From a virus (Duplodnaviria; Heunggongvirae; Uroviricota; Caudoviricetes), in the IMG/VR virus record IMGVR_UViG_3300009702_000014, positions 62,445 through 126,444 of that record: a stretch of 64,000 bases of DNA. One strand, given 5' to 3'. How positions within the stretch are numbered: the first letter of the stretch is position 1; every line of letters begins with the position of its first letter. Under the pieces are notes generated by a model. The model did no database searches and was not told the origin of the DNA. It worked only from the letters and a program-made list of their open reading frames with translations. Positions 1 through 64,000 of this stretch are shown here, one piece after another. The position numbers and the translations under genes are program-made.

Positions 1-186
1 TAACACGCAAGTTAGCCATGCTCAAATCCTATCATGTTGCTCAATGAGAAGTATTAAACAACTCCACTAACTTTTCATTCGGCTCGGGAGGACGTTTTAG
101 AGCCTCCACAAATTTAAGGCTCTCCTCAGGAGAGAGAATAATGGGCGCTTCCATATCCTTTGTATAAGCAACACATTCGTCGTCCA

Positions 187-567
187 TTATTGCTCCTTTG
201 CAGACAGATAGGGGACTCCAAGAATATATGAGGATTCAATGTGCGTCCTATTGATACCGTTATACTCTTCCCACTTTTCAGGGTTTGAATACTCAGAGGG
301 CTCAGGCCATGCAGCTAAATAAGCTTTCCACTTACCCAAACGTTCTTCCATACGGTTGACATTTTTCATAAGATATTCTTTGACTTTCTCCAAATCAAAA
401 AAGATAAGCCCTTCAAATACCATTTCATAGCCGCCTAGATGGGTATTACGACAAATATAGTACTTTTGACCGCGTGAATCCGTATATTCAGATACTGTTT
501 CTACTACATCTACACGCTCAGTGAATGGATAGTTGTGTGGATGGGAATTAACCTTATATGCTTTCAT
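187..567 (-). CDS. hypothetical protein
   Basis: 126-aa ORF in the six-frame track; no recognisable motif. Confidence 0.4.
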   Translation of the reverse strand: MKAYKVNSHPHNYPFTERVDVVETVSEYTDSRGQKYYICRNTHLGGYEMVFEGLIFFDLEKVKEYLMKNVNRMEERLGKWKAYLAAWPEPSEYSNPEKWEEYNGINRTHIESSYILGVPYLSAKEQ

Positions 568-604
568 GCTGCCATCCTTTCTTTGCTCTTATTTCGAACA
601 AAAG

Positions 605-689
605 TGGTGGGAGAGGTAGGATTCGAACCTACTAAGCCTAAGGCATCCGGGTTACAGCCGGACACAACTCGCCATCGTTGCCGCTCTCC
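605..689 (-). tRNA. tRNA-Tyr(GTA), type II with long variable arm, CCA encoded
   Basis: reverse complement gives acceptor GGGAGAG/CTCTCCC, anticodon stem TCCGG/CCGGA with loop CTGTAAC, T-arm GGTTCGAATCC, 3' ACCA. Confidence 0.6.
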
Positions 690-826
690 CATAAATTGAG
701 TATCCTTTTTCGTCGGGCGGCGATACTCGTTCCGCTCCCCGCAACCCGAACCTGTCCTCGGTCAAGCGTCTATCCGCTTTGTCTGCCGTTGCTATTCACG
801 GCTGTCAAACCTATGGTGGGGCTGTA

Positions 827-909
827 TGGTGGACGAAGAGGGACTTGAACCCACGGCCTACGCGCTACGCGCTGCCAGCGCGTTGCTCTTCCAACTGAGC
901 TATTCGCCC
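827..909 (-). tRNA. tRNA-Ala(GGC) carrying a 7-nt tandem duplication (CGCGTAG x2) after the anticodon stem; possibly non-functional
   Basis: acceptor GGGCGAA/TTCGTCC with G3:U70; D-arm GCTCAGTTGGAAGAGC; anticodon loop CTGGCAG; T-loop TTCAAGT; CCA encoded; removing one CGCGTAG copy leaves a canonical 76-nt tRNA. Confidence 0.5.
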
Positions 910-973
910 ATACACACACCATAGTATATCATGTAATGAGAAGCATGTGAATATTTAGCTTCCTCTTTCCCGA

Positions 974-1049
974 TGGTAGCGTAGCACGGATTCGAACCGA
1001 GATTACCAGCTTGAAGGGCTGGTGTCCTGTACCCTTAGACGACTACGCC
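974..1049 (-). tRNA. tRNA-Glu(TTC)
   Basis: reverse complement GGCGTAGTCGTCTAAGGGTACAGGACACCAGCCCTTCAAGCTGGTAATCTCGGTTCGAATCCGTGCTACGCTACCA; resembles bacterial tRNA-Glu as recalled; anticodon loop CCTTCAA. Confidence 0.65.
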
Positions 1050-1259
1050 TTAATTGTACTGCTTGTCGATTTGTTCCTCGGAAAGCACCATGTAGCGCCC
1101 TTCATGCTCTCCCTCTGTAATTCGGCACTTATGATAGGGCTTTCCAAAATGACGCGTTAGAACAATCGCTACTCCACGTGCTTCTTTCTCTGTGTAGAGC
1201 TTTTCATTGACTACTGACACGGTACGGTTCATTTTTTTCCTTCTCCAAGCGTGGCGCAA
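1050..1259 (-). CDS. hypothetical small protein
   Basis: 69-aa ORF between tRNA genes. Confidence 0.3.
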   Translation of the reverse strand: MRHAWRRKKMNRTVSVVNEKLYTEKEARGVAIVLTRHFGKPYHKCRITEGEHEGRYMVLSEEQIDKQYN

Positions 1260-1431
1260 TAAAGTGTTTGACTCGATAGTTTAGATTGTCGGCCAGAGCA
1301 ATAAGCTCTTGGTCTGTAAGAATAGTGAATGGAGCGCCCCAACCGTTTCTTTTGACTATACCATCAAAACGAATTACATGTTCATCAGGTTCCCGACTAG
1401 AAACTACTGTAACTTTTGGCCCCATGCTCAA
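1204..1431 (-). CDS. hypothetical small protein
   Basis: 75-aa ORF between tRNA genes. Confidence 0.3.
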   Translation of the reverse strand: MSMGPKVTVVSSREPDEHVIRFDGIVKRNGWGAPFTILTDQELIALADNLNYRVKHFIAPRLEKEKNEPYRVSSQ

Positions 1432-1447
1432 ACTCCTTACTTAAAAA

Positions 1448-1523
1448 TGGTGTACCAGAAGGGACTCCAACCCCTAACCCCCCGAATGCAAATCGGGCGC
1501 TCTCGCAGTTGAGCTACTGGCAC
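1448..1523 (-). tRNA. tRNA-Ala(TGC)
   Basis: acceptor GTGCCAG/CTGGTAC with G3:U70; anticodon stem CCCGA/TCGGG with loop TTTGCAT; T-loop TTGGAGT; CCA encoded. Confidence 0.65.
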
Positions 1524-1527
1524 GTGA

Positions 1528-1598
1528 TGGTGGAGGCCGAGGGAATCGAACCCTCCAAAGAATGTCTGCATAACATTCAAGCTATTCCTAAAGCCCCC
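1528..1598 (-). tRNA. atypical tRNA-like element (71 nt, reduced D-arm); isotype unresolved
   Basis: canonical T-arm GAGGGTTCGATTCCCTC and ACCA 3' end; acceptor GGGGGCT/GGCCTCC; anticodon region GAATGTTATGCAGACATTC folds ambiguously; D-arm only about 3 bp. Confidence 0.35.
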
Positions 1599-1672
1599 AC
1601 AGTTATAGGAAACAGGGTGTGCTAGCCTATGGTCTAACTTCCTATTTCCATCTGTCGCAGATAATGTCTGCG

Positions 1673-1758
1673 TGGCGGAAGGTGAGGGAATCGAACCCCC
1701 GAGGCTGTTACGCCCAACTGTTTTCAAGACAGGTTCCTCGACCAACCGGGCACCTTCC
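1673..1758 (-). tRNA. tRNA-Ser(TGA), type II
   Basis: acceptor GGAAGGT/ACCTTCC; anticodon loop CTTGAAA; long variable arm; T-arm GGGGGTTCGATTCCCTC; CCA encoded; 86 nt. Confidence 0.6.
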
Positions 1759-1761
1759 ATA

Positions 1762-1836
1762 TGGTCCTCCCGGTAGGAATCGAACCCACGCTGTTCCGAT
1801 TAAAAGTCGGTTGCCTAACCATTCGGCCACGGGAGG
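1762..1836 (-). tRNA. tRNA-Lys(TTT)
   Basis: acceptor CCTCCCG/CGGGAGG; anticodon region ACCGACTTTTAATCGGA resembles bacterial tRNA-Lys; T-loop TTCGATT; ACCA. Confidence 0.65.
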
Positions 1837-1968
1837 ATAAATTGTGTAGTTGGCACACGGTATTTGGACGGTTACTTAGCAGCAACGCCACACTATTATT
1901 TCCGTGCTATCCCCATTGGCCCAGGGTACCTTTCGGCCGCCAACCGTCAACAATATAACAGATACAAA

Positions 1969-1983
1969 TATGAGAAGGATTAG
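1969..1983 (-). promoter_or_regulatory. copy of recurrent minus-strand motif CTAATCCTTCTCATA (putative phage promoter), upstream of a tRNA sub-cluster
   Basis: plus strand reads TATGAGAAGGATTAG; same 15-mer family recurs at least 14 times in the window. Confidence 0.5.
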
Positions 1984-1987
1984 AACT

Positions 1988-2064
1988 TGGTGCTCCGGGA
2001 GGGATTTGAACCCGCATCTGGTCTGATTAAGAATCAGCCGCTTTGCCAATTAAGCTACCGAAGC
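1988..2064 (-). tRNA. tRNA-Lys(CTT) (tentative anticodon)
   Basis: acceptor GCTTCGG/CCGGAGC; D-arm GCTTAATTGGCAAAGC; anticodon loop TTCTTAA by position counting; T-loop TTCAAAT; CCA encoded. Confidence 0.5.
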
Positions 2065-2068
2065 ATAA

Positions 2069-2185
2069 GGCGGAGGGAAGGATTCGAACCTCTCACGACC
2101 GGAACCGTGCCACTTCCAACTGGCCCTCACGCATGGGAGAGTTTACCCCGACTTAAGCACCTTTGTCAACCCCTTTCAAGAAAGT
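2069..2185 (-). tRNA. tRNA-like element or elements with a T-arm signature; structure unresolved
   Basis: contains GGATTCGAACC (T-loop on minus strand) and a D-arm-like GCCAGTTGGAAGTGGC, but no convincing acceptor pairing could be found by hand over the 117-nt interval. Confidence 0.25.
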
Positions 2186-2260
2186 TGGCTCTAGGGGCAG
2201 GATTCGAACCTACAACTAACAGGTTAACAGCCTGTCGTGTTACCATTACACCACCCTAGA
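2186..2260 (-). tRNA. tRNA-Asn(GTT)
   Basis: acceptor TCTAGGG/CCCTAGA; anticodon stem ACAGG/CCTGT with loop CTGTTAA; T-arm GTAGGTTCGAATCCTGC; GCCA 3' end. Confidence 0.7.
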
Positions 2261-2269
2261 ATACATGTT

Positions 2270-2640
2270 TTAATGAAGCTGTTTATACTCCTTGCTCGGA
2301 ATTGTAGTTTGTCGTAAGTTATAAACACTATTCCAAGTAGCTAGGACTGCTAAGAGCAGAATAATAAGGGAAACAAAAGAAGTGCTTCCTTTCAGGAGAG
2401 GCAATAAATAGATTAGACCAATAAACGAATAAATACCTATATGAGCGACCTCCTTTGCTTTACGGCCCCATTTCACAAAAAAAGAAAGGGTATCAAAAAC
2501 TACGTTAAATAAGAAAAGGCCAATTATTACTATAAAATAGTGTTCCGCTATAAAGTCCGAGGAACCAACAAGCCAAAGGATTACCAAAGCTACGAGACTA
2601 AAATAAATAATATCGTTAAAGATACGTTTTACGTAAGGCA
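2270..2640 (-). CDS. small integral membrane protein
   Basis: ORF 2270..2698 is strongly hydrophobic with several predicted TM segments; start trimmed to internal Met (MPYVKR) because the upstream part overlaps tRNA-Asp. Confidence 0.4.
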
Positions 2641-2662
2641 TACATAATATCCTCTCAAATAT

Positions 2663-2740
2663 TGGCGGCCTAGACGGGATTCGAACCCGCAACCTCACCG
2701 GCTGACAACCGGGTGTTCAACACCGTAGAACTACTAAGCC
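2663..2740 (-). tRNA. tRNA-Asp(GTC)
   Basis: acceptor GGCTTAG/CTAGGCC; anticodon loop TTGTCAG; T-arm GCGGGTTCGAATCCCGT; GCCA 3' end. Confidence 0.65.
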
Positions 2741-2765
2741 ATACCTAAAGTATATGATAGCAGGA

Positions 2766-2780
2766 AATGAGAAATATTAG
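2766..2780 (-). promoter_or_regulatory. copy of recurrent motif (minus strand CTAATATTTCTCATT) upstream of tRNA-Asp
   Basis: plus strand reads AATGAGAAATATTAG. Confidence 0.45.
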
Positions 2781-2810
2781 ATTGTCAATGTACTTGTCCT
2801 AGAAGGACTT

Positions 2811-2884
2811 TGGCGCGGGAGGAGGGATTCGAACCCATTCACAGAGGAGTTTTGGGGACTCCCTGGCACAACCTACGCTCTCCC
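2811..2884 (-). tRNA. degenerate tRNA-like element (possible tRNA-Trp(CCA) remnant)
   Basis: T-loop TTCGAAT and GCGCCA 3' end; good anticodon-like hairpin GGAGT-CCCCAAA-ACTCC; acceptor and T-stems pair poorly and the D region is shortened. Confidence 0.3.
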
Positions 2885-3328
2885 ACATGTGCGGATGTGT
2901 TTTCTAATAGCATTATCCGAAACGCCTAACTCTCTACCCAAAGCAGAATACCCGATTTCTTCGGCTCGGGCTGTGAGGTATTCCACAGGAGGCCAGTCTA
3001 TCTTTTTACGGCGAAAATCGTACCAAGTTTTTATATAATTAGGTTTCACTCGGTAACGAGTGTCTAAGCATATATAAGCGCCGTCCATACGTTTCACAAG
3101 AGGATTTTTCTTGTTTCTATGGTACCGCGCATGGTGTCGCTGACTTAGAAAAACCATCAAATTACTTGGGACGTTGTGCGCTCGATTTTCGTCCATATGA
3201 TGCACAACTTCATAATTTTTTAATGGCCTCCCAAGCATCCTCTCAGCGACCAATACATGTTCCCATACACATCCGTTGGGGCGTGCTCTAGGGTGGGCGG
3301 GGCGATAAATTTCAACATAGTTATTCAT
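2873..3328 (-). CDS. HNH homing-type endonuclease
   Basis: HNH motif VVHHMDENRAHNVPSNLMVFLSQRHHARYH; start trimmed to internal Met (MNNYVEIY) because upstream ORF sequence overlaps tRNA-Gly; embedded in the tRNA array. Confidence 0.6.
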   Translation of the reverse strand: MNNYVEIYRPAHPRARPNGCVWEHVLVAERMLGRPLKNYEVVHHMDENRAHNVPSNLMVFLSQRHHARYHRNKKNPLVKRMDGAYICLDTRYRVKPNYIKTWYDFRRKKIDWPPVEYLTARAEEIGYSALGRELGVSDNAIRKHIRTCGRA

Positions 3329-3374
3329 TTTACTGCCCTTTCCGTGTGGAGCGGCATAGGAGAATCGACAAATT

Positions 3375-3450
3375 TGGAGCGGACGGTGAGATTCGAACTC
3401 ACGAAATATCGGTTTGGAGGACCGACGCCTTACCACTTGGCCACGTCCGC
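3375..3450 (-). tRNA. tRNA-Gly(TCC)
   Basis: acceptor GCGGACG/CGTCCGC; anticodon stem TCGGT/ACCGA with loop CCTCCAA; T-arm GGTGAGTTCGAATCTCACC; TCCA 3' end resembles bacterial tRNA-Gly(UCC). Confidence 0.7.
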
Positions 3451-3716
3451 ATAAATTTTACCGCAAGCCGGGGTGGAGGGCCGTATGCATCCGGTTATCC
3501 TCTCACGCAGGGAGCGGTAAGTCCCCTACGCACAGCAAAGCCCCGACCAGTAACTCCCCAGCATCGTAACACTGAGGGTGCCACAGAATAAATCTGTGGG
3601 GGAGAAAATACGGGCAGCTACTCAGGAAACCGACCTTTTGGGTCCGGGGGTGCTTTTTGCGTCACTCTGTCGCCGGGTTTGCCCAACCCTATTATCCTCT
3701 CGGCGTGACGGCGGTA

Positions 3717-3806
3717 TGGCGGTGGGAATAGGATTCGAACCTATGGACCTCTTTCGAAATCACGTACTTTCCAGGCACGCCCAATAAACCGCTCTGGCAT
3801 CCCACC
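3717..3806 (-). tRNA. tRNA-Ser(GGA), type II
   Basis: acceptor GGTGGGA/TCCCACC; anticodon stem CGTGC/GTACG with loop CTGGAAA; long variable arm; T-arm ATAGGTTCGAATCCTAT; GCCA; 90 nt. Confidence 0.6.
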
Positions 3807-3853
3807 ATGTTCAAACTTGCATTCATTACATTTGAACAGTATAATATACTTAT

Positions 3854-4399
3854 ATGAAAACTACATTAGAAAACGACATTCTTACTTTAAGAAAAGAAGG
3901 AAAAACTTATTCTCAAATTCAAAAAGAACTAGGCTGTTCCAGAGGCACTATTTCTTATTATGTTGGTAAAGGACAGAAAGATAAAACACGTCAACGAAAT
4001 AAAAAAGTTAGAGACGAAAATCCAGTTAGTCGAAAGGTAGCTGAATTTAAATCAAGAGGAAAAGCACGAAAGAATTTTGTTTCTAAAACAAGAGATTTCC
4101 AACGTCGTGACGGTTTATATCTAGCATCTACTCCTGAAACCGTTGATTTTACGTATCAAGACGTGCTAGATAAAATTGGCCCTAATCCTACATGTTATTT
4201 AACAGGACTGCCTATAGATTTATATGACCCGTCCTCTTACCATTTTGACCATATTATCCCTGCATCACAAGGTGGTAATAATTCTCTAGAAAACCTTGGA
4301 ATCGCTTTAAAATCCGCAAACAATGCAAAAGACTCATTACTCTTAGGAGAATTTTTAGACCTGTGTGAAGCAGTTTTGAAACACCACGGTAGAATATAA
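3854..4399 (+). CDS. HNH homing-type endonuclease with N-terminal HTH
   Basis: HNH motif HFDHIIPASQGGNNSLENLGIALKSANNAK; the only plus-strand gene inside the minus-strand tRNA array. Confidence 0.65.
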   Translation: MKTTLENDILTLRKEGKTYSQIQKELGCSRGTISYYVGKGQKDKTRQRNKKVRDENPVSRKVAEFKSRGKARKNFVSKTRDFQRRDGLYLASTPETVDFTYQDVLDKIGPNPTCYLTGLPIDLYDPSSYHFDHIIPASQGGNNSLENLGIALKSANNAKDSLLLGEFLDLCEAVLKHHGRI

Positions 4400-4401
4400 A
4401 T

Positions 4402-4488
4402 TGGCGGAAGGGGTGGGAATCGAACCCACAGGCCCATTGAGCCCCGAATTTAGCAAATTCGGCAGAGTAGCCAATCTCAATCCCTTCC
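4402..4488 (-). tRNA. tRNA-Ser(GCT), type II
   Basis: acceptor GGAAGGG/CCCTTCC; anticodon stem CGAAT/ATTCG with loop TTGCTAA; long variable arm; T-arm GTGGGTTCGATTCCCAC; GCCA. Confidence 0.65.
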
Positions 4489-4629
4489 ATCGCTCCTCTC
4501 AAATTTAATACACATATCATAGCACGTACCTAGTCAAGCTGTCAATCCCCATGTTAAAGGATAATCAACTCTCGATTTCGTCTTTGTCTGCCTGGGTTAG
4601 ATGGGGCCAAAGGGGGCTTTCAACTTCTT

Positions 4630-4647
4630 TATGAGAAGGATTATAGG
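4630..4647 (-). promoter_or_regulatory. copy of recurrent motif (minus strand CCTATAATCCTTCTCATA; includes a TATAAT hexamer)
   Basis: plus strand reads TATGAGAAGGATTATAGG; lies between gene 4652..4858 and the tRNA array. Confidence 0.45.
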
Positions 4648-4651
4648 CTAA

Positions 4652-4858
4652 CTAAGGATGCAAGCACTCGTTTGAATCCCTGTGCCACATGACTCCTTCT
4701 GAATCCTGTTCATATTCTTCATCACCTAGGATATAATTACCGCAAACTTCACATATACCAGCGGTTTCTCCCTCATATAAAATATAGGCTTCTAACCTAC
4801 GAATCTCAGCTAACAAGTCATTCCGCGTCGCATTTCTATGCATAAAAAACCTCCTCAA
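4652..4858 (-). CDS. hypothetical small Cys-containing protein
   Basis: 68-aa ORF with C-x2-C pair (CEVCGN). Confidence 0.35.
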   Translation of the reverse strand: MRRFFMHRNATRNDLLAEIRRLEAYILYEGETAGICEVCGNYILGDEEYEQDSEGVMWHRDSNECLHP

Positions 4859-4880
4859 ATACCTCTTCTATTTCCCAATC

Positions 4881-5108
4881 TTACAAGTTTTCCTCGTTGG
4901 CATAGTCGAAAATAGCCAAAGCCACACTAAGGGATGGTTTGTCGAGGACATAGTGCCTCTTAATGTCCTCTCGGGTTTCCGAATCTAGTACGACCAAAAC
5001 CATCGCATCTATAGCCTCGGCATCATAGATAGACGGGTATTCTTTAGAAATCATCCGTACTAGTTGTTGAATCTTTTCCATAGTCAGTATATTACTCTGC
5101 TGCTTCAT
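4881..5108 (-). CDS. hypothetical protein
   Basis: 75-aa ORF; true start may be the internal Met (MEKIQQ) about 25 nt downstream of the recurrent motif. Confidence 0.35.
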   Translation of the reverse strand: MKQQSNILTMEKIQQLVRMISKEYPSIYDAEAIDAMVLVVLDSETREDIKRHYVLDKPSLSVALAIFDYANEENL

Positions 5109-5120
5109 GAGAAGGATTAG
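5106..5120 (-). promoter_or_regulatory. copy of recurrent motif (minus strand CTAATCCTTCTCATG)
   Basis: plus strand reads CATGAGAAGGATTAG. Confidence 0.45.
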
Positions 5121-5794
5121 AGCCAGCCTTCTTCTTTTAGAAAGCCCCTAAGCCCTCCCACAATTTTATTGTTATAGTAGCGCCAAAGTGTTAAGTCTAA
5201 ATCAGCAACGGTACCTTTGAACCCCTGCTCCTTCCATGCATGATAGAGCAACAGAAACACCCTTTCCAATTCTAGATATCTTTTCGGCCCGCTGGGAGTT
5301 GTTTGTGGCACATGTAAACTATTACCTATATCAGCCTGTTTAAGGTATTTAAGAACATGAGTATCCAACGCCGCGCACTCAGGGGGATTTTTTCGGGAAT
5401 GAAGAATGAAGAATCTGGAGGTTTTCATTCCTATTCCTGGGAATTTCTCTAACTCTTCCAGCGTTAGCTTTTTCAAGTCTTTGATGTCAGAGTAATTCCA
5501 GCTTATGTAGGAGAAAAGGCGCATCATCAAATCATACTTGCCCAACTTGTGCTCTTTTAAAAGCCGTAAAAGCACATTTTCAAGACGATTGAGAGATAAT
5601 GCCATAATAGCTGAGAAAGGAGTCACTTCAAAGCCGCCCATCAGCGGGTATGCCATAATCGACTCCAAAAAAGCATCTACCTTCTTAGCAGTTGTGCCCG
5701 CTGTCTTGCCGCCTACAGCTACAGCGAAAATGAGAAATTCTTGTAATTCTTCGTCCGTTCTGTTAAAATTCGTAATTTTCTGAGGGTCTACCAT
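5117..5794 (-). CDS. HhH-GPD superfamily DNA glycosylase (endonuclease III-like)
   Basis: helix-hairpin-helix LEELEKFPGIGMKTSRFF followed by AALDTHVLKYL (catalytic Asp region, compare endonuclease III VDTHIFRV). Confidence 0.5.
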   Translation of the reverse strand: MVDPQKITNFNRTDEELQEFLIFAVAVGGKTAGTTAKKVDAFLESIMAYPLMGGFEVTPFSAIMALSLNRLENVLLRLLKEHKLGKYDLMMRLFSYISWNYSDIKDLKKLTLEELEKFPGIGMKTSRFFILHSRKNPPECAALDTHVLKYLKQADIGNSLHVPQTTPSGPKRYLELERVFLLLYHAWKEQGFKGTVADLDLTLWRYYNNKIVGGLRGFLKEEGWL

Positions 5795-6015
5795 GACTCC
5801 GAATCAGCAATCATAATAAGGGGACCACCTACAGTGGGGTGTCGTGGATTACGAGGCTGGGTGTCATGGTCTTTACGGACAACAAAAGTAAGATTGTCCT
5901 GCTTGAGAATTACTTCGCCCTCGATACCAAAGAGTTCCTGTACTTCCTGGGGAGTAATATCTCCTGAGAGTGTTGTCTGTTGCCCGTTCATGTAGTAAAT
6001 AGTATGTTCTGCCAT
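5788..6015 (-). CDS. hypothetical protein
   Basis: 75-aa ORF; preceded by motif plus RBS GGAGTAAAA. Confidence 0.4.
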   Translation of the reverse strand: MAEHTIYYMNGQQTTLSGDITPQEVQELFGIEGEVILKQDNLTFVVRKDHDTQPRNPRHPTVGGPLIMIADSESW

Positions 6016-6037
6016 AATGCATTTTACTCCATCTAAG

Positions 6038-6052
6038 TATGAGAAAGATTAG
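6038..6052 (-). promoter_or_regulatory. copy of recurrent motif (minus strand CTAATCTTTCTCATA), 23 nt upstream of the start of 5788..6015
   Basis: plus strand reads TATGAGAAAGATTAG. Confidence 0.5.
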
Positions 6053-6628
6053 TTAGTCCCAAAAGAACGAGAATGCTTGGAGCGTCTTGACGAATTCAGA
6101 GAAGCGCCACATTTCGTCCCACGCGCTGTCCATTTTCATTTCCTGCAATTCACGAAGGCGTGCAATTAGTCCCTCGGTAGCCGGGTGCGCGGTAAAAACC
6201 TCGTGCCACTTGTACTGAGTAGACGCCTTGTTACGGCGAAGCTCAAATGCCTGAATGTAGGGCTGTTCCGTTACAATCGAGGTAAAGGCTTCTTCACGGG
6301 TAGGATAGCCTTCCTCGTGCCAGAAGTAAATACGAGCCGGGTCAAAAGGCTCCCCCTCCAAGGCGGTTTCCGGGACGCTTTCCTTATCCCCGAGGTTGGA
6401 ACGCAGCCCCTCATAGTACAAATTCCACAATTCCTGACTACGAGCGCCGTTGACGGTTACGGTTTCGTTAATAATGCTAGACAGGGTGTGTGCGTTGTAT
6501 CCATCCTCAAGAAAGCTATCCTTAACGGTAAAACGCACCGTCACAAAGATACAACCGCGTTCATCATGAGGACTGTACTCGCCCTGTTTCGTATCAACAG
6601 CCAGAATCTTAAATCCCCGAAAGCTCAT
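6053..6628 (-). CDS. hypothetical protein
   Basis: 191-aa ORF. Confidence 0.45.
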   Translation of the reverse strand: MSFRGFKILAVDTKQGEYSPHDERGCIFVTVRFTVKDSFLEDGYNAHTLSSIINETVTVNGARSQELWNLYYEGLRSNLGDKESVPETALEGEPFDPARIYFWHEEGYPTREEAFTSIVTEQPYIQAFELRRNKASTQYKWHEVFTAHPATEGLIARLRELQEMKMDSAWDEMWRFSEFVKTLQAFSFFWD

Positions 6629-6651
6629 GATGCTATCCTATCCTTCTGTCA

Positions 6652-6675
6652 TATGAGAAGGGTGAGGATTAATCC
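6652..6675 (-). promoter_or_regulatory. variant of recurrent motif with CTCACCC insert (minus strand GGATTAATCCTCACCCTTCTCATA)
   Basis: about 25 nt upstream of start of 6053..6628; the same variant occurs near 24299 and 48769. Confidence 0.45.
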
Positions 6676-6871
6676 CCAAACCTTTTTCCCATAAGAGATT
6701 TTTAATATTTCGAATGAGATTAGTGAGGAGTCAAGGCGAAGGCAAACATTGCTCCTAGCAGAAAGCCGGGTAGCTCCCAGCGCACAAGGCTGCGAATAGA
6801 AAGACGCTGGCCAAAATACCAAAGAATCCCGTAATCAGCAAGCGTTAAAATTACCGCAATAAGCACGTAAA

Positions 6872-7189
6872 TCATGGGTCATTCCTTTCAAAAGTGATTA
6901 TCCAGCCCGCATCAATAAACTCCCCAACAGTCTCCCCCACAGGGGTATTCTCAGCATCCCAATGAAATTCATAGTGGCGGCGACTAAATGCATCAGTTCC
7001 CGCAAAGGTAGAATAGAGGGTCTTTTTCGCGGCCATCAGGTAAAGTTGGGTAGTAATATCCTCGACCGGATGTTCTTTTTCTAAGACCGTATATTCTCCA
7101 AAATCATTCTCAAGGATAACTCGACTGATTGCCAGTTTGGGTTCCTCTGGTAAGGCCCCCATGTCATTTAAATCGTCGCCAAATGCCAT
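6872..7189 (-). CDS. hypothetical protein
   Basis: 105-aa ORF. Confidence 0.4.
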   Translation of the reverse strand: MAFGDDLNDMGALPEEPKLAISRVILENDFGEYTVLEKEHPVEDITTQLYLMAAKKTLYSTFAGTDAFSRRHYEFHWDAENTPVGETVGEFIDAGWIITFERNDP

Positions 7190-7190
7190 C

Positions 7191-7451
7191 TCAAAACTCC
7201 AACATTGCTACGATGGGGTGGAACTCATACCGGTCACTTTGGTCTTCTACCTTGTCAAGAAACCAATCCATAGCTGCACGTACATTTGAGCAATCAAGGG
7301 GCGCAAAAACAGTTCCTTGTGAAATTGGTGCTTCCGTATGAATGTCCTCAACATCATAGTCAATACGAAATTGAATCATAAGGTCAATCCTGAAAAAGAC
7401 GGCCCTCTTGCACGCCCTGTAGAGTCCACCCGCGCCACGTCGAATATACAT
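7191..7451 (-). CDS. hypothetical protein
   Basis: 86-aa ORF adjacent to the previous gene. Confidence 0.35.
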   Translation of the reverse strand: MYIRRGAGGLYRACKRAVFFRIDLMIQFRIDYDVEDIHTEAPISQGTVFAPLDCSNVRAAMDWFLDKVEDQSDRYEFHPIVAMLEF

Positions 7452-7798
7452 AGGCTTGGGCCGCTTTGTAAAGGTCAGTACGACTCTTAGTATCCAATGT
7501 TACACTAACCAGCTTGCGATGGTTCTGTTTGTCGGCAATCAAAAGTTCAACGGGTACTCGCATTTTAACCTGCTTCCTCTTCGAACAGATAATTTGCTAC
7601 ATCATCGGGTCCATAGCCTTGTTCGAATAAATACTCAAAATCTACATCCTCAAAATCTGATAGCTTTGCCCCCATGAAAAGCCAAACGGAATTTTCTACT
7701 TCATCTAACCAGTCGTCATACATCATCGGTCTCCTGTTTAAGTTTGATACAGTCTGCTTACATCACCTGCCATTATAACAATAACAAGAGTGAAGAAA

Positions 7799-8011
7799 TC
7801 AAGCCCATGCCAAGTAGATATAAATATCGTCGGAGTATACACGAACCTTTCCTTCTGGAGTTTCGTATTCCTTCGGCCCGGTTTCTTTGTTACGATGATA
7901 CTTCATGATATAAGCAATCGCTTCCTCATGGCCGAGAGCATTTAACACATCAGCTTTAACTGATTTCATCTTAGTTAGTGGATTGTAGGGGTGATGATTT
8001 AGTTTAACCAT
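7799..8011 (-). CDS. hypothetical protein
   Basis: 70-aa ORF. Confidence 0.35.
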   Translation of the reverse strand: MVKLNHHPYNPLTKMKSVKADVLNALGHEEAIAYIMKYHRNKETGPKEYETPEGKVRVYSDDIYIYLAWA

Positions 8012-8020
8012 AGTTTGATT

Positions 8021-8422
8021 CTACTCTTTCGCTGTATTAGAAAGGTGAGTGAGCCCCAGCTTGAGGTTAGAATAGATTATTTCCTCACCCCAGCGTTGGA
8101 ATAGGTTGCCTAGAAACACCGGCAACAGCGGCTCAACAGAGGAGGCAGTCGCAACATCTTCTTCTTCCCACCGGTTAATATCAAAATAGTCGTCACCAGG
8201 ATGGTCTTGACCATATATAAGACGGAAGATATCAGTTTCGACTTGCCCACTGTACTGCGTAGCGGTACCTCCCTTAATTATGTAGTTATCACCTAGTAGT
8301 AGAAGGTTCTGCTTTTCGTCATAAAACCAATCCATCGGGATAACCGGCTTAATCCTCTCAAGAACCTCTTGCACACTACGCAATTCATGTTGGGTAATCT
8401 GTCTCATGACTTTCTCCTCCAT
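8021..8422 (-). CDS. hypothetical protein
   Basis: 133-aa ORF preceded by motif and RBS GAGGAGAAAG. Confidence 0.45.
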   Translation of the reverse strand: MEEKVMRQITQHELRSVQEVLERIKPVIPMDWFYDEKQNLLLLGDNYIIKGGTATQYSGQVETDIFRLIYGQDHPGDDYFDINRWEEEDVATASSVEPLLPVFLGNLFQRWGEEIIYSNLKLGLTHLSNTAKE

Positions 8423-8441
8423 AGAGTCTATGTTAGACAGC

Positions 8442-8456
8442 TATGAGAAGTATTAG
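8442..8456 (-). promoter_or_regulatory. copy of recurrent motif (minus strand CTAATACTTCTCATA), immediately downstream of an intrinsic terminator and 20 nt upstream of gene 8021..8422
   Basis: plus strand reads TATGAGAAGTATTAG. Confidence 0.55.
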
Positions 8457-8480
8457 AAAAGGGGGCTTTTGCAAGCCCCC
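8455..8480 (-). terminator. rho-independent terminator downstream of rIIB-like gene
   Basis: minus strand GGGGGCTTGCAAAAGCCCCC (8-bp stem) followed by TTTTCT. Confidence 0.6.
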
Positions 8481-8485
8481 ATCCT

Positions 8486-9607
8486 TTAGAGATATTCCCC
8501 ACGCAACCGGTTAACGTGGTAACGATAGACATTCTGAGCATTGTGGTTGAAGTCAAGGAATTCAGCTACATTAGCATCAAAGCCTAGTCTTTCTGAAAGA
8601 GTCAGATAATTCGGCCCCATGCGCCCCTTGAAGGTGTAGTTTACGGCTTCACTCTCCAGAGCAGAGACAGCGTTCTCCAATTCTTCTAGAAATTCCTCTT
8701 CGCTGGTAAACACGTGAGATTCCAGGCCGGGGTAATTTTCTTCCCAATCCCCCTCGTCGTCATAATACTCATTGCCCCACTCTTCCTCACCGTCGTCCAG
8801 CCAGAAATCCTCAGGGGCTTCCTCCCCATCATCGGTATAGTATGTACCGGTGAGGTCGTTTTCGATTTCCCGAAGAACCTGATAGCGTGTCACACGAATC
8901 TTCTGGTAGGTGTGATCATGAGGGACGGAAACAACATCACGAGGATTAACCTTAATGAGCAAAATCCTCTTCGCAAAGCTGCGAGCGTAGTCATAGGTAC
9001 CAACGTGCAAACCAACAGCGCAACCAAGTTCCGGGTTTTCCACAACTACATCGCGGCCAAGCTCAACAATTGCCCCATCGGGGTTAGGAAGGTTGGCATA
9101 ATCAAACACTTCGCCATTGACGACACCAGGACCGGCATGGACCGAAGTACGGTCACGGCTAACGCCCTTGTGAGCCAGGAAATGCCCATCTTCGGTAATA
9201 GCGAAGGTATACCGTTCCAGGAACTCATAAAGCTGTTCCCGGCTATGCTTGCTAGGATTCTGCATGAGGTTTTCCAGGAAGTTTACGAGCGGTGTAAAGT
9301 TACGATTAGTCCTCCAAGCCTCCAACAGAACTTCGGTCACGCGACCAAAAAGCGGTTCAGCATCGAAATACACTCGGTCTCCACCGACGCTCACACGCTC
9401 ACTGATACGTTCAAGGCGCTTGGTGATGGCGGTACCAACATCGAACAGTGCAGGAAGTGCAGCAAAGTCCTTGGTGCGGCAGGCCGTCAAAATACGGTTG
9501 AAAGAAGGATGGTCCTCGCCAGCGGCATAGGGCTTACCGTCGATAAAGACGGTAATCTGAGTTCCTTCTTCCTCAGACTGAGTGATATTAAACGATACCT
9601 GATTCAT
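8486..9607 (-). CDS. rIIB: rIIB-like protein (by position after rIIA; sequence not independently recognised)
   Basis: 373-aa ORF whose start overlaps the rIIA stop (ATGA); acidic C-terminus. Confidence 0.4.
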   Translation of the reverse strand: MNQVSFNITQSEEEGTQITVFIDGKPYAAGEDHPSFNRILTACRTKDFAALPALFDVGTAITKRLERISERVSVGGDRVYFDAEPLFGRVTEVLLEAWRTNRNFTPLVNFLENLMQNPSKHSREQLYEFLERYTFAITEDGHFLAHKGVSRDRTSVHAGPGVVNGEVFDYANLPNPDGAIVELGRDVVVENPELGCAVGLHVGTYDYARSFAKRILLIKVNPRDVVSVPHDHTYQKIRVTRYQVLREIENDLTGTYYTDDGEEAPEDFWLDDGEEEWGNEYYDDEGDWEENYPGLESHVFTSEEEFLEELENAVSALESEAVNYTFKGRMGPNYLTLSERLGFDANVAEFLDFNHNAQNVYRYHVNRLRGEYL

Positions 9608-11613
9608 ACATTCCTTCCTTCCTTTTCGGAGATAGCATTAGCATAGTCGATGTACGCCTGAGAATTGTGAGAGTTCCCAAAGAGCAGAGGGTAGTCCTTG
9701 CTCAGCTTATCAGCAATATCGGTTAGCTCCTTTTGTAGCCGTTTAATTTCCGAATAGTAGAGTTTCGTAGAAATTCCATGACTTTCGCAGATAAGAAGAA
9801 GAATTCCCCACTGATACCCTCCGACGGCCGGAATAGGTCCCGTGCTAGCACTTTCAATCAGCTTTCCAAATTCCCGCAAAGCATCGTCCTTGATATGGGG
9901 AACAGCCTCAATCGGGAGATTAAAGTGAATACCATAGGGAACTCCCGCAAGACGACGCTTCTGGTCCTCTGTAAGCTTACCAAACTCCTGTGTATACTTG
10001 CTGGCCAGAAAATCCTGGAGCCTTTGTGCCTTAGGAAAAGCCTTACAAAATCCGTCAGCTTGCTTAGGCGTCACACCATAAAAGGAAACGTTAGGGAAAA
10101 GTTTCGTCAGAGTAGGCATACTCGAATGATATTCCATGCGGCCAGCGTAGACAATGGTTTCCGTGTCCTGTGGCTTTTCCTTCGTGAAAATAGCCTTCCC
10201 ATATTGGCTCAAAGCCGGAGAGAGCTTAGGCCACGGGCGCACAGACGGCTTGCGAGTCGTAGTTGTCGCCACCTTGATAGGCTTCAAATCATCCACATCA
10301 GTAATCAACGTTAGAAATTCACGGATTGCTGGTTCGAAATACTCCTTAATGTCACCTTCGATATAGTAGACATCCTTCTTATCGTGTGTGTGCATCCAGT
10401 CCTTGAGCTTATTACGATAAGTCTGAGTCAATTCAGACTTTTCACCAGAGAGCACAATTGCATTGCGAAGGCTGTGCATCGGGATTATTTCCAGGCGACT
10501 ACGGTAAAGTAGTCGGTCGTTTGCATCCAGGTAATACTGACTGAACTTCTTCTTCGACGGACCGCCATTAATAAGCGGGACACCCTTATAAGTCGGTGTT
10601 AAATCAAGCCGGAAAGCCCGAATAAGGATATTATAGTCGTGCTTATTGTAAAGCTCAGTGGCTTCGATGTAGTTTTTGGCTGTTACCAAATCCTTTGTTA
10701 TTTGAGAAGCAAGCAGACGAGTTACTTCATCTAACTTATTCTGAATAAAAGACCGAGTACGCTTAGTGTAATGCAATTCCTCACGGCTGGGGGTAAAATC
10801 CACGTCACCCATTTCAGCATAAAGAGCCAGAGTAGGACGAGATAGATAATGGCGGTCCAGTTGAGAAAATTCCGAAGCCTTGATAGGATAAGCCACATTC
10901 CCCATAACAACATAATCCTCGGGGCGGCCTCCGTTGCCTTCCAAAAACTTAATCGTGGGAGTCAAACCCATAAGGACATCTATAGTTGGGTTAAAGTCAG
11001 CATCATTGATAAACACAGGCTTCGGTTCAACGAAACGGAAGAACTTCTCAGCCTTGCGACGAAATTCGTGAATATTCTTCACGGGAACGGTGATTTCTAC
11101 ACCATTCGGCTCCTCAGTTTCGGCCTGATAAAGCTCTGTCATGCGAGGAACACCAAATTCGTCCTTGTGGACGGAGAAGGCGCACTTGACACCATCCTTG
11201 ATAGCAACCAGAGAAAACTGGTTGGTCAGAGTAAGAGCAGACTTACAACCAAGACCAAGCTGTCCCGTAAAGTCGTTGCTCTCACGCTTAGTTGAAGCAC
11301 CATAATTTCCGTAGATTTCGAATACTTCTTCTTCGCTGAGGCCAACACCTTCGTCCTTCACAACAAAGCTGTCGCTAAAGATGGAAGGTAGCGTGACAGT
11401 AATAGGCACATCGCCCTTACCAGCAGCCACATGCGAATCCAAAGCATTCGTAGTGTACTCCCGAATAACAGCCATCGCAGGGTCACTGTAAAGGTCGGTC
11501 AGGATGCCCATGATGTGTGCGACGCTGTTAGGGTCGATACCCATTTGCTTCGTGCGAACGACACCCGAAGTTTCAGTAACTACCGTTTGTTCCTTGTTTA
11601 CAATCATGCTCAA
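9604..11613 (-). CDS. rIIA: rIIA-like protein with GHKL ATPase domain
   Basis: N-box IREYTTNALDS, G1 KDEGVGL, G2 ESNDFTGQLGLGCKSA and PSREELHYTKRTR, closely paralleling T4 rIIA ESNDFIGGFGLGSKS and PSREALSLDDRTR as recalled. Confidence 0.75.
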   Translation of the reverse strand: MSMIVNKEQTVVTETSGVVRTKQMGIDPNSVAHIMGILTDLYSDPAMAVIREYTTNALDSHVAAGKGDVPITVTLPSIFSDSFVVKDEGVGLSEEEVFEIYGNYGASTKRESNDFTGQLGLGCKSALTLTNQFSLVAIKDGVKCAFSVHKDEFGVPRMTELYQAETEEPNGVEITVPVKNIHEFRRKAEKFFRFVEPKPVFINDADFNPTIDVLMGLTPTIKFLEGNGGRPEDYVVMGNVAYPIKASEFSQLDRHYLSRPTLALYAEMGDVDFTPSREELHYTKRTRSFIQNKLDEVTRLLASQITKDLVTAKNYIEATELYNKHDYNILIRAFRLDLTPTYKGVPLINGGPSKKKFSQYYLDANDRLLYRSRLEIIPMHSLRNAIVLSGEKSELTQTYRNKLKDWMHTHDKKDVYYIEGDIKEYFEPAIREFLTLITDVDDLKPIKVATTTTRKPSVRPWPKLSPALSQYGKAIFTKEKPQDTETIVYAGRMEYHSSMPTLTKLFPNVSFYGVTPKQADGFCKAFPKAQRLQDFLASKYTQEFGKLTEDQKRRLAGVPYGIHFNLPIEAVPHIKDDALREFGKLIESASTGPIPAVGGYQWGILLLICESHGISTKLYYSEIKRLQKELTDIADKLSKDYPLLFGNSHNSQAYIDYANAISEKEGRNV

Positions 11614-11671
11614 AACTCCTTAACGCTCAGATGCTCCTATCATAGCGTACATCCCGTGAGAATGATGAGAC

Positions 11672-11908
11672 TCAGCCCCTCGACGAAAGTATAACTGGTA
11701 TCTCGTATCTTTCTAAAGTTACATTATAGTACACGACAGTCGTATGATACTTTTTACCTTCGATAAACAGATGGGGAGTGTGCCCTCGGCTAATATTAAC
11801 AGCAACAAATTCAGGAATTTCCTGAAAAAGGTTCAAGCTTCCATCAGGTGTGTAGAAATGGCATTTAGTCTTCATTGATAGCCTCCATCCACGGGAATTC
11901 GAAATCAT
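11672..11908 (-). CDS. hypothetical protein
   Basis: 78-aa ORF. Confidence 0.35.
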   Translation of the reverse strand: MISNSRGWRLSMKTKCHFYTPDGSLNLFQEIPEFVAVNISRGHTPHLFIEGKKYHTTVVYYNVTLERYEIPVILSSRG

Positions 11909-12269
11909 AAGTGACAGCTAGTGCCCGTTCTAAAACAGGCATATAGTAATCATCCCAATTCTGTTCAGGCAATAAGTCGTCTGTTAGCCCTTGTTGGCGC
12001 AGATAATTACGAATACTCATACCGGTTGACATATGAAAAGAATAAAACTCCACGTCTCGTCCAAGCTCATAACTCCATTGGTCGGGCCGAGCAGCAATTG
12101 CTTTTTCTATCAAGCCGAAATCTGGAGACTCATTCCATTCCTTCACAATAGGAAGAAGAGCAAGAACAGCCTGTGTCCTGACTTTCTCATTCATAGCGTT
12201 ATAAGCTGCGGCTTTGAATTCTCGCCACCATTCATCCTTATCTAGATAACTCTCATTTTCTGTATTCAT
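11865..12269 (-). CDS. hypothetical protein
   Basis: 134-aa ORF; motif 24 nt upstream. Confidence 0.45.
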   Translation of the reverse strand: MNTENESYLDKDEWWREFKAAAYNAMNEKVRTQAVLALLPIVKEWNESPDFGLIEKAIAARPDQWSYELGRDVEFYSFHMSTGMSIRNYLRQQGLTDDLLPEQNWDDYYMPVLERALAVTYDFEFPWMEAINED

Positions 12270-12292
12270 AATACAATTCTACCCCTGTCCCA

Positions 12293-12307
12293 TATGAGAA
12301 ATGTTAG
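12293..12307 (-). promoter_or_regulatory. copy of recurrent motif (minus strand CTAACATTTCTCATA)
   Basis: plus strand reads TATGAGAAATGTTAG. Confidence 0.45.
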
Positions 12308-12722
12308 AGCCCTTAGAACGCCGGGAAACTCTAACATTTCGTTTCATATATAAAAATTTGGAGGCGTCGGCATCGAAGCCGAGTCCAGAATAATGTCCAA
12401 ATAGCCTTCTACGTGTGTAGCACCTTACTCAAGTGCGGAGTCTTACGGGGTTTTGTCTGTTATACATTTGCAGTTATTGTGCGCTAACTGCGGGCGGGGG
12501 CTGCTTTACGCAGCGAGTGGCATACCGTAGCTACCATAGGTAGCAGGGATATAACCGTAATCATTAACGTTGTTAGTTAATTATTTGGGCTTGTTAAGGG
12601 GCCAGCCCACCCCTACACGCGGGTTATTCTTCTTTTGCCCTGTCGAAACCTTGTCGCCCCCATAATTCCTCGGGGTATCCAGGCTCATTGCTTCTTAATA
12701 ATACCACATAATCTACAAGGCG

Positions 12723-13226
12723 TCAAGATAACAAGCTATGTATCGTACCTCTGTTGTTGAAAAAATCTCGGAATGGAGGGAACATTTCTTCGGCATCCAA
12801 CTTCATAAATGCCTCTTCCGTCAGCCATTCCCAGCCCGCTGATTTTTCAGGCTCTATAGTTTGTGGCTCCGAATCTGCATCAGCTTCCACAAAATAGTAA
12901 AATCCAACCCAATGTTGCTTATCTTCATGGACGGGGTATTCATAAACGTACACAAGAGTAAAATCAGACTCGGGAAAATCTAGGCCCGTTTCTTCCAACA
13001 ATTCTCTCTTGGCCGCACTTTGTGTAGTTTCTCCAAACTCCATTGCGCCGCCGGGAAGTTCCCATAAGCCCTTTCCCCCGTAGTCTCCTTTATATAAGCG
13101 CCTGCCTAGCAAAAGCGCATAATCCTCTGCAACTCCCTTAGCTACAATAATGGATACAGATATTCGTGGAAATTCAGGCATTAGGGGGTTTTCCCATCCC
13201 GGATTCAATAGCATCCGACTGACCAA
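12723..13226 (-). CDS. NUDIX hydrolase
   Basis: Nudix box GGAMEFGETTQSAAKRELLEETG. Confidence 0.8.
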   Translation of the reverse strand: MVSRMLLNPGWENPLMPEFPRISVSIIVAKGVAEDYALLLGRRLYKGDYGGKGLWELPGGAMEFGETTQSAAKRELLEETGLDFPESDFTLVYVYEYPVHEDKQHWVGFYYFVEADADSEPQTIEPEKSAGWEWLTEEAFMKLDAEEMFPPFRDFFNNRGTIHSLLS

Positions 13227-13410
13227 AATATTCTAAAACTTCGGCTATAGATGTTCCTTGCTGGAAAATATTAGCTTCTATACCCCCATATGGAGTCGTG
13301 TAAATCACAATATTCTCCTCGCGTTCAACGACAGGAATAATATAAAGGGTGAAGTCCCAATCCGCATTGTAAAGACGGGTGCAGCCCATCGGTACACCAT
13401 ATGTATTCAT
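13174..13410 (-). CDS. hypothetical protein
   Basis: 78-aa ORF overlapping the Nudix gene start. Confidence 0.3.
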   Translation of the reverse strand: MNTYGVPMGCTRLYNADWDFTLYIIPVVEREENIVIYTTPYGGIEANIFQQGTSIAEVLEYFGQSDAIESGMGKPPNA

Positions 13411-13412
13411 AA

Positions 13413-15386
13413 TCAGTCTCCTAACTGACGACGGTATTTATGTACTAATTGCCTACCAATAACAGCTTGTTTCGGAGTGAGAAACAGAGCGTTTGCCAAA
13501 GAATGTCCAATATGCGTATCGACACCGTTGAACCCGATTCCATTCTGATAGGTTGCGTGGTCATTGTCCATCGAAGCCAATAACCGCAGTTTGGCATGGA
13601 TTTCCTGGACTTCTTCCGCTGAAATCTTCTCGGCCTCTTTGACAACCTCCTTTTGCGTCGGATAGTTGGTCCTATCCGGCACAGGAAGCTCAAAGACTTC
13701 TCTATCATATTCTGTATCCAAAGCCTTGTCAATAATTTCCTGCTTTTGGATAAGAGTCTGAGCCATATAGGCATCAAGGCTCCCTTCCAGAACCAAATGC
13801 TGCACCAAGACGGATTCTTGTTGGCCAATGCGGTGACAACGGCTCTCGGCCTGACTCATATTGCCCGGAACCCAGTCCAATTCGGCAAAAACAACATGAG
13901 AAGCGGCAGTTAAAGTAATACCAACCCCAGCAGCCTGGATACTACCAATAAAGACTTTAATGTCGTCATTTCCCTGAAACTGCTCCACCGCTTTCTGGCG
14001 GTCCTCCATTTTGGTATCCCCTACAAGTACGACAGCCTTGCTCCCAAGATTCTCTTTGAGAGATTTAACAACATCTTTATGGTGTGCGAAAACAACTACT
14101 TTTTCTTCTATATTGTTCAAGTGCTCAAGGACATAAGGAACTTTTGCCATTGCAACTTCATAACGCAGCTTAGCCATTTCTCTAAAAAAAGCACTTACAC
14201 CCTCTTTGAGTTGATTAACGGCAATCTTATAATCCTCAGGCTCCTCACTAGCTTTGGACAACTCGACAGCAGCTTTTAAGTTAGCAATAACTTTTTCTTT
14301 ACTATTCCATACTTCTTTTTCAGCGTTTATAAGTTTACTGTCGGCGGGTGTAGTAGGAACCTCTATAATCTGACGACGCTTATTAGGCAATTCCTTCAAA
14401 ACATCCTTCTTAAGCCTGCGAATCATTATGGTACTACGCAAACGGTCTTGTAATTCCTCTAAATTACTTGCTCCCGTTACATCCCACCCATACTTGTTTC
14501 TGGTGGCACCACAATACCTTATGGCATAAGGCCAAAACTTCGGCCACTCTACCGGGTCAAGAGAATTTATAATAGGAAATAACTCAACAGGTCTATTTAC
14601 AATGGGAGTCCCGGTAAGGTAAATACGTTTGGTAGCAGTAATAGGTTGAATATCAAAAATCCATTCACGCGCCTTTCTATCATAATGAGACTTGCCAAAT
14701 ATAAATTGTGTGCGTTGAGATTTTTGATTTTTTAGATAATGAACTTCGTCAATAATAAGTAAATCCCATTTAGTATCAGTAAGAATCTTATGATGCTTTT
14801 TTACTATGTCATAATTAATGATAACAATGTCAGCATTCTCAGGATAATCAGAGCGGTCTACGACACCAACCGATAAATCCCGTGTCAGCCATGCGTTAAG
14901 TTCCTTACGCCAATTGAGGCGCAAAGAGGCGGGGCAAATAATGAGAACACGCTTAATCTCTTCCTCACCGTTAATGGTGCCGATAGACTGAATAGTTTTT
15001 CCCAGTCCCATTTCGTCACCAATAAGAACGGCATCCTTGCTCATTGCAAAAGCAATCCCGGCCCGTTGGTAGGGCAGATACTCTAGCCCCTCCGGGCTAG
15101 GCACTTCAACCTCGGCATCCGTAGCTTTAGACAATTTACGGCTGGCTTCTCGCTCTTCAAGAACTTCCTTAGGCAAGTCATTCCAATGAAGCAATTCCCA
15201 GGTGTCTCCATCCTTCGACAGAGAATACCCGTTGGCCTTCAATTCAGACTTATGGGCACGCCAAAGCTGCCAGAATTCCTCAGTCGGAGAAGTTTTGCTC
15301 AGAATCTTCTCTCCGTACCGAGTATTCACGTGCTTAGGTTTACTCCAATCCAAAGTATTAAGGAGGGTGCGTTCTTCATCAGTCAT
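13413..15386 (-). CDS. SNF2-family helicase/ATPase
   Basis: motif I DEMGLGKTIQSI, motif II IIDEVHYLKN, motif VI SQAESRCHRIGQ. Confidence 0.85.
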   Translation of the reverse strand: MTDEERTLLNTLDWSKPKHVNTRYGEKILSKTSPTEEFWQLWRAHKSELKANGYSLSKDGDTWELLHWNDLPKEVLEEREASRKLSKATDAEVEVPSPEGLEYLPYQRAGIAFAMSKDAVLIGDEMGLGKTIQSIGTINGEEEIKRVLIICPASLRLNWRKELNAWLTRDLSVGVVDRSDYPENADIVIINYDIVKKHHKILTDTKWDLLIIDEVHYLKNQKSQRTQFIFGKSHYDRKAREWIFDIQPITATKRIYLTGTPIVNRPVELFPIINSLDPVEWPKFWPYAIRYCGATRNKYGWDVTGASNLEELQDRLRSTIMIRRLKKDVLKELPNKRRQIIEVPTTPADSKLINAEKEVWNSKEKVIANLKAAVELSKASEEPEDYKIAVNQLKEGVSAFFREMAKLRYEVAMAKVPYVLEHLNNIEEKVVVFAHHKDVVKSLKENLGSKAVVLVGDTKMEDRQKAVEQFQGNDDIKVFIGSIQAAGVGITLTAASHVVFAELDWVPGNMSQAESRCHRIGQQESVLVQHLVLEGSLDAYMAQTLIQKQEIIDKALDTEYDREVFELPVPDRTNYPTQKEVVKEAEKISAEEVQEIHAKLRLLASMDNDHATYQNGIGFNGVDTHIGHSLANALFLTPKQAVIGRQLVHKYRRQLGD

Positions 15387-15479
15387 ACTTGTATCCTAGC
15401 ATAGTGTTTATGAGGATTGTGAAACTTCGTTCCTCACAGCCTTTTTGCCGAATCAGTGTTCCTTGCCCATACCTTAGAA

Positions 15480-15749
15480 CTATGAGACTTTTTCTAGATT
15501 AACCATGTTAAATTGCTCAAAAAACCCTTCTAGAAATACAGTTGTGCGGGAAGGATATACATAAACTCCACGAACTGTATACTTTTTATCTTTCTCAAGA
15601 GTCTTTTTGGCTATTTCCTTATCCTGATTATCCCCGGCCTCGAAAAAAGGAACTACAATATCCCCCGGCTGTAGGGGGTAGGTAGAATCGTCAAAATTTA
15701 CACTGCCGTCTGGTTGTGGATTAGGTGTTGTGAAGTTTTGTGTAAACAT
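15480..15749 (-). CDS. hypothetical protein, paralogue of the next ORF
   Basis: shares PG..VV ... Y.VRGVYVYP..T.V.LEG pattern with 15749..16048. Confidence 0.4.
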   Translation of the reverse strand: MFTQNFTTPNPQPDGSVNFDDSTYPLQPGDIVVPFFEAGDNQDKEIAKKTLEKDKKYTVRGVYVYPSRTTVFLEGFFEQFNMVNLEKVS

Positions 15750-16048
15750 CAGGGAACCCTTTTAAGACATACGGAGTTAAAAGGCACTGAGTAACCAACA
15801 AGGTACACATCAGTATGCCAACCATAAACCTCAACCCGACGAGTGGTGTAAACATCTGTCAAATTGAGGGTTTCCTTAATCTTCTTTTTGTCCAAAGCTG
15901 TACCTCCTCTGATTTCCCCATTAACGAGGTCAACAACTACTTGATTCCCCGGCTGCAACTCCCAATCAGGCAAGTCGCCGCCGGGGTACTGAAAGAAATT
16001 TTGAGCGTACTCCTCAACGCGATTTACTTCTTTACGGAAATCGTACAT
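15749..16048 (-). CDS. hypothetical protein, paralogue of the previous ORF
   Basis: tandem arrangement; similar motif order (PGNQVVVD ... YTTRRVEVYGWHTDVYLVGY). Confidence 0.4.
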   Translation of the reverse strand: MYDFRKEVNRVEEYAQNFFQYPGGDLPDWELQPGNQVVVDLVNGEIRGGTALDKKKIKETLNLTDVYTTRRVEVYGWHTDVYLVGYSVPFNSVCLKRVP

Positions 16049-16768
16049 TTAGGTCCCCTTCAAAACTAAGACCGGCTTTAAACGTTTTTCGACAATTGCT
16101 ACTTCGGCATCAACCAATGCTCCAATTACTTCATCTACGTCCTTATAGGCTCCGTGAGATTCGTCCAAGGGCACGTTCTGGAAGTTACCCATAACGTTTC
16201 TTGTTTTAAACTCAGCGTTAATAGTGCCCTGGTCGAGCATTTCCTTTGCCTTACCACGGCTCAGCACGCGGCCAGCACCGTGAGACACAGACTCCCCGAG
16301 TTTCGGAGCCATTTTACCAGGACGGAGCACGTAGCTTCCAGTTGCCATGCTACCAGGAACTAGTAACGGAATACCATCGTTATCGTAGGCTGGTGTAGCC
16401 CCCTTACGGCCTACGAATTTTTCGTTGCGCTGCTCAATGAAGTTGTGCGGAATGTGCCCGATAAAATTAAATTGAGCCTCTGGAAGCACTTCCTGGATTG
16501 CCTCTGCGACCGAGTGCTGCACAATATAGTGGTTATGAGTCGTCCATTCAAGCATAGCCTGTTGGAAGGCGAAGTAGAAACGCCCCAAACTACTATCCGC
16601 AGGAACGTAGAGCAACTTATTCTTAGGTGCTGCTCCCCACTTCGTCAATTCCGCTTCAATAGCTTCGTCAAAGAATTTTGCACCCTTTGCTCCAATTCCA
16701 CGGCTACCGAAATGCGACATAACGAAAACATTTCCATCTTCATCTTCCTGTACTTCTACAAAGTGATT
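16049..16768 (-). CDS. rtcB: RtcB RNA ligase, exon 2 (C-terminal part)
   Basis: in-frame extension above the annotated Met reads NHFVEVQEDEDGNVFVMSHFGSRGIG; contains RtcB GSRG, PGSMATGSYV and SHGAGR motifs; upstream stop at 16784. Confidence 0.7.
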   Translation of the reverse strand, partial: NHFVEVQEDEDGNVFVMSHFGSRGIGAKGAKFFDEAIEAELTKWGAAPKNKLLYVPADSSLGRFYFAFQQAMLEWTTHNHYIVQHSVAEAIQEVLPEAQFNFIGHIPHNFIEQRNEKFVGRKGATPAYDNDGIPLLVPGSMATGSYVLRPGKMAPKLGESVSHGAGRVLSRGKAKEMLDQGTINAEFKTRNVMGNFQNVPLDESHGAYKDVDEVIGALVDAEVAIVEKRLKPVLVLKGT

Positions 16769-17836
16769 CAGTGTTGTTACTACTTACGCGAATTGGATAA
16801 AACCTACCGACCAAGGTTTGTTTTCTCCATATCTACATTGTATACTACATTTTGGTGAGATTGATGAGACTAGACTTTTCCAAACCAGAATTTTCATATA
16901 TGCTCGGATTACTACACGCAGACGGACATTATGACAAACAACATACCAATGGCAAAATAACACTTGAAGCCAGTATGAAAGATGTGGATATAGCCCATAA
17001 ATTATCAAAAGTGCTTCCTGGAAAATCTACAATCACGTATAGGAACCGGCATACTAATTACTCAAAAGACTCTCAAACCTTTGTGTGGAGCATATATGAC
17101 AAAGACATTCGTACTCAGTTCCCTATGCCTTCTGGCAAAAAATCCCACCTAATTGCCCCTCCAGATATCCCTTACTCCAAAGTAGACTATTGGAGAGGTA
17201 TCATAGATGGTGATGGTTCTCTTGGATTTACCAGTCAAGGACTTCCTTTTATTAGTTTAGTAACTCAAAGTGAGGCTCTAAAGGAAACCTACATAGATTT
17301 TCTTGAACCAATTCTAGGATATCGCAAGCGGCTATCACGTAATACACGGGATAATGTGTATAATATTGTAATATTCAATGAGGCGGCTCAGTCACTAGCA
17401 AATAAACTTTACTATCTTGACTGTCTTGCTATTGCTAGAAAGTACGAAGTGGCGAATCAGCTTAAACAATGGGAGCGTTCTATCCCGCAGCGGCCCCGCT
17501 CCCTACCGTGGGAGCAATGGGAAGAACAATATTTACAGACACACACCCTTGATGAAGCTATCAAATACTTATCTCATAGAACGAAAAAGGCTATTAAACT
17601 AAAACATTATCGCATAAGCGGGTAGGTCATTTCTGCCTACCTCAACATGTTTCCATGCTGCTCAGACTATCCCTTCATCCCGTAGGATGCGCCTATTATA
17701 GTCGTTGCACGTTCCCTCGCGGGCTTCGCTCAGGGTTGCCGTATAGCACCTAAAGGTCGGTGGCGCTACTTAGGGTTCCCCTGAATTTAAGGCGTTTTTA
17801 TCTTCCCTGTTACCAGGAAAGGGAGGCAGTCAGTTT
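16769..17836 (-). mobile_element. intervening sequence in rtcB (probable group I intron, about 1068 nt) carrying a LAGLIDADG endonuclease ORF in antisense orientation
   Basis: splits the invariant RtcB motif GGG|NHF; exon 1 ends with U (codon GGT), the insert ends with G (..CTG) before AAT CAC TTT; GC-rich structured flanks at 17626-17836. Confidence 0.55.
16852..17625 (+). CDS. LAGLIDADG homing endonuclease (two motifs)
   Basis: YMLGLLHADGH and WRGIIDGDGSLGF; plus strand, i.e. antisense to rtcB. Confidence 0.75.
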   Translation: MVRLMRLDFSKPEFSYMLGLLHADGHYDKQHTNGKITLEASMKDVDIAHKLSKVLPGKSTITYRNRHTNYSKDSQTFVWSIYDKDIRTQFPMPSGKKSHLIAPPDIPYSKVDYWRGIIDGDGSLGFTSQGLPFISLVTQSEALKETYIDFLEPILGYRKRLSRNTRDNVYNIVIFNEAAQSLANKLYYLDCLAIARKYEVANQLKQWERSIPQRPRSLPWEQWEEQYLQTHTLDEAIKYLSHRTKKAIKLKHYRISG

Positions 17837-18430
17837 ACCTCCACCAATGCTACCAACTTGTCCAAGCTGCGCCTGAGTCATGAGCTTGCTAAGCAAGTCC
17901 CACAAACTCTTCCATTCGTGAGTACGAGCGTGTTTATACAGCACGTACTCGCTGTTTTTGACCCAGGTCTTTTCGTGGCGAAAATGCCCCTGCACAATCC
18001 ACTTAAATTCGTCTATCGTTATGGGACGGCTCTGCTTTGGGACACGGGCGTGTCCTGCACCAACGCTAATACGACGGCCCATTTCTCCAAGAATGCGGCT
18101 ACGAAGTCCCTTGTCGGCCTGAGAAAGTCCTTTAATCCCATTAACTCGCATCAAAGACACAGAGCAGGCGGGGTCAGGCCCTACAACATCAGGGTAAAGG
18201 TGCGTACTAGACTCGACTACGCTCCCAATCGGGAAACCATAGCCCGTGTGCATGTCAGGCGTAACAGTGAAGCGTTCCACCCCCGGCAACTCCATAGAAT
18301 TGCGAAGTTGCTCCAATGCAGAGGATTCGACTGCCCCCATGAGGGCATCAGAGAGAAGCATGGTTGCCCATACGTTTCCGTGGCGCATTTTATAAATATT
18401 GCCAGCTTTAAACGGCTGAAATTCATTCAT
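17837..18430 (-). CDS. rtcB: RtcB RNA ligase, exon 1 (N-terminal part)
   Basis: PDMHTGYGFPIGSV and GSIGGG (start of GGGNHF motif); the ORF reads through into the insert (KLTASLSW*). Confidence 0.7.
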
Positions 18431-18573
18431 AATGAGTTCATCCTATCTATGTACTTACATTACAGCACCTTAAAGTGAGAACAACGAGAACCTCTGGCTT
18501 ACTGAGTTTTCTCCCACAAATCCGCCCCTACCAAATGTTTATGAATAGAGGTAATCTTCTAATATGGGTGTCC

Positions 18574-19653
18574 TTATGACAACCCGTATGGGCTGCTGCC
18601 AACGAAGTCGATAAAAATCTTCGACCTCTTGTTTCGTGACTCGGGGGTGTTACCACCTTGTTGTGAAATTAGGTCATATTCGTAAGTAATCGGAGACTTC
18701 GCCTCTTTTAGCTTATGGAAATCGTCCCACGCTACTTTAAGAGATTCTATGTTGTCCTCTGAAAACCAATCTGTCTTTTTCTTATGAACTAACATCAAGG
18801 TGACAATTTGTGTTTCGTTGAATTTACGTGCAATCCGCTGACTGTCAGATTCGGTGTAAAGGCTTACTAATGCATCAAGAGCTTCCAAAAACTCAACTAC
18901 CAAATCCGAGGCGTCACTAATCTCCTTCTCCTTTGTTCCGGTGGTTAGGTACAAATGGTCTACAGGACCCCTACTAGTGGTAATGTCAGGCTCAAGCGTG
19001 ATGGCGAGAAGGTGGGTTGCAAGTTTCTTACGCTCTGCACCCCTTTCCCTTAGTTTTATTGTATCAAACAACTCATCAAATTCCCTTACAATAACCTCAA
19101 CCGCCTTAGAGTACCAATTTCTTACCGCATTTCGCTTCTCTTGGGGTTTTAGAGCGACACCTTCTTGTAGAAGAGTAAAAATGGTTGTAAGAGCATCTTC
19201 TGGATAGTCTTTAAGCATTACTACATCAAACACACATTCTCTGATATCTTCCTGTCTACCGGGGGGTAGGTCAGAGAATTTCTTACCAATACAGTCTGAG
19301 ACTCCCTCTGTGTACTGTGGGTTCTTTGGATTAAAACTTAGCCTGGAAGTCTTACCGTCGGTGGTCTTACCAGTTAGATACTCCAAAGCTGTCAGTAGTC
19401 TTTGCTTTCCGTCAACTACCTCATATACAAACGTCCCGTCTTCTCTAGCCCTTTTGTGGAAATAGATTTTAGGAATATCTGCCCAAGAGCTATTCAGTAG
19501 AGTATAGATGAAATTCTTTCGTTTTTCTCTGGGCCATGCCCCTTCATCACGTTGCATACTAATATCGAAGTCGAGTTTTCCCGCCTCGTAATGCATACGA
19601 ATCGTGTCTAGGGTCAGATGTTCGAAGGTTTTTCTCTTTGCCATGATTATCAA
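18574..19653 (-). CDS. DUF262 (ParB/GmrSD-like nuclease domain) protein
   Basis: VVDGKQRLLTALEYL, equivalent to the DGQQR motif; likely true start at MAKRK with RBS AAAGGAG. Confidence 0.55.
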   Translation of the reverse strand: MIIMAKRKTFEHLTLDTIRMHYEAGKLDFDISMQRDEGAWPREKRKNFIYTLLNSSWADIPKIYFHKRAREDGTFVYEVVDGKQRLLTALEYLTGKTTDGKTSRLSFNPKNPQYTEGVSDCIGKKFSDLPPGRQEDIRECVFDVVMLKDYPEDALTTIFTLLQEGVALKPQEKRNAVRNWYSKAVEVIVREFDELFDTIKLRERGAERKKLATHLLAITLEPDITTSRGPVDHLYLTTGTKEKEISDASDLVVEFLEALDALVSLYTESDSQRIARKFNETQIVTLMLVHKKKTDWFSEDNIESLKVAWDDFHKLKEAKSPITYEYDLISQQGGNTPESRNKRSKIFIDFVGSSPYGLS

Positions 19654-19694
19654 GCTCCTTTTTGATATAATAACATGTTATCATAGCATGTTAT

Positions 19695-19760
19695 AGTTTG
19701 TCAAGAGTATACCGTGGCGCATCTTGTAAATGTTGCCCGCTTTAAACGGCTCATTCATAT
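19695..19760 (-). pseudogene. remnant duplicate of the rtcB 5' end (22-codon fragment MNEPFKAGNIYKMRHG..)
   Basis: 19710-19760 is about 85% identical to 18378-18430 (rtcB start codons MNEFQPFKAGNIYKMRHG) with a 6-nt indel. Confidence 0.5.
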
Positions 19761-19961
19761 GGCTATAACCCTCCCTAGCTCCTTAAAAACCTTCACCATA
19801 TCCTGTTCCAAAGCTTTAATTGCGACACGTCGAATTTTTGAGTCAGACATTCCAGGGTGTATCTTTTTTTGGAAAGCAACTTCCTTACAAAAGGCTTTGT
19901 AAAACTTCGGGCGATACTGACTAAAATATGAACTATTCCAATAATCCTGAATGTGTGCCAT
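19755..19961 (-). CDS. hypothetical protein
   Basis: 68-aa ORF. Confidence 0.35.
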   Translation of the reverse strand: MAHIQDYWNSSYFSQYRPKFYKAFCKEVAFQKKIHPGMSDSKIRRVAIKALEQDMVKVFKELGRVIAI

Positions 19962-20416
19962 TAAAGTCTCCCCTTATTAACTCCGCATTCTTTAACTTGG
20001 TCCCACAAAAGCCCCGCAGTTAAGTCTGTACGGCGAAGGAAGTGACAGTAAGCATTTTGGTATTCAGGACGTGGTGCCCAATACGGGCAAACAGCTCGAT
20101 TTCCTTGGACATCCCGGCTATAACAGTAATCGCCTTCGGGAATAGCCGCCTGAAACATCTTAGCTTGTTCCTCGTCTGTCGTAGCGTAATACTCTTCTAA
20201 AACACGTGCCTGTAACGTTTCAACAGCAGCCTCAATGCTGTCTCCAACAGCCCAACAATGGCCAAAGTCCTTGTCAAACCTCTTCTGATTTCTCAGCATT
20301 GCTACCCACCAAAACTCGTCCGCCCCTCCACGTTCGCCTTCTTCTAGGTAAATCTCTATATTGCTTGAGAAAATATCGGCCAAATCAATATCTGTGAGTT
20401 CCATGTCATGCCCCAA
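19961..20416 (-). CDS. hypothetical protein
   Basis: 151-aa ORF. Confidence 0.45.
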   Translation of the reverse strand: MGHDMELTDIDLADIFSSNIEIYLEEGERGGADEFWWVAMLRNQKRFDKDFGHCWAVGDSIEAAVETLQARVLEEYYATTDEEQAKMFQAAIPEGDYCYSRDVQGNRAVCPYWAPRPEYQNAYCHFLRRTDLTAGLLWDQVKECGVNKGRL

Positions 20417-20972
20417 TCACAAAGCGTTCCAGCATTTCCTGGTCGCCCAACTCGTATACAGTTAGAAGGCTACTGAGAGAGTTAACTGTGAACTCCTTAC
20501 TACTAATTGTCTTGCGGAGAATATGACGAATCCTGTCCGTTAGGAATTGGATAGCCCTCTTATGGCTGACCTCTAGCTGTTTTACAGGAATATCTAGAAA
20601 TTCTACATCAAGACTGACGGAGGGAGCATGAATTCTCAAATCTCTAAATTTAATTCTTAGGCAAAGCCTTTCCTCCATGTCTGTAACAATTGAGAATTGT
20701 CCATCTAAGTAGTGCCATTCTCCAGGACCAGTGACAAAAGCCACATCAATCGCTTTAGGCCACACGGAGTCTTCAAACCAGCAACCCATATCACCCTGAA
20801 AATTTTCGATACGAAACTCAGCGTCGTAAATCTCTTGTAAAAGTTCCTCAGTAGGCTTCTCAATAGGGAATGACATAATTATCCTTTCAAAAATAGAGTT
20901 GAGTTGAGTTGGGTCGTAAGCCGGGTTCTGTTTCAATCTAGCATCTATCTTGTCTTGGGTTATTATTCCCAA
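20406..20972 (-). CDS. hypothetical protein
   Basis: 188-aa ORF. Confidence 0.45.
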   Translation of the reverse strand: MGIITQDKIDARLKQNPAYDPTQLNSIFERIIMSFPIEKPTEELLQEIYDAEFRIENFQGDMGCWFEDSVWPKAIDVAFVTGPGEWHYLDGQFSIVTDMEERLCLRIKFRDLRIHAPSVSLDVEFLDIPVKQLEVSHKRAIQFLTDRIRHILRKTISSKEFTVNSLSSLLTVYELGDQEMLERFVIGA

Positions 20973-21275
20973 GCTCTTTGCGGCAATTCTGCCTTGCTGC
21001 CACGTAAGGATTGCCTAGCCATAGGTTATTAGTCCTATGCTGGTGAGTTTTTACCTCACCGCTTTCACCTACCGCTGGTACGCGGTCTCTGTTCGCTGTT
21101 GCTCTTGCTCGCACGTCACCGTGGTCGGGCGTTACCCGATACGCTTTTTATGGCAGCCCGGACTTTCCTCCCCGTAGGGCGCTAGAATGCCCAACTCAAC
21201 TTCGCTCAGTCTACTCTACCATACTATGAGAATAGTGAAAAGTCCCCGACGTATGCCGAGGACTTTATAGGTTCT

Positions 21276-22151
21276 TTAGTAAACCGGGAAGAAGAGCAGC
21301 GTGGTATTGTTTACAGCCGTACCAATAACTATAACATTTCCTGTAGCAGGCATATTACTAGAGATATGCCCATTTTCTGCTAAGTAGTATACTGTGCCTG
21401 CTTGAAGGTTCTGCATTCCAGTTACCAGACTACCAGGGAGGTAGAATTTGTTGTTGTAATGAAAAACCAGTCCAACAAGTTCAAGGCGCGAATTTGAGCT
21501 AGAGGCTGTTGTCCAGGTGTTATTGACATGAGTCATACGTAGGACAAGTGACCCGGTACCATAATTCTGGTCGGTTGTAAAGTTGGTGGTGTCACCATTC
21601 TTACTAGTGATAAATACACCGTCTTTTCCTGAGGGGCCTTGGGGTCCAGTATTTCCCCTAGGGCCTTGTGGACCAGTTGCCCCAACAGGCCCTTGCGGGC
21701 CACGCGCCCCAGTATCACCCTTTGGTCCCTGCGGTCCCTGAGCACCAGTATCCCCCTTAGGCCCTTGTGGGCCGACCGGACCCTGAGGGCCAGTTTCGCC
21801 TATATGTCCTGGCGTGCCGGGAGTCCCAGGCGCCCCCGCGGGCCCGCGTTCACCTTGCGGTCCCTTAGGCCCCTGCGGGCCTTGAGCACCAGTATCCCCT
21901 TTTGGTCCTGTTGCTCCGGTATCGCCCTTTGGACCGGCTGGTCCTGTATGTCCTGGTGTTCCAGCGGGGCCCCTATCCCCCTTAGGCCCCTGCGGACCAG
22001 CAGGGCCTCTTTCACCCCTCGGGCCAGCCTTACAGGTCTGACCATGATAGCCAGAATCATCGCCATGCCCTCCATCAGCAAAAGCCACTCCGACGCCCCC
22101 CATAAAGGCGAGCGAAAGAAGAAGGAGTATAATAAGTCGAAGTCTTTTCAT
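21276..22151 (-). CDS. secreted collagen-like triple-helix repeat protein with C-terminal globular domain
   Basis: signal peptide [25 protein letters not shown]; about 55 uninterrupted G-X-Y triplets; start chosen at the Met with RBS AGGA. Confidence 0.7.
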
Positions 22152-22190
22152 AAGTTCAATCCTTTCGTTTAACATTGTTCCATAAAAGTT

Positions 22191-22205
22191 TATGAGAAGT
22201 ATTAG
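22191..22205 (-). promoter_or_regulatory. copy of recurrent motif (minus strand CTAATACTTCTCATA), 40 nt upstream of collagen-like gene start
   Basis: plus strand reads TATGAGAAGTATTAG. Confidence 0.5.
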
Positions 22206-22681
22206 TTTATAAATAAAAGCAATCCCAACACAAGCAAGTGAAAGGCTTGGTCTGTTAGGATAGTGGCGGGAGCCCAACTGCGAGTAACCCAGCGGCGGCT
22301 ATCAATAATAAGGTGAGTCCCAAATATCACAAGCAATCCCCACCAGGAAAAAGCACCTAACAAAACCGCCGGAATAAAGAATGCGGTATAAATTAGTACA
22401 TGCTGAAAAAGTGCTGGGATACTAAATCGTATCTTATTCATATCCAAAGGGTGCTTTTTGCGCCTCAAAAGATACGACATGACTTCAAACGCATGACTCT
22501 TATATTTCGCCATCCTATCCGTCTGGTAGGTGTAGTCTCCCAATATGTGTAATGCAAGTAGAATTAAAATCATATTACTCCCAAGGGTACTGATGCGACG
22601 GCTTCCAACGTGGGTTACGTCCGTAATCATCCACGAACACTTCATCGAACACCGTTTGGTGAGGATAATTATACCGTTCAA
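22202..22681 (-). CDS. membrane protein
   Basis: hydrophobic segments FFIPAVLLGAFSWWGLLVIFGTHLII and LLVLGLLLF. Confidence 0.4.
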   Translation of the reverse strand: MNGIIILTKRCSMKCSWMITDVTHVGSRRISTLGSNMILILLALHILGDYTYQTDRMAKYKSHAFEVMSYLLRRKKHPLDMNKIRFSIPALFQHVLIYTAFFIPAVLLGAFSWWGLLVIFGTHLIIDSRRWVTRSWAPATILTDQAFHLLVLGLLLFIN

Positions 22682-22922
22682 AAAACCGCATATCTCGCGT
22701 GTCTACATTTTTCAGCATTTCAGTCTTGACTTTGTAGATAAGTTCCTCAATTGCATTCGTTACAGAAATTCCACTTTCCGGGGGCTCTGTAAAGATAACA
22801 TAGTAAGCACTATCCACATTGTAAATGTCAAGATAACACTGGCTCTGGATACCAAAATATCCTTTATAGTGAATCTTCATATTGTCATGCGAGTGAATCA
22901 GTACCATGTTCAATCCTTTCAA
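22575..22922 (-). CDS. hypothetical protein
   Basis: 115-aa ORF. Confidence 0.35.
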   Translation of the reverse strand: MKGLNMVLIHSHDNMKIHYKGYFGIQSQCYLDIYNVDSAYYVIFTEPPESGISVTNAIEELIYKVKTEMLKNVDTRDMRFFERYNYPHQTVFDEVFVDDYGRNPRWKPSHQYPWE

Positions 22923-22991
22923 CAGGCATTCTACTTTTCAAAGCAATGAGAGTTGTGAGATGCCTCTTTGTGGTTATCATTAACCCGACGC

Positions 22992-23801
22992 TCATGCTTC
23001 CTCTAGCATCACTTTTACTAATGCCCGCAGCGGTATGGCGGCGTCCTCTGCCTCTAAACTGTAGGAGATATCTGTAGGCAACTCTATCCAAAATAAGTGG
23101 TAGCTACCATCAGAATAAATCTCTACAGAAATTTCGTAATTGTCAGTTCTCCAACTTAGGTGTAGACTGTCACCCTCTTCCGACGGAGAAATCTGTGGGT
23201 CAGGCAAATTAAGCACAAAGTCCTTCGTAAGTTCTATAACTCCATTGCTATCGAAAGGTTCATAGGTAGCAAGCCTTTGAAAGTACTGCTCTAATTCTCC
23301 ACCCCATAGTGTCTCCGCTTCTGGACTCGTCCATATCTCTTCCCGCAGGAATTTGCTTTCCCCATCGTCAAACTCAATTTCTTCCAATTTCCTTTGTAGC
23401 CTCTCAAATTCCTGCCGAGCATGTTCCTTGGACGTAGCCCATATAAAACCGTGAAATGTGTCATGGCCCTCTATACGTAAGAGGGAAAGGGTATTAGAAA
23501 TACATACATCTGTATCATGGCTTGTTGTCAATGAGATTTCTTCGTCCAGCAAAGAATCAACACGATATTCGTGGAGCCCGGTTTCCTCTAAAAATTCTAA
23601 AGCAGGCTCTTCATCAAATTGATTCAATTCTTGGTCATAAACAGTCACATTGAATGCCTTACCAATGCGCTCAGCCAACTCCTTATGGTCCTCATCAAAG
23701 TACCCATATATCTTTTCAATACCTTCGTACCCTACAGACATAGGAATATAAATCTTCATTACTTCAACTCCTTTTCCCACAATAACAATATTGTCAGTCA
23801 C
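22992..23801 (-). CDS. hypothetical acidic protein
   Basis: 269-aa ORF. Confidence 0.45.
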   Translation of the reverse strand: MTDNIVIVGKGVEVMKIYIPMSVGYEGIEKIYGYFDEDHKELAERIGKAFNVTVYDQELNQFDEEPALEFLEETGLHEYRVDSLLDEEISLTTSHDTDVCISNTLSLLRIEGHDTFHGFIWATSKEHARQEFERLQRKLEEIEFDDGESKFLREEIWTSPEAETLWGGELEQYFQRLATYEPFDSNGVIELTKDFVLNLPDPQISPSEEGDSLHLSWRTDNYEISVEIYSDGSYHLFWIELPTDISYSLEAEDAAIPLRALVKVMLEEA

Positions 23802-23828
23802 CTACGAACCGGGCATATAAATGCGTCA

Positions 23829-24265
23829 TTAGGAGATTTTCTTGCCCATCATGACGCCAGAAAGAAACTCTAGGGCCTTCCTGTACTTGTTTTCTAGCCT
23901 TTCCCTGGTAGCGTTGCCGAGATAAGAAAGTCTATTGGGGTCGGAGTTGTCCATCAGGTCTGCCCATTTGACCATAAGGCCAATGTCGTTTTGGCTCGCC
24001 CGGTAAACGAATTCGTCATAAGGCTCTCCGTCGTGACGAGTGACGGATTCAACAGCCTCTACGATATACTCAGGAAAGCCTGCCTCTAGCAAATGATAGA
24101 AGTGTCCTCCAGAATGTCATGGAGAGCAGCTACTACCATATCGTCCTCTCTGCGGAGACGACCGACTACCCTAAAAATATGAGAAATATAGGGCGCACCC
24201 AGTTTGTCGAACTGACCGGCGTGCGCTTCGACTGCAAGTGCGAGTGCCTTCTTGAGAAGTAGCAT
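23829..24265 (-). pseudogene. SpoT/MESH1-like HD-domain (p)ppGpp-hydrolase-type gene interrupted by a -1 frameshift near 24092-24096
   Basis: N-terminal frame ALAVEAHAGQFDKLGAPYISHIFRVV...VVAALHDILEDTSIIC*; C-terminal frame LEAGFPEYIVEAVESVTRHDGE...VKWADLMDNSD; together they span a complete HD hydrolase domain. Confidence 0.55.
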
Positions 24266-24298
24266 CTAGCCATCCTTTCTTCTATTATAGTCGCACAT

Positions 24299-24318
24299 AA
24301 ATGAGAAGGGTGAGATTT
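24299..24318 (-). promoter_or_regulatory. variant of recurrent motif (minus strand AAATCTCACCCTTCTCATTT), about 35 nt upstream of the HD gene start
   Basis: plus strand reads AAATGAGAAGGGTGAGATTT. Confidence 0.4.
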
Positions 24319-24371
24319 GCAGCATTGAATTTAGGCTGCTGCAAATTTCCGGGGAGAACAAACATCTTCTG

Positions 24372-25481
24372 TCATGAGATATCGTCCTTCCACCTTAGTC
24401 CGACACCAACAGGGAAGCGAGGCACACCATCGTCTGTCTTTTCAAAAAACCTAACTGTCAGCTTTTCTCCGATATGCGAATCAGCTTCCTGGTACCACGC
24501 TTGACGTTCTTCCATCGTTCCCTTCGGGACCACGTTAAACTTAATACCCTCCGGGGTTTCACACTCATAAATGATACAACCTACAAACTTGCCGACACCC
24601 TCTGTGTAACCTGTAACAGAATACTCAGCATCCAGAAAATCCTTCTTTTTAAGAAGAGCCGCTGAACGAGCACCTGTACGGTATCCCAAGTCTTTGTCTT
24701 TAAGGCCACGGGTTAGGCGTATAATAGAACCTTCGTAGCCCTGCTGGATGAAGGATTCGTGTGCCTTTTGCACTTCTTCCTCGTTGAAGCAAGTCTGTTC
24801 CCCAACAAGTTTAATCTTATCAGCTTCAGGAAAATCTAGGAAAGTGATATCATGACGATTTTTCCAATTATCATCCTTTGTTAAAGCACAATAGCTATCA
24901 TAGCAATGGAATTCGACGTTTTCGGATTCTCCCGGACGATACTTCTTCACAAGCTTCAAGAGGGACTGGAATCCCATACCATGAATGTACAGCTCGCCGT
25001 CAAGAACCATCGGGGGAAGGTTCATGTCCTTAACCTGTTGACGAATATGCTCACAATTCTCGATAGGCTTACCCGAGCGGCTGACCATTTCGACATCATC
25101 ACCATCTGCACGAATCAGGCAGCGAACACCATCCAGCTTAGGCTGAACATAGACCGGAAACTGCTCCTTCTTGAGCTTCGTCACGGACTTGGCCAGCATC
25201 GGTTGGAGCTTATCTACAATATTTGACGTGGCCCGAGACTCACTATACTTACGGTCCTTCTGATAGACCCACATAGCCTCAGCTTCAAGTAGAGCCTGTT
25301 CCTCAGCGGTAGTCGAATTCGACTTGCCTACATTCTTTGGTGTAGCCTGTTTGGACGCCTCTTGCTTTGAATCTCCTTCACCACCATAAAGGGTGAAAAT
25401 GGTATCTCCTTCGACCCAAATATCCCACTCGTAGGTCTTGCCCGAATTATTCGTGTAATATAGCCTCGGCCAAGTTTTCAT
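24372..25481 (-). CDS. ATP-dependent DNA ligase
   Basis: motif I QPKLDGVRCLIR (KxDG) and downstream nucleotidyltransferase motifs. Confidence 0.8.
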   Translation of the reverse strand: MKTWPRLYYTNNSGKTYEWDIWVEGDTIFTLYGGEGDSKQEASKQATPKNVGKSNSTTAEEQALLEAEAMWVYQKDRKYSESRATSNIVDKLQPMLAKSVTKLKKEQFPVYVQPKLDGVRCLIRADGDDVEMVSRSGKPIENCEHIRQQVKDMNLPPMVLDGELYIHGMGFQSLLKLVKKYRPGESENVEFHCYDSYCALTKDDNWKNRHDITFLDFPEADKIKLVGEQTCFNEEEVQKAHESFIQQGYEGSIIRLTRGLKDKDLGYRTGARSAALLKKKDFLDAEYSVTGYTEGVGKFVGCIIYECETPEGIKFNVVPKGTMEERQAWYQEADSHIGEKLTVRFFEKTDDGVPRFPVGVGLRWKDDIS

Positions 25482-25535
25482 ACGTTCAACGCTCCTTCAT
25501 AGGAAAAGTAGTATAGCGGCTCAACTACCACTATA

Positions 25536-26228
25536 CTACTTCGCAGTACTATGAGAGGTATTAGTAGATTCCTCTGGAAATTCCAAGTCTACATAGTGAC
25601 CAGTCTGCATCACATGTAGACAGATGAATTGCGTGCCATCTACATTTACATTGAGACGTTTATGGTGGTGCCCAAAGAGCCACAAACTAGGCTTTTTGGG
25701 GCCAACAAGAACATTCTTACGTAGATGTTCCAGGAATTCAGCCGTCCTATTCGGAAAAGCGTGCATGGGGTGTAGATGCTTATAAAGCTCATAAGGGGCT
25801 TCGTGCGTTATAACGGTATTAATGGCTCCTTCATAACGACGCACCTTTTCCTCAATCATATCCATCTCACCCATTGAAAGCTGCTCTTGGTCCCACCAGT
25901 TCATCCCCGGTGTGCGCTGTTGCCAGTCAATCGACCACGCGCCTCCAATGAATAGGGTATCATGGTGAATCATTCCGTCCGGGATATAAAAGAACCCTTT
26001 ATGGTCCCAATCAAAGTAAATTCTGATGTTAGGGTTGTCATGATTGCCTCGGATAAACCTTATCCTAATTTTCGGAGTTTCAATTGGCTGGTCGAAGGTA
26101 CCGGGGAAGCCATACCCGAAGTCACCTGCAATCCAAACCTCATCAATGCCCAAACCGTCCAAACTTTTAATAGTTTTGTCGAGAAAAGAGAAGTCTCCAT
26201 GTAAATCTCCGTAAACTCTGACTTTCAT
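25536..26228 (-). CDS. calcineurin-like metallophosphoesterase
   Basis: GDLHGDF, AGDFGYG and GNHDN metal-binding motifs. Confidence 0.75.
   Translation of the reverse strand: MKVRVYGDLHGDFSFLDKTIKSLDGLGIDEVWIAGDFGYGFPGTFDQPIETPKIRIRFIRGNHDNPNIRIYFDWDHKGFFYIPDGMIHHDTLFIGGAWSIDWQQRTPGMNWWDQEQLSMGEMDMIEEKVRRYEGAINTVITHEAPYELYKHLHPMHAFPNRTAEFLEHLRKNVLVGPKKPSLWLFGHHHKRLNVNVDGTQFICLHVMQTGHYVDLEFPEESTNTSHSTAK
25550..25564 (-). promoter_or_regulatory. copy of recurrent motif (minus strand CTAATACCTCTCATA), overlapping the last codons of the phosphoesterase gene and upstream of the ligase gene
   Basis: plus strand reads TATGAGAGGTATTAG. Confidence 0.4.
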
Positions 26229-26229
26229 G

Positions 26230-26460
26230 TCATGCCTCCATATGGTGTGAGTCTACGCCGTATACATGAAAAACATTAGTTACAGCGCCATATGGTACGT
26301 ATTTGGCTGCCATATTCAGACTCTCCTTTTCATTGTACTGCGCATTCGTGAGAGCCTCATGAAACTCAAGAGCACCTTCTTCTTCAAGAAAAGGCTCCAC
26401 GATATCAAAGATTTCGTTAGTGGTAGCATCATACACCTGAAATGGCACGTAAAAGACCAT
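26230..26460 (-). CDS. hypothetical protein
   Basis: 76-aa ORF. Confidence 0.35.
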   Translation of the reverse strand: MVFYVPFQVYDATTNEIFDIVEPFLEEEGALEFHEALTNAQYNEKESLNMAAKYVPYGAVTNVFHVYGVDSHHMEA

Positions 26461-26652
26461 TATAGCCCCAAGGAACCGAGAGCAGCATCAACGAGAAGAG
26501 CTGCTGGGTTATCCTCTGTAAAGCCGTGTTTTTCATCTAGGGAGGTTGTGACAAGAGCGAGCATGAGGATTAACTCCATTGCCCCTCGTCGTTAAGAGCG
26601 TCCTTATTCGGAGCAAAGGCATCCACTAGTTCTAAAGTACGATTTATATTCA

Positions 26653-26904
26653 TTAGGCTTTCCTTTCCAAAGCATGTACTAAGGTATTAAGCTGTAGTCT
26701 GTCTACTTCATTGATTAATTCGTCAAAGCCACCTTCTATCTGAAAGCTATACTTTTCTTCTAAGTAGACTAAAAGTGCAAGCTGGTTAGAGCCTATTCCC
26801 GTTTTGACATATTCAGAGTCCATTGCCAATTCGGAAAGTCTACGACCATTCAGTATTTCCATACGCTGCCCTATACCTTTCATCCGCGTGCATACATCTA
26901 TCAC
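26653..26904 (-). CDS. hypothetical protein
   Basis: 83-aa ORF. Confidence 0.35.
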   Translation of the reverse strand: MIDVCTRMKGIGQRMEILNGRRLSELAMDSEYVKTGIGSNQLALLVYLEEKYSFQIEGGFDELINEVDRLQLNTLVHALERKA

Positions 26905-27052
26905 ACACTATATTTTCATCGGGGTCTGCAAACCAAGCCCAGTGCCCTTCGCGGGTGTCATAAAAACCTGCTGTTACATCGGAGTAGTCAGGATGAATAA
27001 AACTGTGAATGATAACTCCGCACCTATCGCATGTAACTGTAACTTCTTCCAT
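26840..27052 (-). CDS. zinc-ribbon-like small protein
   Basis: CDRCG ... CDRCM cysteine pairs. Confidence 0.35.
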   Translation of the reverse strand: MEEVTVTCDRCGVIIHSFIHPDYSDVTAGFYDTREGHWAWFADPDENIVCDRCMHADERYRAAYGNTEWS

Positions 27053-27089
27053 GCGCAGATTGTATCATGTGTGTTTGAAAAAGGTAAAA

Positions 27090-27359
27090 TCATCGAAGTC
27101 TTTCAATTAGATTCTCTATAGTGTACCCCAGGAACAGGGTTAGAAGTATGAGAAACACGAAAAAGACACAGCTAGAGAATAGATTCAAATCACCTAAGGC
27201 CCCGTGAGACAGATAGAGTACGTCTAAACCACCAAAAAGCACCGCAATGCTTCCGAAAAGTAGATTAGAAAACCAATTGATTATATGACGTAACATTCTA
27301 TCACCACCAAAAGTCCGAGTAAAATGCTGAATATCCCGTGTTACTCTGGCAATATCCAA
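27090..27359 (-). CDS. small membrane protein
   Basis: hydrophobic 89-aa ORF. Confidence 0.35.
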   Translation of the reverse strand: MDIARVTRDIQHFTRTFGGDRMLRHIINWFSNLLFGSIAVLFGGLDVLYLSHGALGDLNLFSSCVFFVFLILLTLFLGYTIENLIERLR

Positions 27360-27371
27360 CTCTCTATCGTT

Positions 27372-27626
27372 TCAGACCTCCGTTGGAGTTCCGTAAATAG
27401 GTGTCTGGATTCCATCTTCCAGAAAGTCCTCAATAGAATGAGCTAATCCCTCGGAAATTTCGGCCTTTCGTACCCAAATCTTCTCCGACATAAGTTTATG
27501 CCATTCTCCTACGTAGTTTTTGGTTACTTCCCGTAAAAGTAGTTTCGCAAACGTTAAATCATCCATTTTTAACCTTTCGGGGGTGGACAAGCTTCGAAAC
27601 CGATTTGTAACCTTCTTCCGTGCCAA
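27372..27626 (-). CDS. hypothetical protein
   Basis: 84-aa ORF. Confidence 0.35.
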   Translation of the reverse strand: MARKKVTNRFRSLSTPERLKMDDLTFAKLLLREVTKNYVGEWHKLMSEKIWVRKAEISEGLAHSIEDFLEDGIQTPIYGTPTEV

Positions 27627-27662
27627 TCCTGATTATACCACCCTATACACTTATACACAAGA

Positions 27663-27905
27663 CTATGCATTCTCTCGGGCCAAATGGGCTACGAAAGCAT
27701 TGTCGTCAACTATCTTATGGTCTTCTCGGGACTGTTCATAGCCCGCAAAATACCCCCATGCCCCGAAAGCAAAGCTAGCAAAGACAAAGATAGTCACCAA
27801 ACCAAGATTTAGTACATTTACAGAATGTGGCGTTATAAGAAAAGCCATCAAGCCGACCACGCCAAGGGCTTGCAAAAAACCAAAGAGCATCATATACTTA
27901 GGCAT
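27663..27905 (-). CDS. small membrane protein
   Basis: two hydrophobic helices; last minus-strand gene before the strand switch. Confidence 0.4.
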   Translation of the reverse strand: MPKYMMLFGFLQALGVVGLMAFLITPHSVNVLNLGLVTIFVFASFAFGAWGYFAGYEQSREDHKIVDDNAFVAHLARENA

Positions 27906-27945
27906 AGTTTAACTTCCTTCCTGTTACTGTTTTAAAGTAAGCAAG

Positions 27946-28272
27946 ATGAGAAGTATGAAATCTCACGTTTCTCACTCATATATATGTAGAATGGAGACTA
28001 TGGACACGCTTACTGACGAACAAGTTGAGTTTATGGATAAAATTCTTACCTTTCTTCTCTATTTGGAAACCATCACGTTAAGTCAAAACGAAATGATGTC
28101 TCCACAAGCGACGAAAGGCGACCTGATATCTAGTTGGGTGATATACAATAACAACATCACTACCTCAATGGCCAAGGAGATTCTAGACTCTGAGTATATG
28201 AAAGAGTATATCTCCGTCACCAACGAGGCTGAGAGAAAAAAGATTGAGGAAAAGTACCAAGAGGTTAACTAA
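27946..28272 (+). CDS. hypothetical protein (first gene of the plus-strand block; true start may be internal Met METMD)
   Basis: 108-aa ORF. Confidence 0.4.
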   Translation: MRSMKSHVSHSYICRMETMDTLTDEQVEFMDKILTFLLYLETITLSQNEMMSPQATKGDLISSWVIYNNNITTSMAKEILDSEYMKEYISVTNEAERKKIEEKYQEVN

Positions 28273-28817
28273 TGGAATTTATTGTGATGAACAGACAAGA
28301 AGCAGCGAATAGCACACGTCCTGGTGTGTATGGGGGTATCGTCTCCATCAATGACCCCGGCATGAAGATGCCGTGGGAAGTTAAGAATTTCCATAAAGGG
28401 CTCCGGCTTTCATTGTATTTCCATGACATTCGCAAGCCGCTTCCTCGCAATGCTACCCCATTTAAAATAGGGGCGTATCAGCCACCAACAAAGGAGGATG
28501 CGGAAAAGATTATCAATTTCGCTCGCCTTCTCCCCGAAGACGCAAAGGTCATGACACATTGTTACGCGGGCATCAGTCGCTCCAGTGCAGCCGCTATCAT
28601 CATCATTGCTACGCGGTATAACAAAGAAGAGGCGACTCAAAAAATCAAACAACTGGGAGAGGATTACCCTTGGATTTACCCTAACCAACTCCTAATCAAC
28701 TATGCTGCTGAAATTCTTGAATTGCCGTGGCTAGAAGGAACAGTGTCTTGGGCCATCAGTCATGGTATGTACGAGGATGGTTGGGAACCCTTGACAGAAA
28801 GGAAAGTAAATGGGTAA
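28272..28817 (+). CDS. cysteine-based (dual-specificity/PTP-like) phosphatase
   Basis: CX5R P-loop VMTHCYAGISRSS. Confidence 0.6.
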   Translation: MEFIVMNRQEAANSTRPGVYGGIVSINDPGMKMPWEVKNFHKGLRLSLYFHDIRKPLPRNATPFKIGAYQPPTKEDAEKIINFARLLPEDAKVMTHCYAGISRSSAAAIIIIATRYNKEEATQKIKQLGEDYPWIYPNQLLINYAAEILELPWLEGTVSWAISHGMYEDGWEPLTERKVNG

Positions 28818-29187
28818 AAAGAGTAGCGCGAAGAAAAAACTACGCCCATTCAAACAGGCTAATGTGACTTTCCATAAGTGGACAGAGGGGGATAAGGAAT
28901 ACGAGATTCAAGAGATTCACCCCTCAGGCACAGACCCTTCTACCGAAGAAATGGTAAAAGGAATGTCACTAATAGCCAAGTCAGGACCAGAGACTTTCGA
29001 TGGTCTTATGCAAATGCTTATCAAGGCCCTTCCTAAGCGTAGATTTTACGTCATAACCCCAAGAGAATTCGTCCTGGGCGAAACCCCAATCCTTGTGGCA
29101 ACATACCCTGCACTTACAGAAGGACAAACCCGGCGTATAAAAGATGGCATAGAGAGCATTAGGAAGCAGAAGGGGTTGACAACATAA
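28810..29187 (+). CDS. hypothetical protein
   Basis: 125-aa ORF. Confidence 0.4.
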   Translation: MGKKSSAKKKLRPFKQANVTFHKWTEGDKEYEIQEIHPSGTDPSTEEMVKGMSLIAKSGPETFDGLMQMLIKALPKRRFYVITPREFVLGETPILVATYPALTEGQTRRIKDGIESIRKQKGLTT

Positions 29188-29204
29188 CTCTGGCGTGCTA
29201 TACT
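29176..29204 (+). promoter_or_regulatory. near-consensus sigma70-type promoter TTGACA-N17-TATACT
   Basis: TTGACA at 29176-29181, 17-nt spacer, TATACT at 29199-29204. Confidence 0.5.
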
Positions 29205-29210
29205 ATTGAT

Positions 29211-29538
29211 GTTGAAGGAAATAGCAACCAGGAAGTCGCATACTTCGATTACAAATGATACCGGTTATCCGCTGAGTGTAGGATGCGAAAAACCGCGACT
29301 TCAAAAACTTCTAGTACTTTAACCGCATTAAAGCACTCCTCTCTTTGGAGAGTACCACAATAAGTTTTTATAGGGGAGCCATATACTCCCCGCTCACAAA
29401 TAAATAATCTTTAGCAGCCAGGTTTTCGGTTACTTCGATACTAACTCGTCATATAGCACCGAACTCCACTTTTCTCTAAGGATATTTCTTTACGGATTTA
29501 CCCCTGGATGCTACACCATGTATCCAGGGTTTTCTTTT
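29211..29538 (+). ncRNA. candidate ~330-nt structured non-coding transcript directly upstream of the Ro60 orthologue (Y-RNA-like candidate)
   Basis: delimited by the promoter above and an intrinsic terminator; no ORF of 60 aa or more; 8-bp inverted repeat GAAGTCGC..GCGACTTC and several hairpins (GGGGAG..CTCCCC; CTCTC..GAGAG). Confidence 0.3.
29502..29538 (+). terminator. rho-independent terminator
   Basis: CCCTGGAT-12 nt-ATCCAGGG followed by TTTTCTTTTG. Confidence 0.6.
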
Positions 29539-29717
29539 GCTTCAATCGGCTATGATTGAACTTAAAGAAGAATACAGAAACCTAATCGAACTAAAAAATC
29601 TAGTAGGGAAGCTTTTCATCATTTTTATGGATGCTCCCTTATGCGAGCAGGAGGACAGAGTGACTCACCTTCTTATCTGCCTGTTCGAAAGCTATCATAA
29701 TCTAAAAGGAGATTAAT

Positions 29718-31274
29718 ATGAACAAACTAAACACTACCAGACAACCAAGAACCCGTTATGTTAACACCTACGAGGGCGGTCGCGGCCTCAAGGTCGGCGC
29801 TGAGGAAGAATTGGCGTTTCTAACCTTCGCTAGCAATTTCCATGACAAGTTTTATGAAACCGGTAAGGCTACTCTAAAGCGTATGGAGGCTCTTGTTAAC
29901 CAGTCGCGCCCGGAGTTCGTCCAACAGCTAGCCCGTGTTGCTCGTCAAGAGTTCAACATGCGTGCTACCCCAGCAGCTTTGACGGCTTTCTATACCTTGA
30001 AGCATGGACAGCCAGATAATGATAAGCTTATCACTGACGCTTTCTTCCGTGGCGACGAAATCGGTGACTACCTAGCCGTAGTCGAATCTGCCTCCCGTAA
30101 GGGTAAGGTTATTCCTTCTGCCGTTCGTTTTGCTCGTCGCGTTTTGCAGGAACAGCTAAATGAGCGTAAGGCTCTGCGTTATGCTCGTTCTGGACGTGCC
30201 TGGAGCCTAGCTAAGATTATTCGCCTAAGCCACGCCCGCATGGGTGCTACCCCAGCCCAGGAAGCTCTCTTTAATTTCGTGCTCGCATGGAATGGTGAAG
30301 GTAGCTTGACAAAGGCGTGGGAAACGCTGCCCTCCGCACAGCGCAAGTTGCTTCCGACTATCAAGCAGGCTGTCGAAGGTGGAGACGCCGACGGCAGCAT
30401 CAGTTGGGAACGTACTATTTCTGCTGCTGGTGCAGAGAAGGACTGGACTAGGGTTGTAGATAAGATGGGCTACATGGCCCTTCTACGTAACCTTCGTAAC
30501 TTCCTCCAGGACGTTCCGGCTAAGAATACGGAATTCTGGAACACGGTTACTCGTAGGCTAGCTGACGAGGAAGAAGTCTTGGCTTCTAAGCAATTCCCAT
30601 TCCGTTTCTACTCTGCATACAAGGCTATTAAGGATATGCAGCACGCTAAGACTCACGCGGTCATTGATGCGCTGTCTACTGCCTTGGACTACTCGGCACG
30701 CAATCTCCCGGAATTCCCGGAAAAGACCCTTATCGTTATCGACGCTTCCGGTTCTATGAGTAGTGGTTTGCTTTCCGACAAGTCTGAAATGTCTTATCGT
30801 GAAGTCGGGGAAGTTTTGGGTGCAGCTCTATTCACTACGACAGGTGCAGATGTTGTACACTTCGGTACGACTGCGTACAAGCACAACGGCCTCGACGTAA
30901 ACAGTGGTGTTCTAAACACCCTTAATGAGTTTGCTACGGTCAACCACAGCACGGTAAGGGGCATCTATATGGGTCGGGGTGGCCGCAAGATGGTCGGCCA
31001 CAGCACAGAGCTTGGTTCCATTCAAAGCGTTGTAAATGTTAACGACTATGATGCTATCATCGTTTTCTCTGACATGCAGCTAGCTGATAGTGCCAGCAGC
31101 ACCCTTGGTAACTACAAGGGTAAGCTCTACACTGTCAATATGGCGGGCTATGAGGCCCAGCTAGACCTACGTAGCAACGATGTTGTTGCTGTCGGGGGTT
31201 GGAGCGAAGCTGTTCTCCGGCTTATGTCGCTTATCACACGTAACCAGCTTATCAAGTACATCCTGGACTACTAG
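29718..31274 (+). CDS. rsr: Ro60-like RNA-binding protein (TROVE domain plus C-terminal vWA domain)
   Basis: vWA MIDAS TLIVIDASGSMSS; 518 aa with N-terminal region resembling TROVE as recalled; strong RBS AAAGGAGA. Confidence 0.6.
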   Translation: MNKLNTTRQPRTRYVNTYEGGRGLKVGAEEELAFLTFASNFHDKFYETGKATLKRMEALVNQSRPEFVQQLARVARQEFNMRATPAALTAFYTLKHGQPDNDKLITDAFFRGDEIGDYLAVVESASRKGKVIPSAVRFARRVLQEQLNERKALRYARSGRAWSLAKIIRLSHARMGATPAQEALFNFVLAWNGEGSLTKAWETLPSAQRKLLPTIKQAVEGGDADGSISWERTISAAGAEKDWTRVVDKMGYMALLRNLRNFLQDVPAKNTEFWNTVTRRLADEEEVLASKQFPFRFYSAYKAIKDMQHAKTHAVIDALSTALDYSARNLPEFPEKTLIVIDASGSMSSGLLSDKSEMSYREVGEVLGAALFTTTGADVVHFGTTAYKHNGLDVNSGVLNTLNEFATVNHSTVRGIYMGRGGRKMVGHSTELGSIQSVVNVNDYDAIIVFSDMQLADSASSTLGNYKGKLYTVNMAGYEAQLDLRSNDVVAVGGWSEAVLRLMSLITRNQLIKYILDY

Positions 31275-31278
31275 GAAA

Positions 31279-31308
31279 GGCCCCGCTTCGGCGGGGTTTC
31301 ACTTTTCT
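31279..31308 (+). terminator. rho-independent terminator after the Ro60-like gene
   Basis: CCCCGC-TTCG-GCGGGG followed by TTTCACTTTTCTC. Confidence 0.6.
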
Positions 31309-31313
31309 CATGT

Positions 31314-31598
31314 TTGTTTAGAGTAAGATGTTGTTCATTGAAGGAGGAAGTCATGCACAATCATCGAGCAGTTGCAGCTATCGAAAGGGCTGCACTTGAA
31401 GGTCTAGGTATTATTGCTGTTATGTGGGCGTTCCTAGCCCTCTTTGGAAGTTACATAGGGTTTGTTTCATCCACATCAGGCAGTTTCACCGGTTATTTCG
31501 GTGTTCTCGTGCTATACACCTTAGTAAGGGCAATTTTTCTTGCCAGAAAGGAAACTAAATTAAGAAGAAGCTGGTGTTGCTCTTGTTGGTCTCGTTGA
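31314..31598 (+). CDS. small membrane protein
   Basis: two hydrophobic helices; precedes and overlaps the SPFH gene. Confidence 0.4.
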   Translation: MFRVRCCSLKEEVMHNHRAVAAIERAALEGLGIIAVMWAFLALFGSYIGFVSSTSGSFTGYFGVLVLYTLVRAIFLARKETKLRRSWCCSCWSR

Positions 31599-32446
31599 GC
31601 TTTATTCTCGGAGCCTGTTCGTATGTAGCCCCCGGGGAAGTCGGCATTAAAATCGACAAGATGGGGCATCACCGTGAGGTAACAAATGCTGATGTGGTCG
31701 TTGGGCGTGTGTTCTATAATCCCATCACTACAGGTATCGTCACCTATCCAATTAAGGCTGAGCGTATCGTTTGGACTCGCAGCAACACCGAAGGTAGTCC
31801 AAACAACGATGAAATCGACTTTAACTCTAAGGAAGGGTTGAAGCTAACTGCCGATGTGGCACTAACGGTTTCTGTCAACCCAAAGTGTGCTCCCCAATTG
31901 TATAACACATATAAGCAGCCGCTTAGTGTCCTCATTCAAGGAACCATCCGAGATATTGTTCGTGAAAATATGAGAAGAGTTTCTTCGAATATGGGCGTCG
32001 AGGATATCATCGGGAGCGGAGCCGACAGCTTTAATCAACAGGTAAAGGCTGGTATCACTAAAGAGCTTGCCCCGATGTGTGTAGATGTTAAAGAGTTCTC
32101 TGTTCTAGGTACTATTCGGGTACCAGACAGTGTTACTGCTTCAATTCATCAGAAGATTCAGGCTCAGCAAGATGCGCTAACCGAAATGAATAAGGTTAAG
32201 GTCGCCCAGGCACAAGCCGACCAGATGCGGGAATTGGCGCAAGGTAAGGCAGACTCCGCTGTTATTCAAGCTAAGGGTGAAGCAGAAGCCCTCAAGATTC
32301 GTGGACAGGCTCTAGCCAATAACCCCGAGATTCTACAGCTTGAAGCAATTCAGCAATGGAATGGCGTGCTACCACAGTACATGCCGGGTACTCAGTCGGG
32401 AGCACTACCTTTCGGCATCATGGTAAACCCTCTAGCTAAAAAGTAG
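31574..32446 (+). CDS. SPFH/band-7 (stomatin/prohibitin/HflC-like) membrane protein
   Basis: N-terminal TM, SPFH core, then long Ala/Gln-rich coiled-coil QAQADQMRELAQGKADSAVIQAKGEAEALKIRGQA. Confidence 0.6.
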   Translation: MLLLLVSLSFILGACSYVAPGEVGIKIDKMGHHREVTNADVVVGRVFYNPITTGIVTYPIKAERIVWTRSNTEGSPNNDEIDFNSKEGLKLTADVALTVSVNPKCAPQLYNTYKQPLSVLIQGTIRDIVRENMRRVSSNMGVEDIIGSGADSFNQQVKAGITKELAPMCVDVKEFSVLGTIRVPDSVTASIHQKIQAQQDALTEMNKVKVAQAQADQMRELAQGKADSAVIQAKGEAEALKIRGQALANNPEILQLEAIQQWNGVLPQYMPGTQSGALPFGIMVNPLAKK

Positions 32447-32657
32447 GCACCCCTTTCGAAGGCCCGGCCCTAAAAGCTGGGGCTTTTCTTTTAAGGAGAA
32501 GCATGTCAGACGAACGCTATTGTTTTCGACAAGACGACTCTTCGGAGTATAGTTTTGTTGACCCGCAATACGAATGAGGTTATAATGGGACTGTGGATTA
32601 CAACATATAAGTATAAGGTAAGGAGGCAAAGAATGGAGTTTCTAAAGGAGGCCGACG

Positions 32658-32933
32658 ATGAGGGTGTACCTAATCGACGTTACGACTCATCCGGCCACTA
32701 TCAGGATAGGTAATTATAATCGTTCCAAAGACAAGAAGATTGCTGACGTAGACGTGATTCATGGGACGAATGGTGCATCATGGAATGAGCACCGTACATG
32801 GAACAAAGAAATGATGTATACCTCGTTCAAAGGGGCAAAACAATTTCTTTCTAATTATTATATTTCAAAAGGACAGCTAGATATAGCTAAGTATTTTGCA
32901 GAATTAGTAGAGGAAGACTATGATTTCGGATAA
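32658..32933 (+). CDS. hypothetical protein
   Basis: 91-aa ORF. Confidence 0.35.
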   Translation: MRVYLIDVTTHPATIRIGNYNRSKDKKIADVDVIHGTNGASWNEHRTWNKEMMYTSFKGAKQFLSNYYISKGQLDIAKYFAELVEEDYDFG

Positions 32934-33201
32934 TAGTGTGTTTAACTATCTTGTTATCGACTATGCTGCAACAGGAGAAGGCAGAAGCTTTTGGTACATC
33001 CGTGTCCCGGCGTCATGGTCCCTTGAAAGAAAACTTAAATGTCTACAACATACTTTCTTCTCTGATGAAAGCGCCTGGGAATTTTATAAGATAGACGTAG
33101 TGGAATATACTAACTATGAAGATGTATGTAGAGTCTATGCTTTCATGCCATTATCTCTTGATTCCCCGGCGAACATGTTTATTAGGTGGGAGCCACTATG
33201 A
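32920..33201 (+). CDS. hypothetical protein
   Basis: 93-aa ORF. Confidence 0.35.
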   Translation: MISDNSVFNYLVIDYAATGEGRSFWYIRVPASWSLERKLKCLQHTFFSDESAWEFYKIDVVEYTNYEDVCRVYAFMPLSLDSPANMFIRWEPL

Positions 33202-33725
33202 TTGTAAATGTTATAGATGTAGAAGCTACCTGCTGGCAAGGAAAACCACCGGTAGCTTCTGAAATTATTGAGATTGGTATTGCTGAGATTAACCTCGACA
33301 CGCATGAGCTTATCAATGCCAATGGTATGTTTGTTAAACCTATTCTTTCAACTTCTCTTAGCCCGTTTTGCACAGAGCTAACGGGTCTTACTGACGAGGA
33401 GATTTTTGAAAACTCCGCAGCGTATGATTTTTCTAAGAGTGCTCAGGTTTTGATTGAGGAATATAACTCCGTAAAACGCCCCTGGTTGAGTTGGGGGCAG
33501 TATGACTTCAATCAGTTCCAACGAGACGCACAGTTACATGGCATCAAAAATCCTATGGGGCGTAACCATCTTAACCTAAAGCTTCTGTACTCGCTTAAAA
33601 CCGGTAAAAAACAAGTCGGAATGGATAAGGCTCTTAAAGAGCTGGGCATGGAGCTTATTGGGCAGCACCACAGTGGGCAGGATGATGCCCACAATATTGC
33701 TCGGATTGCACTTGAAATTCTATGA
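33186..33725 (+). CDS. DEDDh-type 3'-5' exonuclease
   Basis: Exo I VIDVEATC, Exo II WGQYDFNQF, Exo III HSGQDDAHNIARI. Confidence 0.6.
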   Translation: MGATMIVNVIDVEATCWQGKPPVASEIIEIGIAEINLDTHELINANGMFVKPILSTSLSPFCTELTGLTDEEIFENSAAYDFSKSAQVLIEEYNSVKRPWLSWGQYDFNQFQRDAQLHGIKNPMGRNHLNLKLLYSLKTGKKQVGMDKALKELGMELIGQHHSGQDDAHNIARIALEIL

Positions 33726-34651
33726 TTCTTTCAGGTACAGGGCACCGCCCTAATAAGCTAGTAGCACACGGGAAGCAAGCATACCCTAATCCCAACACTT
33801 ATGGTTTTGGATATGCTTATTCTCGTCTTATAGACTTGGCTTATGCCTATCTGCTTAAATTAAAGCCTGCAAAAGTTGTCTCAGGGATGGCTTTGGGATG
33901 GGATTTGGCGCTTGCTCAGGCTGCTCTTTATGCAGAGATTCCCTATATAGCTGCTGTGCCGTTTAGGGGTCAAGAGTCCCAATGGCCCGAAAGTAGTCAA
34001 AAATATTACCGTGCTGTTCTTTCTATGGCCGAATCTATTGAATATATCTCTCCTGGAGAGTACTCGGCGTGGAAAATGCAAAGCCGCAATAAATGGATGG
34101 TGGACCATAGCGACACCGTATTAGCTTTATGGAATGGGACTCCCGGAGGAACAGCCAACTGCATAAAGTATGCCGAAGAGACCAAGATTCACATTATTAA
34201 TGCCTGGGATAGTTGGGATAATCACAAAGAGGATAGATTTGAATTTTCTAACTTCGGTTTGGCAGATGTGCCCTATGGTGGTATAATATACCCATCGGTA
34301 GAGAACTTCTACCAAGCAATGAAAACAACGAATCCTGTGATGCGCAAGCATATAGCTAGCGTCTCCCCGGAGGAAGCAAAAGCCTTGGGCCGAAAGGTGA
34401 CGTTGAGAACAGATATTGATTGGGATAACATTAAGGAAGAAATCATGAGGACTGGCTTGCATATTAAGTTCTCAGAGAATAAGGAGTGGCTTCGTAAGCT
34501 ACTTGCCACGAAGGGAAAGCCCCTTATCGAATGGAATACGTGGGATGATACATTTTGGGGAAAAGATATTAAGTCCGAACAAGGTGATAATCGGTTAGGT
34601 ACCCTCCTAGAAGAGATACGGGAGGTTCACCGGCCACCAGGGGAGGAGTAA
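33722..34651 (+). CDS. two-domain protein: N-terminal Rossmann-like (possibly SLOG/YpsA-like) domain fused to a C-terminal NADAR (YbiA-like) domain
   Basis: C-terminal YPSVENFYQAMK...AKALGRKV...DWDNIKEEIMRTGLHIKFSEN...LIEWNTWDDTFWGKD..GDNRLGTLLEEIR matches the NADAR pattern as recalled; start overlaps the exonuclease stop. Confidence 0.55.
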   Translation: MILSGTGHRPNKLVAHGKQAYPNPNTYGFGYAYSRLIDLAYAYLLKLKPAKVVSGMALGWDLALAQAALYAEIPYIAAVPFRGQESQWPESSQKYYRAVLSMAESIEYISPGEYSAWKMQSRNKWMVDHSDTVLALWNGTPGGTANCIKYAEETKIHIINAWDSWDNHKEDRFEFSNFGLADVPYGGIIYPSVENFYQAMKTTNPVMRKHIASVSPEEAKALGRKVTLRTDIDWDNIKEEIMRTGLHIKFSENKEWLRKLLATKGKPLIEWNTWDDTFWGKDIKSEQGDNRLGTLLEEIREVHRPPGEE

Positions 34652-34654
34652 TTA

Positions 34655-35041
34655 ATGGATTTTCTGAATGCCTTAGAACTTTCGCTAGCCACAGAGAAGC
34701 ATATGTGGCGTTTTCAAGAAGAAGCATATGCGGCGGCTGCCAGAAAACGCGGCTATACCTTTGTCCACACGCCTACCGAGACTGCTATTCTCCTAGAGAT
34801 TACCACAGATGAGAACAACCATGTTGTGTCTCAACAACTATCCTTTATCGAAGTTATGATGGTACAGGGTAAATATAGACAGTTAGCTAATTCCTCAAAT
34901 AATACCACTGTAGAAATACCTGAGGACAGTGACATTTATGCAAATCTGATGGAGATTCGTGATGTAGAGAAGCTATTTGAACATGTCAACCATACTAGTG
35001 ATTTTATTAACCACGTTATGTCCAGTTTCAAAAACCCGTAG
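34655..35041 (+). CDS. hypothetical protein
   Basis: 128-aa ORF. Confidence 0.4.
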   Translation: MDFLNALELSLATEKHMWRFQEEAYAAAARKRGYTFVHTPTETAILLEITTDENNHVVSQQLSFIEVMMVQGKYRQLANSSNNTTVEIPEDSDIYANLMEIRDVEKLFEHVNHTSDFINHVMSSFKNP

Positions 35042-35223
35042 ATTGGAATAGATGGAGAGCCTATATTCCAGGAAATGTTAACGGCAGTTGTAATACGGAA
35101 TTAGAAGCCGCTAAAAAGAACGGAACATATCATGAAAACAGTACTTAAAACAGATTTCATAGACTATTATGATTTTTTTTTGACACATTAATAATCCCGG
35201 AACCACACCACACCTTCAAGCGT

Positions 35224-35772
35224 ATGGGGCGTACTAATTTTAGTCGTCAGGCTGCATTGAATTTTCTGGATGATTGGGGGTATGTCTACACTGTTCCTCA
35301 CGGCTATCTCGGAGATTTAGGAGAGCAGTTTGGCTTTGACCAGGAAGCAGTCATATACCTAGACCCATATGCCCATCAGGGCGATGGTAAAACAGTCATG
35401 AAAATCAGAGAAGCAGTCAAGCTATATCCTGACTCTTATGCTTCTTTGTTTTACCCTCGAAATTATAGCATCAGACAGCTTCAAATAGGCAGACAAGACA
35501 TTTTTCTCAAATACTCCTCTGACCACCCGTGGAAGTCTAATGTAGGTAACGTACAAATTGAAAAGGTTAGTGCGGCCCCAAGGATGGGAAGTTATAACGA
35601 GTACTTTCCCATGTTTGCCATAGATTACATTCCCTTCACAGAATTTGAACTTCTGGCCGTAGATTTAAATACAGCCCCCCTCATCAAATTCACACCTGTA
35701 GAAGATATAATGAGCCCTAAAGAAATTGTTAATGAAATTCGTGGATGGATGGAGTGGAAATATGGTAACTGA
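35224..35772 (+). CDS. hypothetical protein
   Basis: 182-aa ORF. Confidence 0.4.
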   Translation: MGRTNFSRQAALNFLDDWGYVYTVPHGYLGDLGEQFGFDQEAVIYLDPYAHQGDGKTVMKIREAVKLYPDSYASLFYPRNYSIRQLQIGRQDIFLKYSSDHPWKSNVGNVQIEKVSAAPRMGSYNEYFPMFAIDYIPFTEFELLAVDLNTAPLIKFTPVEDIMSPKEIVNEIRGWMEWKYGN

Positions 35773-36238
35773 TAGATTAGGTAAACCGATGAAGCCAGGG
35801 GATATTATAGCCTACAGAGGCCGTTCGGGAGATATCGGGGTCTTAAATCTAAGAATAATTCTGGATACCAAAGAGGAGCAGAGGCCAAGCCCTGATTTTA
35901 AAGGCAGAATGGATACAGTATCCACAATCTACATTGTAAAGGCTGACCTAGAAAATCCCCGCATTGAAATTCCCATTAGGAATGATGCAGACCTGGAAGC
36001 TCTCAAACAACATCCCAAACTAAGCGATGTCCGCCGCAAGTATGATAATCCTTATATCGCCTGGGCCAGGGACTTGTCTCGGGAGGAGTTTTCTGCCAAA
36101 CGAGCACAGGTATACTTTCCTGAGAGAGCAGCAATAGTCGATTTACCCCCTCAAACACCAGATGAGCCTCTAGAAATAAAGGCATTGAGGATGGGAAGAG
36201 AGAAGGTTTTGAATGGTGAAATACGAAGAAAGCGATAA
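35726..36238 (+). CDS. hypothetical protein
   Basis: 170-aa ORF, likely starting at internal Met MVTDRLG. Confidence 0.4.
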   Translation: MLMKFVDGWSGNMVTDRLGKPMKPGDIIAYRGRSGDIGVLNLRIILDTKEEQRPSPDFKGRMDTVSTIYIVKADLENPRIEIPIRNDADLEALKQHPKLSDVRRKYDNPYIAWARDLSREEFSAKRAQVYFPERAAIVDLPPQTPDEPLEIKALRMGREKVLNGEIRRKR

Positions 36239-36794
36239 GAGCCTCTTTGACCCTGAATTAGAATTAGACATGATTTTCAATCCAGTTAATTGCAAGGGCG
36301 TCGCTGGCAAGGGGCTGGCAAAAGAATTCAAAGAGAGATATCCTACGGGTTTTGCTACCTATCGACAGCAATGTCAATCCTCTATGATGATGCCAGACGC
36401 AACAGGGAAGCTTCGTAAAGTTCCTAACTTTCAGCCCGGTGATGTTCTTCACTTTGTTGATATGACACCCCAGGAATATGAGCAAATTAATCAGGCAGAA
36501 ACAGCAGACGAAGCAGTAAAGCTTGCCGAAAGAGTGCGCAAGCATATCGTGTATTTCCCAACAAAGAACCACTGGAAACGCCCCTCTCAATTGAACTTCA
36601 TTGTAAAAGGAATGAGGAATGTCCGTAGTCTCTTGGAACGCGAGGATATCCAGGAACAAGTGCATCGTATAGGAATTCCTGCGTTAGGCTGCGGATTAGG
36701 GGGTTTGAATTGGGCCGATGTTAGGCGTACAATAGAGGAAGCTCTAGCTGGCCTAGAGGCTAATTATACAGTAGTTTTATTTCCTCCTCAATAA
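36213..36794 (+). CDS. macro-domain (ADP-ribose binding/processing) protein
   Basis: IFNPVNCKGVAGKGLAKEF and IGIPALGCGLGGLNWADV match macro-domain glycine-rich motifs. Confidence 0.5.
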   Translation: MVKYEESDKSLFDPELELDMIFNPVNCKGVAGKGLAKEFKERYPTGFATYRQQCQSSMMMPDATGKLRKVPNFQPGDVLHFVDMTPQEYEQINQAETADEAVKLAERVRKHIVYFPTKNHWKRPSQLNFIVKGMRNVRSLLEREDIQEQVHRIGIPALGCGLGGLNWADVRRTIEEALAGLEANYTVVLFPPQ

Positions 36795-36847
36795 GCCCCA
36801 CAAAGGGGCTTTTGTTTTGCTCGTGATGGCTATGCTATAATAATCTT

Positions 36848-37033
36848 ATGCCAGAGAATAACCATAGAACTGTCGTATTGGGCGTCGTTTCAGATATTTT
36901 AAATGATGAAGAATTAGACAATTTACGTGTGAAGGATATTCGTAGGGTAGTTCTACACCTACAGGACAGGTTAAATACAAGCGGGAAAACAGAAGAGGAA
37001 AGCGACGAAGAGTTGCGAGACTACATTCTCTAG
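36848..37033 (+). CDS. hypothetical small acidic protein
   Basis: 61-aa ORF. Confidence 0.3.
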   Translation: MPENNHRTVVLGVVSDILNDEELDNLRVKDIRRVVLHLQDRLNTSGKTEEESDEELRDYIL

Positions 37034-37043
37034 GAGGCTCTAG

Positions 37044-37991
37044 ATGGTTCAAAGAAGCGCAAGTTTGGTTAAAAAGACAGTGGGTGGTGCAACTGCATTC
37101 ACAGCCGGGTCTTTGTATCCAAAGGTTCTAATCAATGGAACAACAGGGGTATATACTGCTGTTAAGAATTTGGCAGATGAAACAAGTATTCTCACTCCAC
37201 TGGTCGGAGTAAATGATACTTGGGTCGTATGGGAACCTGATGTGGCCCCCAGTGTAACGGTAAATAGCGTTACTTACCCGCTCACTTTTGGTACAGACTT
37301 CGACACGATGGTTTACCTAGACGAAACAGGGACTTCAAATGTAGTTCACGAAGCTATCGGTGCTCCCGTGTTAACGACTGCCTGGAATACGCCCACAGTA
37401 AATGCCTCTAACCTAAGTTGGACCAATACGTATCTAAGCCCGACGTATATCTACCGCACCGCCCCGTACGCCACGTTTAGCAGCACTCCTGTTTCTAATG
37501 TTGCTGGTACAATCCCGGCGGCTAATAATACCACAACGACAGTTTATAGCTATACCGCCTCCACCACCGGCGAAATTTCTGTGGCTTACTCTTTGACAGC
37601 TTCGGGAGCACCAAGCGCACCAGGAAGTGTACAACTTCTACAAAACAACCAGCCTATTCTTAATACAGGTGGTACACTTCCAGCAGATACAAGTACTTAC
37701 AGCTTTACAGATAGAATCAGTGTAACGTCTGGAGATGTTATCAATATTTCTGTGACAAACGGTGATACGGGTACGGTTATCACATATGCTGCCTCTGCCA
37801 TCACCATTAAGATATATGCTGTTGCCCCGTCTACGTATACCTTAATTGCTAAGGTTGACGGTCCAAGTATTCCGGGGACTCCTGCAACTTACGCGGATGC
37901 TGCCTCTGGTGTGACCTCAGCTAATTCTGTCACCTACATGGTTATGAATGCTAATGGTACTTCTGCAAGTGCCTACGTTGATGTTCCTTAA
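37044..37991 (+). CDS. Thr/Ser-rich hypothetical protein (possible structural/Ig-like)
   Basis: 315 aa, about 35% S/T/A/G/V. Confidence 0.4.
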   Translation: MVQRSASLVKKTVGGATAFTAGSLYPKVLINGTTGVYTAVKNLADETSILTPLVGVNDTWVVWEPDVAPSVTVNSVTYPLTFGTDFDTMVYLDETGTSNVVHEAIGAPVLTTAWNTPTVNASNLSWTNTYLSPTYIYRTAPYATFSSTPVSNVAGTIPAANNTTTTVYSYTASTTGEISVAYSLTASGAPSAPGSVQLLQNNQPILNTGGTLPADTSTYSFTDRISVTSGDVINISVTNGDTGTVITYAASAITIKIYAVAPSTYTLIAKVDGPSIPGTPATYADAASGVTSANSVTYMVMNANGTSASAYVDVP

Positions 37992-38095
37992 TTCCTAACT
38001 TAACAAAATACTAATGCTTAGCTCATTACACGAAACTTTAAAGAGTCTCGCGGGAAACCGTCGGGACTTTTTTGGTTTAAAGGAGAGTAACTCCG

Positions 38096-38761
38096 ATGGC
38101 AAAAAAGGGTATCAGTCTCTATTCTATTCTCAAGAAGTATTACCTCAATCCCTTACAAGTAATAGCAGTCGAGGCTATCCGAAACAACAAGATAGTCGTG
38201 TTACGTGGGGAAGCTGGTACAGCTAAAACATTCACAGCCGTTTATGCGGCCATGAAGTTGCTGACCGAAGAGAATAGCATTGAGAGGATTGCCATTACTC
38301 GACCGATGATTACAACCGAAAAGATGGGATTTCTTCCAGGAGAAATAGAGGATAAGCTAGACCCTTTTCTTAGCCCCGTCATTTCCTTTTTCAACAAATT
38401 TGGAGAAGCAGGTGAAAAGACCTTTGAAGCCTACACCGTCGCTGGAAAGATTCGCCGCGCCCCGCTCGCGTTTATGCGAGGCACCACAGTCGAGAGTGAA
38501 ATATTGATTGTAGACGAGGCACAAAACGTTACACCCGAGCAGATGCTCATGATTCTAACTCGCCTTGGAAAGGGTGGCAAAATCGTTATCACGGGAGACG
38601 AGAAACAAAACGACTTACATAGCATAGCAACCGGCATGGATTACATCGTGGCCTTGTCTAAACGCCTTCCCTACATCAGGGAAATCACGTTAACTGATAA
38701 CATGCGCGACCCAATCATCAATGAGATTATCCAGAACTGGCCACGTGAAATCCGCGTTTAA
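38096..38761 (+). CDS. phoH: PhoH-like ATPase
   Basis: Walker A GEAGTAKT; ILIVDEAQNVTPEQMLMILTRLGKGGKIVITGD. Confidence 0.75.
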   Translation: MAKKGISLYSILKKYYLNPLQVIAVEAIRNNKIVVLRGEAGTAKTFTAVYAAMKLLTEENSIERIAITRPMITTEKMGFLPGEIEDKLDPFLSPVISFFNKFGEAGEKTFEAYTVAGKIRRAPLAFMRGTTVESEILIVDEAQNVTPEQMLMILTRLGKGGKIVITGDEKQNDLHSIATGMDYIVALSKRLPYIREITLTDNMRDPIINEIIQNWPREIRV

Positions 38762-38874
38762 TTTGACTCATGTACAAAAATACGGTATAATAAAGAAGTC
38801 TCAAAGGAATTTGGGGCTTCTCATTTATCTAATATGAGCTGTTGCTATAATGAGCGCAGTTAAAGGAGTTTGCG

Positions 38875-39225
38875 ATGATTAAATTAAAACTCTCTCCTCG
38901 TACAGAAAAGCTGAGGCCGTTCATCAAGGAAATTCTACTTTATAGCGGCCTGGATGATGTGACGGTAGAAATAGGCGAAAATCAAACGTCTTTTACGGCA
39001 AACACAATCTTCGTGTGTGAAAATAAATACGGAAACCTAGAAGATGTGCTTGCTGCCTTCGCAGAGCGGATTTACGACGGAAGTGTTCATATACGATATA
39101 GACCCGCGACTAGGGTATGGCTACAAAACACACGCTCAGAGACACGTGCAGGCAAGGTTGCTGCTGTTATTGAAAAGGCTATTGAACCTAATACATTCTT
39201 TGGCCTGGAAAGGTACGCATTATAA
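38875..39225 (+). CDS. hypothetical protein
   Basis: 116-aa ORF. Confidence 0.35.
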   Translation: MIKLKLSPRTEKLRPFIKEILLYSGLDDVTVEIGENQTSFTANTIFVCENKYGNLEDVLAAFAERIYDGSVHIRYRPATRVWLQNTRSETRAGKVAAVIEKAIEPNTFFGLERYAL

Positions 39226-39666
39226 ATGATAGAGGTCACACCAGACGATTCTTTCTTTAGTTATGCACAATACGACAACGTGTTAGTGTTGCCCATAACA
39301 GGATTCGTCCGTAAGGATGGTGGCCTCGTTTTCGTTGATGAACATGCTAAAGAGGCAGCCGAAGAACACCCTCAGCTAGCGAGAATGATGGGTTGGTTAG
39401 TCAAACAGGATGTACCAACACCTTACTATCGTAAGGGGGATATAAACTTCTTAGGGTTACGCACCCGCGAGCACTACGCTGGTAAGGATGATGCCCAATT
39501 GATAGAAGAAAGCCTCTGGTATCTCAACGGCGAGGCCATCGAAAAGCCAGGTATGGTTTTTTACCTATACCCACTCAACGAGGACTTGGAGCTTCATAGG
39601 AAAATATTAGGCCAACTCCCAAATGTTGTACTGCTTAGAAAGGATGAGCATGATACTGGAGATTGA
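39226..39666 (+). CDS. hypothetical protein
   Basis: 146-aa ORF. Confidence 0.4.
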   Translation: MIEVTPDDSFFSYAQYDNVLVLPITGFVRKDGGLVFVDEHAKEAAEEHPQLARMMGWLVKQDVPTPYYRKGDINFLGLRTREHYAGKDDAQLIEESLWYLNGEAIEKPGMVFYLYPLNEDLELHRKILGQLPNVVLLRKDEHDTGD

Positions 39667-40156
39667 TACTTCAACGTGTCCAGAAGCCACTGAAATCCTT
39701 GAAGAAGAAACTAAGTATCTAAAATGTGCGGCCTGCGGAAAACATTTCGCTCACGCGGGCCGAGGAAGACCACCTAGTTCTTGCTCTTGGATTCGTGAAT
39801 TACGGAAAAAGCAAGATGTTAAATTTAAAAAGGAGCGTAAAAAGGCGCGTAAGAATGACAATCTTATCGAAGTGCCTATTTTTGACTCCTATTCCTCTGC
39901 CGAGGAGTTGCAAAAGGGCAACATTGTATATGTGCTGGCCACGGCTTTAAATCGAGAGGTTAGCCAACGCAGATTCGCCAAAGAATATAAGGTTACTCGT
40001 GTCGAGGACGACACCGTGTATGTTGTAAGAAACGCTAAGATGGGTCACAGAGAATATGAAGTTGGTGTGACGAATATTTCTCGCCTGCATAAGATTATCG
40101 GTGTAGACTATGTTGATAAGACCGACGATGATGTAATTGACGAAGAAGAAGAATGA
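39623..40156 (+). CDS. hypothetical protein with Cys cluster and acidic tail
   Basis: 177-aa ORF; CAACGKHFAHAG...CSW. Confidence 0.4.
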   Translation: MLYCLERMSMILEIDTSTCPEATEILEEETKYLKCAACGKHFAHAGRGRPPSSCSWIRELRKKQDVKFKKERKKARKNDNLIEVPIFDSYSSAEELQKGNIVYVLATALNREVSQRRFAKEYKVTRVEDDTVYVVRNAKMGHREYEVGVTNISRLHKIIGVDYVDKTDDDVIDEEEE

Positions 40157-40475
40157 AAGGATAGCAATGGAAGAACCACAGTTTAAAGAAGGGATGCCCA
40201 AGGAGGAACAGCCTCAGGTATTCACGTTTAGCCTTCAAGTCCCGGTGTTCATCACCCAAGAAGAAGAAGTCGGAGGAATGCCCCTAGAGCCTTATATCAA
40301 GAAACTCATCGAAACGGGATATGCTACGGAAAAAGAGTTGGTGTCTTACATCAAGTTCGTGGCTCAGTTTAGCAGCATCGCTCCCTTCCTTCTAGATGAA
40401 TTCCTGGCTACATATCGAAAAGTAGTAGGAGAGGAGGCTAGTACAAAGACTGACCTTTGGACCCCCCGCCGATAA
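40137..40475 (+). CDS. hypothetical protein
   Basis: 112-aa ORF. Confidence 0.35.
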   Translation: MTKKKNERIAMEEPQFKEGMPKEEQPQVFTFSLQVPVFITQEEEVGGMPLEPYIKKLIETGYATEKELVSYIKFVAQFSSIAPFLLDEFLATYRKVVGEEASTKTDLWTPRR

Positions 40476-40484
40476 GGAGGAGAA

Positions 40485-40748
40485 ATGGTACACACGCAAG
40501 CCTACTATCGACACCACGTGGAACGAGTAAGTCAAAATCGCAACGAAATACATAATATGTTTCTTCCAGAGTATATGAAGGAAGAGTGGGAAACACATGA
40601 TAGTAGATGGGCTAAGCACCACCCGTTTGATTGTGGCAACCCCAGATGCTTAGCCTGCCATCACGAAAAGGTATTAGAAAAGCGCAGATTTACATTATCC
40701 GAAGCCGAATTAGAGCAACTTTTGGCCGAGGAAGATATGGAGCTATAA
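40485..40748 (+). CDS. hypothetical protein
   Basis: 87-aa ORF with good RBS AGGAGGAG. Confidence 0.4.
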   Translation: MVHTQAYYRHHVERVSQNRNEIHNMFLPEYMKEEWETHDSRWAKHHPFDCGNPRCLACHHEKVLEKRRFTLSEAELEQLLAEEDMEL

Positions 40749-40870
40749 ACGAAAGTCGTAGAAAGGGTCCAAGCGGAAAGGAATAAAACCACAGACAACA
40801 TGAAAGAAGAAACAGAGCAAAAGAAAAAGCCTGTCTCTTGGTGGGACAGACTCTTTGGAAGTGTTGTTTA

Positions 40871-40895
40871 AGGCCCCGAAAGGGGTCTTTTTCTA
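40871..40895 (+). terminator. rho-independent terminator ending the plus-strand block
   Basis: GGCCCC-GAAA-GGGGTC followed by TTTTTC. Confidence 0.55.
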
Positions 40896-41444
40896 TAATT
40901 TGACTTCTATATGCACTCGGCTAGCTATGTAATCCATAGTTTGAAATATAACCGGGAGCTTTTTATTGCTATTAAGGAGGGGGTTGACGCTCCACCTGCC
41001 ACTGTGTGAGGAGACACATTCCATTATAGTATGGTATGCACTCGCATCTATATGAAACCTATCAGCATATCCATTATAAGGGAACTGCATCAGAGGATAC
41101 AACGGATGCATTACATCTGAGGCTTTTATATCCTTAGGTGGGATTCCTCTAGCGAATGAATCATGAAGAATAGCCGAGGCCAAGAGTATGTCTTGTTCCC
41201 ACAGGCTGAGGTTATAAAACCTTACAAAATCATCAACTAATTTACAAACCCGCCTCGTATGTAACACAAGGCCCCCTGCTTTTCTTTCATCCTCAGGATG
41301 ATACCAGTTTACACTTGCAGGTGCTTCCCAAAAATACTCAGGAAAATCGTCTAGAGTTGCCATTAAAAACTTTTGGAGGTTTCCGTCTGTTATTCTTTGT
41401 ACTTCTTGTTCTAAGAAGATTCTGTTTAAAGTTGCCAATTCCAC
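40893..41444 (-). CDS. HD-domain phosphohydrolase-like protein
   Basis: LVLHTRRV ... ASAILHDSFARG (H..HD). Confidence 0.45.
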   Translation of the reverse strand: MELATLNRIFLEQEVQRITDGNLQKFLMATLDDFPEYFWEAPASVNWYHPEDERKAGGLVLHTRRVCKLVDDFVRFYNLSLWEQDILLASAILHDSFARGIPPKDIKASDVMHPLYPLMQFPYNGYADRFHIDASAYHTIMECVSSHSGRWSVNPLLNSNKKLPVIFQTMDYIASRVHIEVKL

Positions 41445-41496
41445 GGGTCAACTTCCTTTCCATTTTCTTATATTTTACCTATTTAGTTTAGAGTAG

Positions 41497-44400
41497 TCAA
41501 GTCTGTGGAAAGATATCCTTCAAGTTTATAGTCTGTTTGTTTTTCAACTCTTTCCAGGAACCGAGGCCGATTGTTTTAGAGTACAACTCTTCTGAGTATT
41601 TTTGCTTTTCATCATCAGTAGCAACACCTGTTTTGAGCTTGGCAGCTAATTCCTGTTGCTTGGAGTTAATGCCAGCGGTAAGAATGTCTACGAATGGCCA
41701 GTCGTATGTCAGGAGATAGACCGCCTTGGCAATAACATCGGCAATGTCCTTACCACCGTTAGCCGGGTGGTCTACCTTTGCTGGGTTCTTACTATTTGAG
41801 ACTATTATATGCCCGTCTTCTAGTAGAAAATTATGCGTACCATCAACCGTTATATCATACATAGCGGTTGGGGAAACAGTAACAGTCTCTACACAAGTAA
41901 CTGTACGATTGGCTGCGTCTAATTGCACCTTATTCATACCCAATAAACTAGTACCTGGGATTAACTCCTGAGCTTCTGTCCACTCGCCGTTACTGGTCAT
42001 GTATTTATGTTCTGGTGTAGATTTAATAACGGTCCCATCCTCAAGGGTCACTTTTGTTATCTGCGTTGTATGATACGTTATTCTGGCAGAATGAGCTAGT
42101 GCAGGCACAAAACCATCTTGAGCAGAATCATAGGAATATACCCAGAACGATTCTTTATCAGAATTAGCTAATTCCTCTAGCGTGGGAGTTGTACCATCCA
42201 ACAGGCATATCCTGGTATCTCCTGTAAAACATCTATCCTCCCGCAATTCTCGTAATTCTTCATAAACGATTGGATGCCACGGCAAATCAATCCCGCCATT
42301 GCTTTCTTTCTCCCCTTTTCCATTAGACGGCGGGGCTTCACCAAATAGAGCGTCTCGTAAGGCTGTATAATCCCTGGTTTCTACTAGGTTAAAATCTTTG
42401 ACCAGGGCGTCTCTGTAGGTTTTAGCAATCCATTGCGTGAGAGAGGCTGAATTATGACTTAGCAAGCCCTCTGCGATGTATGTATGGTCCCCATCAACCT
42501 CCATATGTACTATCGTTGAGGTAGATTCTACAATGTCAACTATCTTTACCGAATCTATAAAATCTGGTTTTTTAAGTTTAGAAACTAATTCTTTCAGTGT
42601 TTCTTGTTTTCTATCACTTAGAAATCCTACAACCTCAGAAAAGGGTATAATCTGACTGCCTAAAATAGTAACTTTATATCCATCTTTACGATATGCCTTT
42701 ACGCCCAACTGTAATAGTAATAGTTGTATATCTTTGGATACCTTTTCCGATACCGTAGTAAATTCAATCTTAGAATTTTCAATATCTATACTAGCTGAAT
42801 TTTCATAGAAGGCAGATAGAAAAGCCCCAATATCATTAGAAGTTCCATTAAAAGATAGTTGATAATCTTTAGGGGTTAATTTCGAAATTAGATATCCGAA
42901 CACAAGTGCTTCGGGTATATTTTCATGATTTCCAAAATGAGCCTGTTCTCCGTAAACTATGCTATCCCCAATAGAAAGGTTTTTTGCCTCTACAAAGCCT
43001 TTATTTTTAACATAAAGTGGGTGATTTCTTGTAACTTCTAGTTCAAGCCCAGTATCCATCTTGACAATATAAGAAGGAACGTTATCCTTACTTTCTAATT
43101 CTTGTACAGTATTTAAGCCTTCTTTTCCTACGACCGTATCCCCCACAGAAAGAGTCTCCACATTCCTATACCCTTCCTCTGTTAATACCTTAGACCCTTT
43201 AGCAATGCAATTCCAACCATCAAAAGAGAAATATTTGATGTTGTATCCATACTGGTCCTTGAGCTTGGTTATTAGTTTCTCAATAGCTACCATCTGTACC
43301 TGACCCTCTTCGAACATACGGCCAGTGAAACGGAACGCTAGGTCGATAATAGGACGTACATATTTACGGCCCCGCTCGTCTCGAACAATCTCTCGGTGAG
43401 CTAGCGCAATACCGTAACCGTCCCCACCGTTGACTTCGGAGCCAAGCGCGGGGTCTCCACAGAATACGTATGTCTGGTTTGGGTCGCCTACTTTTGCAAT
43501 AGGCATATCATAGGGTTCTAGCTGGTTAGACTCTCCATCTTCGCCTACGTATATGTGCTCGGAAAGTGGGGAACCTCGCCATTCTCTGTGTGAAATCTTG
43601 TTTTTCCATTCTTCTGTGCCTACTTCATGCGGGTCATAAGGAAGAGGCCAATCCAGAACCCACGTTCTATTCCAATTCATAGCATTCTTGATTCGCTTGG
43701 AATCCTTAATCCAGGAGTCAACAAAACTTCCTGTGACCACAGAGCCATACATACATGCGGCTTTTTCTGGATTTTCTTTGAAGTAGGATTCAAAGTCTTC
43801 CCTTGTGCGTGCAGGATGAAACTCCCAGGAGGCGTATTTTCTTGCATATACGTGAGAAAAGTTGCCAGCATTAGAATAAAATTCATTAATTTTACCAGAG
43901 GAGCCAACATAACGCTGATATGAGATTACCATAACCTTTTCATGGCCTTCGAAACGCGACTGTGAAGAAGTGCGAAGGGTATCTACAATCTTGTCTACGC
44001 TGTGAAATTCAACATCGTCAACCTCGTCAGCCATTGCTACGAGCAAGTCGTAACCTTCGATACCCCCTGCTCGACTGTTGGCCGACATGATTTCGATATT
44101 CTTTGGAAAGACCACCTGTGTTTTTTGAATATCTGTTTCAGGATTAAACCCAAATTGTCTGAAAGCTTTATCCCCCGAGGCTCTTAAAATATTTGCCAAG
44201 GGGTCGAAAAAGTTCTTTCTGGCCTGAGTCTCGTTAATAGCTACATTGATAAGGGTAATAGCCTTTGCGCTGTTATGATTCAGGTACTTATGAGGGTCAT
44301 ACATGCACAGCAGCTTATACACGATATAAAGGAAAAGTACGCCAGAGGACCAATTCTTTCCTCCCCCCTTTCCTACGAAAAGAACAAAGAAATTGATGCC

Positions 44401-44616
44401 ATTTTCCAAATCTGAGCCTTTTTCCAAGAAATCCTTCTGTACGTCAGAAAGGCCCCATAAATCCTGTCCCAGGTACTCATGGCTCAAGACAAAGGTTTCC
44501 AGGTCCACCGGTTTAATTCGGTAAACTTCCCCTTCGGACTCTTTGGCCGCATGTTCGCTCTTACGAAGCAAGTCACCCCAAGTCTCAGTGGCCTTAAACT
44601 CATTTCTTTTTGCCAT
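41497..44616 (-). CDS. terL: terminase large subunit interrupted by two inteins
   Basis: ATPase Walker A VGKGGGKNWS and Walker B LLVAMADEVDD; nuclease Asp motifs FCGDPALG and SFDGWN; 1039 aa against about 640 aa expected for exteins. Confidence 0.7.
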   Translation of the reverse strand: MAKRNEFKATETWGDLLRKSEHAAKESEGEVYRIKPVDLETFVLSHEYLGQDLWGLSDVQKDFLEKGSDLENGINFFVLFVGKGGGKNWSSGVLFLYIVYKLLCMYDPHKYLNHNSAKAITLINVAINETQARKNFFDPLANILRASGDKAFRQFGFNPETDIQKTQVVFPKNIEIMSANSRAGGIEGYDLLVAMADEVDDVEFHSVDKIVDTLRTSSQSRFEGHEKVMVISYQRYVGSSGKINEFYSNAGNFSHVYARKYASWEFHPARTREDFESYFKENPEKAACMYGSVVTGSFVDSWIKDSKRIKNAMNWNRTWVLDWPLPYDPHEVGTEEWKNKISHREWRGSPLSEHIYVGEDGESNQLEPYDMPIAKVGDPNQTYVFCGDPALGSEVNGGDGYGIALAHREIVRDERGRKYVRPIIDLAFRFTGRMFEEGQVQMVAIEKLITKLKDQYGYNIKYFSFDGWNCIAKGSKVLTEEGYRNVETLSVGDTVVGKEGLNTVQELESKDNVPSYIVKMDTGLELEVTRNHPLYVKNKGFVEAKNLSIGDSIVYGEQAHFGNHENIPEALVFGYLISKLTPKDYQLSFNGTSNDIGAFLSAFYENSASIDIENSKIEFTTVSEKVSKDIQLLLLQLGVKAYRKDGYKVTILGSQIIPFSEVVGFLSDRKQETLKELVSKLKKPDFIDSVKIVDIVESTSTIVHMEVDGDHTYIAEGLLSHNSASLTQWIAKTYRDALVKDFNLVETRDYTALRDALFGEAPPSNGKGEKESNGGIDLPWHPIVYEELRELREDRCFTGDTRICLLDGTTPTLEELANSDKESFWVYSYDSAQDGFVPALAHSARITYHTTQITKVTLEDGTVIKSTPEHKYMTSNGEWTEAQELIPGTSLLGMNKVQLDAANRTVTCVETVTVSPTAMYDITVDGTHNFLLEDGHIIVSNSKNPAKVDHPANGGKDIADVIAKAVYLLTYDWPFVDILTAGINSKQQELAAKLKTGVATDDEKQKYSEELYSKTIGLGSWKELKNKQTINLKDIFPQT
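41791..42228 (-). mobile_element. intein 2 in terL (146-aa mini-intein, C797-N942, +1 Ser)
   Basis: begins CFTGDTRICLLDG; ends FLLEDGHIIVSN|S. Confidence 0.55.
42448..43209 (-). mobile_element. intein 1 in terL (254 aa, residues C470-N723, +1 Ser), with putative endonuclease region
   Basis: begins CIAKGSKVLTEEG immediately after nuclease motif FDGWN; ends IAEGLLSHN|S. Confidence 0.6.
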
Positions 44617-44617
44617 G

Positions 44618-45304
44618 TTATCCCTCTATTGGTTCTGCATCGAGCATAGGAGTTTCTTCACGCATAACCTTTCCTATGTCGGAGTCCCAATACATCAGTA
44701 CATCTTCGCGGGTTAGAGAGTCCAGAACACGCTTCGCTGCTGGGTCAGCGTCAAGAGCCCTTTGTAATTTACGATAAAGTGCAGGGTCCTCTTTACGCAA
44801 TAAATCTGTAACAATCTTGACATAAGAGACCTCTTTTTGCACATCAAGAACCTGCGCAAAGAGATTAATATACCCTTCTAATTGCTTTGGAGCCATTTCT
44901 ACAAGCTTATTAAGTTTTTGAGCATTCCTGTTCCATTGTTGCAGAGTGTCGTAATTATCTCCTTTGGTTAAGGCAGTTAGTCCCTGCTCATCAATGATGC
45001 TGGCTACCTCTTCTCGATACATTTGAGCCAACATACCAGTAAAAGCCAGTTCCTTAGAAGCATGGTGTACACTCTGGAAATAGTGAGTGATAACACTCAA
45101 CGGGCTAAACTCATCCGTCATTGCGATAGCTTCTAGATTCTCGTCATTGTAGTTACGAAGCTTGTCGTCACGTATAAATCGGTATACTTCGGTATAACCT
45201 AAATCAAACTTATCCGCAATTTGTCGGTAATTTAATTTTTGCTTGAAATGGGCATCTTTAATCTTATCTCCAAGTCCCAATTCCTTGATACGCTTATGCT
45301 TCAT
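44618..45304 (-). CDS. HTH-containing protein immediately upstream of terL (small-terminase candidate)
   Basis: N-terminal YRQIADKFDLGYTEVYRFI. Confidence 0.35.
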   Translation of the reverse strand: MKHKRIKELGLGDKIKDAHFKQKLNYRQIADKFDLGYTEVYRFIRDDKLRNYNDENLEAIAMTDEFSPLSVITHYFQSVHHASKELAFTGMLAQMYREEVASIIDEQGLTALTKGDNYDTLQQWNRNAQKLNKLVEMAPKQLEGYINLFAQVLDVQKEVSYVKIVTDLLRKEDPALYRKLQRALDADPAAKRVLDSLTREDVLMYWDSDIGKVMREETPMLDAEPIEG

Positions 45305-45668
45305 AACCAGTCACCAACTTGTCATTTATCCAATGACGTTGTATATTTCTTGAAGGGGTAGGCACCAGTTCAAATACCTTGTCGTTTTCTTTCTCTGTTA
45401 CTTTTGTCACCCGCCAGATTGTAAGTTCTTCGCCAAATTGAAATGTGTCTCCGATATCCAACCATCGGAAATCATCCACATTAAAATATTGTACATGGAA
45501 ACTCTCTTCTAGCCCCCGTTCTTTGATTTCGTACTTAATAAATCTACGTAAATTTGAGTAGTGGACTCTATACTTATCCGCAATCTCACTCATATTAAGA
45601 TTGCCGTATAAATAATCCTGCATTATAGCCTCTGCGTGGGGACGTAATCTCTTAAACTTGCCTTTCAT
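45294..45668 (-). CDS. HTH-containing protein, N-terminal paralogue of the previous ORF
   Basis: MSEIADKYRVHYSNLRRFI. Confidence 0.35.
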   Translation of the reverse strand: MKGKFKRLRPHAEAIMQDYLYGNLNMSEIADKYRVHYSNLRRFIKYEIKERGLEESFHVQYFNVDDFRWLDIGDTFQFGEELTIWRVTKVTEKENDKVFELVPTPSRNIQRHWINDKLVTGYEA

Positions 45669-46491
45669 TCTGTAGTAAACTCCCTTGTGGTATAATGGAT
45701 TCTTTTAGTTGTAAGCCATCCACAACAGAACCGGACACAATAGAGTCAGTTAACACAGAGTTGATTATATTAGCATCGTTTACAAAAGAGCCAAATACCT
45801 TACTACCTGAAATAGTAACGTCCCCGGTGACAATACTGCCGGGGGCGATATAAGAATTCACAATTGTTGAATTTTCACTGATGTATGAGGGAGCACAAAT
45901 AGTACTATTCTGTACAGAAGAGGATAGTAATGCAGGAGCACCGTAAATGGTGTTACTTTCGTCTGCTTTAACCGTATTCAATGAAAGTTGCCCCACGAGT
46001 TGCTGATTAATCCTCAAATAGCTGGAAGGGGTTAATTGCCAAAAAGCGTCAAATCCCTCAAAGTCCTCGGGAGCAGGCATAGCCTGTTCTTTTTCTAAGT
46101 AGCCCCCAATGACTCCATTATTCTGATACAACTTTCCAGGGTTTTGTTTTAGAAAAGCAATATCCTCCTTAGAAAAATCTCCCACCATCACCGAAAATAA
46201 GCTCATAAGAAATACTAATTCATATTCTCTGCTTTGCTCGGCTTCAAGGGTCTGCGCTACGTTGGTATACAAAGAATATAGACTGATGTTACTAATATCA
46301 CTCCACCAGTCAGGTATATAGATTGTATGGCCCTCCCCTACCTGTGCGGCATTACGGAGAATTCCCATAGTCGCAAAGTTAAGGAGGTTCGTGCTAAGAA
46401 AAGGCACACGATAGTCCGGTTCCCCAAACAAATTATTTAATTCGTTGGGATTATCATAAATAAAAACCTTCATATGCAAATAGTATAACAC
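45652..46491 (-). CDS. protein with C-terminal left-handed beta-helix (hexapeptide-repeat) region
   Basis: repetitive [IVL]-x-x-S-x-[IV] hexads in the last ~100 aa. Confidence 0.35.
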   Translation of the reverse strand: MLYYLHMKVFIYDNPNELNNLFGEPDYRVPFLSTNLLNFATMGILRNAAQVGEGHTIYIPDWWSDISNISLYSLYTNVAQTLEAEQSREYELVFLMSLFSVMVGDFSKEDIAFLKQNPGKLYQNNGVIGGYLEKEQAMPAPEDFEGFDAFWQLTPSSYLRINQQLVGQLSLNTVKADESNTIYGAPALLSSSVQNSTICAPSYISENSTIVNSYIAPGSIVTGDVTISGSKVFGSFVNDANIINSVLTDSIVSGSVVDGLQLKESIIPQGSLLQNERQV

Positions 46492-46520
46492 ATGAAGGTC
46501 AGGGAGTCAATAATTTTTAA

Positions 46521-47162
46521 CTATTCTGGTAATTTTTGCAAAAAAGCCATCTTCCCATCATATAAAACGGAAGAATCTTCGTACAAGCGAATAGCCAGCT
46601 TCTTAGTGGTACCCTCTCTAATGGTGTTACGCAACACACGTTTAATTATCTCTGGTTTTAGAGTTAAGTTGCGTTCGGCGTAACCAATTACCCCCGCGTC
46701 AATGTAGTCTCTGTGCTGGATGATTTCATCATACTCGACCCATACGAGTTCTGCATCTCTATCAATAGATACATTTAATGGGGACGGGACTAGAGCATAA
46801 AAAGGAAACTCAGTATCATATCGACTCGTAATAGGCTTTATAAACCATTTTGCGAAGTTTTCAAATGTATAAAATAGCTGCCCTCTAAACACTAGTTCAA
46901 AATAGCTGTTAGGGTCCATTACAATCACGGCGTCATGTCCAGTTCGGGTGTTTTCATCTATTTCAATTTCACGCTTATTCATACTTAAATAGTTACGAGT
47001 TGCACTTCTGTAGTTGTCGTCGTTTATCACCAAGCCCCTATGCACCCAAGGCTCAAACAAATCCCGTTGGAATCTGTATAGCTCGCCTCTATCATCCCCG
47101 CTCTCCACACCTACGATTCTATAATGAGTAAGTACACCCGTTGTTATTGATTGAATTTCCAT
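46521..47162 (-). CDS. hypothetical protein
   Basis: 213-aa ORF. Confidence 0.45.
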   Translation of the reverse strand: MEIQSITTGVLTHYRIVGVESGDDRGELYRFQRDLFEPWVHRGLVINDDNYRSATRNYLSMNKREIEIDENTRTGHDAVIVMDPNSYFELVFRGQLFYTFENFAKWFIKPITSRYDTEFPFYALVPSPLNVSIDRDAELVWVEYDEIIQHRDYIDAGVIGYAERNLTLKPEIIKRVLRNTIREGTTKKLAIRLYEDSSVLYDGKMAFLQKLPE

Positions 47163-47164
47163 GT

Positions 47165-47710
47165 CTATATCCTTTCATATAGTTGAGCTACTTCGGAACT
47201 AAATTTACGTGTATTCAAAATGGGCCTCGTATCTAGTTTATGCCCCTCAAATGTCTTAATGCCCTCTTTGATTCCCTCTAAAAACTCTGCATTGTTTACA
47301 AGATATTTGTCTGGTAAGTGTTTATCTTCTCCCTTGCCGAATTCTGACAGAAGCTCCGCGAGAGGCTTACTATAACAAATAGCCTGATAAACCCCCTTAC
47401 TGCTCCGACGTAAAGAAAGGTCCAGAGCAAATGATTCTTTCATATAACCCTGGAGCTTACCAAAGTATTCTATTTTATCAACGGGGATGTACCAACGCAC
47501 GGAGCCGCGCTTAGAATGCTTGTATGTGACGAGACTGGCATTCCCTATAGCCAAAAATGAGCCAAACACAAAACCTAGAGCATAATTTGAATGTATAAAT
47601 ATACGTAAATATGTATCTTTACCAGTTATGAGGTATTCTCCATCCACAGTAGCCCTCTGAACATAATGCGCCATATTAAGTGTGAAGCCCTTTTTATTCA
47701 TCGAATCCAA
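47165..47710 (-). CDS. hypothetical protein
   Basis: 181-aa ORF. Confidence 0.4.
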   Translation of the reverse strand: MDSMNKKGFTLNMAHYVQRATVDGEYLITGKDTYLRIFIHSNYALGFVFGSFLAIGNASLVTYKHSKRGSVRWYIPVDKIEYFGKLQGYMKESFALDLSLRRSSKGVYQAICYSKPLAELLSEFGKGEDKHLPDKYLVNNAEFLEGIKEGIKTFEGHKLDTRPILNTRKFSSEVAQLYERI

Positions 47711-48737
47711 TCATATCAGACGGTTTTATATTTTCAAGACGTGTCTGCGCTTCTCTATCCTCCTCAGACACCCTAAAAAACTCTACTTGGCTCTGAAATT
47801 CTGGTAAATCGAGGGCATCGACATAAGCCATAGCACTTCTCAAACCATCGCTTAATTCCTGCATGATATCTTTCACGGACTTGTCCTCATAAGGGACATA
47901 CCCTGAAACACCTTCGACATAGGAGTTGATTTTCTTCTCTTCGGCAGAGGCCATTCCTCGATAAGGTTTATACCATCGTCCTTGAATTTTCACAGGTTCC
48001 CAAGGTGTTTCTTTCGCCCCCGCAAATAGCCGCCCTAACATCACCGCATCGGCCCCAAGAGCTACTGCCTTTACGAAATCTCCGACATTCTTAACGCCAC
48101 CATCAGATATTATCGGCTTGTCATGCCAACGTGTCGCTTCTTGGATAAGCCATCCCTGTGGCGCTCCTACACCGGTTACAAGCCTCGTGGTACAACCTGA
48201 ACCGCTGCCAATACCAAACTTATAAATTAATTCACCCTTCAAATCACGTCGTTGAAGAACACCAGGGTTTCCAAAGTTGCCAAGGATAAGAGGATACTTT
48301 CCTTGCCAATCAATATCCTCAATAATAGAACCATTAGCTATATCAATAGAGATAAAAGCTTCGGTATCTTCCAGGGTAGCTTGATGCACTTGAAATTCTT
48401 GGTAACTAACGGCAATACCGAATTCTATACCGGAATCCGGCAGTACTTGTGACGCTGCAAGGCGTTCATGAAGTGTGGAACCCCGGCTAAGGACATGAAG
48501 GCCGCCAGCCGCGTACATAGCTTCTGCAAAGCCCCAAAAAATGTCGTTGCTATCAGTATCCGAAGTATCAAAAAGGGACATACTTGCGGATAAAACCGGC
48601 ATAGGCAATTCTATATCATAGAAAGCAGTCGTTGTATCCACCATAGCCCGAGATTTTACACGAGACTTAGACTTGGGTTTTATCAATATATTGTCAAAGG
48701 TAAATGTTTCTGTCATTAAACGTCTTTCTGAGGACAT
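47694..48737 (-). CDS. GMP reductase / IMP dehydrogenase-family (TIM-barrel, catalytic Cys) enzyme
   Basis: GIGSGSGCTTRLVTGVGAPQ and ISDGGVKNVGDFVKAVALGADAVMLGRLFAG; 347 aa as in GuaC. Confidence 0.7.
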   Translation of the reverse strand: MSSERRLMTETFTFDNILIKPKSKSRVKSRAMVDTTTAFYDIELPMPVLSASMSLFDTSDTDSNDIFWGFAEAMYAAGGLHVLSRGSTLHERLAASQVLPDSGIEFGIAVSYQEFQVHQATLEDTEAFISIDIANGSIIEDIDWQGKYPLILGNFGNPGVLQRRDLKGELIYKFGIGSGSGCTTRLVTGVGAPQGWLIQEATRWHDKPIISDGGVKNVGDFVKAVALGADAVMLGRLFAGAKETPWEPVKIQGRWYKPYRGMASAEEKKINSYVEGVSGYVPYEDKSVKDIMQELSDGLRSAMAYVDALDLPEFQSQVEFFRVSEEDREAQTRLENIKPSDMIGFDE

Positions 48738-48768
48738 TTTCTAATTGCCCACAAATTACAGGGTGAGG

Positions 48769-48779
48769 ATTGAGACAGT
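48769..48779 (-). promoter_or_regulatory. CTCACCC-variant of recurrent motif (minus strand AATCCTCACCCT), about 35 nt upstream of the GuaC-like gene
   Basis: plus strand reads AGGGTGAGGATT, as at 6652 and 24299. Confidence 0.3.
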
Positions 48780-48839
48780 CTTTACTACACATATGTAAGT
48801 ACACTTTTAAACCATTGTAACATGGAATGTGTAAACTGT

Positions 48840-49319
48840 CTACTGCTTAATAACAACTGAATTGCTAAAAATCGACTGATTTGGAACTAGAATCCTCTGT
48901 CCGTCTGTAGTTAACTCGGTGTAACGTAAGCTGATGGAGGCTACAATGCCCGATTGCCCCGCAACGGAGATATTGTCTCCTATATTAAAGGGATGATACA
49001 AGAGAATCATGGCACCAGCGACGATATTAGAAAGTAAGTCCTTGAGCGCAAAGCCAAGAGCAAACCCCCCAAGACCCAAACCTGTGACAAGTGTACCCAC
49101 ATGGATACCAAGCTGAGTTAGCCCGTATAAAGCTATTATTAACCAAAAAGCAACATTTAAGGACTGTAACACAAGCCCCTGTAAACCGGTATGCACCTTA
49201 CGTTTACGAAATCTCCTAGCCAAAACCATTCTCATTACAAATATAGCGCTGGCAAAGATAACTACCAGAAAATCAACTATCACATGTGACGCCATATCAA
49301 AACCTCTAAGTCGTACCAT
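48840..49319 (-). CDS. MscS-like mechanosensitive channel domain protein
   Basis: TM helices then LKDLLSNIVAGAMILLYHPFNIGDNISVAGQSGIVASISLRYTEL. Confidence 0.5.
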   Translation of the reverse strand: MVRLRGFDMASHVIVDFLVVIFASAIFVMRMVLARRFRKRKVHTGLQGLVLQSLNVAFWLIIALYGLTQLGIHVGTLVTGLGLGGFALGFALKDLLSNIVAGAMILLYHPFNIGDNISVAGQSGIVASISLRYTELTTDGQRILVPNQSIFSNSVVIKQ

Positions 49320-50215
49320 TCTACCAGGCGACTATGAACCAAAGGTGTGAGGTCTACCAGGAGAGCTTGCACGTGGGGCTGGCGCTCATTAGGTTTACCT
49401 TTTGTATATACGGTACGTAGGTACCTATATGCTCCCATAGCTGTAACTACAGGGTTACTATTTTCCATAGCAGATTCAAGAGCGTCCAATGCCCCCTGCA
49501 TATCCTTCTTCAAAAGGGAGCGGGGAAAGTTCTCGTTCGATTCCTGCTCGGCTTCGTAACTACCAATGATACTCTGAAAGGTTTCAGAAGAGATAAAACC
49601 TTTCTCATTAGCCGCCGGGATTAGCTTTTCCAAAACAGAGTAAACGACACGCAGGGAACCCTCTGCCTGTTCGATAACAGGCCAGAAGTCCTTCGTACTT
49701 TCGAATTCGATACCATACTTCTCTTTGACCCTGTTAACGGCTTCTCCGACCTGTGCATTCGTAGCAGGGCGCGTCTCATACACAACACAACGGCTCTGAA
49801 TTGTTTTCATGAGCTTCTTTGGCTCATTGGTCACAAGAATGAAGTGAACATTATTATTGGAGTCCTCAAGCGTCTTGAGGAGTGCGCTTTGTGCGGGCTG
49901 AGAAAGCTTATGGGCCTCGTCCAGAATAAAAACTTTCTTTGCTGAAAACAAAGAAGAGTGAGTCGCCGATTCCACTAATTGTCTAATATTTTCTACACTA
50001 CCCTCGCTACCACAGTCAATCTCAGTAACGTCAGCATGTAGCTCATTTGCGATGATTTTGGCAAAGCTCGTCTTTCCTGAGCCGTATATCCCTGTAAACA
50101 TCAAGGATTGGCTCAGCGTGCCATCCTCAAGTTGCTTGCGAAGAGGAGTTACAATATGTTCATTTCCGATTACCTCATCGAGAGTTTTTGGGCGCATTGT
50201 TTCGGCTAAATTCAT
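49280..50215 (-). CDS. AAA+ clamp-loader ATPase (gp44/DnaX-like)
   Basis: Walker A GIYGSGKTSFAKI, Walker B FILDEAH, SRC motif TIQSRCVVYE. Confidence 0.7.
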   Translation of the reverse strand: MNLAETMRPKTLDEVIGNEHIVTPLRKQLEDGTLSQSLMFTGIYGSGKTSFAKIIANELHADVTEIDCGSEGSVENIRQLVESATHSSLFSAKKVFILDEAHKLSQPAQSALLKTLEDSNNNVHFILVTNEPKKLMKTIQSRCVVYETRPATNAQVGEAVNRVKEKYGIEFESTKDFWPVIEQAEGSLRVVYSVLEKLIPAANEKGFISSETFQSIIGSYEAEQESNENFPRSLLKKDMQGALDALESAMENSNPVVTAMGAYRYLRTVYTKGKPNERQPHVQALLVDLTPLVHSRLVEWYDLEVLIWRHM

Positions 50216-50268
50216 TTATGAAACCTTTCGACAAAGAAAAATCATGCTCATAGTATACAGGCATGATT

Positions 50269-50283
50269 GATGAGAAAGATTAA
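50269..50283 (-). promoter_or_regulatory. copy of recurrent motif (minus strand TTAATCTTTCTCATC) upstream of the clamp-loader gene
   Basis: plus strand reads GATGAGAAAGATTAA. Confidence 0.4.
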
Positions 50284-50471
50284 AAGGTGTAGCCATCATT
50301 GCCAAATGTGTATTCCCCGGCCGTTTTGTTTTCAATATACCATGCTGCCGGTGAGACAGGTGAGACGGGCAACGGGGCCGTAGGGGGTGTAAACGTTCCT
50401 ACTGCGGATTGGTCGGGGGCCGGAACAAAGTAGGCATCCGTTACATTCCCATCATTTATGTAGAAATCCAG

Positions 50472-50768
50472 CTAATAAGAGGCTTCTTGAGGATTAAAAA
50501 CTGCCTGATAGATTTTATTCCCCCCGGTTATAGTATATGTCCATACCACCGTGATGTCGATTCTACCATAACTGCCAAACTGAGGATGCGTTCCCAGCTT
50601 CGGCGGCAGCAGCTTATCCTTGTCCTTGTAGAAATACTCGATACGAGGAAAAACTGAGTTTATTCCCGTTCCGGGTGTTTGTGGTATATCATAATTTACT
50701 TTCATTAAAATGTATTCCCCGAGGAGCCGAACTGGTAAGCACTTGAAAGAAGGACTTTCTTCATCCAA
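50472..50768 (-). CDS. hypothetical protein sharing a C-terminal module with the next ORF
   Basis: SYGRIDITVVWTYT parallels TYGTIEIRIQWEYP in the next ORF. Confidence 0.4.
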   Translation of the reverse strand: MDEESPSFKCLPVRLLGEYILMKVNYDIPQTPGTGINSVFPRIEYFYKDKDKLLPPKLGTHPQFGSYGRIDITVVWTYTITGGNKIYQAVFNPQEASY

Positions 50769-51757
50769 TCATCTTCTGGTGGGGCACCTACATAAGCATT
50801 TAGGTTAGGCATAATGAATGTGCCTGTAGAATGCTGGTCCGGGGCTGGGTAGAAAATCACCCCATCAATATCTGGACGATTCTTGTAGTAGTTCAGCCAC
50901 CAGCTTGCCTCTTCTGTATTTCTAATTGCCTGGTATAGATAATTAGGCAATGCATATGGATATTCCCATTGAATGCGTATCTCTATTGTACCATATGTTC
51001 CGAATATCTTACGAGAATTAAAACGTGGAATATTTCTTTCAAGGTAATTGCCCCAATATTGGGCTAAATCGGGGGGAATAAGAGACTCAAAAGTGGCAAC
51101 ATGGATATCAGTACCCGTAAATATATTCTGACTTTCTCCCTCGCCACTAGCTGACGAAAGAACAATGACAAAAGGAGAGAAACTTGCCAAATTTTCGCCT
51201 AAGGATGATGCGCTCGCCATTACTATATTTGTCGGGGCAGTAATACCAACGCCTTCTCCTTTGGAAGTAAAAATTCCATGCCAGATTTGACTAAGTATTG
51301 CAGTGCCAGCGCCTTCTCCTGCGCCAATGAAAGCACTTGGAACTATTAGGTATGCTGTGGCTGCACCCGTACCGTTGCCGTCTCCAGTAAATGTGCTGGG
51401 GGTAATAAGAAAAGCATTAACTATTCCCTCCCCGTCTCCTGCTCCCGCTACCGAAGAAACAACCACATTCAGACCTATGGCTGTTCCTTTTCCTTCTCCT
51501 TGGGCCGTAAAAATACCTGGAGTAATTAGGTATGCGGTTGAAGAAGCATCCCCCTCCCCTTGAGAAGAAAAATCAGACAAAACTGTATTAGAACCTATAG
51601 AGGAACCACTGCCTTCGCCCGTGCCCGACAAAATAGCAAAAGTAATATTGTAGGCGGTTAAACCACCATTCCCTTCTCCTTGGGCATTGAAAATCCCAAG
51701 AACAGTGGTCCCTCCTATATTCAAAGCACTAGAAAATGCTGAGGTAAATGCGCCCAT
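50705..51757 (-). CDS. repeat-rich fibre-like structural protein
   Basis: about 9 tandem ~19-aa repeats of form [IL]xxxxFxxxGEGxGxxxAY; C-terminal WLNYYK module. Confidence 0.5.
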   Translation of the reverse strand: MGAFTSAFSSALNIGGTTVLGIFNAQGEGNGGLTAYNITFAILSGTGEGSGSSIGSNTVLSDFSSQGEGDASSTAYLITPGIFTAQGEGKGTAIGLNVVVSSVAGAGDGEGIVNAFLITPSTFTGDGNGTGAATAYLIVPSAFIGAGEGAGTAILSQIWHGIFTSKGEGVGITAPTNIVMASASSLGENLASFSPFVIVLSSASGEGESQNIFTGTDIHVATFESLIPPDLAQYWGNYLERNIPRFNSRKIFGTYGTIEIRIQWEYPYALPNYLYQAIRNTEEASWWLNYYKNRPDIDGVIFYPAPDQHSTGTFIMPNLNAYVGAPPEDDWMKKVLLSSAYQFGSSGNTF

Positions 51758-51871
51758 TGATTCTCCTTATAAGGACAAGGCTCCTACCGCTTTGGGATGC
51801 GCTCCGCATCTTAGCGTCGGGTGCCGACCGAGGCTGGCTATCCACCTGGCGAGTGCGCTCATGCTTGTCTC

Positions 51872-52636
51872 CTATGGGGTAGAGAAGGTGGACCGCGCCC
51901 AGGCGAGCATGTTCGCTCGCTGAGCCCCGCTGAGCAGGCTGTCGATGATGAACAACGCCTTGACGACCCCCGTAGTATAGGAAGTATTAATGCGACTTGC
52001 CATAAGCCTCCCCCCTATAGTGGATACGGTTGTTGTAGCACCAACGGAAGTAGGAGCTGAATCGACGCCATCGAGGCTCACAATCACATTGACAGACCTT
52101 GAATAGCGTGCTCCGATTAGGTGTAGCCCAACTGGGCTAGTGCTGAGCGTAGCGGTCTTGTCGCTGCCGTCGGACACAATAGCCTGCACATTCCCGGTGG
52201 ACGCATTGGTTACGACACGAACATAGCCGCCTGCGCCGTTGAGTTCGAAGGCGCGCTGGTTATCCGAAGTGCCAGAGAGGTCAAGAACTATCATCATCTC
52301 AAAGGTGGCGGTATCAACAATCTCGCCAAGGACGTTGCCAATGTCCATGCTCGCAGCGCCGCCGAAGTAGACGCCCTTGTTGGCCGTCTGCAAGATTGCC
52401 GAACCAGCAGAGCTTGAAGCGAATACGCCGGGATGTTGGTCGATGAGTTTCGTGACAGTCTCAGCATCGGTAGCGGGCGCGTTACTGCTATTCAGGCTCT
52501 CGTTTCCGCTGTCGGCACCATACCACCACGCGAATTTCCAGGGAATGTCTAGCGGAGGAACCGCAGCGCCCCCGCCGGGGGCATTCGTCGGTATCACGAT
52601 GAGCGGCATCAGGCCAGTGCTCCCGTCAACAGCCAC
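51872..52636 (-). CDS. Ala/Gly/Ser/Thr-rich structural (fibre-like) protein
   Basis: 254-aa ORF with low-complexity beta-rich composition. Confidence 0.45.
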   Translation of the reverse strand: MAVDGSTGLMPLIVIPTNAPGGGAAVPPLDIPWKFAWWYGADSGNESLNSSNAPATDAETVTKLIDQHPGVFASSSAGSAILQTANKGVYFGGAASMDIGNVLGEIVDTATFEMMIVLDLSGTSDNQRAFELNGAGGYVRVVTNASTGNVQAIVSDGSDKTATLSTSPVGLHLIGARYSRSVNVIVSLDGVDSAPTSVGATTTVSTIGGRLMASRINTSYTTGVVKALFIIDSLLSGAQRANMLAWARSTFSTP

Positions 52637-54156
52637 GTGTCCGTAGCGAGCTTCGTCAGGCTGACTGGCAAATTCTGCGCTGAGATGCTGAGCAAGCTGC
52701 TATAACTCTTGATGGTGACACCCGCCCCAGCCGCAACCGTGACCTTGCCCGCACCGAGTTGCGCTAGTGCGATAGTCGTGCCTACCGGGAACGCCACGCT
52801 GGTGCTCGGAGGAACCGTGAGCGTGATAGCGGCGGCGTTGTCAAGCGTGACCATGCCCTCCGCGTCGGTCAATGCCAGTGTGTACGTGGTCCCTGTCTGC
52901 GCATTGATGTTGATGCCCGAGCGGTTGTCGATTCCAAGCGTTAGGTAATCAGTGATATCCTCAAGCTCATTGCCCCAGGCGGCGTAGTAGTCACCTGCCA
53001 CAGTCGCGTTAGGATAAAGCTGTACGCCTAGAGTGCTGCTACCCGTGTCAACATTCATTGGAAGGACAAAAGCGAATTCCTGCCACCCATCGGCCACGAG
53101 AAGGTTGATGTAGGCGGTGTAACGCGACGTTCCAACTCCGGTATCCGCAATCTGCACAACAAGCGTGCAGGCTTGCTTCGCTTTAAGCCACACTTTCCAA
53201 CGCCACACTCGACCGGCGTATTGGATGCCTGTGTTGTAGTAGACTGCTCGCCCGGTCGAGCCGGTAATGCCCATAGTATCGGCATCTGTAGCAGTTCCGA
53301 ATGGGTTGAGGTCAGTATTAGCTGTGACGGTCGCATTGGTCTGTTTCGTCCAGGCTGTGAAGTCATTCTGGGCAACGGAGGGGAACTGATTGGCAATAGA
53401 CGGTTTGGATACAGCTCCGCCACGTTCCAGCCATATTTCAGAATAAATTTCTATTTCTCCATCAGCAGAAGTTGACACACCAAGCCCGTTGGTGGTTTTC
53501 GCCGCCGTAGCGAAATATTGCAACTCAAGCGTGGTCGCGGTCGAAAGTGTGATAACTCCTTCAAGAACTACATCAACGCTTGCCGCCCCACTGTCACCAT
53601 ACTGCTGCCCACTGACTAGCAAGACCGCGCTGTTGGTTACATCATAGAGTCTAGTCTTAAAGAAAGTTGGACCTGCCTGGTAAAAAGGTGAGCGGGCGGT
53701 TACTCGGTAAGTACCTGACGGAACAGTAATCTGATTTGATGCAAGAGAGGCACCCCCAGTATCATCATTCTTAATTATGTTGAGAGTACGTGCGAGCCAA
53801 GTAGACGCGGTAGACGCACCGCCGTTTGTACCGCTTGGCTGTTCTTCTCGTGCGTAGATAACGTCTATCGAAGAAGTACCAGCAGGTGCAGGCCATCTTA
53901 ATACCCATACCGCAGCACTAGCAGTATTATCTTCACACTGATAAAGCGTAGTGGGAGTTACAGTGGTATTAATCCAAAAATCCCCAACATTATACCCAAG
54001 ACTGGAATCATCTGTTGTAGTTGGGGCCACTGTATCTGCGTGAACCGGGAAACTTTTTACAATAGAACGAATTTCGGGAGCATCAATTAATCCCGAGGTA
54101 TTATTAGGCAATTGTGATATTAAGTCAGCAATTGTGCTTCTAGAGTCGGCTGGCAT
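52609..54156 (-). CDS. large Thr/Ser/Ala-rich structural (tail-fibre-like) protein
   Basis: 515-aa ORF; composition typical of phage fibres/adhesins. Confidence 0.5.
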   Translation of the reverse strand: MPADSRSTIADLISQLPNNTSGLIDAPEIRSIVKSFPVHADTVAPTTTDDSSLGYNVGDFWINTTVTPTTLYQCEDNTASAAVWVLRWPAPAGTSSIDVIYAREEQPSGTNGGASTASTWLARTLNIIKNDDTGGASLASNQITVPSGTYRVTARSPFYQAGPTFFKTRLYDVTNSAVLLVSGQQYGDSGAASVDVVLEGVITLSTATTLELQYFATAAKTTNGLGVSTSADGEIEIYSEIWLERGGAVSKPSIANQFPSVAQNDFTAWTKQTNATVTANTDLNPFGTATDADTMGITGSTGRAVYYNTGIQYAGRVWRWKVWLKAKQACTLVVQIADTGVGTSRYTAYINLLVADGWQEFAFVLPMNVDTGSSTLGVQLYPNATVAGDYYAAWGNELEDITDYLTLGIDNRSGININAQTGTTYTLALTDAEGMVTLDNAAAITLTVPPSTSVAFPVGTTIALAQLGAGKVTVAAGAGVTIKSYSSLLSISAQNLPVSLTKLATDTWLLTGALA

Positions 54157-54169
54157 TATTTAAACTCCA

Positions 54170-54568
54170 CTAAACTTCGGTAAAGGTAATGTTTCCAACA
54201 GCAATCTGAAATGTGTCTCCAGCGTTTGTAGTCTTAGACACGGAAATAGCAGCACGGAAGAGGAAATTTCCTGACGTAGCCGCATCCCATGCCCCAGCAT
54301 ATAGAACGGTTGTGGCTGGCATGTTGGTAAATGAAATGACAGATGTATTACTTATGGAGCCCGCTGTTGAAGCTGTCGCAAATGTTCCGGCTTGGCGTGC
54401 ATAACTACCCCCTACTACTTCATTAGCTCCTGTTAATCCTGGGTCAGCAGTATGAAGACTTATATATGGGGTTATTGTGCTCGCTGTTGCAGCCCCAAGG
54501 GCCGTCCCTCCATTAAAAACTGCATTCAAAATAGCGTTTCTTAAATAAGTGCTTGTATCTTGTGCCAT
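54170..54568 (-). CDS. Ala/Thr/Gly-rich structural protein
   Basis: 132-aa ORF. Confidence 0.4.
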   Translation of the reverse strand: MAQDTSTYLRNAILNAVFNGGTALGAATASTITPYISLHTADPGLTGANEVVGGSYARQAGTFATASTAGSISNTSVISFTNMPATTVLYAGAWDAATSGNFLFRAAISVSKTTNAGDTFQIAVGNITFTEV

Positions 54569-54580
54569 TAGGTTCTCCTA

Positions 54581-54862
54581 TTATGTTTCCCCTCTTGGTA
54601 TAAACCACGCATCTTGATAGAGCGGGACGGGCTGGAAGTTATTGTATTCCGTCTGAGTCTTATAATAATTTAACCAATAAGCGGCATCCGAGTAGGTATC
54701 CACCGGATGATATAGTTTACCAGCAAATCGTGGAGTTTCCAAGGAAAGCTTGTAGGTATATACAACTACACCTACAGCTCCCATCGTCATATGGGTGTCT
54801 CGTTTAGGGGCGGTTCTTGTGTCCCTATCCTGGTCGCCCACAGGATATTTCCAGAGAGCCAT
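54581..54862 (-). CDS. hypothetical protein with WLNYYK module shared with 50705..51757
   Basis: AAYWLNYYKTQTEYNNF parallels ASWWLNYYKNRPDIDG. Confidence 0.4.
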   Translation of the reverse strand: MALWKYPVGDQDRDTRTAPKRDTHMTMGAVGVVVYTYKLSLETPRFAGKLYHPVDTYSDAAYWLNYYKTQTEYNNFQPVPLYQDAWFIPRGET

Positions 54863-54883
54863 ATATAGTCTCCTTATGTTGGT

Positions 54884-55441
54884 TTGTATTATATCAGATT
54901 AGCCAGAGGAACTCAATCGGGAGAAATGGTGTTCAGGGGGGATATTGTACCCATGTTGGGGTTGAAAAAATCTCCCCAGGTATGCTATAACTATAGCTGG
55001 GGATGGGTGAGTAAGAAAATGAAAACGCCAGAGACAAAAGAAAAGAAGGCATTGGCTGATAGGGTCGTGCAAACAATGGGCTCATGGAGGTTCATCATCA
55101 TACAGAGCATCTTTTTGGCTCTGTGGATGGCCTTTAATACCATTGGCCACGCTTACCACTGGGACGAATACCCTTTTGTTTTCATGAATCTGATGCTGTC
55201 AATGCAAGCCGCATATGCCGCTCCTATTATTCTGATGAGCCAGAATAGACAAGTAGAAAACGACCGTCGGCAAGCTAATCTTGCGTATATTCTGACCCAA
55301 CAAACAGGAAGCAATGTACACACCGTAATTGAAGAAATTAAGGACTTGGCTGAAAAACTAGAAGAATTGGGGGATACGTTTGAAGATAAAACAAAGGTCG
55401 TAGATGAGGATACTACCGGTCTAGCCCAAGCAAAAGAGTAG
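54884..55441 (+). CDS. membrane protein (DUF1003-like two-TM protein)
   Basis: WRFIIIQSIFLALWMAFN and FMNLMLSMQAAYAAPIILMSQNRQ; likely start at internal Met MKTPETKEK. Confidence 0.35.
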   Translation: MYYIRLARGTQSGEMVFRGDIVPMLGLKKSPQVCYNYSWGWVSKKMKTPETKEKKALADRVVQTMGSWRFIIIQSIFLALWMAFNTIGHAYHWDEYPFVFMNLMLSMQAAYAAPIILMSQNRQVENDRRQANLAYILTQQTGSNVHTVIEEIKDLAEKLEELGDTFEDKTKVVDEDTTGLAQAKE

Positions 55442-55464
55442 CCGGAAGAGGGATTCTTCCAGCT

Positions 55465-56283
55465 TTATAATGCCTCCAGGTTATCAACAATGAAGCCGGA
55501 GGCATTTTTATGGCCCCCGCCGCCATACTTCTTGGCAATCGTGGAAACATCGAATGCACCCTCGGATACAAGGGAGAAGTGGACTTTTCCATCAACTCCA
55601 AAATAATATCCAGCTACAAAAGGAAAGTCCTTGTGTTTATTGGCTAGATAGTTGCCCGTTTCTGCCTGTAAAAGGGGTGTATTTACTGTGGGGACTTCAA
55701 AACCACCGATAGTGAGGAGACGCATGGTACGGTCTTCGATTCCCTCGATATGAACCTTCACATAATCGTAGATTGCTTGACCTTGGTTGAACATGGGGGA
55801 TGAGAGAGCATCGGGCCGTTCCAATTCTTTTTTAATCTTATCCCAGCCCGAAAAGGTGCGGGGCTGCGTAGAAAGGTAGTAGAAGAATTGCTTGGACTTA
55901 GGAAGTGACCAATGCCACAAATCCATATCCTCAACGTATCTTAACAATAACGGAACAGGAACTTCGGGGTTAAAATATTCCCACGCCAAAACAGCCGCCG
56001 AGTGCTCCTGATTGATATAGACGTAGGGTAAATCCCCTATTTCCTCTTCCGCGCTCTTATGGTGGTCAATGATTGTTAATGATTTCACGGAAGCGGCTAA
56101 TTCTTCGGTCTCTTCTCGTGGGAGAGTGTAGTCAATCATATAAACATCGGCATCAGAGCTGAGGTAAGGAACTGGCTTGCCATACGACATCTCTACATAT
56201 TTGGCTTCGGGGCCAAAATGTGACCATGCCGAATACGCGGAACCAAATCCATCCTCGTCATTATGGTGCAGAATGTAAATCAT
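55465..56283 (-). CDS. DHH-DHHA1 phosphoesterase (NrnA/oligoribonuclease-like)
   Basis: HHNDEDGFGSAY, IIDHH, GGGHKNASGF. Confidence 0.7.
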   Translation of the reverse strand: MIYILHHNDEDGFGSAYSAWSHFGPEAKYVEMSYGKPVPYLSSDADVYMIDYTLPREETEELAASVKSLTIIDHHKSAEEEIGDLPYVYINQEHSAAVLAWEYFNPEVPVPLLLRYVEDMDLWHWSLPKSKQFFYYLSTQPRTFSGWDKIKKELERPDALSSPMFNQGQAIYDYVKVHIEGIEDRTMRLLTIGGFEVPTVNTPLLQAETGNYLANKHKDFPFVAGYYFGVDGKVHFSLVSEGAFDVSTIAKKYGGGGHKNASGFIVDNLEAL

Positions 56284-56366
56284 ATATTTTCTCTTTCTAA
56301 AAAAGTGAATATCCCTCCTATCGCCAGAGAAGAAGGGATATTCTAAATGGGGTGGGGCACACTATT

Positions 56367-57023
56367 TTAATCGTCGTCTTGTGCAACCAGATTCGAATTG
56401 TCGTAGAAGTTGGCTACTTGAGTTTTTCCCGCATTGCGAGCATTAAAGTAGGCAGATGTGCTTGCATTAGTGGCATTTAGTCCCATCGTAGTTCCAGCGG
56501 CATCTGATGTGTACCTCATTACATTGCCCGCAGATAGGTTTAGGCGCTTCTGTAGAAGCACTTCGTCCTGATTAGCGACAAGGTAAACAAAAGTCCAACG
56601 CTCAGTAGCTTCCTTCTCCTTGATAAGACTTGCAATCTGCTCCTGATTAAACGTGCGTGAGGAGTTTTCTGCTCCATCCGTCACGACGACGACAAGAATA
56701 GCATCCTCAGTCCCTAATTCTATGGAGGAGAGGATATTGATGCCTTGTCCTACAGCATCGTACATAGCAGTAGTACCGTCGGGAATGTATGTTTGCTTGG
56801 TGAGCGGTGCTACGTCATAAATATTCGATTCAGTGTATGTTACTTCAACGGAGCCGTTGAATTGGATTAGTGTAGCTAGGATTTTATGCTCAGGATTGGC
56901 TTGGTTTTTAAGCACGAGAAGCTGTTCATTGAAACCGCTGATGGCTTCATCCCAGGCAGCCCCCATTGAACTACTTTTATCTAGTATAAGTGCAACATGA
57001 GTAAACTTCATGTACAACTCCAA
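56367..57023 (-). CDS. vWA-domain protein
   Basis: MIDAS ALILDKSSSMG. Confidence 0.55.
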   Translation of the reverse strand: MELYMKFTHVALILDKSSSMGAAWDEAISGFNEQLLVLKNQANPEHKILATLIQFNGSVEVTYTESNIYDVAPLTKQTYIPDGTTAMYDAVGQGINILSSIELGTEDAILVVVVTDGAENSSRTFNQEQIASLIKEKEATERWTFVYLVANQDEVLLQKRLNLSAGNVMRYTSDAAGTTMGLNATNASTSAYFNARNAGKTQVANFYDNSNLVAQDDD

Positions 57024-57090
57024 TCAATTACCTAATTATACTACCCTTCCATTCTGTTGTCAACAATGAGAAAGCCCGCAAAGCGGGCTT

Positions 57091-57468
57091 TCAATCAACC
57101 GGAATTTGTCTAGCTCTTTTATCCTTATGTATAGGAAGGGTTATCGAGAGAACACCGTATTCCATTTTAGCTTTAATACCTTCTTCATCATAGGAATCAG
57201 ATAATGTAAAACTCCTATTTATTCCAGATGTTTCCTTTCGTGCTGATATTCTAAGAATACCATTTTCAACCTCAACATTTATATCATCTCTGGAATATCC
57301 AGGCAAATTCAAAGAAAATGTATCTTCTTCTTTTCCCCTATTAAATTCACCTTGCCATAAATCTTTATCCCATGAGTACAGGGGTTGGAAAAGCCGGTTA
57401 AATTGGTCTAAAGAATTGCGTCGTGCCAACATTTTAAACCTTCTTAAACTTGAGTGTCTTACACTCAC
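57091..57468 (-). CDS. Hsp20/alpha-crystallin small heat-shock protein
   Basis: FSLNLPGYSRDDINVEVENGILRISARKE ... EYGVLSITLP. Confidence 0.7.
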   Translation of the reverse strand: MSVRHSSLRRFKMLARRNSLDQFNRLFQPLYSWDKDLWQGEFNRGKEEDTFSLNLPGYSRDDINVEVENGILRISARKETSGINRSFTLSDSYDEEGIKAKMEYGVLSITLPIHKDKRARQIPVD

Positions 57469-57498
57469 ATAATATTATAAATCAACAGTGATTATCTG

Positions 57499-57846
57499 TC
57501 AAGACCCCAAACATTCAATGTTATCATAGACTTCATCATAAATAATCAAGAGACTAACGTCAATATACCAGTGCTCTATGCTGCCTGGCGCAGCCACTCC
57601 AATCTGCACGGTGCGGAAATGACGATTAGATAGGGACCATGTTTGTCCCTTCTTATTAATTACGTTATACCATATTTCACCATTGATACCACAACCCTCA
57701 ACGGTATTAATTACAAGATATGCAGTTCCTTTTTCTAGCCCCGCCTCGTCAGGTGTAGGGCCAGAAGGTGTGTCCTTTCCAACATACGTACAAGGAATTA
57801 CCCATTGCTCATACTGCATTGGATTCTTCCCCTTCCTTAGTACCAT
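57499..57846 (-). CDS. hypothetical protein
   Basis: 115-aa ORF. Confidence 0.4.
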   Translation of the reverse strand: MVLRKGKNPMQYEQWVIPCTYVGKDTPSGPTPDEAGLEKGTAYLVINTVEGCGINGEIWYNVINKKGQTWSLSNRHFRTVQIGVAAPGSIEHWYIDVSLLIIYDEVYDNIECLGS

Positions 57847-58423
57847 CAGGAATCTTATTGTTTAAGGCTTTTATAGCATCATTGTATGCAATCATCGTAT
57901 CAATTTGGTGAATAACGTCAGACAAAGCGTTATGGGCAAGCCCCGTGCGACGCGGCACATCTAACTCAGGAACACCTAGATTGCGAATGGTATCCTTGAA
58001 TGTCCTAACGTCACGCCGACGCCAAAACATAGAAAACGGGTTGGTAACGTCGAGTTGGGCCGTTAACCTGTCCAAAATAGCAAAGTCAAAATCTGTTCCC
58101 TGCGCCCACGGGGTTTGTTGTTTCTTGCCCGTCCCAACCCACTTGTTAAGAGCTATAAGAGCTTCGCGTGTAGTCGTTGCCTTCTTATCGAAAAGAATAT
58201 TCTGAAAAACTTCACGGCGTTCATCAGCCATCCACCATCCCCATGTCCCCTTCTCAATCTTGCCATAGGAAACGGCGTCAGGTAGACTAATATTCTTATA
58301 GAAAGCATTATCTGTATCTACCTCACCAGCATTCAAGTCAAATTTAATCGCCGCAATTGAGATAACCGGCGCAGACTCACGTGCGGCTCCAAGGGTTTCA
58401 ATATCAACCATTATATGCTTCAT
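57809..58423 (-). CDS. 3'-5' exo(ribo)nuclease, Rv2179c-like / DEDD family
   Basis: MKHIMVDIETLG, FDFAILD, LAHNALSDV. Confidence 0.55.
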   Translation of the reverse strand: MKHIMVDIETLGAARESAPVISIAAIKFDLNAGEVDTDNAFYKNISLPDAVSYGKIEKGTWGWWMADERREVFQNILFDKKATTTREALIALNKWVGTGKKQQTPWAQGTDFDFAILDRLTAQLDVTNPFSMFWRRRDVRTFKDTIRNLGVPELDVPRRTGLAHNALSDVIHQIDTMIAYNDAIKALNNKIPDGTKEGEESNAV

Positions 58424-58618
58424 TCAGAGTCCTTTCTATTCTCTTCCTCTGGTGGCAAAAACTCAGAAAAAGGCTCGTCTCTAGGAAGAGGCGGCGATGC
58501 TATTGCTAAGAGTATTACAAATCCTAGTATTATACCCACTACCCACATTATTTCTGCTTCCCCTTATCAAGGACAGTTAAAACTCCCCTATTACGGGGAG
58601 TATTATATCTCAGGTTTT

Positions 58619-58633
58619 GATGAGAAAGATTAG
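58619..58633 (-). promoter_or_regulatory. copy of recurrent motif (minus strand CTAATCTTTCTCATC)
   Basis: plus strand reads GATGAGAAAGATTAG. Confidence 0.35.
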
Positions 58634-59289
58634 ATGTTAGGATTTTCCACTGCAAGGCACGCTTCTCCATAAGCATCAAGCAAATTGCCAAAGTCAGTAA
58701 TGGAAATATAAGCAAAACCATTATTACCCCAGGATTTGCCCCAAGAGTTCTTGATGCGAAGCAAGCCTTTTCCGACATTAATGCCATCTAGAACGTAACA
58801 ATGCCCACCTACGTTTGCACCTGTAGGGTGTATAACCCCATTCGCATCAGGCTGAAACATGTCCATGCTCCAGGCCGTACCTACGACTAGGGGACCAGTT
58901 GTTAAGAGACAAGTCTTTACATCTTCGATGTTTTGTGCCCAATGGTACGAAAGCACATACCCTTGTTCCTGTAAAATCTTGGCTCCTGCACGTACAGTAC
59001 TTCCTTGGTGGGGCTGAGGAAGGCCGTCGATGGCCTGTTCTTTAGCATAGAAACTTGCTGGGTCCTCAACAGGAGACTTATCCTTGGGGTGTTTAATTGG
59101 CCCGTCAGAAACCCAATGCATCCATCCATAAGCGGTACATTGCTCCGTGTGGCCTTGATTCCCCCACCAACCGTCTGCCCACCAGTACTTCCAGGTATTA
59201 TCTGTAGCCTTAGCGGGTAATTTTGCGCTAAGTGGAAACTTATTGTCTCTTTCGTCGGGAACATGAATTCTTCCTAATCCGTATTCCAT
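58630..59289 (-). CDS. papain-like (C1-type) cysteine peptidase
   Basis: QGHTEQCTAYGW (Cys), GGHCYVLDG (His), NSWGKSWGNNGFAYI (Asn). Confidence 0.55.
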   Translation of the reverse strand: MEYGLGRIHVPDERDNKFPLSAKLPAKATDNTWKYWWADGWWGNQGHTEQCTAYGWMHWVSDGPIKHPKDKSPVEDPASFYAKEQAIDGLPQPHQGSTVRAGAKILQEQGYVLSYHWAQNIEDVKTCLLTTGPLVVGTAWSMDMFQPDANGVIHPTGANVGGHCYVLDGINVGKGLLRIKNSWGKSWGNNGFAYISITDFGNLLDAYGEACLAVENPNI

Positions 59290-59940
59290 CTAATCCTCCA
59301 GTTGGAATCTAGGGTAGTAGTCGGTACCTCCATTGATGGGGTCCAACCAGTCTGAAACGCGTCGTGCATAGGTGCCTCCCTTATCATCATGATAGGTAAC
59401 GACAGCCTCCCCATCATAAGGGTATGACTTGAATATCGCAATCGAATCCACAGTGTAACTACCACCTTTATAATGCTTATATTTACGCCCCGGAACGGGA
59501 TATGGTGCTTTCATTTTTACAGCTTCCTGCTTTTCTTCTTCAGAGGGCTTTAAAATCCAGATTTCTGCACTCTCAGGCGCAACAACAATCCCTTCACCAT
59601 CCTGGGTAAAAAAGTAGAAATCCACATCTATTTCACAAATATACAGGTCTTCCCCTGGCTGGTCATGTATACTATACTTCGGATAGTCCTTACTCCAGTG
59701 GTCAAAATAAATGATTCTGTTTATATGTATCCGGTCTGAAAAGTTTATGTAATCTATAGATAGCAACGTGCCTTGTAGAGCATTAAGCTTAGCTTCTAAT
59801 TCCTTTTCATAATCTAACATATTTTTCCTTTCGTGGGGGAGGGGTCCAGTGCCGTAAACTACATTATCAACACGTCTTAGCGGAGTTCCATAAGTGAAAG
59901 CTGCCATTATGCTCCCTTCCTTACACACTATCTTATCCAA
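59290..59940 (-). CDS. hypothetical protein
   Basis: 216-aa ORF. Confidence 0.45.
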   Translation of the reverse strand: MDKIVCKEGSIMAAFTYGTPLRRVDNVVYGTGPLPHERKNMLDYEKELEAKLNALQGTLLSIDYINFSDRIHINRIIYFDHWSKDYPKYSIHDQPGEDLYICEIDVDFYFFTQDGEGIVVAPESAEIWILKPSEEEKQEAVKMKAPYPVPGRKYKHYKGGSYTVDSIAIFKSYPYDGEAVVTYHDDKGGTYARRVSDWLDPINGGTDYYPRFQLED

Positions 59941-59958
59941 AACATCGGTTACAACCGT

Positions 59959-60495
59959 TTATGGGTTTAATGGCCAAGGCCGCGTAGTTGTCAAAGTTAT
60001 AGCTAGAGTACCGTTTTTGTCAAACAGATATTCCCCCGTTTGCGGATGGCGCAGTAAGGTATAGATGCGAATTTCTTCTGCTTTTTCATCCAACTCGATA
60101 CGCTGCACGTCTTGGATGCCCGGAGAAAGAGCCTGAGCCAGTACATGCCCGATAACATTATCCCGATGTGAACCAGTTTCTAGAATAATCGGAGTATAGG
60201 AGGATGCTCGCGTAGAAATTACTACCTTGCCATATGAAGTAGGGAATTCTATGTGGTCCTCATATACTGTTGCGGTAATGGGGATATAAAAGATAGTACC
60301 GCCTTGAGTACATACCCTGTAGGCCCATTTTTGCTGAGCCCACTCGCTAGCCGTATCATCCCCGATAAGCACTTTATAGGTTGTGGGGACGCGATAATAG
60401 AAATCGAGGAGGTCCCCACACATATCAATATGCTCAAGTTTTAATTGAACTCCTATCCAAGAATCCAGCATTTTTTCGATGGTATAATTCTTCAT
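59959..60495 (-). CDS. hypothetical protein
   Basis: 178-aa ORF. Confidence 0.45.
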   Translation of the reverse strand: MKNYTIEKMLDSWIGVQLKLEHIDMCGDLLDFYYRVPTTYKVLIGDDTASEWAQQKWAYRVCTQGGTIFYIPITATVYEDHIEFPTSYGKVVISTRASSYTPIILETGSHRDNVIGHVLAQALSPGIQDVQRIELDEKAEEIRIYTLLRHPQTGEYLFDKNGTLAITLTTTRPWPLNP

Positions 60496-60496
60496 A

Positions 60497-60820
60497 TCAT
60501 ATCCTTCCGGTGTTGTACGCCGCCCTTTCTACTACTAATCCATCCACATAGGGGCCTTGGTAACAAATCCTGTCTCCAAGTACTTCTGCGTCCCCCGGAA
60601 CAGTATATTTCTTCCCTGTACCCAAGTCTGTTAGTATAAACGACGTTTCTACATGTTCTCCTTCCTCTTTGTCATAATAGTACTGTATTTTCAGACCTTG
60701 ATAGGTGAATTCATCTACGTATGAGCTGTAGATACTCGGACCCCCAACAAACTCTGTTGAATGGTACTTGACGTTATGGCCCGACCATTGAAGTAATTTT
60801 AATAGCACATCGTCATTCAT
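60497..60820 (-). CDS. hypothetical protein
   Basis: 107-aa ORF. Confidence 0.4.
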   Translation of the reverse strand: MNDDVLLKLLQWSGHNVKYHSTEFVGGPSIYSSYVDEFTYQGLKIQYYYDKEEGEHVETSFILTDLGTGKKYTVPGDAEVLGDRICYQGPYVDGLVVERAAYNTGRI

Positions 60821-60828
60821 ACGACTCC

Positions 60829-63800
60829 TTACCCGCAGTTTGAAGCTCCGCAGTCACGGCACAAAGTACAGCCTGATTCGAAGATTACATTTTCACCACC
60901 ACAAACAGAGCATGTAACTCCTTTAATCTCGGTACCGTTCTTAATATGAGATGAAAGGAACTTCTTGATAGCAAAGATTAGGTCTGTAACATAGACCTCT
61001 GGAACGCGGTCCAAAGCTGCCACAATGTTGGTCAATGGAATGTTATGACGGAGACACATGGAAACAAACTTAGCAACACGCATGTATCCCCCGTTGCCTT
61101 TGGTTTTTTCTTTTTGTACTTCAATCAAGTCAGGGTCAATCTCAAAGCGTTCAAGCAAGTCTACGAGTACTTTAACTGCTCCGTTTGCTTCACGAATATC
61201 CCCCGTGTTGTTCGTTTGAATCCAAAGTGCGATGGGGAATATTCTCTCGGAATCCTCGGGCAGATAAGAGAAATTCATGTAGAACTTCTGCCCTTCTCGC
61301 TTAATAATATGCATATCCCCATTTATAAACACATCAGGAAGCTTCAAGTCCTTTTTAATAACATCTGGCTGTTTAGTCTCTTTGGATTCCTCGACTTGTG
61401 AGAGGACTGCTTCCATTGAACCGGCTCTATAGGTTGTGAATCCATTTAGCCCGCGCTTCCATGCCTCCATATACAGATTCTTAAACTCTTCATAGTCGTA
61501 GTTATTTGGCACATTTAGAGTTTTGCTCGTGCTTTGGTTCATATTGCTTTGAACTATCTCTTGTATATTGATATGGTCCATAACGTTCAAGTCGTTGGTT
61601 GTAACCATGTAATATTCGACGGGCAACGAAAATAAACCTTCTTGCACTTCATAGTCCTCCGGGTAATTATCCATAACCCATTGAACTCCATAGTCCCTTA
61701 CAGTTTCGGTAATGCATAAACCTCGATTGTGTGGTTCATAAAGCCAGTTCGTTCCGTTATATTCTCCGGCCCACGCTACGGAGTCTCCCTGCTTTGTCTC
61801 CTTCAATATATCCTTAATATTCTCTTTTGTTAATCCCTTGGGCCAAGTATCAGCGATGTAGGTACGCTGGTATTCAGTCATAAACACGGGCTCAATACCA
61901 TTCGAAACAATATCACAGATAACCGACGAATTACCTAGTGGAGGATTCGTGGTTGTCTTACCGTTACGGACACCATTCTTACGGATTAAGTCCTTGGTTT
62001 CCTCGGAAATCTTTGTGAACTCGGTGAACCATTGAGTCGTTAGGAAGTTTTCATTGTAGGCGGGGAATGGACCCTTTTCGGCTGCCAACTCCGCAGACGT
62101 TCTCCAGGTCAATTCTTCCTTTAGGGCGGTGACTCTTTCAGTAAATTCATGCGCGTCTTTGGAATTATATGCAATACCCATCATATACAAGGCGGACCCC
62201 AAACCATTGATGCCCATACCATATTGACGCACATTTTCTGTGGCCCAATTATATTGAGGTAACGCATTGTTTGTTAAGTCATTAACATTATCCAAAGCCC
62301 GCGCAAAGATAGGAATATCTTTCTTTAACTGGTCCCAGTCAAAACTCCTATCATCCAAAACGTACTGAGTCAAGTTGATGGACCCCAAAAGACATACGGT
62401 ACTCGTAAGTGGGTTGCCACCAATCTCACCACACGGGTTTGTGGCGTTCAATGGACCAAGGTAAGCCAACGGATTATTGCGCTGCATACTGTCATAGAAC
62501 AAAATACCCGGTTCTGCACGGTTGTATGTAGACTTCATAATTAGGTCATACAACTCACGGGCCTTAATACGCTTGTAAACCTTACCGTCAAAGTGCAAAT
62601 CGTAGAAGTCGTCAGCTTCAACGGCTTCCATAAACTTGTTGTCCACGATAACAGACATATTGAATTTTGTTAGACGGCCCGGTTCCTGCTTCGCTCGTAC
62701 ATACTCTTCGATATCCGGGTGCCAAATAGGCAGAACAGCCATCTGAGCACCTTTACGAGCTTGCTTCTTCATTTTAATAGAAGCATCTTTACCCATTTCA
62801 TCTAAATAATTCTTAATCGTATCTTGATATCCGTCATTGTTACCCATGACAATAACTGTCGCTACTTTATCCCAGATATCCATATAATGAATCACACCAG
62901 GGTGAGTGATACCTATACTTTTAATAACAGAGCCACGCGGCCGAATAAAACCAAAATTAATACCATACCCTCCCTCCGACTTGAGGGTTTCTGCCTGTTC
63001 CAGCAGAGTGAGCATGATATTCTTTAGATTGTCACCAGTATCGTCTGTATGGTAAGTAACATCAATAGTTTTGTCCGTATTTGGCACAGGGCGTTGGTAG
63101 GAGATGGTCGCGTTTTTTACAGGCCCATTAATGAAGCAGTTGCCACTAAAAATACCTCCTGAAAGGGTAAAAGTTGCAGTTTTTGGCACAACCGCACAAT
63201 ACACTTCTTCCTCACGCAATAGTGGAGTAATGCTAACAACCTTAAACTTTAGGTTACGAGCGTTGTATAGAATTAGTCTTTTGAGTAAGCTACTACGCTT
63301 ACCCAAATTAGTTTCTTCTGAGTGGTAATCCGTTCTATATCCAGTTGCAATGTATCCCGCAAAGGGAGCATTCTCCTGCAACCATCGAAGGCCCTTTAGG
63401 TTGGTTGAAGAAAGCTCTACCCGTTCGTCACTGAGTATGCTCCCGTCAGCAGCTAACCAGCCTTTGATAAAGCCTGAAATGTAATTAGGGTCAGTATCCG
63501 TAGGAAGCTCTTTGAAGTTTATAGGGCTTCTAACGTAGGTGATTGCATCAACACCACCCCAGTCAACACCTTTAACATTGTCAAACATGGAAGAGTACTG
63601 TAAATCTTTTTGACCGAAAAACCTTACTTCAAACTTATAGTCTCCGTTTGCGTAGCTGTAAGCCCTCCAGCCACCACCAAAAACAAACCCGTGTTGGAAT
63701 CCGTAGCGGTAGTTCTCCGAAGTAGTATCTACCTCTGCCACCTGAGCAGGAACAACATCTCCTACACGCAACGCTGTCGTTTCAGTTCCATCCGAGAGTA

Positions 63801-64000
63801 TCCATCTGTGGTCAGGAGTTACCTCCACAGAAAGGCCATACGTGCCCCTGAATGGACGATAAGCAGTACTACCCTTCTGTCCCTTTAGATGAGAAATATC
63901 TAGTTCTTGGGCGGGTCTAAAAACCACAGATTGTAGCTGTTGAACACCAAAAGGTCGGATAGTAGCTGATTGCCAACCCTCTTCTGTCAAAACTGTTACT
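60829..64000 (-). CDS. nrdJ: class II (B12-dependent-type) ribonucleotide reductase, 5'-partial, intein-containing, with C-terminal zinc ribbon
   Basis: active-site NATNPCGEIGG; C-terminal CSVCGG...CTLCRDCG; the N-terminal 284 aa in the window belong to an intein; the ORF continues beyond the window edge. Confidence 0.7.
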   Translation of the reverse strand, partial: VTVLTEEGWQSATIRPFGVQQLQSVVFRPAQELDISHLKGQKGSTAYRPFRGTYGLSVEVTPDHRWILSDGTETTALRVGDVVPAQVAEVDTTSENYRYGFQHGFVFGGGWRAYSYANGDYKFEVRFFGQKDLQYSSMFDNVKGVDWGGVDAITYVRSPINFKELPTDTDPNYISGFIKGWLAADGSILSDERVELSSTNLKGLRWLQENAPFAGYIATGYRTDYHSEETNLGKRSSLLKRLILYNARNLKFKVVSITPLLREEEVYCAVVPKTATFTLSGGIFSGNCFINGPVKNATISYQRPVPNTDKTIDVTYHTDDTGDNLKNIMLTLLEQAETLKSEGGYGINFGFIRPRGSVIKSIGITHPGVIHYMDIWDKVATVIVMGNNDGYQDTIKNYLDEMGKDASIKMKKQARKGAQMAVLPIWHPDIEEYVRAKQEPGRLTKFNMSVIVDNKFMEAVEADDFYDLHFDGKVYKRIKARELYDLIMKSTYNRAEPGILFYDSMQRNNPLAYLGPLNATNPCGEIGGNPLTSTVCLLGSINLTQYVLDDRSFDWDQLKKDIPIFARALDNVNDLTNNALPQYNWATENVRQYGMGINGLGSALYMMGIAYNSKDAHEFTERVTALKEELTWRTSAELAAEKGPFPAYNENFLTTQWFTEFTKISEETKDLIRKNGVRNGKTTTNPPLGNSSVICDIVSNGIEPVFMTEYQRTYIADTWPKGLTKENIKDILKETKQGDSVAWAGEYNGTNWLYEPHNRGLCITETVRDYGVQWVMDNYPEDYEVQEGLFSLPVEYYMVTTNDLNVMDHINIQEIVQSNMNQSTSKTLNVPNNYDYEEFKNLYMEAWKRGLNGFTTYRAGSMEAVLSQVEESKETKQPDVIKKDLKLPDVFINGDMHIIKREGQKFYMNFSYLPEDSERIFPIALWIQTNNTGDIREANGAVKVLVDLLERFEIDPDLIEVQKEKTKGNGGYMRVAKFVSMCLRHNIPLTNIVAALDRVPEVYVTDLIFAIKKFLSSHIKNGTEIKGVTCSVCGGENVIFESGCTLCRDCGASNCG
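63139..64000 (-). mobile_element. C-terminal portion of an intein in the RNR gene, including a LAGLIDADG endonuclease motif
   Basis: Hint-like VEVTPDHRWILSDGTETTALRVGDVV; DOD motif GFIKGWLAADGSI; C-terminal junction VYCAVVPKTATFTLSGGIFSGN|CF. Confidence 0.55.

Follow-up and report, generated by a model that had tools for sequence, protein, structure and literature searches.

The DUF262 gene at the p68–rtcB border of the window, the 64-kb stretch of phage DNA analyzed here, most probably marks a recombination scar at which a foreign segment from a diverged phage was joined at the resident rtcB gene (we put the probability at roughly 0.6). In the best reading of the locus, the gain of this gene was moron-like, an ordinary event that left an unusually legible scar. 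The evidence comes from a repeat of the rtcB start on either side of the gene, from divergence between the two copies that is exclusively synonymous, from a relative in which the site is empty, and from the domain content of the encoded protein.

Organization of the p68–rtcB locus

All genes at the p68–DUF262–rtcB locus are oriented along the minus strand. The 68-aa gene p68 (19755..19961, minus strand; ORF list), the conserved left neighbor of rtcB, has no match in Pfam, PHROG, or PADLOC. It is followed by the DUF262 gene and then by rtcB, which consists of two minus-strand exons recognized by the Pfam RtcB model (exon 1, 17837..18430; exon 2, 16049..16768, 5e-45). Between the exons lies a group I intron of 1068 nt (16769..17836, minus strand; Rfam RF00028, 68.4 bits against a gathering score of 50, ribozyme core 17846-17643), which houses a LAGLIDADG homing-endonuclease gene on the opposite, plus strand (16852..17625; Pfam LAGLIDADG_3). 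With the splice site set by the Rfam alignment and by comparison with the uninterrupted RtcB of the relatives L035 and L039, the spliced rtcB frame is continuous and encodes 437 aa. An intron with an opposite-strand endonuclease gene is also present in the relative L028. The rtcB intron is part of the context of the locus and not of the DUF262 segment as such. The host phage is uncultured, has a genome of ~200 kb (about 203 kb), is of lytic type, and carries T4-like rII genes.

Two copies of the rtcB start flank the DUF262 gene

The functional rtcB start (18377..18430, minus strand), which opens the exon-1 product matched by the Pfam RtcB model, comprises codons 1–18 and forms one copy of the repeat. 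It reads, from 18430 to 18377, ATG AAT GAA TTT CAG CCG TTT AAA GCT GGC AAT ATT TAT AAA ATG CGC CAC GGA and encodes MNEFQPFKAGNIYKMRHG. The other copy, a remnant defined by alignment and motif (19711..19758, minus strand), corresponds to codons 1–16 of a displaced rtcB allele; it reads, from 19758 to 19711, ATG AAT GAG CCG TTT AAA GCG GGC AAC ATT TAC AAG ATG CGC CAC GGT and encodes MNEPFKAGNIYKMRHG. The DUF262 gene lies between the two, as the initial annotation had stated.

A repeat search returned an ungapped 40-nt pair with 90% identity (18378-18417 and 19712-19751, 1334 nt apart). Local alignment of the two starts gave 43 identical positions out of 49 with one 2-nt gap, and codon by codon 42 of 48 nt are identical, in addition to an in-frame 6-nt indel. 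The alignment score is 62, whereas none of 200 shuffled versions of the surrounding 10 kb scored above 28, and when the remnant was searched against the whole window with blastn-short, the second copy was the sole match (E = 9e-9). The similarity is also in frame and falls on PFKxGNxYKMxHG, the conserved N-terminus of the clade to which the window RtcB belongs; in a six-frame motif scan, the window and its near-identical contigs were the only sequences with two occurrences of this motif. The same two-copy arrangement is found in ENA contig L001 and Logan contig L002, at 6 and 3 SNPs from the window, respectively, and none of these SNPs falls within 18370-19770; the samples from which this phage comes are SRR6056608 and ERZ27249683. 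The ~50-nt duplication reported in the initial annotation is thus real, far above chance on proper alignment, and present in three near-identical assemblies. Chance similarity or an assembly chimera, for which only the short length of the repeat speaks, has virtually no probability left: it is ruled out by the shuffles, by the E-value within the window, by the frame of the motif, and by an arrangement common to three assemblies with different SNPs.

The short copy is indeed what remains of a true rtcB start. Its homology to the functional start stops at 19712. It had been described as followed directly by a stop, but nine unrelated codons (ILLTNYNML) come first, and the residual frame of 25 codons plus stop, delimited by sequence reading and motif scan, ends at 19681 (19681..19758, minus strand). 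The remnant ATG at 19758-19756 overlaps the p68 TGA (ATATGA), and the residual frame is probably translated by coupling to p68, although we assign no function to it. By this ATGA overlap the remnant abuts p68 and occupies the ancestral position.

The copies are diverged alleles

The substitution pattern indicates that the two rtcB starts are diverged functional alleles rather than one sequence that was duplicated in place and then decayed. Each of the six substitutions between them is silent, with no non-synonymous change, and the 13 codons that they share from P to G give a pS of 0.65 and a pN of 0. The probability that 5–6 random substitutions would all be synonymous is 2e-5 to 6e-4, and a pS of 0.65 falls within the range of 0.53–0.78 seen between orthologues of the distinct phages compared here. 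Since all six substitutions are synonymous and the indel is in frame, we conclude that the copies belonged to separate lineages and were working genes while they diverged. Homology between the copies begins at the ATG, and the stretches upstream of the two starts have no similarity to each other, as would be expected if the functional start arrived with a different upstream context.

In similarity to the relatives, the remnant exceeds the functional start by only a small margin (32 vs 29, 34 vs 31, 31 vs 29, and 27 vs 26 of 39 nt). A sequence-based placement of the remnant in the L039 lineage was rejected, with too few informative sites and with the remnant closer to the consensus of all relatives. 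Its lineage is therefore assigned by its position next to p68, not by its sequence.

An empty site in a relative

Contig L039 (ENA ERZ23510489 NODE_90145, 1645 bp) contains a p151 homolog, a p68 homolog (P0012, 76% aa identity), and, 16 nt further on, rtcB, with neither the DUF262 gene nor the intron. The comparison with related genomes proposed in the initial annotation thus bears out an insertion relative to L039, where rtcB directly follows p68. This sole empty-site relative, a short contig at some distance from the window (dS about 0.9 in p151/p68), does not allow the right-hand junction to be located. Between the window and L039, the p151 core and p68 together have a pS of 0.535 and a dN of 0.08, whereas rtcB has a pS of 0.78 (saturated) and a dN of 0.32, uniform over 345 codons and as great as the divergence from the rtcB of L035. 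Since rtcB is so much more diverged than p151 and p68 directly upstream, the imported tract probably takes in the rtcB start together with a large part of the gene, which speaks against a short cassette inserted alone, as pictured initially. Alternatively, the rtcB of L039 may be the replaced allele.

In each of the relatives examined, rtcB has a different upstream gene, which suggests that the p68/rtcB border is a recurrent exchange point. Searches of 50,697 GenBank phages returned no match to the region (megablast, blastn) or to the DUF262 protein (tblastn), and IMG/VR scans with the DUF262 protein and the RtcB N-terminal fragment yielded nothing close. An IMG/VR scan with p151 gave 25 loci, all distant (27–52% identity over the C-terminal part), of which only L014/L015, with about 30–35% identity, have rtcB nearby. 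A degenerate DNA pattern for p68 had no match in IMG/VR, and a degenerate RtcB N-terminal pattern run against IMG/VR and JGI metagenomes recovered only L034/L036 and L035, in which rtcB is uninterrupted, lacks an adjoining DUF262 gene, and has different upstream genes. Among the sequences searched, no donor with DUF262, spacer, and rtcB but without the remnant was found, and none of fifteen distant viral DUF262 loci has rtcB nearby.

Promoter, spacer, and reading frame of the DUF262 gene

The DUF262 gene (18574..19644, minus strand; Pfam, PADLOC, structure model) encodes a solitary, ParB-like and NsnA-like protein of 356 aa. The initial annotation had given it as 18574..19653 with its own ribosome-binding site; the latter (AAGGAG) holds, but it lies ten nt upstream of ATG 19644, which is a likelier start than TTG 19653, and the protein-collection record is likewise the 356-aa form. 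A promoter scan placed a sigma-70-type match, TTGACA-18 nt-TAACAT with an extended −10 TG, at 19675..19704 on the minus strand (10 of 12 matches), beginning 7 nt past the end of the remnant homology. The gene may thus have its own promoter, as judged from this in silico match. The gene of P0006, the nearest DUF262 homolog (51% identity), lies in a different context, behind a glycosyltransferase gene, and is likewise preceded by a promoter match of its own, TTGACA-17-TATAGT. The −10 region is covered by an imperfect palindrome (19663..19688; repeat search) with 17-nt arms that are 88% complementary; it is unique in the window and could be an operator or a stem-loop.

From the DUF262 stop to the functional rtcB start extends a 143-nt spacer (18431..18573, minus strand), which occurs once in the window and which we infer to be part of the imported segment. 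A promoter and terminator scan found no terminator-like site in it, and RNA folding no significant structure (z = −0.73). As no terminator follows the DUF262 gene, rtcB is probably co-transcribed with it. The possibility that the cassette is an intron was also considered and rejected: the only element that Rfam recognizes is the known group I intron, which lies further downstream, and an intron would have no use for a second start codon preceded by a spacer of its own. Composition was discarded as a marker of foreign origin, the GC3 of the segment not being distinct from the rest of the genome.

The DUF262 protein resembles a sensor without an effector

The 356-aa protein combines an N-terminal ParB-like/Srx-fold NTPase domain with a C-terminal helical domain. 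Residues 31-173 match PF03235 (GmrSD_N, DUF262; Pfam, 35.5 bits against a cut-off of 33.2), and the motifs QRxxxW and DGxQR are present; motif III reads FxxxQ, rather than the FxxxN of NsnA and of the N-terminal half of GmrSD, BrxU, and SspE. Neither Pfam nor NCBIfam has a match beyond residue 173, residues 167-349 are all helical in the predicted structure model, and the C-terminal half of the model contains no His-Me/HNH domain. Pfam, NCBIfam, PADLOC, the model, and fold searches likewise gave no HNH, GIY-YIG, LAGLIDADG, PD-(D/E)xK, EDxHD, or DUF1524 domain, and a sequence profile search against solved structures gave no useful match. The top structural matches of the model are BrxU and SspE, whose chains have 560–580 aa. 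The window protein thus has the N-terminal DUF262 domain of GmrSD-type (Type IV) enzymes and, unlike GmrSD, BrxU, and SspE, lacks the C-terminal DUF1524 His-Me finger nuclease. The label of nuclease-domain gene given to it initially has to be withdrawn, as only the ParB-like NTPase half of GmrSD is present and the other half is all-helical.

In characterized DUF262 proteins, DUF262 is the NTPase or sensor domain and DUF1524 the nuclease, and NsnA, which joins ParB-DUF262 to a helical DNA-binding domain, is the sensor of the Menshen (NsnABC) system and not its effector (PMC12065111). The window protein has this NsnA-like architecture, and NsnA is its best defense-system match (PADLOC, 8.3e-21, residues 8-279). 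It differs from the Menshen protein in being phage-borne and solitary: PADLOC found neither the NsnB ABC ATPase nor the NsnC effector RNase among the ten surrounding proteins. Close homologs are very rare, with 2 cluster representatives at E ≤ 1e-30 among 1.84 billion searched, and sit in unrelated contexts. From its domain content and model, the product appears to be a solitary ParB-like NTP-binding DNA sensor or clamp without an effector domain, not an endonuclease.

Such a protein probably acts in phage–host or phage–phage conflict, and the gene, a rare, solitary, phage-borne relative of a defense-system sensor adjoining an RNA-repair enzyme gene, is a reasonable candidate for a role in anti-defense or phage–phage competition. 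It is conceivable, albeit improbable, that it is a counter-defense decoy that titrates or poisons Menshen-type or other DUF262 systems and was then recruited beside RtcB. If so, with Menshen-type effectors being RNases, the pair would be a two-layer answer to RNA-targeting immunity, in which the sensor is blocked and the damage repaired by RtcB. Less likely still, solitary DUF262 proteins could be mobile-element endonucleases of a new class, each bringing with it a replacement 5′ end for its target gene. For annotation, the case advises caution, as "DUF262/GmrSD" does not equal nuclease when the DUF1524 half is missing.

Origin of the arrangement

We propose that in the ancestor p68 was followed directly by rtcB, as it still is in L039, and that, when a diverged relative infected the same cell, foreign DNA was incorporated that consisted of the promoter, the DUF262 gene, the 143-nt spacer, and the donor rtcB start. 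Most or all of the donor's intron-bearing rtcB would probably have been imported as well. The left joint would have been non-homologous and formed after codon 16 (at codon 17) of the resident rtcB, stranding 16 resident codons still coupled to the p68 stop codon. The right exchange would have been homologous, within or beyond rtcB, and for this reason rtcB would have stayed intact. The DUF262 gene would then be a moron-type passenger with its own promoter, between genes that are adjacent in a relative. On this account the locus offers a clean, datable example of an accessory gene gained by one illegitimate and one homologous exchange: the joints of phage mosaics are usually erased or lie between genes, whereas here one is preserved inside a coding sequence, L039 supplies the empty site, and the silent-site arithmetic shows that the copies were separate working alleles before the event.

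The initial annotation had favored partial target duplication, whereby a cassette entered the rtcB start in situ, duplicated a target of ~50 nt, and the copies then drifted apart. This would account for direct repeats flanking a single gene that is missing from L039, but it is very improbable, as a dead copy drifting to the observed pS should carry many non-synonymous changes, none of which is seen, and as the repeat starts exactly at the start codon. The segment contains a single non-recombinase ORF; no transposase, integrase, or flanking terminal inverted repeats were detected (ORF list, Pfam, repeat search), and repeats of 48–54 nt with about 88% identity and silent differences only are not an identical target-site duplication. 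A target duplication of this length would, to our knowledge, far exceed those of known transposons. A homing-like event had been named as an alternative, yet no recognized homing-endonuclease domain was found in the DUF262 protein. The variant in which this protein is nevertheless a site-specific nuclease, and the cassette a free-standing homing element with a cleavage-resistant replacement rtcB start, deserves very little credence. It draws on the presence/absence polymorphism at a conserved gene border, on silent differences in the functional start that could in principle guard against cleavage, and on the inclusion in the ParB-like fold of chains listed as "ParB-like nuclease domain". Homing is a clean conversion, which by itself leaves no displaced 5′ fragment of a different allele of its target, and the protein lacks any of the nuclease domains searched for, belongs to a family in which DUF262 is an NTPase or sensor (PMC12065111), and has very rare close homologs in unrelated contexts.

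A further alternative is a specific version of the recombination-scar explanation, in which the LAGLIDADG endonuclease cut an intron-less resident rtcB and the DUF262 gene hitch-hiked on the homing of the intron. Resection would have reached about codon 16, repair would have copied donor sequence throughout exon 1 and on across the spacer and the DUF262 gene, and closure would have been non-homologous. The p68-linked L039 allele is without the intron and the window rtcB has it; the whole of rtcB looks foreign relative to p68, and no more than 594 nt separate the functional start from the intron insertion site downstream of it. Moreover, the same intron and endonuclease gene are present in L028 and L057, which shows that the element does move within this phage group. 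We consider this route unlikely, because ordinary homing with co-conversion uses the homologous rtcB start of the donor and leaves no remnant, so that an extra illegitimate joint is needed. The intron is also old, with only 55–85% identity to that of L028, and the window and L028 exon flanks, at 0.83/0.77 identity over 30 nt, fall to 0.51/0.70 over 120 nt; the 3′ flank of the window is closest to the intron-less L039 (0.90 over 30 nt).

Comparison with known systems

A moron-like gain at a recombination scar invites comparison with the "moron accretion" idea (Hendrix et al, 2000, as summarized in PMC2839356). The window gene resembles a moron: it is a single accessory gene preceded by a promoter match of its own, its two neighbors adjoin each other in a related phage (L039), and it was gained, as we infer, by non-homologous joining. 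It is not a textbook moron, since it has no terminator of its own; it also has the same orientation as its neighbors, its host is a large lytic-type phage with rII genes and not a lambdoid one, and a datable stub of the displaced gene was left at the joint.

In T4-type phages, PeSL (promoter-early stem-loop) cassettes are shuffled by recombination between many similar resident PeSL copies (PMC2839356, PMC4122927). The likeness lies in a variable accessory gene immediately preceded by a sigma-70-like promoter with an overlapping palindrome, and in the T4-like rII genes of the window phage. A PeSL-type cassette was rejected, as the 64-kb window (of about 203 kb) has no second copy of the promoter/palindrome or of the spacer; the other promoter matches in it share only the hexamers with the site at 19704-19675. 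In contrast to PeSL shuffling, the joint lies inside coding sequence and not in a resident regulatory motif.

The seg and mob genes of T4-like phages are free-standing homing endonuclease genes that spread by intron-less homing. The window gene is similarly selfish-looking, lies between conserved genes, is present or absent between syntenic relatives, and adjoins a gene with a true intron and its own endonuclease gene, but its product lacks an endonuclease domain. Finally, islands that integrate into tRNA genes, and SXT, which enters the 5′ end of prfC, exemplify elements that restore the end of the gene they target. There, as proposed here, incoming DNA provides a replacement end and a promoter, and the native end is displaced to the far side. 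The window locus differs from them in having no integrase, in repeats that are about 88% instead of about 100% identical, and in that nothing at it indicates reversible site-specific recombination.

Two rtcB starts flank the DUF262 gene

All genes of the locus lie on the minus strand and are transcribed in the order collagen-like gene (21276–22277), p188, p151, p68 (19961–19755), an rtcB-like stub, the DUF262 gene (19644–18574), a 143-nt spacer and rtcB, which starts at 18430. Just downstream of rtcB lie two genes in tandem (15480–16048, minus strand), paralogues belonging to the T4 Y07B family. The collagen-like gene encodes a Gly-X-Y repeat protein with a signal-like N-terminus, and such a protein is also found upstream of rtcB in L035, a locus from another contig. 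The ATG of the stub at 19758 overlaps the TGA of p68 and opens a frame that encodes MNEPFKAGNIYKMRHG, continues for nine unrelated codons and ends with a stop at 19681, while the functional rtcB product opens with MNEFQPFKAGNIYKMRHG. The initial annotation had placed the DUF262 gene between two copies of the rtcB start, and this repeat is confirmed: the two starts are 90% identical over an ungapped 40-nt core, their alignment scores 62 against a maximum of 28 for shuffled controls, and the second start is matched within the window with E = 9e-9. Compared by codons, 42 of 48 nucleotides are identical, with an additional 6-nt in-frame indel. Two details required correction, namely the stop of the stub (19681) and the start codon of the DUF262 gene (ATG at 19644, yielding 356 aa). 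The stub peptide corresponds to the conserved N-terminus of the window's RtcB clade, which among all fetched loci is present twice only here.

The six differences between the starts (GAA/GAG, GCT/GCG, AAT/AAC, TAT/TAC, AAA/AAG and GGA/GGT) all fall at third codon positions and are silent; for the 13 codons P to G that both starts have in common, pS = 0.65 and pN = 0. Five or six substitutions placed at random would all be silent with a probability of 2e-5 to 6e-4. This pattern argues against the target duplication in place that had been proposed, because a stranded copy drifting so far would carry many amino-acid changes. The two starts therefore diverged in separate phage lineages while each still served a working gene, and little time has been left for the stub to decay since it was stranded. 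Furthermore, the similarity begins at the start codon, and the 143 nt preceding the functional start show no relationship to the p68 end, as expected if this start came with a different upstream context.

A related locus without the insertion

The single homologue returned by the p68 search, 76% identical, lies on an ENA contig of 1645 bp (L039). Here, homologues of p151 and p68 are followed, after a 16-nt gap, by an rtcB gene that is continuous across the position of the window's intron. This is the order that the initially proposed comparison with a related genome predicted, and it favours insertion in the window's lineage. The p68–rtcB adjacency is ancestral, and the stub occupies the ancestral position of the rtcB start.

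Relatedness to L039 breaks at the p68/rtcB border. The p151 core and p68 show pS 0.535 and dN 0.08, whereas rtcB shows pS 0.78 (saturated) and dN 0.32, evenly across 345 codons; its distance to L039 is no smaller than that to L035, a more distant relative. In the simplest reading, the incoming tract comprised the DUF262 gene and the rtcB start. Because rtcB is far more diverged from L039 than p151 and p68, most of rtcB probably also belonged to this tract, in which case the right-hand exchange would lie beyond the end of L039. Alternatively, it may be the rtcB of L039 that was replaced, and not that of the window. Whichever relative is compared, the stub is nearer to it than the functional start is, by a marginal difference only.

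Each relative examined has a different upstream neighbour of rtcB: L028 has a metallophosphatase gene (7262–8000), L057 a metallophosphatase gene together with a 93-aa gene (176–1270), L035 a 148-aa gene (1886–2332), L034 a 99-aa gene (3775–4074) and L039 the p68 homologue (378–600). For this reason, the 5' border of rtcB looks like a recurrent point of recombination.

The rtcB group I intron

A group I intron of 1068 nt (16769–17836, minus strand; Rfam RF00028, 68.4 bits) splits the window's rtcB and contains, downstream of the ribozyme core, a LAGLIDADG endonuclease gene on the plus strand, opposite to rtcB (16852–17625). The spliced ORF is continuous and encodes an RtcB of 437 aa; gene callers output two RtcB fragments for intron-bearing genes. 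L028 and L057 carry the same intron, which L039, L035 and L034 lack. The tail of the exon-1 ORF, GGGK(L/M)TAS(L/P)(S/L)W* (window 17810–17836; homologous proteins P0001–P0003), is conserved in three phages that share just 47–54% identity; it was rejected as a protein feature, as it is translated intron P1/P2 sequence.

An RtcB with the same N-terminal motif and 50–56% identity to the phage enzyme is encoded in a genome contig, adjoining V-type ATPase genes (L031, 4570–5890; NCBI GCA_030147925.1, JASBUK010000040.1). It is called in two pieces (163 + 253 aa), which may reflect a frameshift or another interruption, and it could hint at the host lineage.

The inserted gene and its product

A predicted sigma-70-type promoter with an extended −10 element, overlapped by a palindrome, begins 7 nt past the joint with the stub. 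No terminator or structured RNA was found after the DUF262 gene, so that rtcB is probably also transcribed from this promoter. P0006, a homologue with 51% identity, is also preceded by a consensus promoter of its own, in another context downstream of a glycosyltransferase.

The DUF262 protein matches only the N-terminal DUF262 domain of GmrSD and contains the QRxxxW and DGxQR motifs (as defined in PMC12065111). Motif III (FxxxN) reads FxxxQ in the window protein (residues 156–160) and its three closest homologues; P0009 and P0010, distant homologues from bacteria, have FxxxN. Neither a DUF1524 nor another nuclease domain was found in the protein. As DUF262 domains are NTPase/DNA sensors and the nuclease of GmrSD and SspE is DUF1524 (PMC12065111), the earlier label of a nuclease-domain gene is not justified, and the homing-like event suggested alongside it lacks its enzyme. 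The AlphaFold model (pLDDT 80.8) combines a ParB/sulfiredoxin-type N-terminal domain with an all-helical C-terminal half, with BrxU, SspE, ParB, KorB and sulfiredoxin as top structural matches. The best match in the defence library is NsnA, the sensor subunit of Menshen; no NsnB or NsnC is encoded near the gene. By analogy, the protein may be an effector-less sensor or clamp that binds DNA in an NTP-dependent manner, and a decoy against DUF262-based host defences, beside an RNA-repair ligase, is an attractive though speculative idea.

Close relatives of the protein are very rare: among 1.84 billion, two cluster representatives reach E ≤ 1e-30 and 45 reach E ≤ 1e-10. Distant homologues are found in bacterial defence islands or in unrelated viral contexts without rtcB. 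P0010 (L038, 6290–8361) and P0009 (L040, 2563–4634) each follow an overlapping 338-aa gene with no Pfam match, surrounded by defence-type genes (methylase, HEPN, TIR-like and a second GmrSD_N gene), and may form a two-gene DUF262 system with this partner.

Phage genome and sampled genotypes

The phage to which the window belongs has a genome of about 203 kb and is known from metagenomes only (ENA ERZ27249683 k141_484103); none of 50,697 deposited phage genomes is closely related to it. The phage carries T4-like rIIA/rIIB genes and a block of 12 tRNA genes on the minus strand (605–4488; Tyr, Ala x2, Glu, Ser x3, Lys x2, Asn, Asp and Gly). A near-identical copy, a Logan contig, differs from the window by a few SNPs, none of them in the region of interest. 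At positions 17919 and 20286 the window shows the same two differences from both the ENA and Logan contigs, which carry additional private SNPs. The phage has been sampled as at least three near-identical genotypes.

Origin of the locus

The favoured scenario is an exchange during co-infection with a diverged relative. A single illegitimate joint behind codon 16 of the resident rtcB, combined with one homologous exchange further downstream, would have imported the promoter, the DUF262 gene, the spacer and a foreign rtcB start, giving a moron-like gain that kept rtcB intact and left a 16-codon stub. In a specific variant, which is possible but not needed, the LAGLIDADG endonuclease encoded in the intron of the donor's rtcB would have introduced the break; the rtcB allele of the L039 type has no such intron. 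The exon flanks show no clear sign of co-conversion. Overall, the initial observation is borne out, and its interpretation is supported only in part.

What remains at the locus is a well-preserved recombination scar, together with a moron-like accessory gene. PeSL-type shuffling is known from T4-type phages (PMC2839356); this locus differs in that no repeated promoter/stem-loop motif is found within the window, and such shuffling was rejected as its origin. The scar at rtcB adds a further instance to a known class of events.

What the first reader, a model, noticed from the sequence alone, without database searches (positions are those of the whole stretch)
29176..31308. Ro60 (TROVE+vWA) orthologue preceded by a promoter/terminator-delimited ~330 nt structured non-coding RNA (Y-RNA-like candidate)
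- **Ro60-like gene:** ORF 29718..31274 carries a vWA MIDAS motif (IDASGSMSS) in the C-terminal half. Its 518-aa architecture matches Ro60/Rsr.
- **Upstream transcript:** A near-consensus TTGACA-N17-TATACT promoter (29176-29204) sits directly upstream. A strong intrinsic terminator follows (29502-29538). Between them is ~330 nt with no ORF but multiple hairpins, including an 8-bp long-range inverted repeat GAAGTCGC/GCGACTTC.
- **Established knowledge:** In bacteria, and reportedly in some phages, rsr is accompanied by Y RNAs encoded nearby. The rsr locus is often linked to rtcB, and this phage also encodes RtcB.
- **Inference:** The unit may be a phage Ro60/Y-RNA RNA-surveillance or tRNA-metabolism module.
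Basis: partly seen in the sequence, partly recalled or inferred. Interest (0 to 1): 0.78.

Follow-up and report, generated by a model that had tools for sequence, protein, structure and literature searches.

The report
Phage Ro60 gene with two Y RNAs
A large phage carries a Ro60 RNA-binding protein gene, and just upstream of it one promoter drives two small structured RNAs that are relatives of the Y RNAs known to partner Ro60; this is a new, slightly unusual example of a known system, not a new kind of system.

Summary
The promoter TTGACA-N17-TATACT (29176-29204), the terminator (29502-29538) and a full-length Ro60 gene (29718-31274) are all present.

- **M2 (29405-29485):** a short hairpin with a basal stem, the 5' internal loop CAGCCA, a 10-bp helix and the motif GGUUACUUC. 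A covariance model built only from Ro60 loci outside the window's clade finds M2 at 49 bits (E 5e-9). It is the only hit in the 64-kb window.
- **The family:** it lies next to Ro60, on the same strand, in dozens of phage and metagenome loci. It has strong covariation and no Rfam model.
- **M1 (29211-29323):** it shares the 5' motif. Its assignment as a Y RNA is weaker.
- **Differences from YrlA:** neither module has YrlA's tRNA-like domain. The canonical CGAA Ro60-binding core reads CCAG.

Phage Ro60 with Y-like RNAs is already published (mycobacteriophages; Thermus phage phiLo). I rate this a new variant of a known kind, of moderate interest.

The parts
29176..29204 (+). Sigma-70-type promoter: TTGACA, 17-nt spacer, (TGc)TATACT. 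The predicted transcription start is about 29211.
   Evidence: It matches 11 of 12 consensus positions and has an extended -10 TG. It is one of three perfect TTGACA-N17-TATAMT sites in a window where such sites are about 15-fold enriched over shuffles. An equivalent TTGACA...TAtAcT promoter precedes the RNA modules in L161, L162, L081, L290, L287, L319, L001, L322 and L323.
29211..29323 (+). Module M1, the larger Y-like RNA. Its parts are an outer stem GUUGAAG/CUUUAAC that starts at the predicted transcription start, UAG/CUA, the 5' loop CAACCA (within AGCAACCA, 29223-29230), the helix GGAAGUCGC (29231-29239) / GCGACUUC (29295-29302), UACUUC (29241-29246) and a 50-nt apical domain.
   Evidence: The fold is. 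In alignment A7 with five relatives, 96.5% of cells are paired, against 39-54% when the partners are slid, and 4 of the 8 helix pairs show compensatory changes. The clade model R1 gives 15 bits, E 0.001, in a local 651-nt search. The distant-only model R2 does not detect it. No tRNA or YrlA signal was found.
29339..29391 (+). Spacer with two hairpins: CUCUC-UUUG-GAGAG (29339-29352) and GGGGAG-N7-CUCCCC (29373-29391). They may be processing sites or protect the 3' end of M1.
   Evidence: The fold gives z = -2.45. A similar G+C-rich hairpin precedes M2 in L318, L162, L081 and L323. The function is inferred.
29405..29485 (+). Module M2, a short-hairpin Y RNA. Its parts are the basal stem CUUUAG/CUAAGG, the 5' loop CAGCCA, a helix GGUUUUCGGU/ACCGAACUCC with a 2x2 mismatch, an apical loop that starts UACUUC (29431-29436), and the 3' loop ACUUUUCU.
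   Evidence: R1 gives 71 bits. R2, built without any sequence from the window's clade, gives 49.2 bits, E 5e-9, and this is the only hit in the window. In the 39-sequence family alignment, 90.9% of cells are paired against 57% in shuffles, and 14 of 15 pairs show compensatory changes.
29502..29539 (+). Intrinsic terminator that ends the Y-RNA unit. It is presumably leaky, which would allow Ro60 expression.
   Evidence: It has a 10-bp stem with 6 G-C pairs and a U tract. All relatives with the RNA modules have a terminator hairpin between the last module and the Ro60 ribosome-binding site. No promoter-like site lies between it and the Ro60 gene on the + strand.
29537..29716 (+). Orphan 59-aa ORF (TTG start; an internal ATG at 29552) between the terminator and the Ro60 gene. 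Coding status is unknown.
   Evidence: It is listed and has no Pfam or PHROG match. It has no homologue in any related locus. In the closest relative, L318, the terminator abuts the Ro60 ribosome-binding site.
29718..31274 (+). Ro60 / TROVE + vWA (MIDAS) protein, 518 aa, with the ribosome-binding site AAGGAG 7 nt upstream.
   Evidence: Pfam TROVE E 2.6e-18. PHROG 850 'RNA-binding protein' E 1.7e-33 over residues 8-511. PDB 9KOP/9L5Y (phiLo Ro60) E about 1e-22 over residues 15-504. The database search returned 575 homologues. The MIDAS residues D342, S344, S346, T430 and D452 are invariant.
31278..31309 (+). Intrinsic terminator that ends the Ro60 transcription unit.
   Evidence: A 9-bp stem GGCCCCGC-UUCG-GCGGGGUU followed by a U-rich tail.
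28810..29187 (+). Conserved 125-aa ORF of unknown function. Its last codons overlap the -35 element of the Y-RNA promoter.
   Evidence: tblastn finds homologues (28-36% identity). They lie just upstream of the RNA promoter in L162, L081, L161, L287 and L290; in L319 the homologue lies further upstream, at 1218-1568. It has no family match.

Best explanation
The locus is a phage Ro60-Y RNA ribonucleoprotein module.

**Proposed transcription (inferred).** A strong host-type promoter at 29176-29204 starts transcription near 29211. The transcript carries two Y-RNA-like modules in tandem: M1 (29211-29323) and M2 (29405-29485). Most transcripts stop at the intrinsic terminator (29502-29539). Readthrough continues into the Ro60 gene (29718-31274). 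This would make the RNAs in excess over the Ro60 mRNA.

**Proposed RNA maturation (inferred).** The precursor is cut into separate RNAs, as described for bacterial Y RNA precursors.

**Proposed RNP assembly (inferred by homology).** Each module has the Y RNA layout: a stem closed by its two ends and an asymmetric internal loop. The conserved 5' strand of that loop (here UAGCAGCCAGG) sits where the Ro60-binding GNCGAA motif lies in known Y RNAs. An apical, pyrimidine-rich effector end begins UACUUC. Ro60 binds the 5' strand on the outside of its ring, and the apical loop recruits a host factor. The likely factor is PNPase, as in the Deinococcus RYPER complex and the phiLo in-vitro complex.

**Proposed role (speculative).** The RNP redirects or restrains host RNA decay, or handles damaged structured RNAs, alongside the phage's own RtcB ligase, tRNAs, tmRNA and RNase P RNA.

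**Shown here:** the sequence features, the homology of protein and RNA, covariation, and linkage to Ro60.
**Not shown:** transcription, processing, binding and function.
For: **Protein**
- Full-length Ro60 homology with an intact MIDAS motif.

**M2**
- A covariance model trained only on Ro60 loci outside the window's clade (about 26-31% protein identity) hits M2 at 49.2 bits, E 5e-9. It is the only hit in 64 kb.
- The reciprocal model, trained on the window's clade, gave 80 hits at E <= 5 in 158 distant Ro60 loci; 78 are on the Ro60 strand.
- Of the 41 of those hits with E <= 0.05, 39 are on that strand, and most lie within about 700 nt of the gene.
- Covariation: 14 of 15 pairs show compensatory changes, and 90.9% of cells are paired against 33-48% when partners are slid.

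**Link to known Y RNAs**
- The same modules stand in tandem with Rfam-detectable YrlA RNAs in L080 and in Streptomyces phage Kradal and Gordonia phage Rabbitrun.
- They share the stem motifs GYGAA...GGUUACUUC. The UUAC there corresponds to the conserved YUAY of Chen et al. 2014 (PMC4201824).

**M1**
- It shares the AGCAaCCAGG...AUACUUC layout. Its helix covaries. Its 5' end coincides with the predicted transcription start and pairs with its 3' end.

**Locus design and precedent**
- The promoter - module(s) - terminator - ribosome-binding site - Ro60 order is conserved in ten of the twelve related loci fetched.
- Precedents: two or more Y RNAs processed from one precursor next to rsr (PMC4201824); phiLo Ro60 binding RNA and host PNPase (PMC12135203).
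Against: - There are no expression, processing or binding data.
- The core of the canonical Ro60-binding motif is changed. Loop position 5 is C in the window's subclade, but a purine in 29 of 30 other family members. Binding therefore cannot simply be assumed by analogy.
- M1 is not recognised by the distant-family model. It could be a different kind of RNA.
- Rfam YrlA, Y_RNA and tRNA models find nothing here, and there is no tRNA-like effector domain.
- Two close relatives, L164 and L291, have no detectable module within 3 kb. The RNA is therefore not obligatory at this position.
- Readthrough of a strong terminator as the only route to Ro60 expression is an inference. A phage-specific promoter could exist in 29540-29717.
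Confidence: 0.75

Rival explanations
1. The structured region is a cis-acting leader or attenuator of the Ro60 gene, not a source of free RNAs. In this reading, Ro60 or another factor binds the leader and sets how often the terminator at 29502-29539 is read through. That would autoregulate Ro60 synthesis.
For: The promoter - structured RNA - terminator - ribosome-binding site order is the classic attenuator layout. In most relatives the terminator sits only 10-35 nt from the Ro60 ribosome-binding site, with no room for another promoter. A GCAGCAAAGGAG sequence that resembles the 5' loop of the Y modules precedes the start codon in six relatives.
Against: In many loci, homologous modules lie downstream of Ro60, where they cannot be leaders: L080, L103, L129, L071, L036 and phiLo L321. 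Modules occur in tandem with YrlA RNAs, which are known to act in trans. No alternative anti-terminator pairing was seen. The two roles do not exclude each other.
Confidence: 0.1
2. This is the reader's literal version: one ~330-nt non-coding RNA that functions as a single unit and is not processed into separate Y RNAs.
For: There is one promoter and one terminator, and the whole stretch folds better than its shuffles (z = -3.87). No processing signal can be read from the sequence.
Against: The region resolves into two independently folding modules with the same architecture. Each closes on its own ends. Relatives carry one module (L290, L287, L319) or two, so modules are gained and lost as units. 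Characterised bacterial Y RNAs are cut from polycistronic precursors (PMC4201824).
Confidence: 0.1
3. Only M2 is a Y RNA. M1 is a different structured RNA with a separate role, for example a decoy or a stability or processing element. It merely shares a short 5' motif with M2.
For: The distant-family model R2 does not score M1, and R1 gives only 15 bits. In M1 the UACUUC motif is paired with GAAGUA in most relatives, whereas it lies in a loop in the short modules. The apical domain of M1 has its own conserved element, GGAAGUAAGyCCUGCAA.
Against: M1 has the same order of elements as M2: basal stem, CAaCCA loop, covarying helix, then UACUUC. It occupies the position that the larger Y RNA takes in known loci. 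L289 M1 scores with the distant-family model at 28.8 bits. L001 M1 has the same layout by eye, with a canonical-type loop GGCGAUUGG, but R2 did not score it at E <= 1.
Confidence: 0.2
4. The intergenic region encodes a small protein: the 38-aa TTG ORF at 29206-29322.
For: The ORF exists.
Against: No homologue was found in any related locus. Substitutions among relatives preserve base pairs, not codons. The ORF has no ribosome-binding site and starts with TTG. M2 has no ORF of 30 aa or more.
Confidence: 0.02

Closest known systems
Thermus phage phiLo Ro60 with Yrl1/Yrl2 (PMC12135203; PDB 9KOP, 9L5Y)
   Same: Both are phage-encoded Ro60 proteins with a TROVE ring and a vWA-MIDAS domain. It is the closest solved structure to the window protein (E about 1e-22 over residues 15-504). 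Both have two Y-like RNAs next to the gene. In vitro, the phiLo protein forms a complex with RNA and host PNPase, which is the best functional precedent.
   Different: Protein identity is only about 26%. The published Yrl1 and Yrl2 were picked upstream of the gene by a CGAA motif. My models instead find two modules of the window's family downstream of the phiLo gene, at L321 3479-3552 and 3670-3757. These carry a GCC-type loop like the window's.
Bacterial and mycobacteriophage YrlA (Rfam RF02553; Chen et al. 2014, PMC4201824)
   Same: Both are encoded beside Ro60 on the same strand, often with a second Y RNA in one precursor. Both have a stem closed by the 5' and 3' ends with a conserved 5' strand, followed by the conserved YUAY (UUAC within GGUUACUUC here).
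   Different: YrlA is defined by a tRNA-like domain (T arm, D arm, acceptor-like stem). Neither window module has one. The Rfam model gives no hit at E <= 10, although it detects the control phages. The GNCGAA motif reads CAGCCAG.
Short hairpin Y RNAs: Salmonella and M. smegmatis YrlB, D. radiodurans Yrn2 (PMC4201824)
   Same: [quoted passage not shown] Each is encoded next to the larger Y RNA and rsr, is bound by Rsr and is processed from a shared precursor. M2 has this format.
   Different: I did not compare sequences with YrlB or Yrn2 here, because they are not in any collection I could search. According to the paper, BLAST with YrlB found orthologues only within Salmonella. The family found here is broad (phages and metagenomes) and has no Rfam model.
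Metazoan Y RNAs (Rfam RF00019) and the Xenopus Ro60-Y RNA complex
   Same: The overall logic is the same: terminal stem, internal loop or bulge with a conserved 5' strand bound by Ro60, and a distal effector loop. From memory, human Y1 carries ...CCGAAGGUAGUGAGUUAUCUC..., which resembles the phage ...GCGAAGGUAGCGGUUACUUC...
   Different: There is no Rfam Y_RNA hit. The bulged-helix 3' strand is not conserved. The resemblance to hY1 is recalled, not tested.

Membership tests
Ro60 / TROVE protein family | TROVE (HEAT-repeat ring) domain | tested here: met
   Pfam PF05731 E 2.6e-18, above the curated cut-off. PHROG 850 E 1.7e-33 over residues 8-511. Alignment to phiLo Ro60 9KOP over residues 15-504, E about 1e-22.
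Ro60 / TROVE protein family | C-terminal vWA domain with a MIDAS motif (DxSxS...T...D) | tested here: met
   D342-A-S344-G-S346, T430 and D452 are invariant in 36 clade members. The motif aligns with DVSGSM of phiLo Ro60.
Ro60 / TROVE protein family | Closed ring fold with a central cavity | not tested
   I ran no structure prediction. The fold is inferred from full-length sequence homology to a solved ring structure.
Y RNA (general definition: Ro60-bound RNA encoded by the Ro60 locus) | Encoded within a few kb of Ro60 on the same strand | tested here: met
   M1 and M2 lie 233-507 nt upstream of the Ro60 start, on the + strand. For the family, 39 of 41 significant hits in distant loci are on the Ro60 strand.
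Y RNA (general definition: Ro60-bound RNA encoded by the Ro60 locus) | [quoted passage not shown] | tested here: met
   M2 family: 14 of 15 pairs show compensatory changes. M1: the 5' end at the predicted start pairs with 29317-29323, and the helix covaries.
Y RNA (general definition: Ro60-bound RNA encoded by the Ro60 locus) | Conserved 5'-strand Ro60-binding motif: GNCGAAN0-1G in bacteria, GGUCCGA in animals | tested here: not met
   The homologous position reads CAGCCAGG in M2 and CAACCAGG in M1. The G of CGA is C in all modules of the window's subclade, but a purine in 29 of 30 other family members. The more distant clade members L289 and L001 keep CGAA or CGAU.
Y RNA (general definition: Ro60-bound RNA encoded by the Ro60 locus) | Physical binding by Ro60, and dependence on Ro60 for stability | not testable with these tools
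   This needs immunoprecipitation, EMSA or Northern blots.
YrlA (Rfam RF02553) | Match to the YrlA covariance model | tested here: not met
   No hit at E <= 10 in 28700-31700. No hit at E <= 1 in five relatives. The positive controls worked: Kradal 43 bits, Rabbitrun 31.5 bits, L080 30.9 bits.
YrlA (Rfam RF02553) | tRNA-like domain (T arm, acceptor-like stem, D arm) | tested here: not met
   No tRNA-model or ARAGORN hit in the region. The apical domain of M1 is only about 50 nt and has no GGUUCGAAUCC-type T arm.
Short Ro60-linked hairpin RNA family (defined here by models R1 and R2) | Significant score against a model built without the query's clade | tested here: met
   M2 scores 49.2 bits, E 5e-9, with R2. 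M1 does not score with R2.
Metazoan Y_RNA (Rfam RF00019) | Match to the covariance model | tested here: not met
   No hit at E <= 10.

The most novel reading that the evidence does not exclude
The window's Ro60 subclade and its Y RNAs may have jointly switched recognition code. The universally purine position of the Ro60-binding loop (CGAA) has become C (CCAG) in every module of the subclade. At the same time the Ro60 proteins changed at four positions: 117 (E to D), 137 (K to R), 166 (D to K) and 173 (P to A). Positions 166 and 173 fall in a stretch that aligns with the region the phiLo paper reports as RNA-binding. I did not map the numbering. Such a switch would give the phage a private Ro60-Y RNA pair, insulated from host Ro60 and Y RNAs. 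Its tRNA-domain-free Y RNAs would then tether a host nuclease as part of an anti-defence RNA-maintenance toolkit that also includes RtcB, tRNAs, tmRNA and RNase P RNA.
Probability: 0.15. Interest if true: 0.6.

Novelty: new variant of a known kind. Interest (0 to 1): 0.42.

Why it matters
Ro60-Y RNA particles are conserved from bacteria to humans and are a major human autoantigen. Their function is understood in only one or two bacteria.

This locus adds three things:
- It gives a clear layout for the phage version: one promoter, two Y modules, a terminator that is presumably leaky, then Ro60.
- It shows that a short hairpin Y RNA class accompanies Ro60 in many phages. This class has a conserved GGUUACUUC element, lacks the tRNA-like domain and has no Rfam model.
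- It shows that the supposedly defining CGAA core can be replaced. That matters for anyone who looks for Y RNAs by motif.

The covariance models also suggest that the natural Y RNAs of the structurally studied phiLo Ro60 may lie downstream of its gene. If so, they are not the upstream RNAs that were tested.

None of this overturns current understanding. It refines the family and offers testable RNA-protein pairs.

Tried and rejected
- **DNA similarity:** blastn of 28800-31400 against 50,697 phage records found nothing.
- **Exact protein look-up:** the look-up of contigs encoding the exact window protein found none, although an identical protein (P0001) is in the database.
- **First related-locus scan:** a single-protein scan of viral contigs found nothing. 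An alignment-based scan was needed.
- **Loose motif scan:** AGCAGCCA-N8-12-TACTTC in viral contigs returned 120 or more matches. The tighter 17-base pattern returned 25, about the number I estimated by hand for chance. Only the contig of L081 was real, and the model scores of the rest were weak. I dropped this route.
- **T-loop idea:** I considered that UUCGA in the window's ACUUCGAU might be a tRNA T-loop. I rejected this because relatives have UACUUCA or UACUUCU there and no T-stem pairs.
- **tRNA-like domain in M1:** I looked in the longer M1 of the relatives and found none.
- **Outermost pairing in the 330-nt fold:** the minimum-free-energy fold pairs the 5' end with the terminator's U tract. 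I treated this as spurious, because M1 folded alone closes on itself.
- **Protein-RNA co-variation:** the analysis gave four candidate protein positions. They rest on a single lineage, and phiLo, which is also GCC-type, does not share them. I did not use them as evidence.
- **Review article:** the Ro60 review PMC10870794 is not held.


Full report
**1. The observation**

- The promoter TTGACA-17-TATACT (29176-29204) matches 11 of 12 consensus positions and has an extended -10 TG.
- Sites of the form TTGACA-N17-TATAMT with at most one mismatch occur 10 times in the window, against 0.67 expected. The phage therefore uses host-type promoters, and this is one of its three perfect ones.
- The terminator at 29502-29529 has a 10-bp stem and a U tract.
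- The stretch 29211-29540 folds with z = -3.87.
- ORF 29718-31274 is a full-length Ro60. It matches Pfam TROVE and PHROG 850 over residues 8-511.
- It also matches the solved Thermus phage phiLo Ro60 over residues 15-504, E about 1e-22. The MIDAS residues are invariant in the clade.
An RtcB gene split by a group I intron lies at about 16.6-18.4 kb on the minus strand.

**2. Related loci**

No annotated phage shares DNA with this region. The Ro60 protein has 575 database homologues.
- A close clade of about 35 proteins has 38-53% identity, mostly from large metagenomic contigs of 114-209 kb.
- I fetched twelve clade loci: L001, L081, L161, L162, L164, L287, L289, L290, L291, L318, L319, L322 and L323 (L322 and L323 were added last). 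I also fetched 158 distant Ro60 loci with about 26-33% identity.
- The intergenic DNA upstream of Ro60 is conserved in the clade.

**3. Anatomy**

The region is two modules of one design, not one RNA. The design is:
- a basal stem;
- a 6-nt 5' internal loop, CAGCCA;
- a helix of about 10 bp with an internal mismatch;
- the motif UACUUC, which opens a variable apical region;
- the 3' strand of the helix;
- a pyrimidine-rich 3' loop (..UUUCU);
- the 3' strand of the basal stem.

The window has M1 at 29211-29323 and M2 at 29405-29485. Relatives have one module (L290, L287, L319) or two (L161, L162, L081, L289, L001, L322, L323). L318 is cut off at the contig end. In every case a TTGACA-type promoter precedes the modules, and a terminator follows that abuts the Ro60 ribosome-binding site. 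L164 and L291 have no detectable module.

**4. Is the structure real?**

- RNAalifold on a plain MAFFT alignment of nine short modules predicted the same two helices that I had read by eye.
- Counting pairs gave 83.6% paired against 70% in shuffles and 35-53% when partners were slid. Eight of 15 pairs had compensatory changes.
- On 39 family members, 90.9% of cells are paired against 57% in shuffles, and 14 of 15 pairs are compensatory. That alignment was fitted to the model, which favours the structure, but the margin is large.
- For M1, six sequences give 96.5% paired.

**5. Is it linked to Ro60 beyond this clade?**

- Model R1, built from the window's clade, gave 80 hits at E <= 5 in the 158 distant Ro60 loci. 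Of these, 78 are on the Ro60 strand.
- Of the 41 hits with E <= 0.05, 39 are on that strand: 26 upstream and 13 downstream. Most lie within about 700 nt of the gene.
- I built model R2 from those distant hits alone.
- R2 finds the window's M2 at 49.2 bits, E 5e-9. It finds nothing else in the 64-kb window.
- M2 is therefore a member of a widespread Ro60-linked RNA family.
- R2 does not score M1. R1 gives M1 15 bits.

**6. Relation to known Y RNAs**

- Rfam (4227 families) has no match in 28700-31700 at E <= 10. It has no YrlA or tRNA match on the modules of five relatives.
- This is not a gap in the library. YrlA (RF02553) is detected just upstream of the Ro-like genes of Streptomyces phage Kradal (43 bits) and Gordonia phage Rabbitrun (31.5 bits). 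It is also detected downstream of Ro60 in L080.
- In those three loci the YrlA stands in tandem with short modules that R1 or R2 recognise.
- By eye, the YrlA RNAs and the short modules share the stem sequences GYGAAG ... GGUUACUUC ... UUC(C/U)C.
- Chen et al. 2014 (PMC4201824) define bacterial Y RNAs by a 5' GNCGAAN0-1G motif and note a conserved YUAY after the stem. They also report that each studied species has at least two Y RNAs cut from one precursor next to rsr. [quoted passage not shown]
- M2 fits that short-hairpin format. The UUAC in GGUUACUUC is the YUAY.
- Neither module has the tRNA-like domain that defines YrlA.

**7. The variant motif**

- In the family alignment the 5' loop is NNGYRA: CAGUGA, UAGUGA, GUGCGA, AUGCGA and others.
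- Loop position 5, the G of CGAA, is a purine in 29 of 30 members outside the window's subclade. It is C in all nine short modules of that subclade (CAGCCA) and in the window's M1 (CAACCA).
- The more distant clade members L289 and L001 still have CGAA or CGAU. The two phiLo modules also read GCC.
- Four Ro60 positions switch together with the loop in the window's subclade. This is a single lineage and phiLo does not share the changes, so I treat it only as a lead.

**8. Mechanism**

*Shown:*
- a strong promoter, two Y-like modules, a terminator and a Ro60 gene on one strand;
- no recognisable promoter between the terminator and Ro60;
- the same order conserved in relatives.

*Inferred:*
- The RNAs are made in excess and cut apart.
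- Ro60 is translated from readthrough transcripts.
- Ro60 binds the conserved 5' strand of the internal loop.
- The UACUUC loop recruits a host protein, most likely PNPase. The precedents are the Deinococcus RYPER complex and the in-vitro phiLo Ro60-RNA-PNPase complex, which slowed PNPase (PMC12135203).

The genomic company fits an RNA repair and maintenance role, as proposed for jumbo phages (PMC7824862). It comprises intron-split RtcB, a metallophosphatase, Macro and PhoH proteins, 12 tRNAs, tmRNA and RNase P RNA. In L162 and L291, RtcB lies 1.3-2.2 kb downstream of Ro60.

**9. Rivals**

- *Pure cis-acting attenuator.* This fits the layout, but homologous modules lie downstream of Ro60 in many loci.
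- *Single unprocessed 330-nt RNA.* This is unlikely, because modules are gained and lost as units.
- *M1 is a different RNA from M2.* This remains possible.
- *Small-protein coding.* This is excluded for practical purposes.

**10. Verdict**

- Phage Ro60 with neighbouring Y-like RNAs is published (22 phages in PMC4201824; phiLo in PMC12135203), so this is not a new kind of system.
- New here are the tandem tRNA-domain-free format in this jumbo-phage clade, the CGAA-to-CCAG change, and evidence for a broad short-hairpin Y RNA family with no Rfam model.

Noticed in passing
window 20901-21198 (-), 12358-12661 (-), 605-4488 (-): The phage window carries a bacterial class A RNase P RNA (173 bits, full model length), a tmRNA (90.8 bits) and an array of 12 tRNA genes. 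tmRNAs are reported in huge phages. A literature search found nothing on phage-encoded RNase P RNA. M. smegmatis YrlA is an RNase P substrate (PMC4201824), but I found no link to the Y modules here.
   Followed up: partly
window about 16571-18424 (-), with a group I intron at 17643-17846 (-): The RtcB RNA ligase gene is split by a group I intron. The relative L162 has the same arrangement, with a LAGLIDADG ORF, 1.3 kb downstream of its Ro60 gene.
   Followed up: partly
L321 (Thermus phage phiLo, MH673673.1) 3479-3552 and 3670-3757: Both covariance models find two modules of the window's RNA family just downstream of the phiLo Ro60 gene. Scores are 25-41 bits and 11-27 bits. The second module follows a TTGACA promoter-like site, and the modules overlap the annotated hypothetical CDS phiLo_25. 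The published Yrl1 and Yrl2 were chosen upstream of the gene by a CGAA motif (PMC12135203). The natural partners of the solved protein may therefore be these downstream RNAs.
   Followed up: partly
L161 2985-2996, L162 2982-2993, L081 3983-3994, L322 1483-1494, L323 1484-1495, L164 2983-2994: The conserved sequence GCAGCAAAGGAG lies immediately before the Ro60 start codon in six relatives. Its GCAGC resembles the UAGCAGC of the 5' loop of the Y modules, so it could be a Ro60 autoregulatory site. It is absent from the window, where the orphan ORF 29537-29716 intervenes.
   Followed up: no
window 28810-29187 (+): A 125-aa ORF with no family match is kept in most relatives, just upstream of the Y-RNA promoter in five of them and further upstream in L319. 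Its stop codon overlaps the -35 element. It may be a functional partner of the module.
   Followed up: partly
Ro60 protein positions 117, 137, 166 and 173 (window 30066-30236): In the subclade whose Y RNAs carry the CCAG-type loop, four Ro60 positions differ from the residue conserved elsewhere: E to D, K to R, D to K and P to A. The nearest CGAA-type relatives, L289 and L001, keep the common residue. The pattern rests on a single lineage, so shared ancestry could explain it.
   Followed up: partly
L080 5838-6157 (also L128 and L131): In another phage contig, three Y RNAs stand in a row downstream of Ro60: two short modules (35.9 and 23.7 bits with R1) and then a YrlA (Rfam 30.9 bits). tRNA genes lie on both sides of the gene.
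   Followed up: partly
window 28272-28817 (+) and 31574-32446 (+): The neighbours of the unit are a weak dual-specificity-phosphatase-like protein (below the Pfam cut-off) and an SPFH/Band 7 protein (Pfam E 3.7e-22; PHROG 200).
   Followed up: no

What the first reader, a model, noticed from the sequence alone, without database searches (positions are those of the whole stretch)
33186..36794. Operon-like plus-strand cluster: DEDDh exonuclease / NADAR fusion / three unknown ORFs / macro domain (ADP-ribose processing or counter-defence candidate)
- **Gene order:** 33186..33725 (DEDDh exonuclease) overlaps 33722..34651, whose C-terminus fits the NADAR (YbiA-like) pattern. The N-terminus of that protein is a Rossmann-like domain, possibly of the SLOG/YpsA type. 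Then come three uncharacterised ORFs (34655-36238). Then a macro-domain protein (36213..36794) with overlapping starts.
- **Established knowledge:** Macro and NADAR domains both hydrolyse ADP-ribose adducts. NADAR has been reported to reverse guanine ADP-ribosylation, and macro domains remove protein or nucleic-acid ADP-ribose.
- **Related gene:** A Nudix hydrolase (12723..13226) is also encoded elsewhere in the window.
- **Inference:** The block may be a multi-enzyme module reversing host ADP-ribosylating defence (DarT-like toxins) or processing NAD-derived signals.
- **Sandwiched ORFs:** ORFs 35224..35772 and 35726..36238 have no recognisable motif. They are the most likely place for a novel activity.
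Basis: partly seen in the sequence, partly recalled or inferred. Interest (0 to 1): 0.72.

Follow-up and report, generated by a model that had tools for sequence, protein, structure and literature searches.

The report
Phage operon of ADP-ribose-removing enzymes
A large uncultured phage carries one tightly packed operon combining look-alikes of two bacterial antitoxins that strip ADP-ribose off DNA, an RNA-type exonuclease and a previously unrecognised ATP-grasp enzyme whose gene is interrupted at a run of nine T's; the first two resemble recently proven phage counter-defence genes, the last is the new lead.

Summary
Profile searches support an ERI-1-like DEDDh exonuclease (33186-33725), a YpsA-SLOG + NADAR fusion (33722-34651) and a macro protein (36213-36794). 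The macro is specifically DarG/AdfM-type. The genes lie between a sigma-70-like promoter (32558-32586) and an intrinsic terminator (36793-36811), with overlapping stop/start codons.

The counter-DarT reading matches two recent experimental precedents: AdfN (phage NADAR, anti-DarTG1) and AdfM (phage DarG2-like macro, anti-DarTG2). This makes the block a new variant of a known kind. Function here is untested, and the NADAR is YbiA-type.

New findings:
- "ORF 35224-35772" is the 3' part of a gene that starts at 35132. The gene is broken by a frameshift at a T9 run, the only homopolymer of 8 or more bases in 64 kb.
- In independent phage lineages this family sits beside macro, NADAR or SLOG genes more often than a PhoH control does. 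It also sits beside ribonucleotide reductase genes.
- ORF3 and ORF5 are lineage-restricted ORFans.

The parts
32558..32586 (+). Sigma-70-like promoter (TTGACC-17-TATAAT, 11 of 12). It lies just after the Band7 gene terminator (32463-32484) and is the predicted start of the transcription unit.
32658..32933 (+). Small ORF (91 aa), first gene of the predicted unit. No family match.
32920..33201 (+). Small ORF (93 aa). It overlaps both neighbours. No family match.
33186..33725 (+). DEDDh 3'-5' exonuclease of the ERI-1/3'hExo type. D11, E13, D107, H162 and D167 are present. The public gene call uses a start 12 nt downstream.
   Evidence: Pfam RNase_T 1.5e-12; PDB ERI1 3.9e-20; KapD model 3.6e-16, below cutoff; motif positions
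33722..34651 (+). Fusion protein. N-terminal YpsA-family SLOG domain (about residues 1-165) plus a C-terminal YbiA-type NADAR N-glycosidase domain (about 166-305). E194/K201 pair and E270 are present.
   Evidence: Pfam NADAR 1e-24, YpsA 2.5e-12; PDB YbiA 1.4e-17, NADAR 8BAU 3.9e-6, YpsA 1.9e-5; TIGR02464 81.9 bits, above the 73.7 cutoff; motif positions
34655..35041 (+). ORF3 (128 aa), an ORFan. One 67%-identical relative in 1.8 billion representatives. Replaced by two unrelated ORFs in the syntenic phage L002.
35132..35772 (+). Gene for a compact ATP-grasp enzyme of a sequence-orphan family. Full length is 213 aa after a -1 shift or one extra U.
35173..35181 (+). T9 run at the frame junction. 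It is the only A/T run of 8 or more bases in the window, which otherwise avoids such runs. It is present in two strain variants.
35762..36238 (+). ORF5 (158 aa), an ORFan. Its only relatives are two tandem paralogues at the same position in L002. The structure model is unusable.
36213..36794 (+). DarG/AdfM-type (TARG1-like) macrodomain protein. N26 and K118 (FPTK) are conserved. It has an insertion of about 37-50 aa (residues about 58-109) and no DarT-binding C-terminal domain.
36793..36811 (+). Intrinsic-terminator-like hairpin (7 pairs, 5 G-C) followed by a T-tract, starting at the macro stop codon. Predicted end of the unit.

Best explanation
The block is one transcription unit (about 32.6-36.8 kb) of a roughly 203-kb uncultured phage. 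Its likely job is to protect phage nucleic acid from host ADP-ribosyltransferase defences.

**Inferred from homology**
- The last gene encodes an orphan DarG2-like macrodomain (AdfM-like). It would remove ADP-ribose from thymidine in ssDNA.
- The SLOG-NADAR fusion would cut N-glycosidic ADP-ribose linkages, for example on guanine as AdfN and DarG1 do. The SLOG domain would bind an ADP-ribose or NAD-derived nucleotide, or target the enzyme.

**Speculative**
- The ERI-1-like exonuclease trims damaged or modified 3' ends.
- The ATP-grasp enzyme is an ATP-dependent ligase (or kinase) acting on a nucleotide-related or protein substrate.

**Expression of the ATP-grasp gene.** In this phage the full-length protein can only be made if RNA polymerase adds one U at the T9 run, or if ribosomes slip -1 on U UUU UUU. 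Otherwise the gene is off.

**Shown here:** domain identities, conservation of catalytic residues, operon signals, the ATP-grasp fold, the frameshift and the neighbour enrichment. **Inferred:** substrates, the counter-defence role, and how (or whether) the ATP-grasp gene is expressed.
For: **Macro protein**
- NCBIfam antitoxin_DarG 3.4e-37 and PADLOC DarG 2e-39.
- PDB DarG macrodomains 2.7e-21 and 2.5e-19, against TARG1 6e-4.
- PhiKZ AdfM 1e-24, with N26 matching AdfM N23 (the residue changed in the paper's N23A construct) and the FPTK lysine present.
- AdfM removes DarT2 ADP-ribose from phage DNA (PMC13309987).

**NADAR**
- Pfam 1e-24, with the E194/K201 pair at the family spacing (PMC11543638).
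- Divergent phage NADARs counter DarTG1 (PMC11825919).
- A YbiA-subfamily NADAR hydrolyses guanine-ADPr (PMC11543638).

**Operon**
- Promoter 32558-32586, terminator 36793-36811, and overlapping gene ends.
- The gene order exo / SLOG-NADAR / ... / ATP-grasp / ORF5 paralogues / macro is conserved at 47-61% amino-acid identity in phage contig L002.
- SLOG + NADAR + Macro neighbourhoods, and SLOG-exonuclease fusions, are a described phage pattern (PMC9503650).

**ATP-grasp**
- Invariant D165, D178-x-N180 and K87.
- Beside macro, NADAR or SLOG in 8 of 31 non-window lineages, against 0 of 68 PhoH control loci.
- 4 of 31 against 0 of 68 with unbiased single-sequence queries, p = 0.008.
- Macro abuts the ATP-grasp gene in L042 (stop/start overlap; Pfam Macro 1.8e-27). 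NADAR lies 259 bp downstream in L025.
Against: - No experiment has been done, and the host and its defence repertoire are unknown.
- No DarT-like or other ART gene was seen in the part of the contig covered by precomputed Pfam (window 3.4-45.8 kb). The target enzyme is therefore purely inferred.
- The NADAR is YbiA-type. One paper regards that clade as housekeeping and found it rare in phages (PMC11825919).
- ERI-1 relatives are RNases, and the window is rich in RNA-repair genes.
- In the relative L005 the NADAR gene sits with RtcB, RNA ligase and a phosphoesterase instead.
- The macro and SLOG genes are stand-alone in other phages.
- The ATP-grasp family also neighbours NrdG/NrdD and RNR genes, so its link may be to nucleotide metabolism in general.
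- The enrichment control (PhoH loci) may sample a different kind of phage.
- The ATP-grasp gene may simply be a pseudogene here.
Confidence: 0.55

Rival explanations
1. RNA repair or RNA quality-control module. The exonuclease trims RNA 3' ends. Macro and NADAR clear ADP-ribose-derived by-products, or ADP-ribosylated RNA ends, made during tRNA or mRNA repair. They would work alongside the phage's Ro60, RtcB, tRNAs, tmRNA and RNase P RNA.
For: - The exonuclease's closest solved relatives are ERI-1 exoribonucleases.
- A TROVE/Ro60 gene lies 2 kb upstream on the same strand.
- RtcB with a group I intron, a tmRNA, an RNase P RNA and 12 tRNAs are in the window.
- In the relative L005 a stand-alone NADAR lies in a cluster with RtcB, RNA ligase, DNA ligase and Metallophos.
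- The literature proposes Macro and NADAR roles in NAD-dependent RNA repair (PMC9503650, PMC7824862).
Against: - No KptA/Tpt1 or 2H phosphoesterase, the enzymes that would create the ADPr>p / Appr-1''-p substrates, is in the annotated 3.4-45.8 kb.
- RtcB ligation makes no ADP-ribose by-product (established knowledge).
- The macro matches DarG models far better than Appr-1''-p phosphatases (2.7e-21 against about 6e-4, partial).
- Ro60 and Band7 each have their own terminator and are separate units.
Confidence: 0.2
2. Degradation of small diffusible NAD-derived immune signals or toxins (cADPR isomers, ADPr-1''P and the like), as proposed in general for phage Macro/NADAR/SLOG/Nudix sets. SLOG would act as sensor or N-glycosidase, and the ATP-grasp enzyme would perhaps recycle a product.
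For: - SLOG + NADAR + Macro co-occurrence and fusions in phages are interpreted this way in PMC9503650.
- The YbiA-type NADAR acts on small-molecule N-glycosides (TIGR02464 above cutoff).
- A Nudix gene is present elsewhere in the window.
- The SLOG domain resembles YpsA and the ShosA antitoxin.
Against: - The macro subtype is the DNA-acting DarG/AdfM type.
- No NAD salvage or reconstitution genes (NadV, NMNAT, Adps/Namat types) are in the annotated part of the window.
- The Nudix gene is 20 kb away on the other strand.
- No activity is known for this SLOG clade.
Confidence: 0.15
3. No functional module. The genes are unrelated accessory genes that happen to be neighbours in an early-gene region, and the ATP-grasp gene is a decaying pseudogene.
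For: - The whole + strand region, not just this block, is syntenic with L002 and L005.
- ORF3 is swapped for unrelated ORFs in L002.
- In L005 the ATP-grasp gene lacks a SLOG-NADAR neighbour and only a 62-aa macro remnant follows it.
- Macro and SLOG are solitary in other phages.
- The frameshift has no downstream stimulatory structure (z = -0.27) and is absent from relatives.
Against: - A promoter and terminator bracket the block, and its genes are translationally coupled.
- Macro, NADAR and SLOG recur next to the ATP-grasp family in unrelated lineages but not in controls.
- The out-of-frame N-terminal segment still keeps all nearly invariant family residues.
- T9 is kept in two strain variants.
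Confidence: 0.1

Closest known systems
AdfM (PhiKZ gp104), a phage DarG2-like macrodomain that counters DarTG2 (PMC13309987)
   Same: Stand-alone macrodomain of the DarG/TARG1 type without the DarT-binding domain. Pairwise E = 1e-24. The N23 equivalent (N26), the FPTK lysine and the LGC..GGL motif are conserved. It is encoded by a large phage.
   Different: Only 31% identity. There is a 37-50-aa insertion after the first motif. Here the gene is the last in an operon with NADAR, SLOG, exonuclease and ATP-grasp genes. There is no evidence of a phage nucleus, and activity is untested.
AdfN (T4 gp30.3 and divergent phage NADARs), orphan antitoxin-like enzymes against DarTG1 (PMC11825919)
   Same: A phage-encoded NADAR domain with the conserved E/K catalytic pair. 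It is an orphan, with no adjacent DarT.
   Different: - This NADAR has the YbiA-family Glu, not the His of T4-like AdfN or the Asp of DarG1.
- It passes the YbiA-type TIGR02464 cutoff.
- It matches Pfam Phage_30_3 only weakly (1.3e-4, below cutoff).
- It is fused to an N-terminal SLOG domain.
- No fusion of this kind covered 80% or more of the query in 50,697 phage records.
DarTG toxin-antitoxin systems (DarG2 macro antitoxin; DarG1 NADAR antitoxin)
   Same: Both antitoxin enzyme types are present side by side. The macro hits the curated DarG models.
   Different: No DarT toxin is nearby. The macro covers only positions about 66-149 of the 329-338-position DarG models and lacks the C-terminal toxin-binding half. 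Its scores are below NCBIfam's full-length cutoff (128.5 against 250).
SLOG-Macro-NADAR neighbourhoods and fusions, and SLOG-exonuclease fusions, in DNA viruses (Iyer et al. 2022, PMC9503650)
   Same: The same set of domains, in a phage, in a region with host-manipulation and RNA-repair genes. The pattern was described computationally.
   Different: That survey does not report an ATP-grasp partner; 'ATP-grasp' appears there only for DNA ligases. It favours small-molecule substrates, whereas the macro here is the DNA-acting subtype.
RimK / LysX / ArgX and other ATP-grasp carboxylate-amine ligases; R2K clade of compact ATP-grasp enzymes (PMC4431377)
   Different: - At 213 aa it has no pre-ATP-grasp domain.
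- It has DxN instead of ExN.
- The strand-2 lysine is apparently replaced by a K in an HRGEGK loop.
- No member hits any Pfam ATP-grasp, DUF4343 or D123 model.
- Identity to any solved or viral model is 19% or less.
Transcriptional slippage sites such as Shigella mxiE (run of U's, +1 U restores the frame) and 9A/9T sites in IS elements (PMC1088944)
   Same: Two overlapping ORFs together encode one full-length homologue. The junction lies in a 9-T run, and one extra U restores the frame.
   Different: The site is not conserved in relatives, whose genes are intact and lack a T run. No mRNA data exist. It could equally be a recent slippage mutation or a phase-variable T10/T9 tract.

Membership tests
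DarG/AdfM-type (TARG1-like) macrodomain | Macro fold or profile match, closest to DarG rather than to other macro clades | tested here: met
   Pfam Macro 3.6e-12. NCBIfam antitoxin_DarG 3.4e-37, PADLOC DarG 2e-39. PDB 5M3I 2.7e-21 and 5M31 2.5e-19, against TARG1 6e-4.
DarG/AdfM-type (TARG1-like) macrodomain | Catalytic residues: the Asn of the N-terminal VN..GVMG motif (AdfM N23, changed in the paper's N23A construct) and the Lys of the FPTK motif | tested here: met
   N26 aligns with AdfM N23. K118 lies in FPTKNHW. The role of the lysine (TARG1 K84 / DarG K80) is from my own knowledge.
DarG/AdfM-type (TARG1-like) macrodomain | C-terminal DarT-binding domain and an adjacent darT gene (true DarG antitoxin) | tested here: not met
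   The protein is 193 aa and matches only profile positions about 66-149 of 329-338. Its score of 128.5 is below the 250 cutoff. No ART gene is among the neighbours. It is therefore an orphan, AdfM-like, and not a DarG.
DarG/AdfM-type (TARG1-like) macrodomain | Hydrolysis of thymidine-linked ADP-ribose on ssDNA | not testable with these tools
   Needs an enzyme assay.
NADAR superfamily | Profile match above the curated threshold, and the conserved E...K pair (E43/K50 in PnNADAR, E88/K95 in E. coli C7 NADAR) | tested here: met
   Pfam NADAR 88.1 bits, cutoff 35.1. E194 and K201 in SVENFYQAMK have the same 7-residue spacing (PMC11543638).
AdfN(T4)-like or DarG1-like NADAR subfamilies | Subfamily-diagnostic residue at the PnNADAR E125 position: His in T4-like phage NADARs, Asp in DarT1-associated NADARs, Glu in the YbiA family | tested here: not met
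   Glu (E270 in IEWNTWDD) aligns with the YbiA Glu. TIGR02464 (YbiA-type) scores 81.9, above the 73.7 cutoff. Phage_30_3 scores 22.2, below the 36 cutoff. It is YbiA-type.
AdfN(T4)-like or DarG1-like NADAR subfamilies | Guanine-ADPr DNA glycohydrolase activity | not testable with these tools
   Shown for one YbiA-subfamily member (PnNADAR, PMC11543638), but not for this clade.
SLOG superfamily, YpsA family | Profile match above the curated threshold | tested here: met
   Pfam YpsA 47.5 bits, cutoff 27.7. PDB YpsA 2NX2 1.9e-5, with weaker DprA/ShosA matches.
DEDDh exonuclease, ERI-1/3'hExo branch | The five DEDDh residues, and closest similarity to ERI-1 | tested here: met
   D11, E13, D107, H162 and D167 are in the expected motifs. 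PDB ERI1 3.9e-20 over residues 7-178. RNA versus DNA preference was not testable.
ATP-grasp superfamily | ATP-grasp fold (RAGNYA plus kinase-like domains) | tested here: met
ATP-grasp superfamily | Acidic residue in kinase-like strand 4 plus a terminal ExN motif (Mg/ATP binding) | tested here: met
   Invariant D165, D178 and N180 in 50 sequences (a DxN variant). The spacing of 13 matches DdlB D257/E270/N272 (my own knowledge). No residue-level structural superposition was available.
ATP-grasp superfamily | Lys at the end of RAGNYA strand 2, followed by an ssxGbGl loop; Lys in the linker from the pre-ATP-grasp domain | tested here: inconclusive
   The only invariant basic residues are K87 and R115. 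K87 sits at the end of an H-R-G-E-G-K loop rather than before it. There is no pre-ATP-grasp domain, so there is no linker lysine.
ATP-grasp superfamily | Membership of a described sequence family (Pfam RimK, ATP-grasp_x, DUF4343 = R2K.2, D123 = R2K.1) | tested here: not met
   None of the 50 members hit any such model at E up to 1. There is no NCBIfam or PADLOC hit and no PDB profile hit.
Programmed transcriptional slippage or -1 frameshift gene | Two overlapping ORFs that together encode a full-length homologue, joined at a slippage-prone run of 9 or more A/T | tested here: met
   T9 is the only run of 8 or more bases in a window that is depleted of such runs (1 observed against 5.8 expected).
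Programmed transcriptional slippage or -1 frameshift gene | Conservation of the recoding site among relatives, or a stimulatory element | tested here: not met
   L002 and L005 homologues are intact, reading DHWFD and DHHFD with no T run. The downstream fold gives z = -0.27. The site is kept only between two 99.96%-identical variants.
Programmed transcriptional slippage or -1 frameshift gene | Heterogeneous mRNA, or a full-length protein product | not testable with these tools
   Needs reads, RNA-seq or proteomics.

The most novel reading that the evidence does not exclude
The compact ATP-grasp family is a new enzymatic partner of phage ADP-ribose-processing genes (macro, NADAR, SLOG). It would carry out an ATP-dependent ligation or phosphorylation step in a pathway that detoxifies or recycles ADP-ribose adducts, or that modifies the host ADP-ribosyltransferase. 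In this phage its expression would be gated by polymerase slippage, or phase variation, at a T9/T10 tract.
Probability: 0.18. Interest if true: 0.75.

Novelty: new variant of a known kind. Interest (0 to 1): 0.55.

Why it matters
Phage orphan antitoxin-like hydrolases against DarTG were demonstrated only in 2025-2026, and each was shown singly: AdfN (NADAR) and AdfM (macro). An operon that carries both enzyme types could cover both guanine- and thymine-directed DNA ADP-ribosylation. It also names candidate accessory factors, namely the SLOG domain, the ERI-1-like nuclease and the ATP-grasp enzyme. AdfN(T4) was reported to need an unknown phage co-factor for full activity.

Separately, a family of more than 200 ATP-grasp proteins that is invisible to sequence profiles now has a fold, a predicted active site and a non-random genomic context. 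Its function can therefore be tested directly.

Tried and rejected
- **Nucleotide search of the region against 50,697 phage records.** No match.
- **Pfam and PHROGs on ORF3, ORF4 and ORF5.** Nothing. NCBIfam and PADLOC also gave nothing for them.
- **Neighbours of the ORF4 homologue in Moorella phage MTATph1.** No NADAR or macro by Pfam; an RNR large subunit lies nearby.
- **ORF5.** The profile search found only its own lineage, and AF2 gave pLDDT 39. I ran no fold search on it and assign no function.
- **ORF3.** The exhaustive HMMER search found one close relative and two weak repeat matches. No inference is drawn.
- **R2K-clade membership of ORF4.** Rejected: there is no DUF4343 or D123 hit and no pre-ATP-grasp domain.
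- **Automatic pattern design for the metagenome and genome scans.** This failed. A hand-made YYDHWFD pattern worked, but about two-thirds of its hits were chance matches.
- **Two 'macro' hits from my iterated local profile.** L011 was kept only as weak (BLASTP 0.007). L015 was accepted at motif level.
- **Search for more SLOG-NADAR fusions in IMG/VR.** It returned only SLOG-only relatives.
- **Neighbourhood of the Pseudanabaena phage macro gene.** No partner genes.
- **Frameshift-stimulating RNA structure downstream of T9.** None.
- **Rfam search of the gap upstream of Ro60.** No hit.
- **The afdb50 fold library.** It was unavailable.
- **Two contig look-ups with guessed gene starts.** Both failed, so window 45.8-64 kb lacks precomputed Pfam annotation.

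Full report
**What the window is.** The window is part of a 203,461-bp metagenomic contig (ENA ERZ27249683 k141_484103), to which it is 99.96% identical. Over 20.5 kb the two differ by 6 SNPs and one 3-bp indel, so they are two strain variants. It is phage-like. It carries 12 tRNAs, rIIB-like, PhoH and RNR genes, and many ORFans. It has no nucleotide-level relative among 50,697 phage records.

**Checking the observation.**
- *Exonuclease, 33186-33725.* RNase_T, 1.5e-12.
- *Fusion protein, 33722-34651.* NADAR 1e-24 over residues 168-301, and YpsA-SLOG 2.5e-12 over residues 69-144.
- *Macro protein, 36213-36794.* Macro, 3.6e-12.
- *Nudix, 12723-13226(-).* Confirmed.

**Refined identities.**
- *Exonuclease.* It is closest to ERI-1/3'hExo exoribonucleases (3.9e-20) and has all five DEDDh residues.
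- *NADAR half.* It is YbiA-type. Its best solved relative is YbiA at 1.4e-17, against 3.9e-6 for the NADAR structure 8BAU. It passes the curated cutoff of TIGR02464, the riboflavin-intermediate N-glycosidase model. It carries the Glu that marks the YbiA family, rather than the Asp of DarT1-associated NADARs or the His of T4-like phage NADARs (PMC11543638).
- *Macro protein.* It is DarG-type. It scores 3.4e-37 against NCBIfam antitoxin_DarG and 2e-39 against PADLOC DarG. It matches the M. tuberculosis and T. aquaticus DarG macrodomain structures at 2.7e-21 and 2.5e-19, against 6e-4 for TARG1. It lacks DarG's toxin-binding C-terminal half and carries an extra insertion of about 37-50 residues.

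**Transcription unit.** On the + strand, the Ro60 gene and the Band7 gene each end in their own terminator-like hairpin. A strong sigma-70-like promoter follows at 32558-32586 (11 of 12 matches). The next good terminator, at 36793-36811, starts at the macro stop codon. Between them lie eight ORFs: two small unknowns, the exonuclease, SLOG-NADAR, ORF3, ORF4, ORF5 and the macro gene. Most have overlapping or nearly abutting ends. These are consensus matches, not proof.

**ORF4 is a frameshifted ATP-grasp gene.**
- *The family.* A single-sequence search found only the gene itself and one 48% relative. A three-sequence profile then found more than 200 proteins, all without a Pfam domain and typically 210-240 aa long. 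They share a conserved N-terminal motif, SDFxDYYDHWFD, which the 182-aa window ORF lacks.
- *The break.* That motif is encoded in the 182-nt 'gap' upstream, from ATG 35132, but in another frame. The two frames meet at a T9 run, 35173-35181. Adding one T, which is equivalent to a -1 ribosomal slip on U UUU UUU, gives a 213-aa protein. That protein aligns end to end with the family and keeps every nearly invariant N-terminal residue.
- *How unusual the T9 run is.* It is the only A/T run of 8 or more bases in the 64 kb. The window as a whole is depleted of long runs: 5 runs of 7 or more against 19 expected, and 1 run of 8 or more against 5.8 expected. T9 is present in both strain variants, so a one-off assembly error is unlikely.
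- *Limits.* Relatives have an intact gene without a T run, and no stimulatory RNA structure follows the site.
- *Three readings remain open.* These are a recent slippage mutation (pseudogene), a phase-variable T10/T9 tract, or expression through transcriptional slippage. The last has precedents at 9-T/9-A runs and in mxiE, where an added U restores the frame (PMC1088944).

**The fold of ORF4.** With a 50-sequence alignment, AlphaFold2 gave pLDDT 94 and pTM 0.89.
- Foldseek against PDB and against viral models agrees. Identity is 19% or less throughout.
- Invariant D165, D178-x-N180, K87 and R115 fit the Mg/ATP-binding constellation of the superfamily (PMC4431377), here as a DxN variant.
- The protein has no pre-ATP-grasp domain.
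- None of 50 members hits any Pfam model at E up to 1. A family profile finds nothing in PDB sequences. NCBIfam and PADLOC are silent.
- It is therefore not an R2K-clade member by sequence or architecture. It is a sequence-orphan ATP-grasp family.

**Is the ATP-grasp gene linked to the ADP-ribose genes?** I collected 83 loci and found a family member in 46. These collapse to 34 groups at 85% identity, or 32 lineages once the window, L002 and L005 are counted as one. Outside the window lineage the neighbours are:
- *L042.* A Pfam-verified macro gene whose stop overlaps the ATP-grasp start.
- *L015.* A DarG-type macro two genes downstream.
- *L025.* NADAR 259 bp downstream, Pfam 4.9e-25.
- *L006.* NADAR directly upstream, separated only by an inserted transposase.
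- *L017, L052, L058.* SLOG genes (YAcAr, Pfam 5.5e-10 in L058), plus a further macro in L058.

With iterated local profiles, 8 of 31 non-window lineages have such a neighbour, against 0 of 68 PhoH control loci scanned the same way (p about 5e-5). Those profiles were trained on the test set. With unbiased single-sequence queries the figures are 4 of 31 against 0 of 68 (p = 0.008).

There are caveats. PhoH loci may represent different phage types. The family is also repeatedly next to NrdG/NrdD or an RNR large subunit. The safest statement is that the family belongs to nucleotide-centred accessory modules and has a real but non-exclusive association with ADP-ribose-processing genes. Iyer et al. 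(PMC9503650) describe SLOG/Macro/NADAR neighbourhoods and SLOG-exonuclease fusions, but no ATP-grasp partner.

**ORF3 and ORF5.** ORF3 has one 67% relative among 1.8 billion representatives. In L002 it is replaced by two unrelated ORFs. ORF5's only relatives are two tandem paralogues at the same position in L002, and its model is unusable at pLDDT 39. Both remain unknown. Neither shows evidence of being the 'novel activity'.

**Comparison with known systems.**
- *Phage NADARs.* AdfN (T4 gp30.3, plus divergent versions in T5-like and Vequintavirinae phages) removes DarT1-made ADP-ribose from DNA and defeats DarTG1 (PMC11825919).
- *A phage DarG2-like macro.* AdfM (PhiKZ gp104) removes DarT2-made ADP-ribose and defeats DarTG2 (PMC13309987). 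The window macro aligns with AdfM at 1e-24. The Asn mutated in that paper's N23A construct corresponds to N26 here. This macro type occurs in 140 phage records, including PhiKZ-like phages and Pseudanabaena cyanophages.

The macro gene is therefore a new member of a known kind. The NADAR is a less certain analogue because it is YbiA-type. A YbiA-subfamily NADAR from Phytophthora does hydrolyse guanine-ADPr (PMC11543638), but Johannesman et al. regard YbiA-like proteins as housekeeping and found them rare in phages.

The combination in one operon of both hydrolase types, a SLOG fusion, an ERI-1-like nuclease and an ATP-grasp gene is, as far as I could find, undescribed. No fusion protein covering 80% or more of the SLOG-NADAR query exists in the phage records.

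**Rival readings.** The strongest rival is RNA repair. The exonuclease is RNase-like. The window carries Ro60, an intron-split RtcB, a tmRNA, an RNase P RNA and tRNAs. In the relative L005 the NADAR sits with RtcB, RNA ligase and a phosphoesterase. Against it, no KptA/Tpt1 or 2H enzyme is in the annotated 3.4-45.8 kb, and the macro is the DNA-acting subtype. Degradation of small NAD-derived signals, and coincidental adjacency, are the other rivals. They are weighed in the rival section.

**Verdict.** I rate it a new variant of a known kind. The most useful new leads are the orphan ATP-grasp family and its T9-interrupted copy.

Noticed in passing
window 20901-21198 (-): Bacterial class A RNase P RNA match (173 bits, gathering score 100, full model span, compact at 298 nt) inside a phage-like contig. 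The huge-phage papers returned by my literature search mention tmRNA but not RNase P RNA. It may be an unusual phage-encoded ribozyme.
   Followed up: partly
window 12358-12661 (-): Phage-encoded tmRNA (90.8 bits, gathering score 47), lying next to the Nudix gene.
   Followed up: no
window 29205-29530 (+), upstream of the TROVE/Ro60 gene 29718-31274: An ORF-free stretch of about 326 nt, bracketed by a strong promoter-like site (29176-29204, 11 of 12 with TG) and a 10-bp terminator hairpin (29502-29529). It folds far better than shuffles (z = -3.67). It has no Rfam match even at E up to 1. It is a candidate Y-RNA-like partner of the phage Ro60.
   Followed up: partly
window about 16049-18430 (-): The RtcB RNA ligase gene is split into two halves (206 and 223 aa) by a group I intron (Rfam 68.4 bits at 17643-17846). 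A LAGLIDADG-like ORF lies on the opposite strand.
   Followed up: no
window 605-4488 (-): An array of 12 tRNA genes: Tyr, Ala x2, Glu, Ser x3, Lys x2, Asn, Asp and Gly.
   Followed up: no
window 41497-44616 (-): A 1039-aa protein with an MJ0330_N domain and intein / LAGLIDADG hits. The homologue in L002 is 641 aa without the intein, so the window copy appears to carry an intein insertion.
   Followed up: no
window 28272-28817 (+): A 181-aa protein with weak dual-specificity/PTP phosphatase hits (DSPc 1.9e-4, below cutoff), two genes upstream of Ro60. It could be an RNA- or protein-phosphatase of the same early region.
   Followed up: no
L005 7626-7814 (related phage contig): Directly after the intact ATP-grasp gene lies a 62-aa ORF that matches only the N-terminal 59 residues of the macro profile (8e-9). 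It looks like a decayed remnant of the macro gene in that relative.
   Followed up: partly
L002 2928-3600 (related phage contig): ORF5 is represented by two tandem, highly diverged paralogues (120 and 107 aa). They share the N-terminal DRLGxxxxxGDIIA motif and a C-terminal LNG(T/E)(I/L) motif, a sign of rapid local duplication and divergence of an ORFan.
   Followed up: partly
L006/L007 5267-6961: An IS-type DDE transposase has inserted between the NADAR and ATP-grasp genes of an unrelated Firmicute-type phage or prophage. That element also carries MazEF-like and RadC genes nearby.
   Followed up: no
window 30762-30764: A 3-bp indel (AGT) inside the Ro60 gene, plus 14 SNPs over about 42 kb, distinguish the window from the ENA contig. 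At least two strain variants of this phage have therefore been assembled.
   Followed up: yes
window 60829-63990 (-): A 1053-aa ribonucleotide reductase. Its closest matches are in 640-735-kb uncultured huge phages (36% identity). Only residues 320-1053 align, so the N-terminal 320 residues are unexplained.
   Followed up: no
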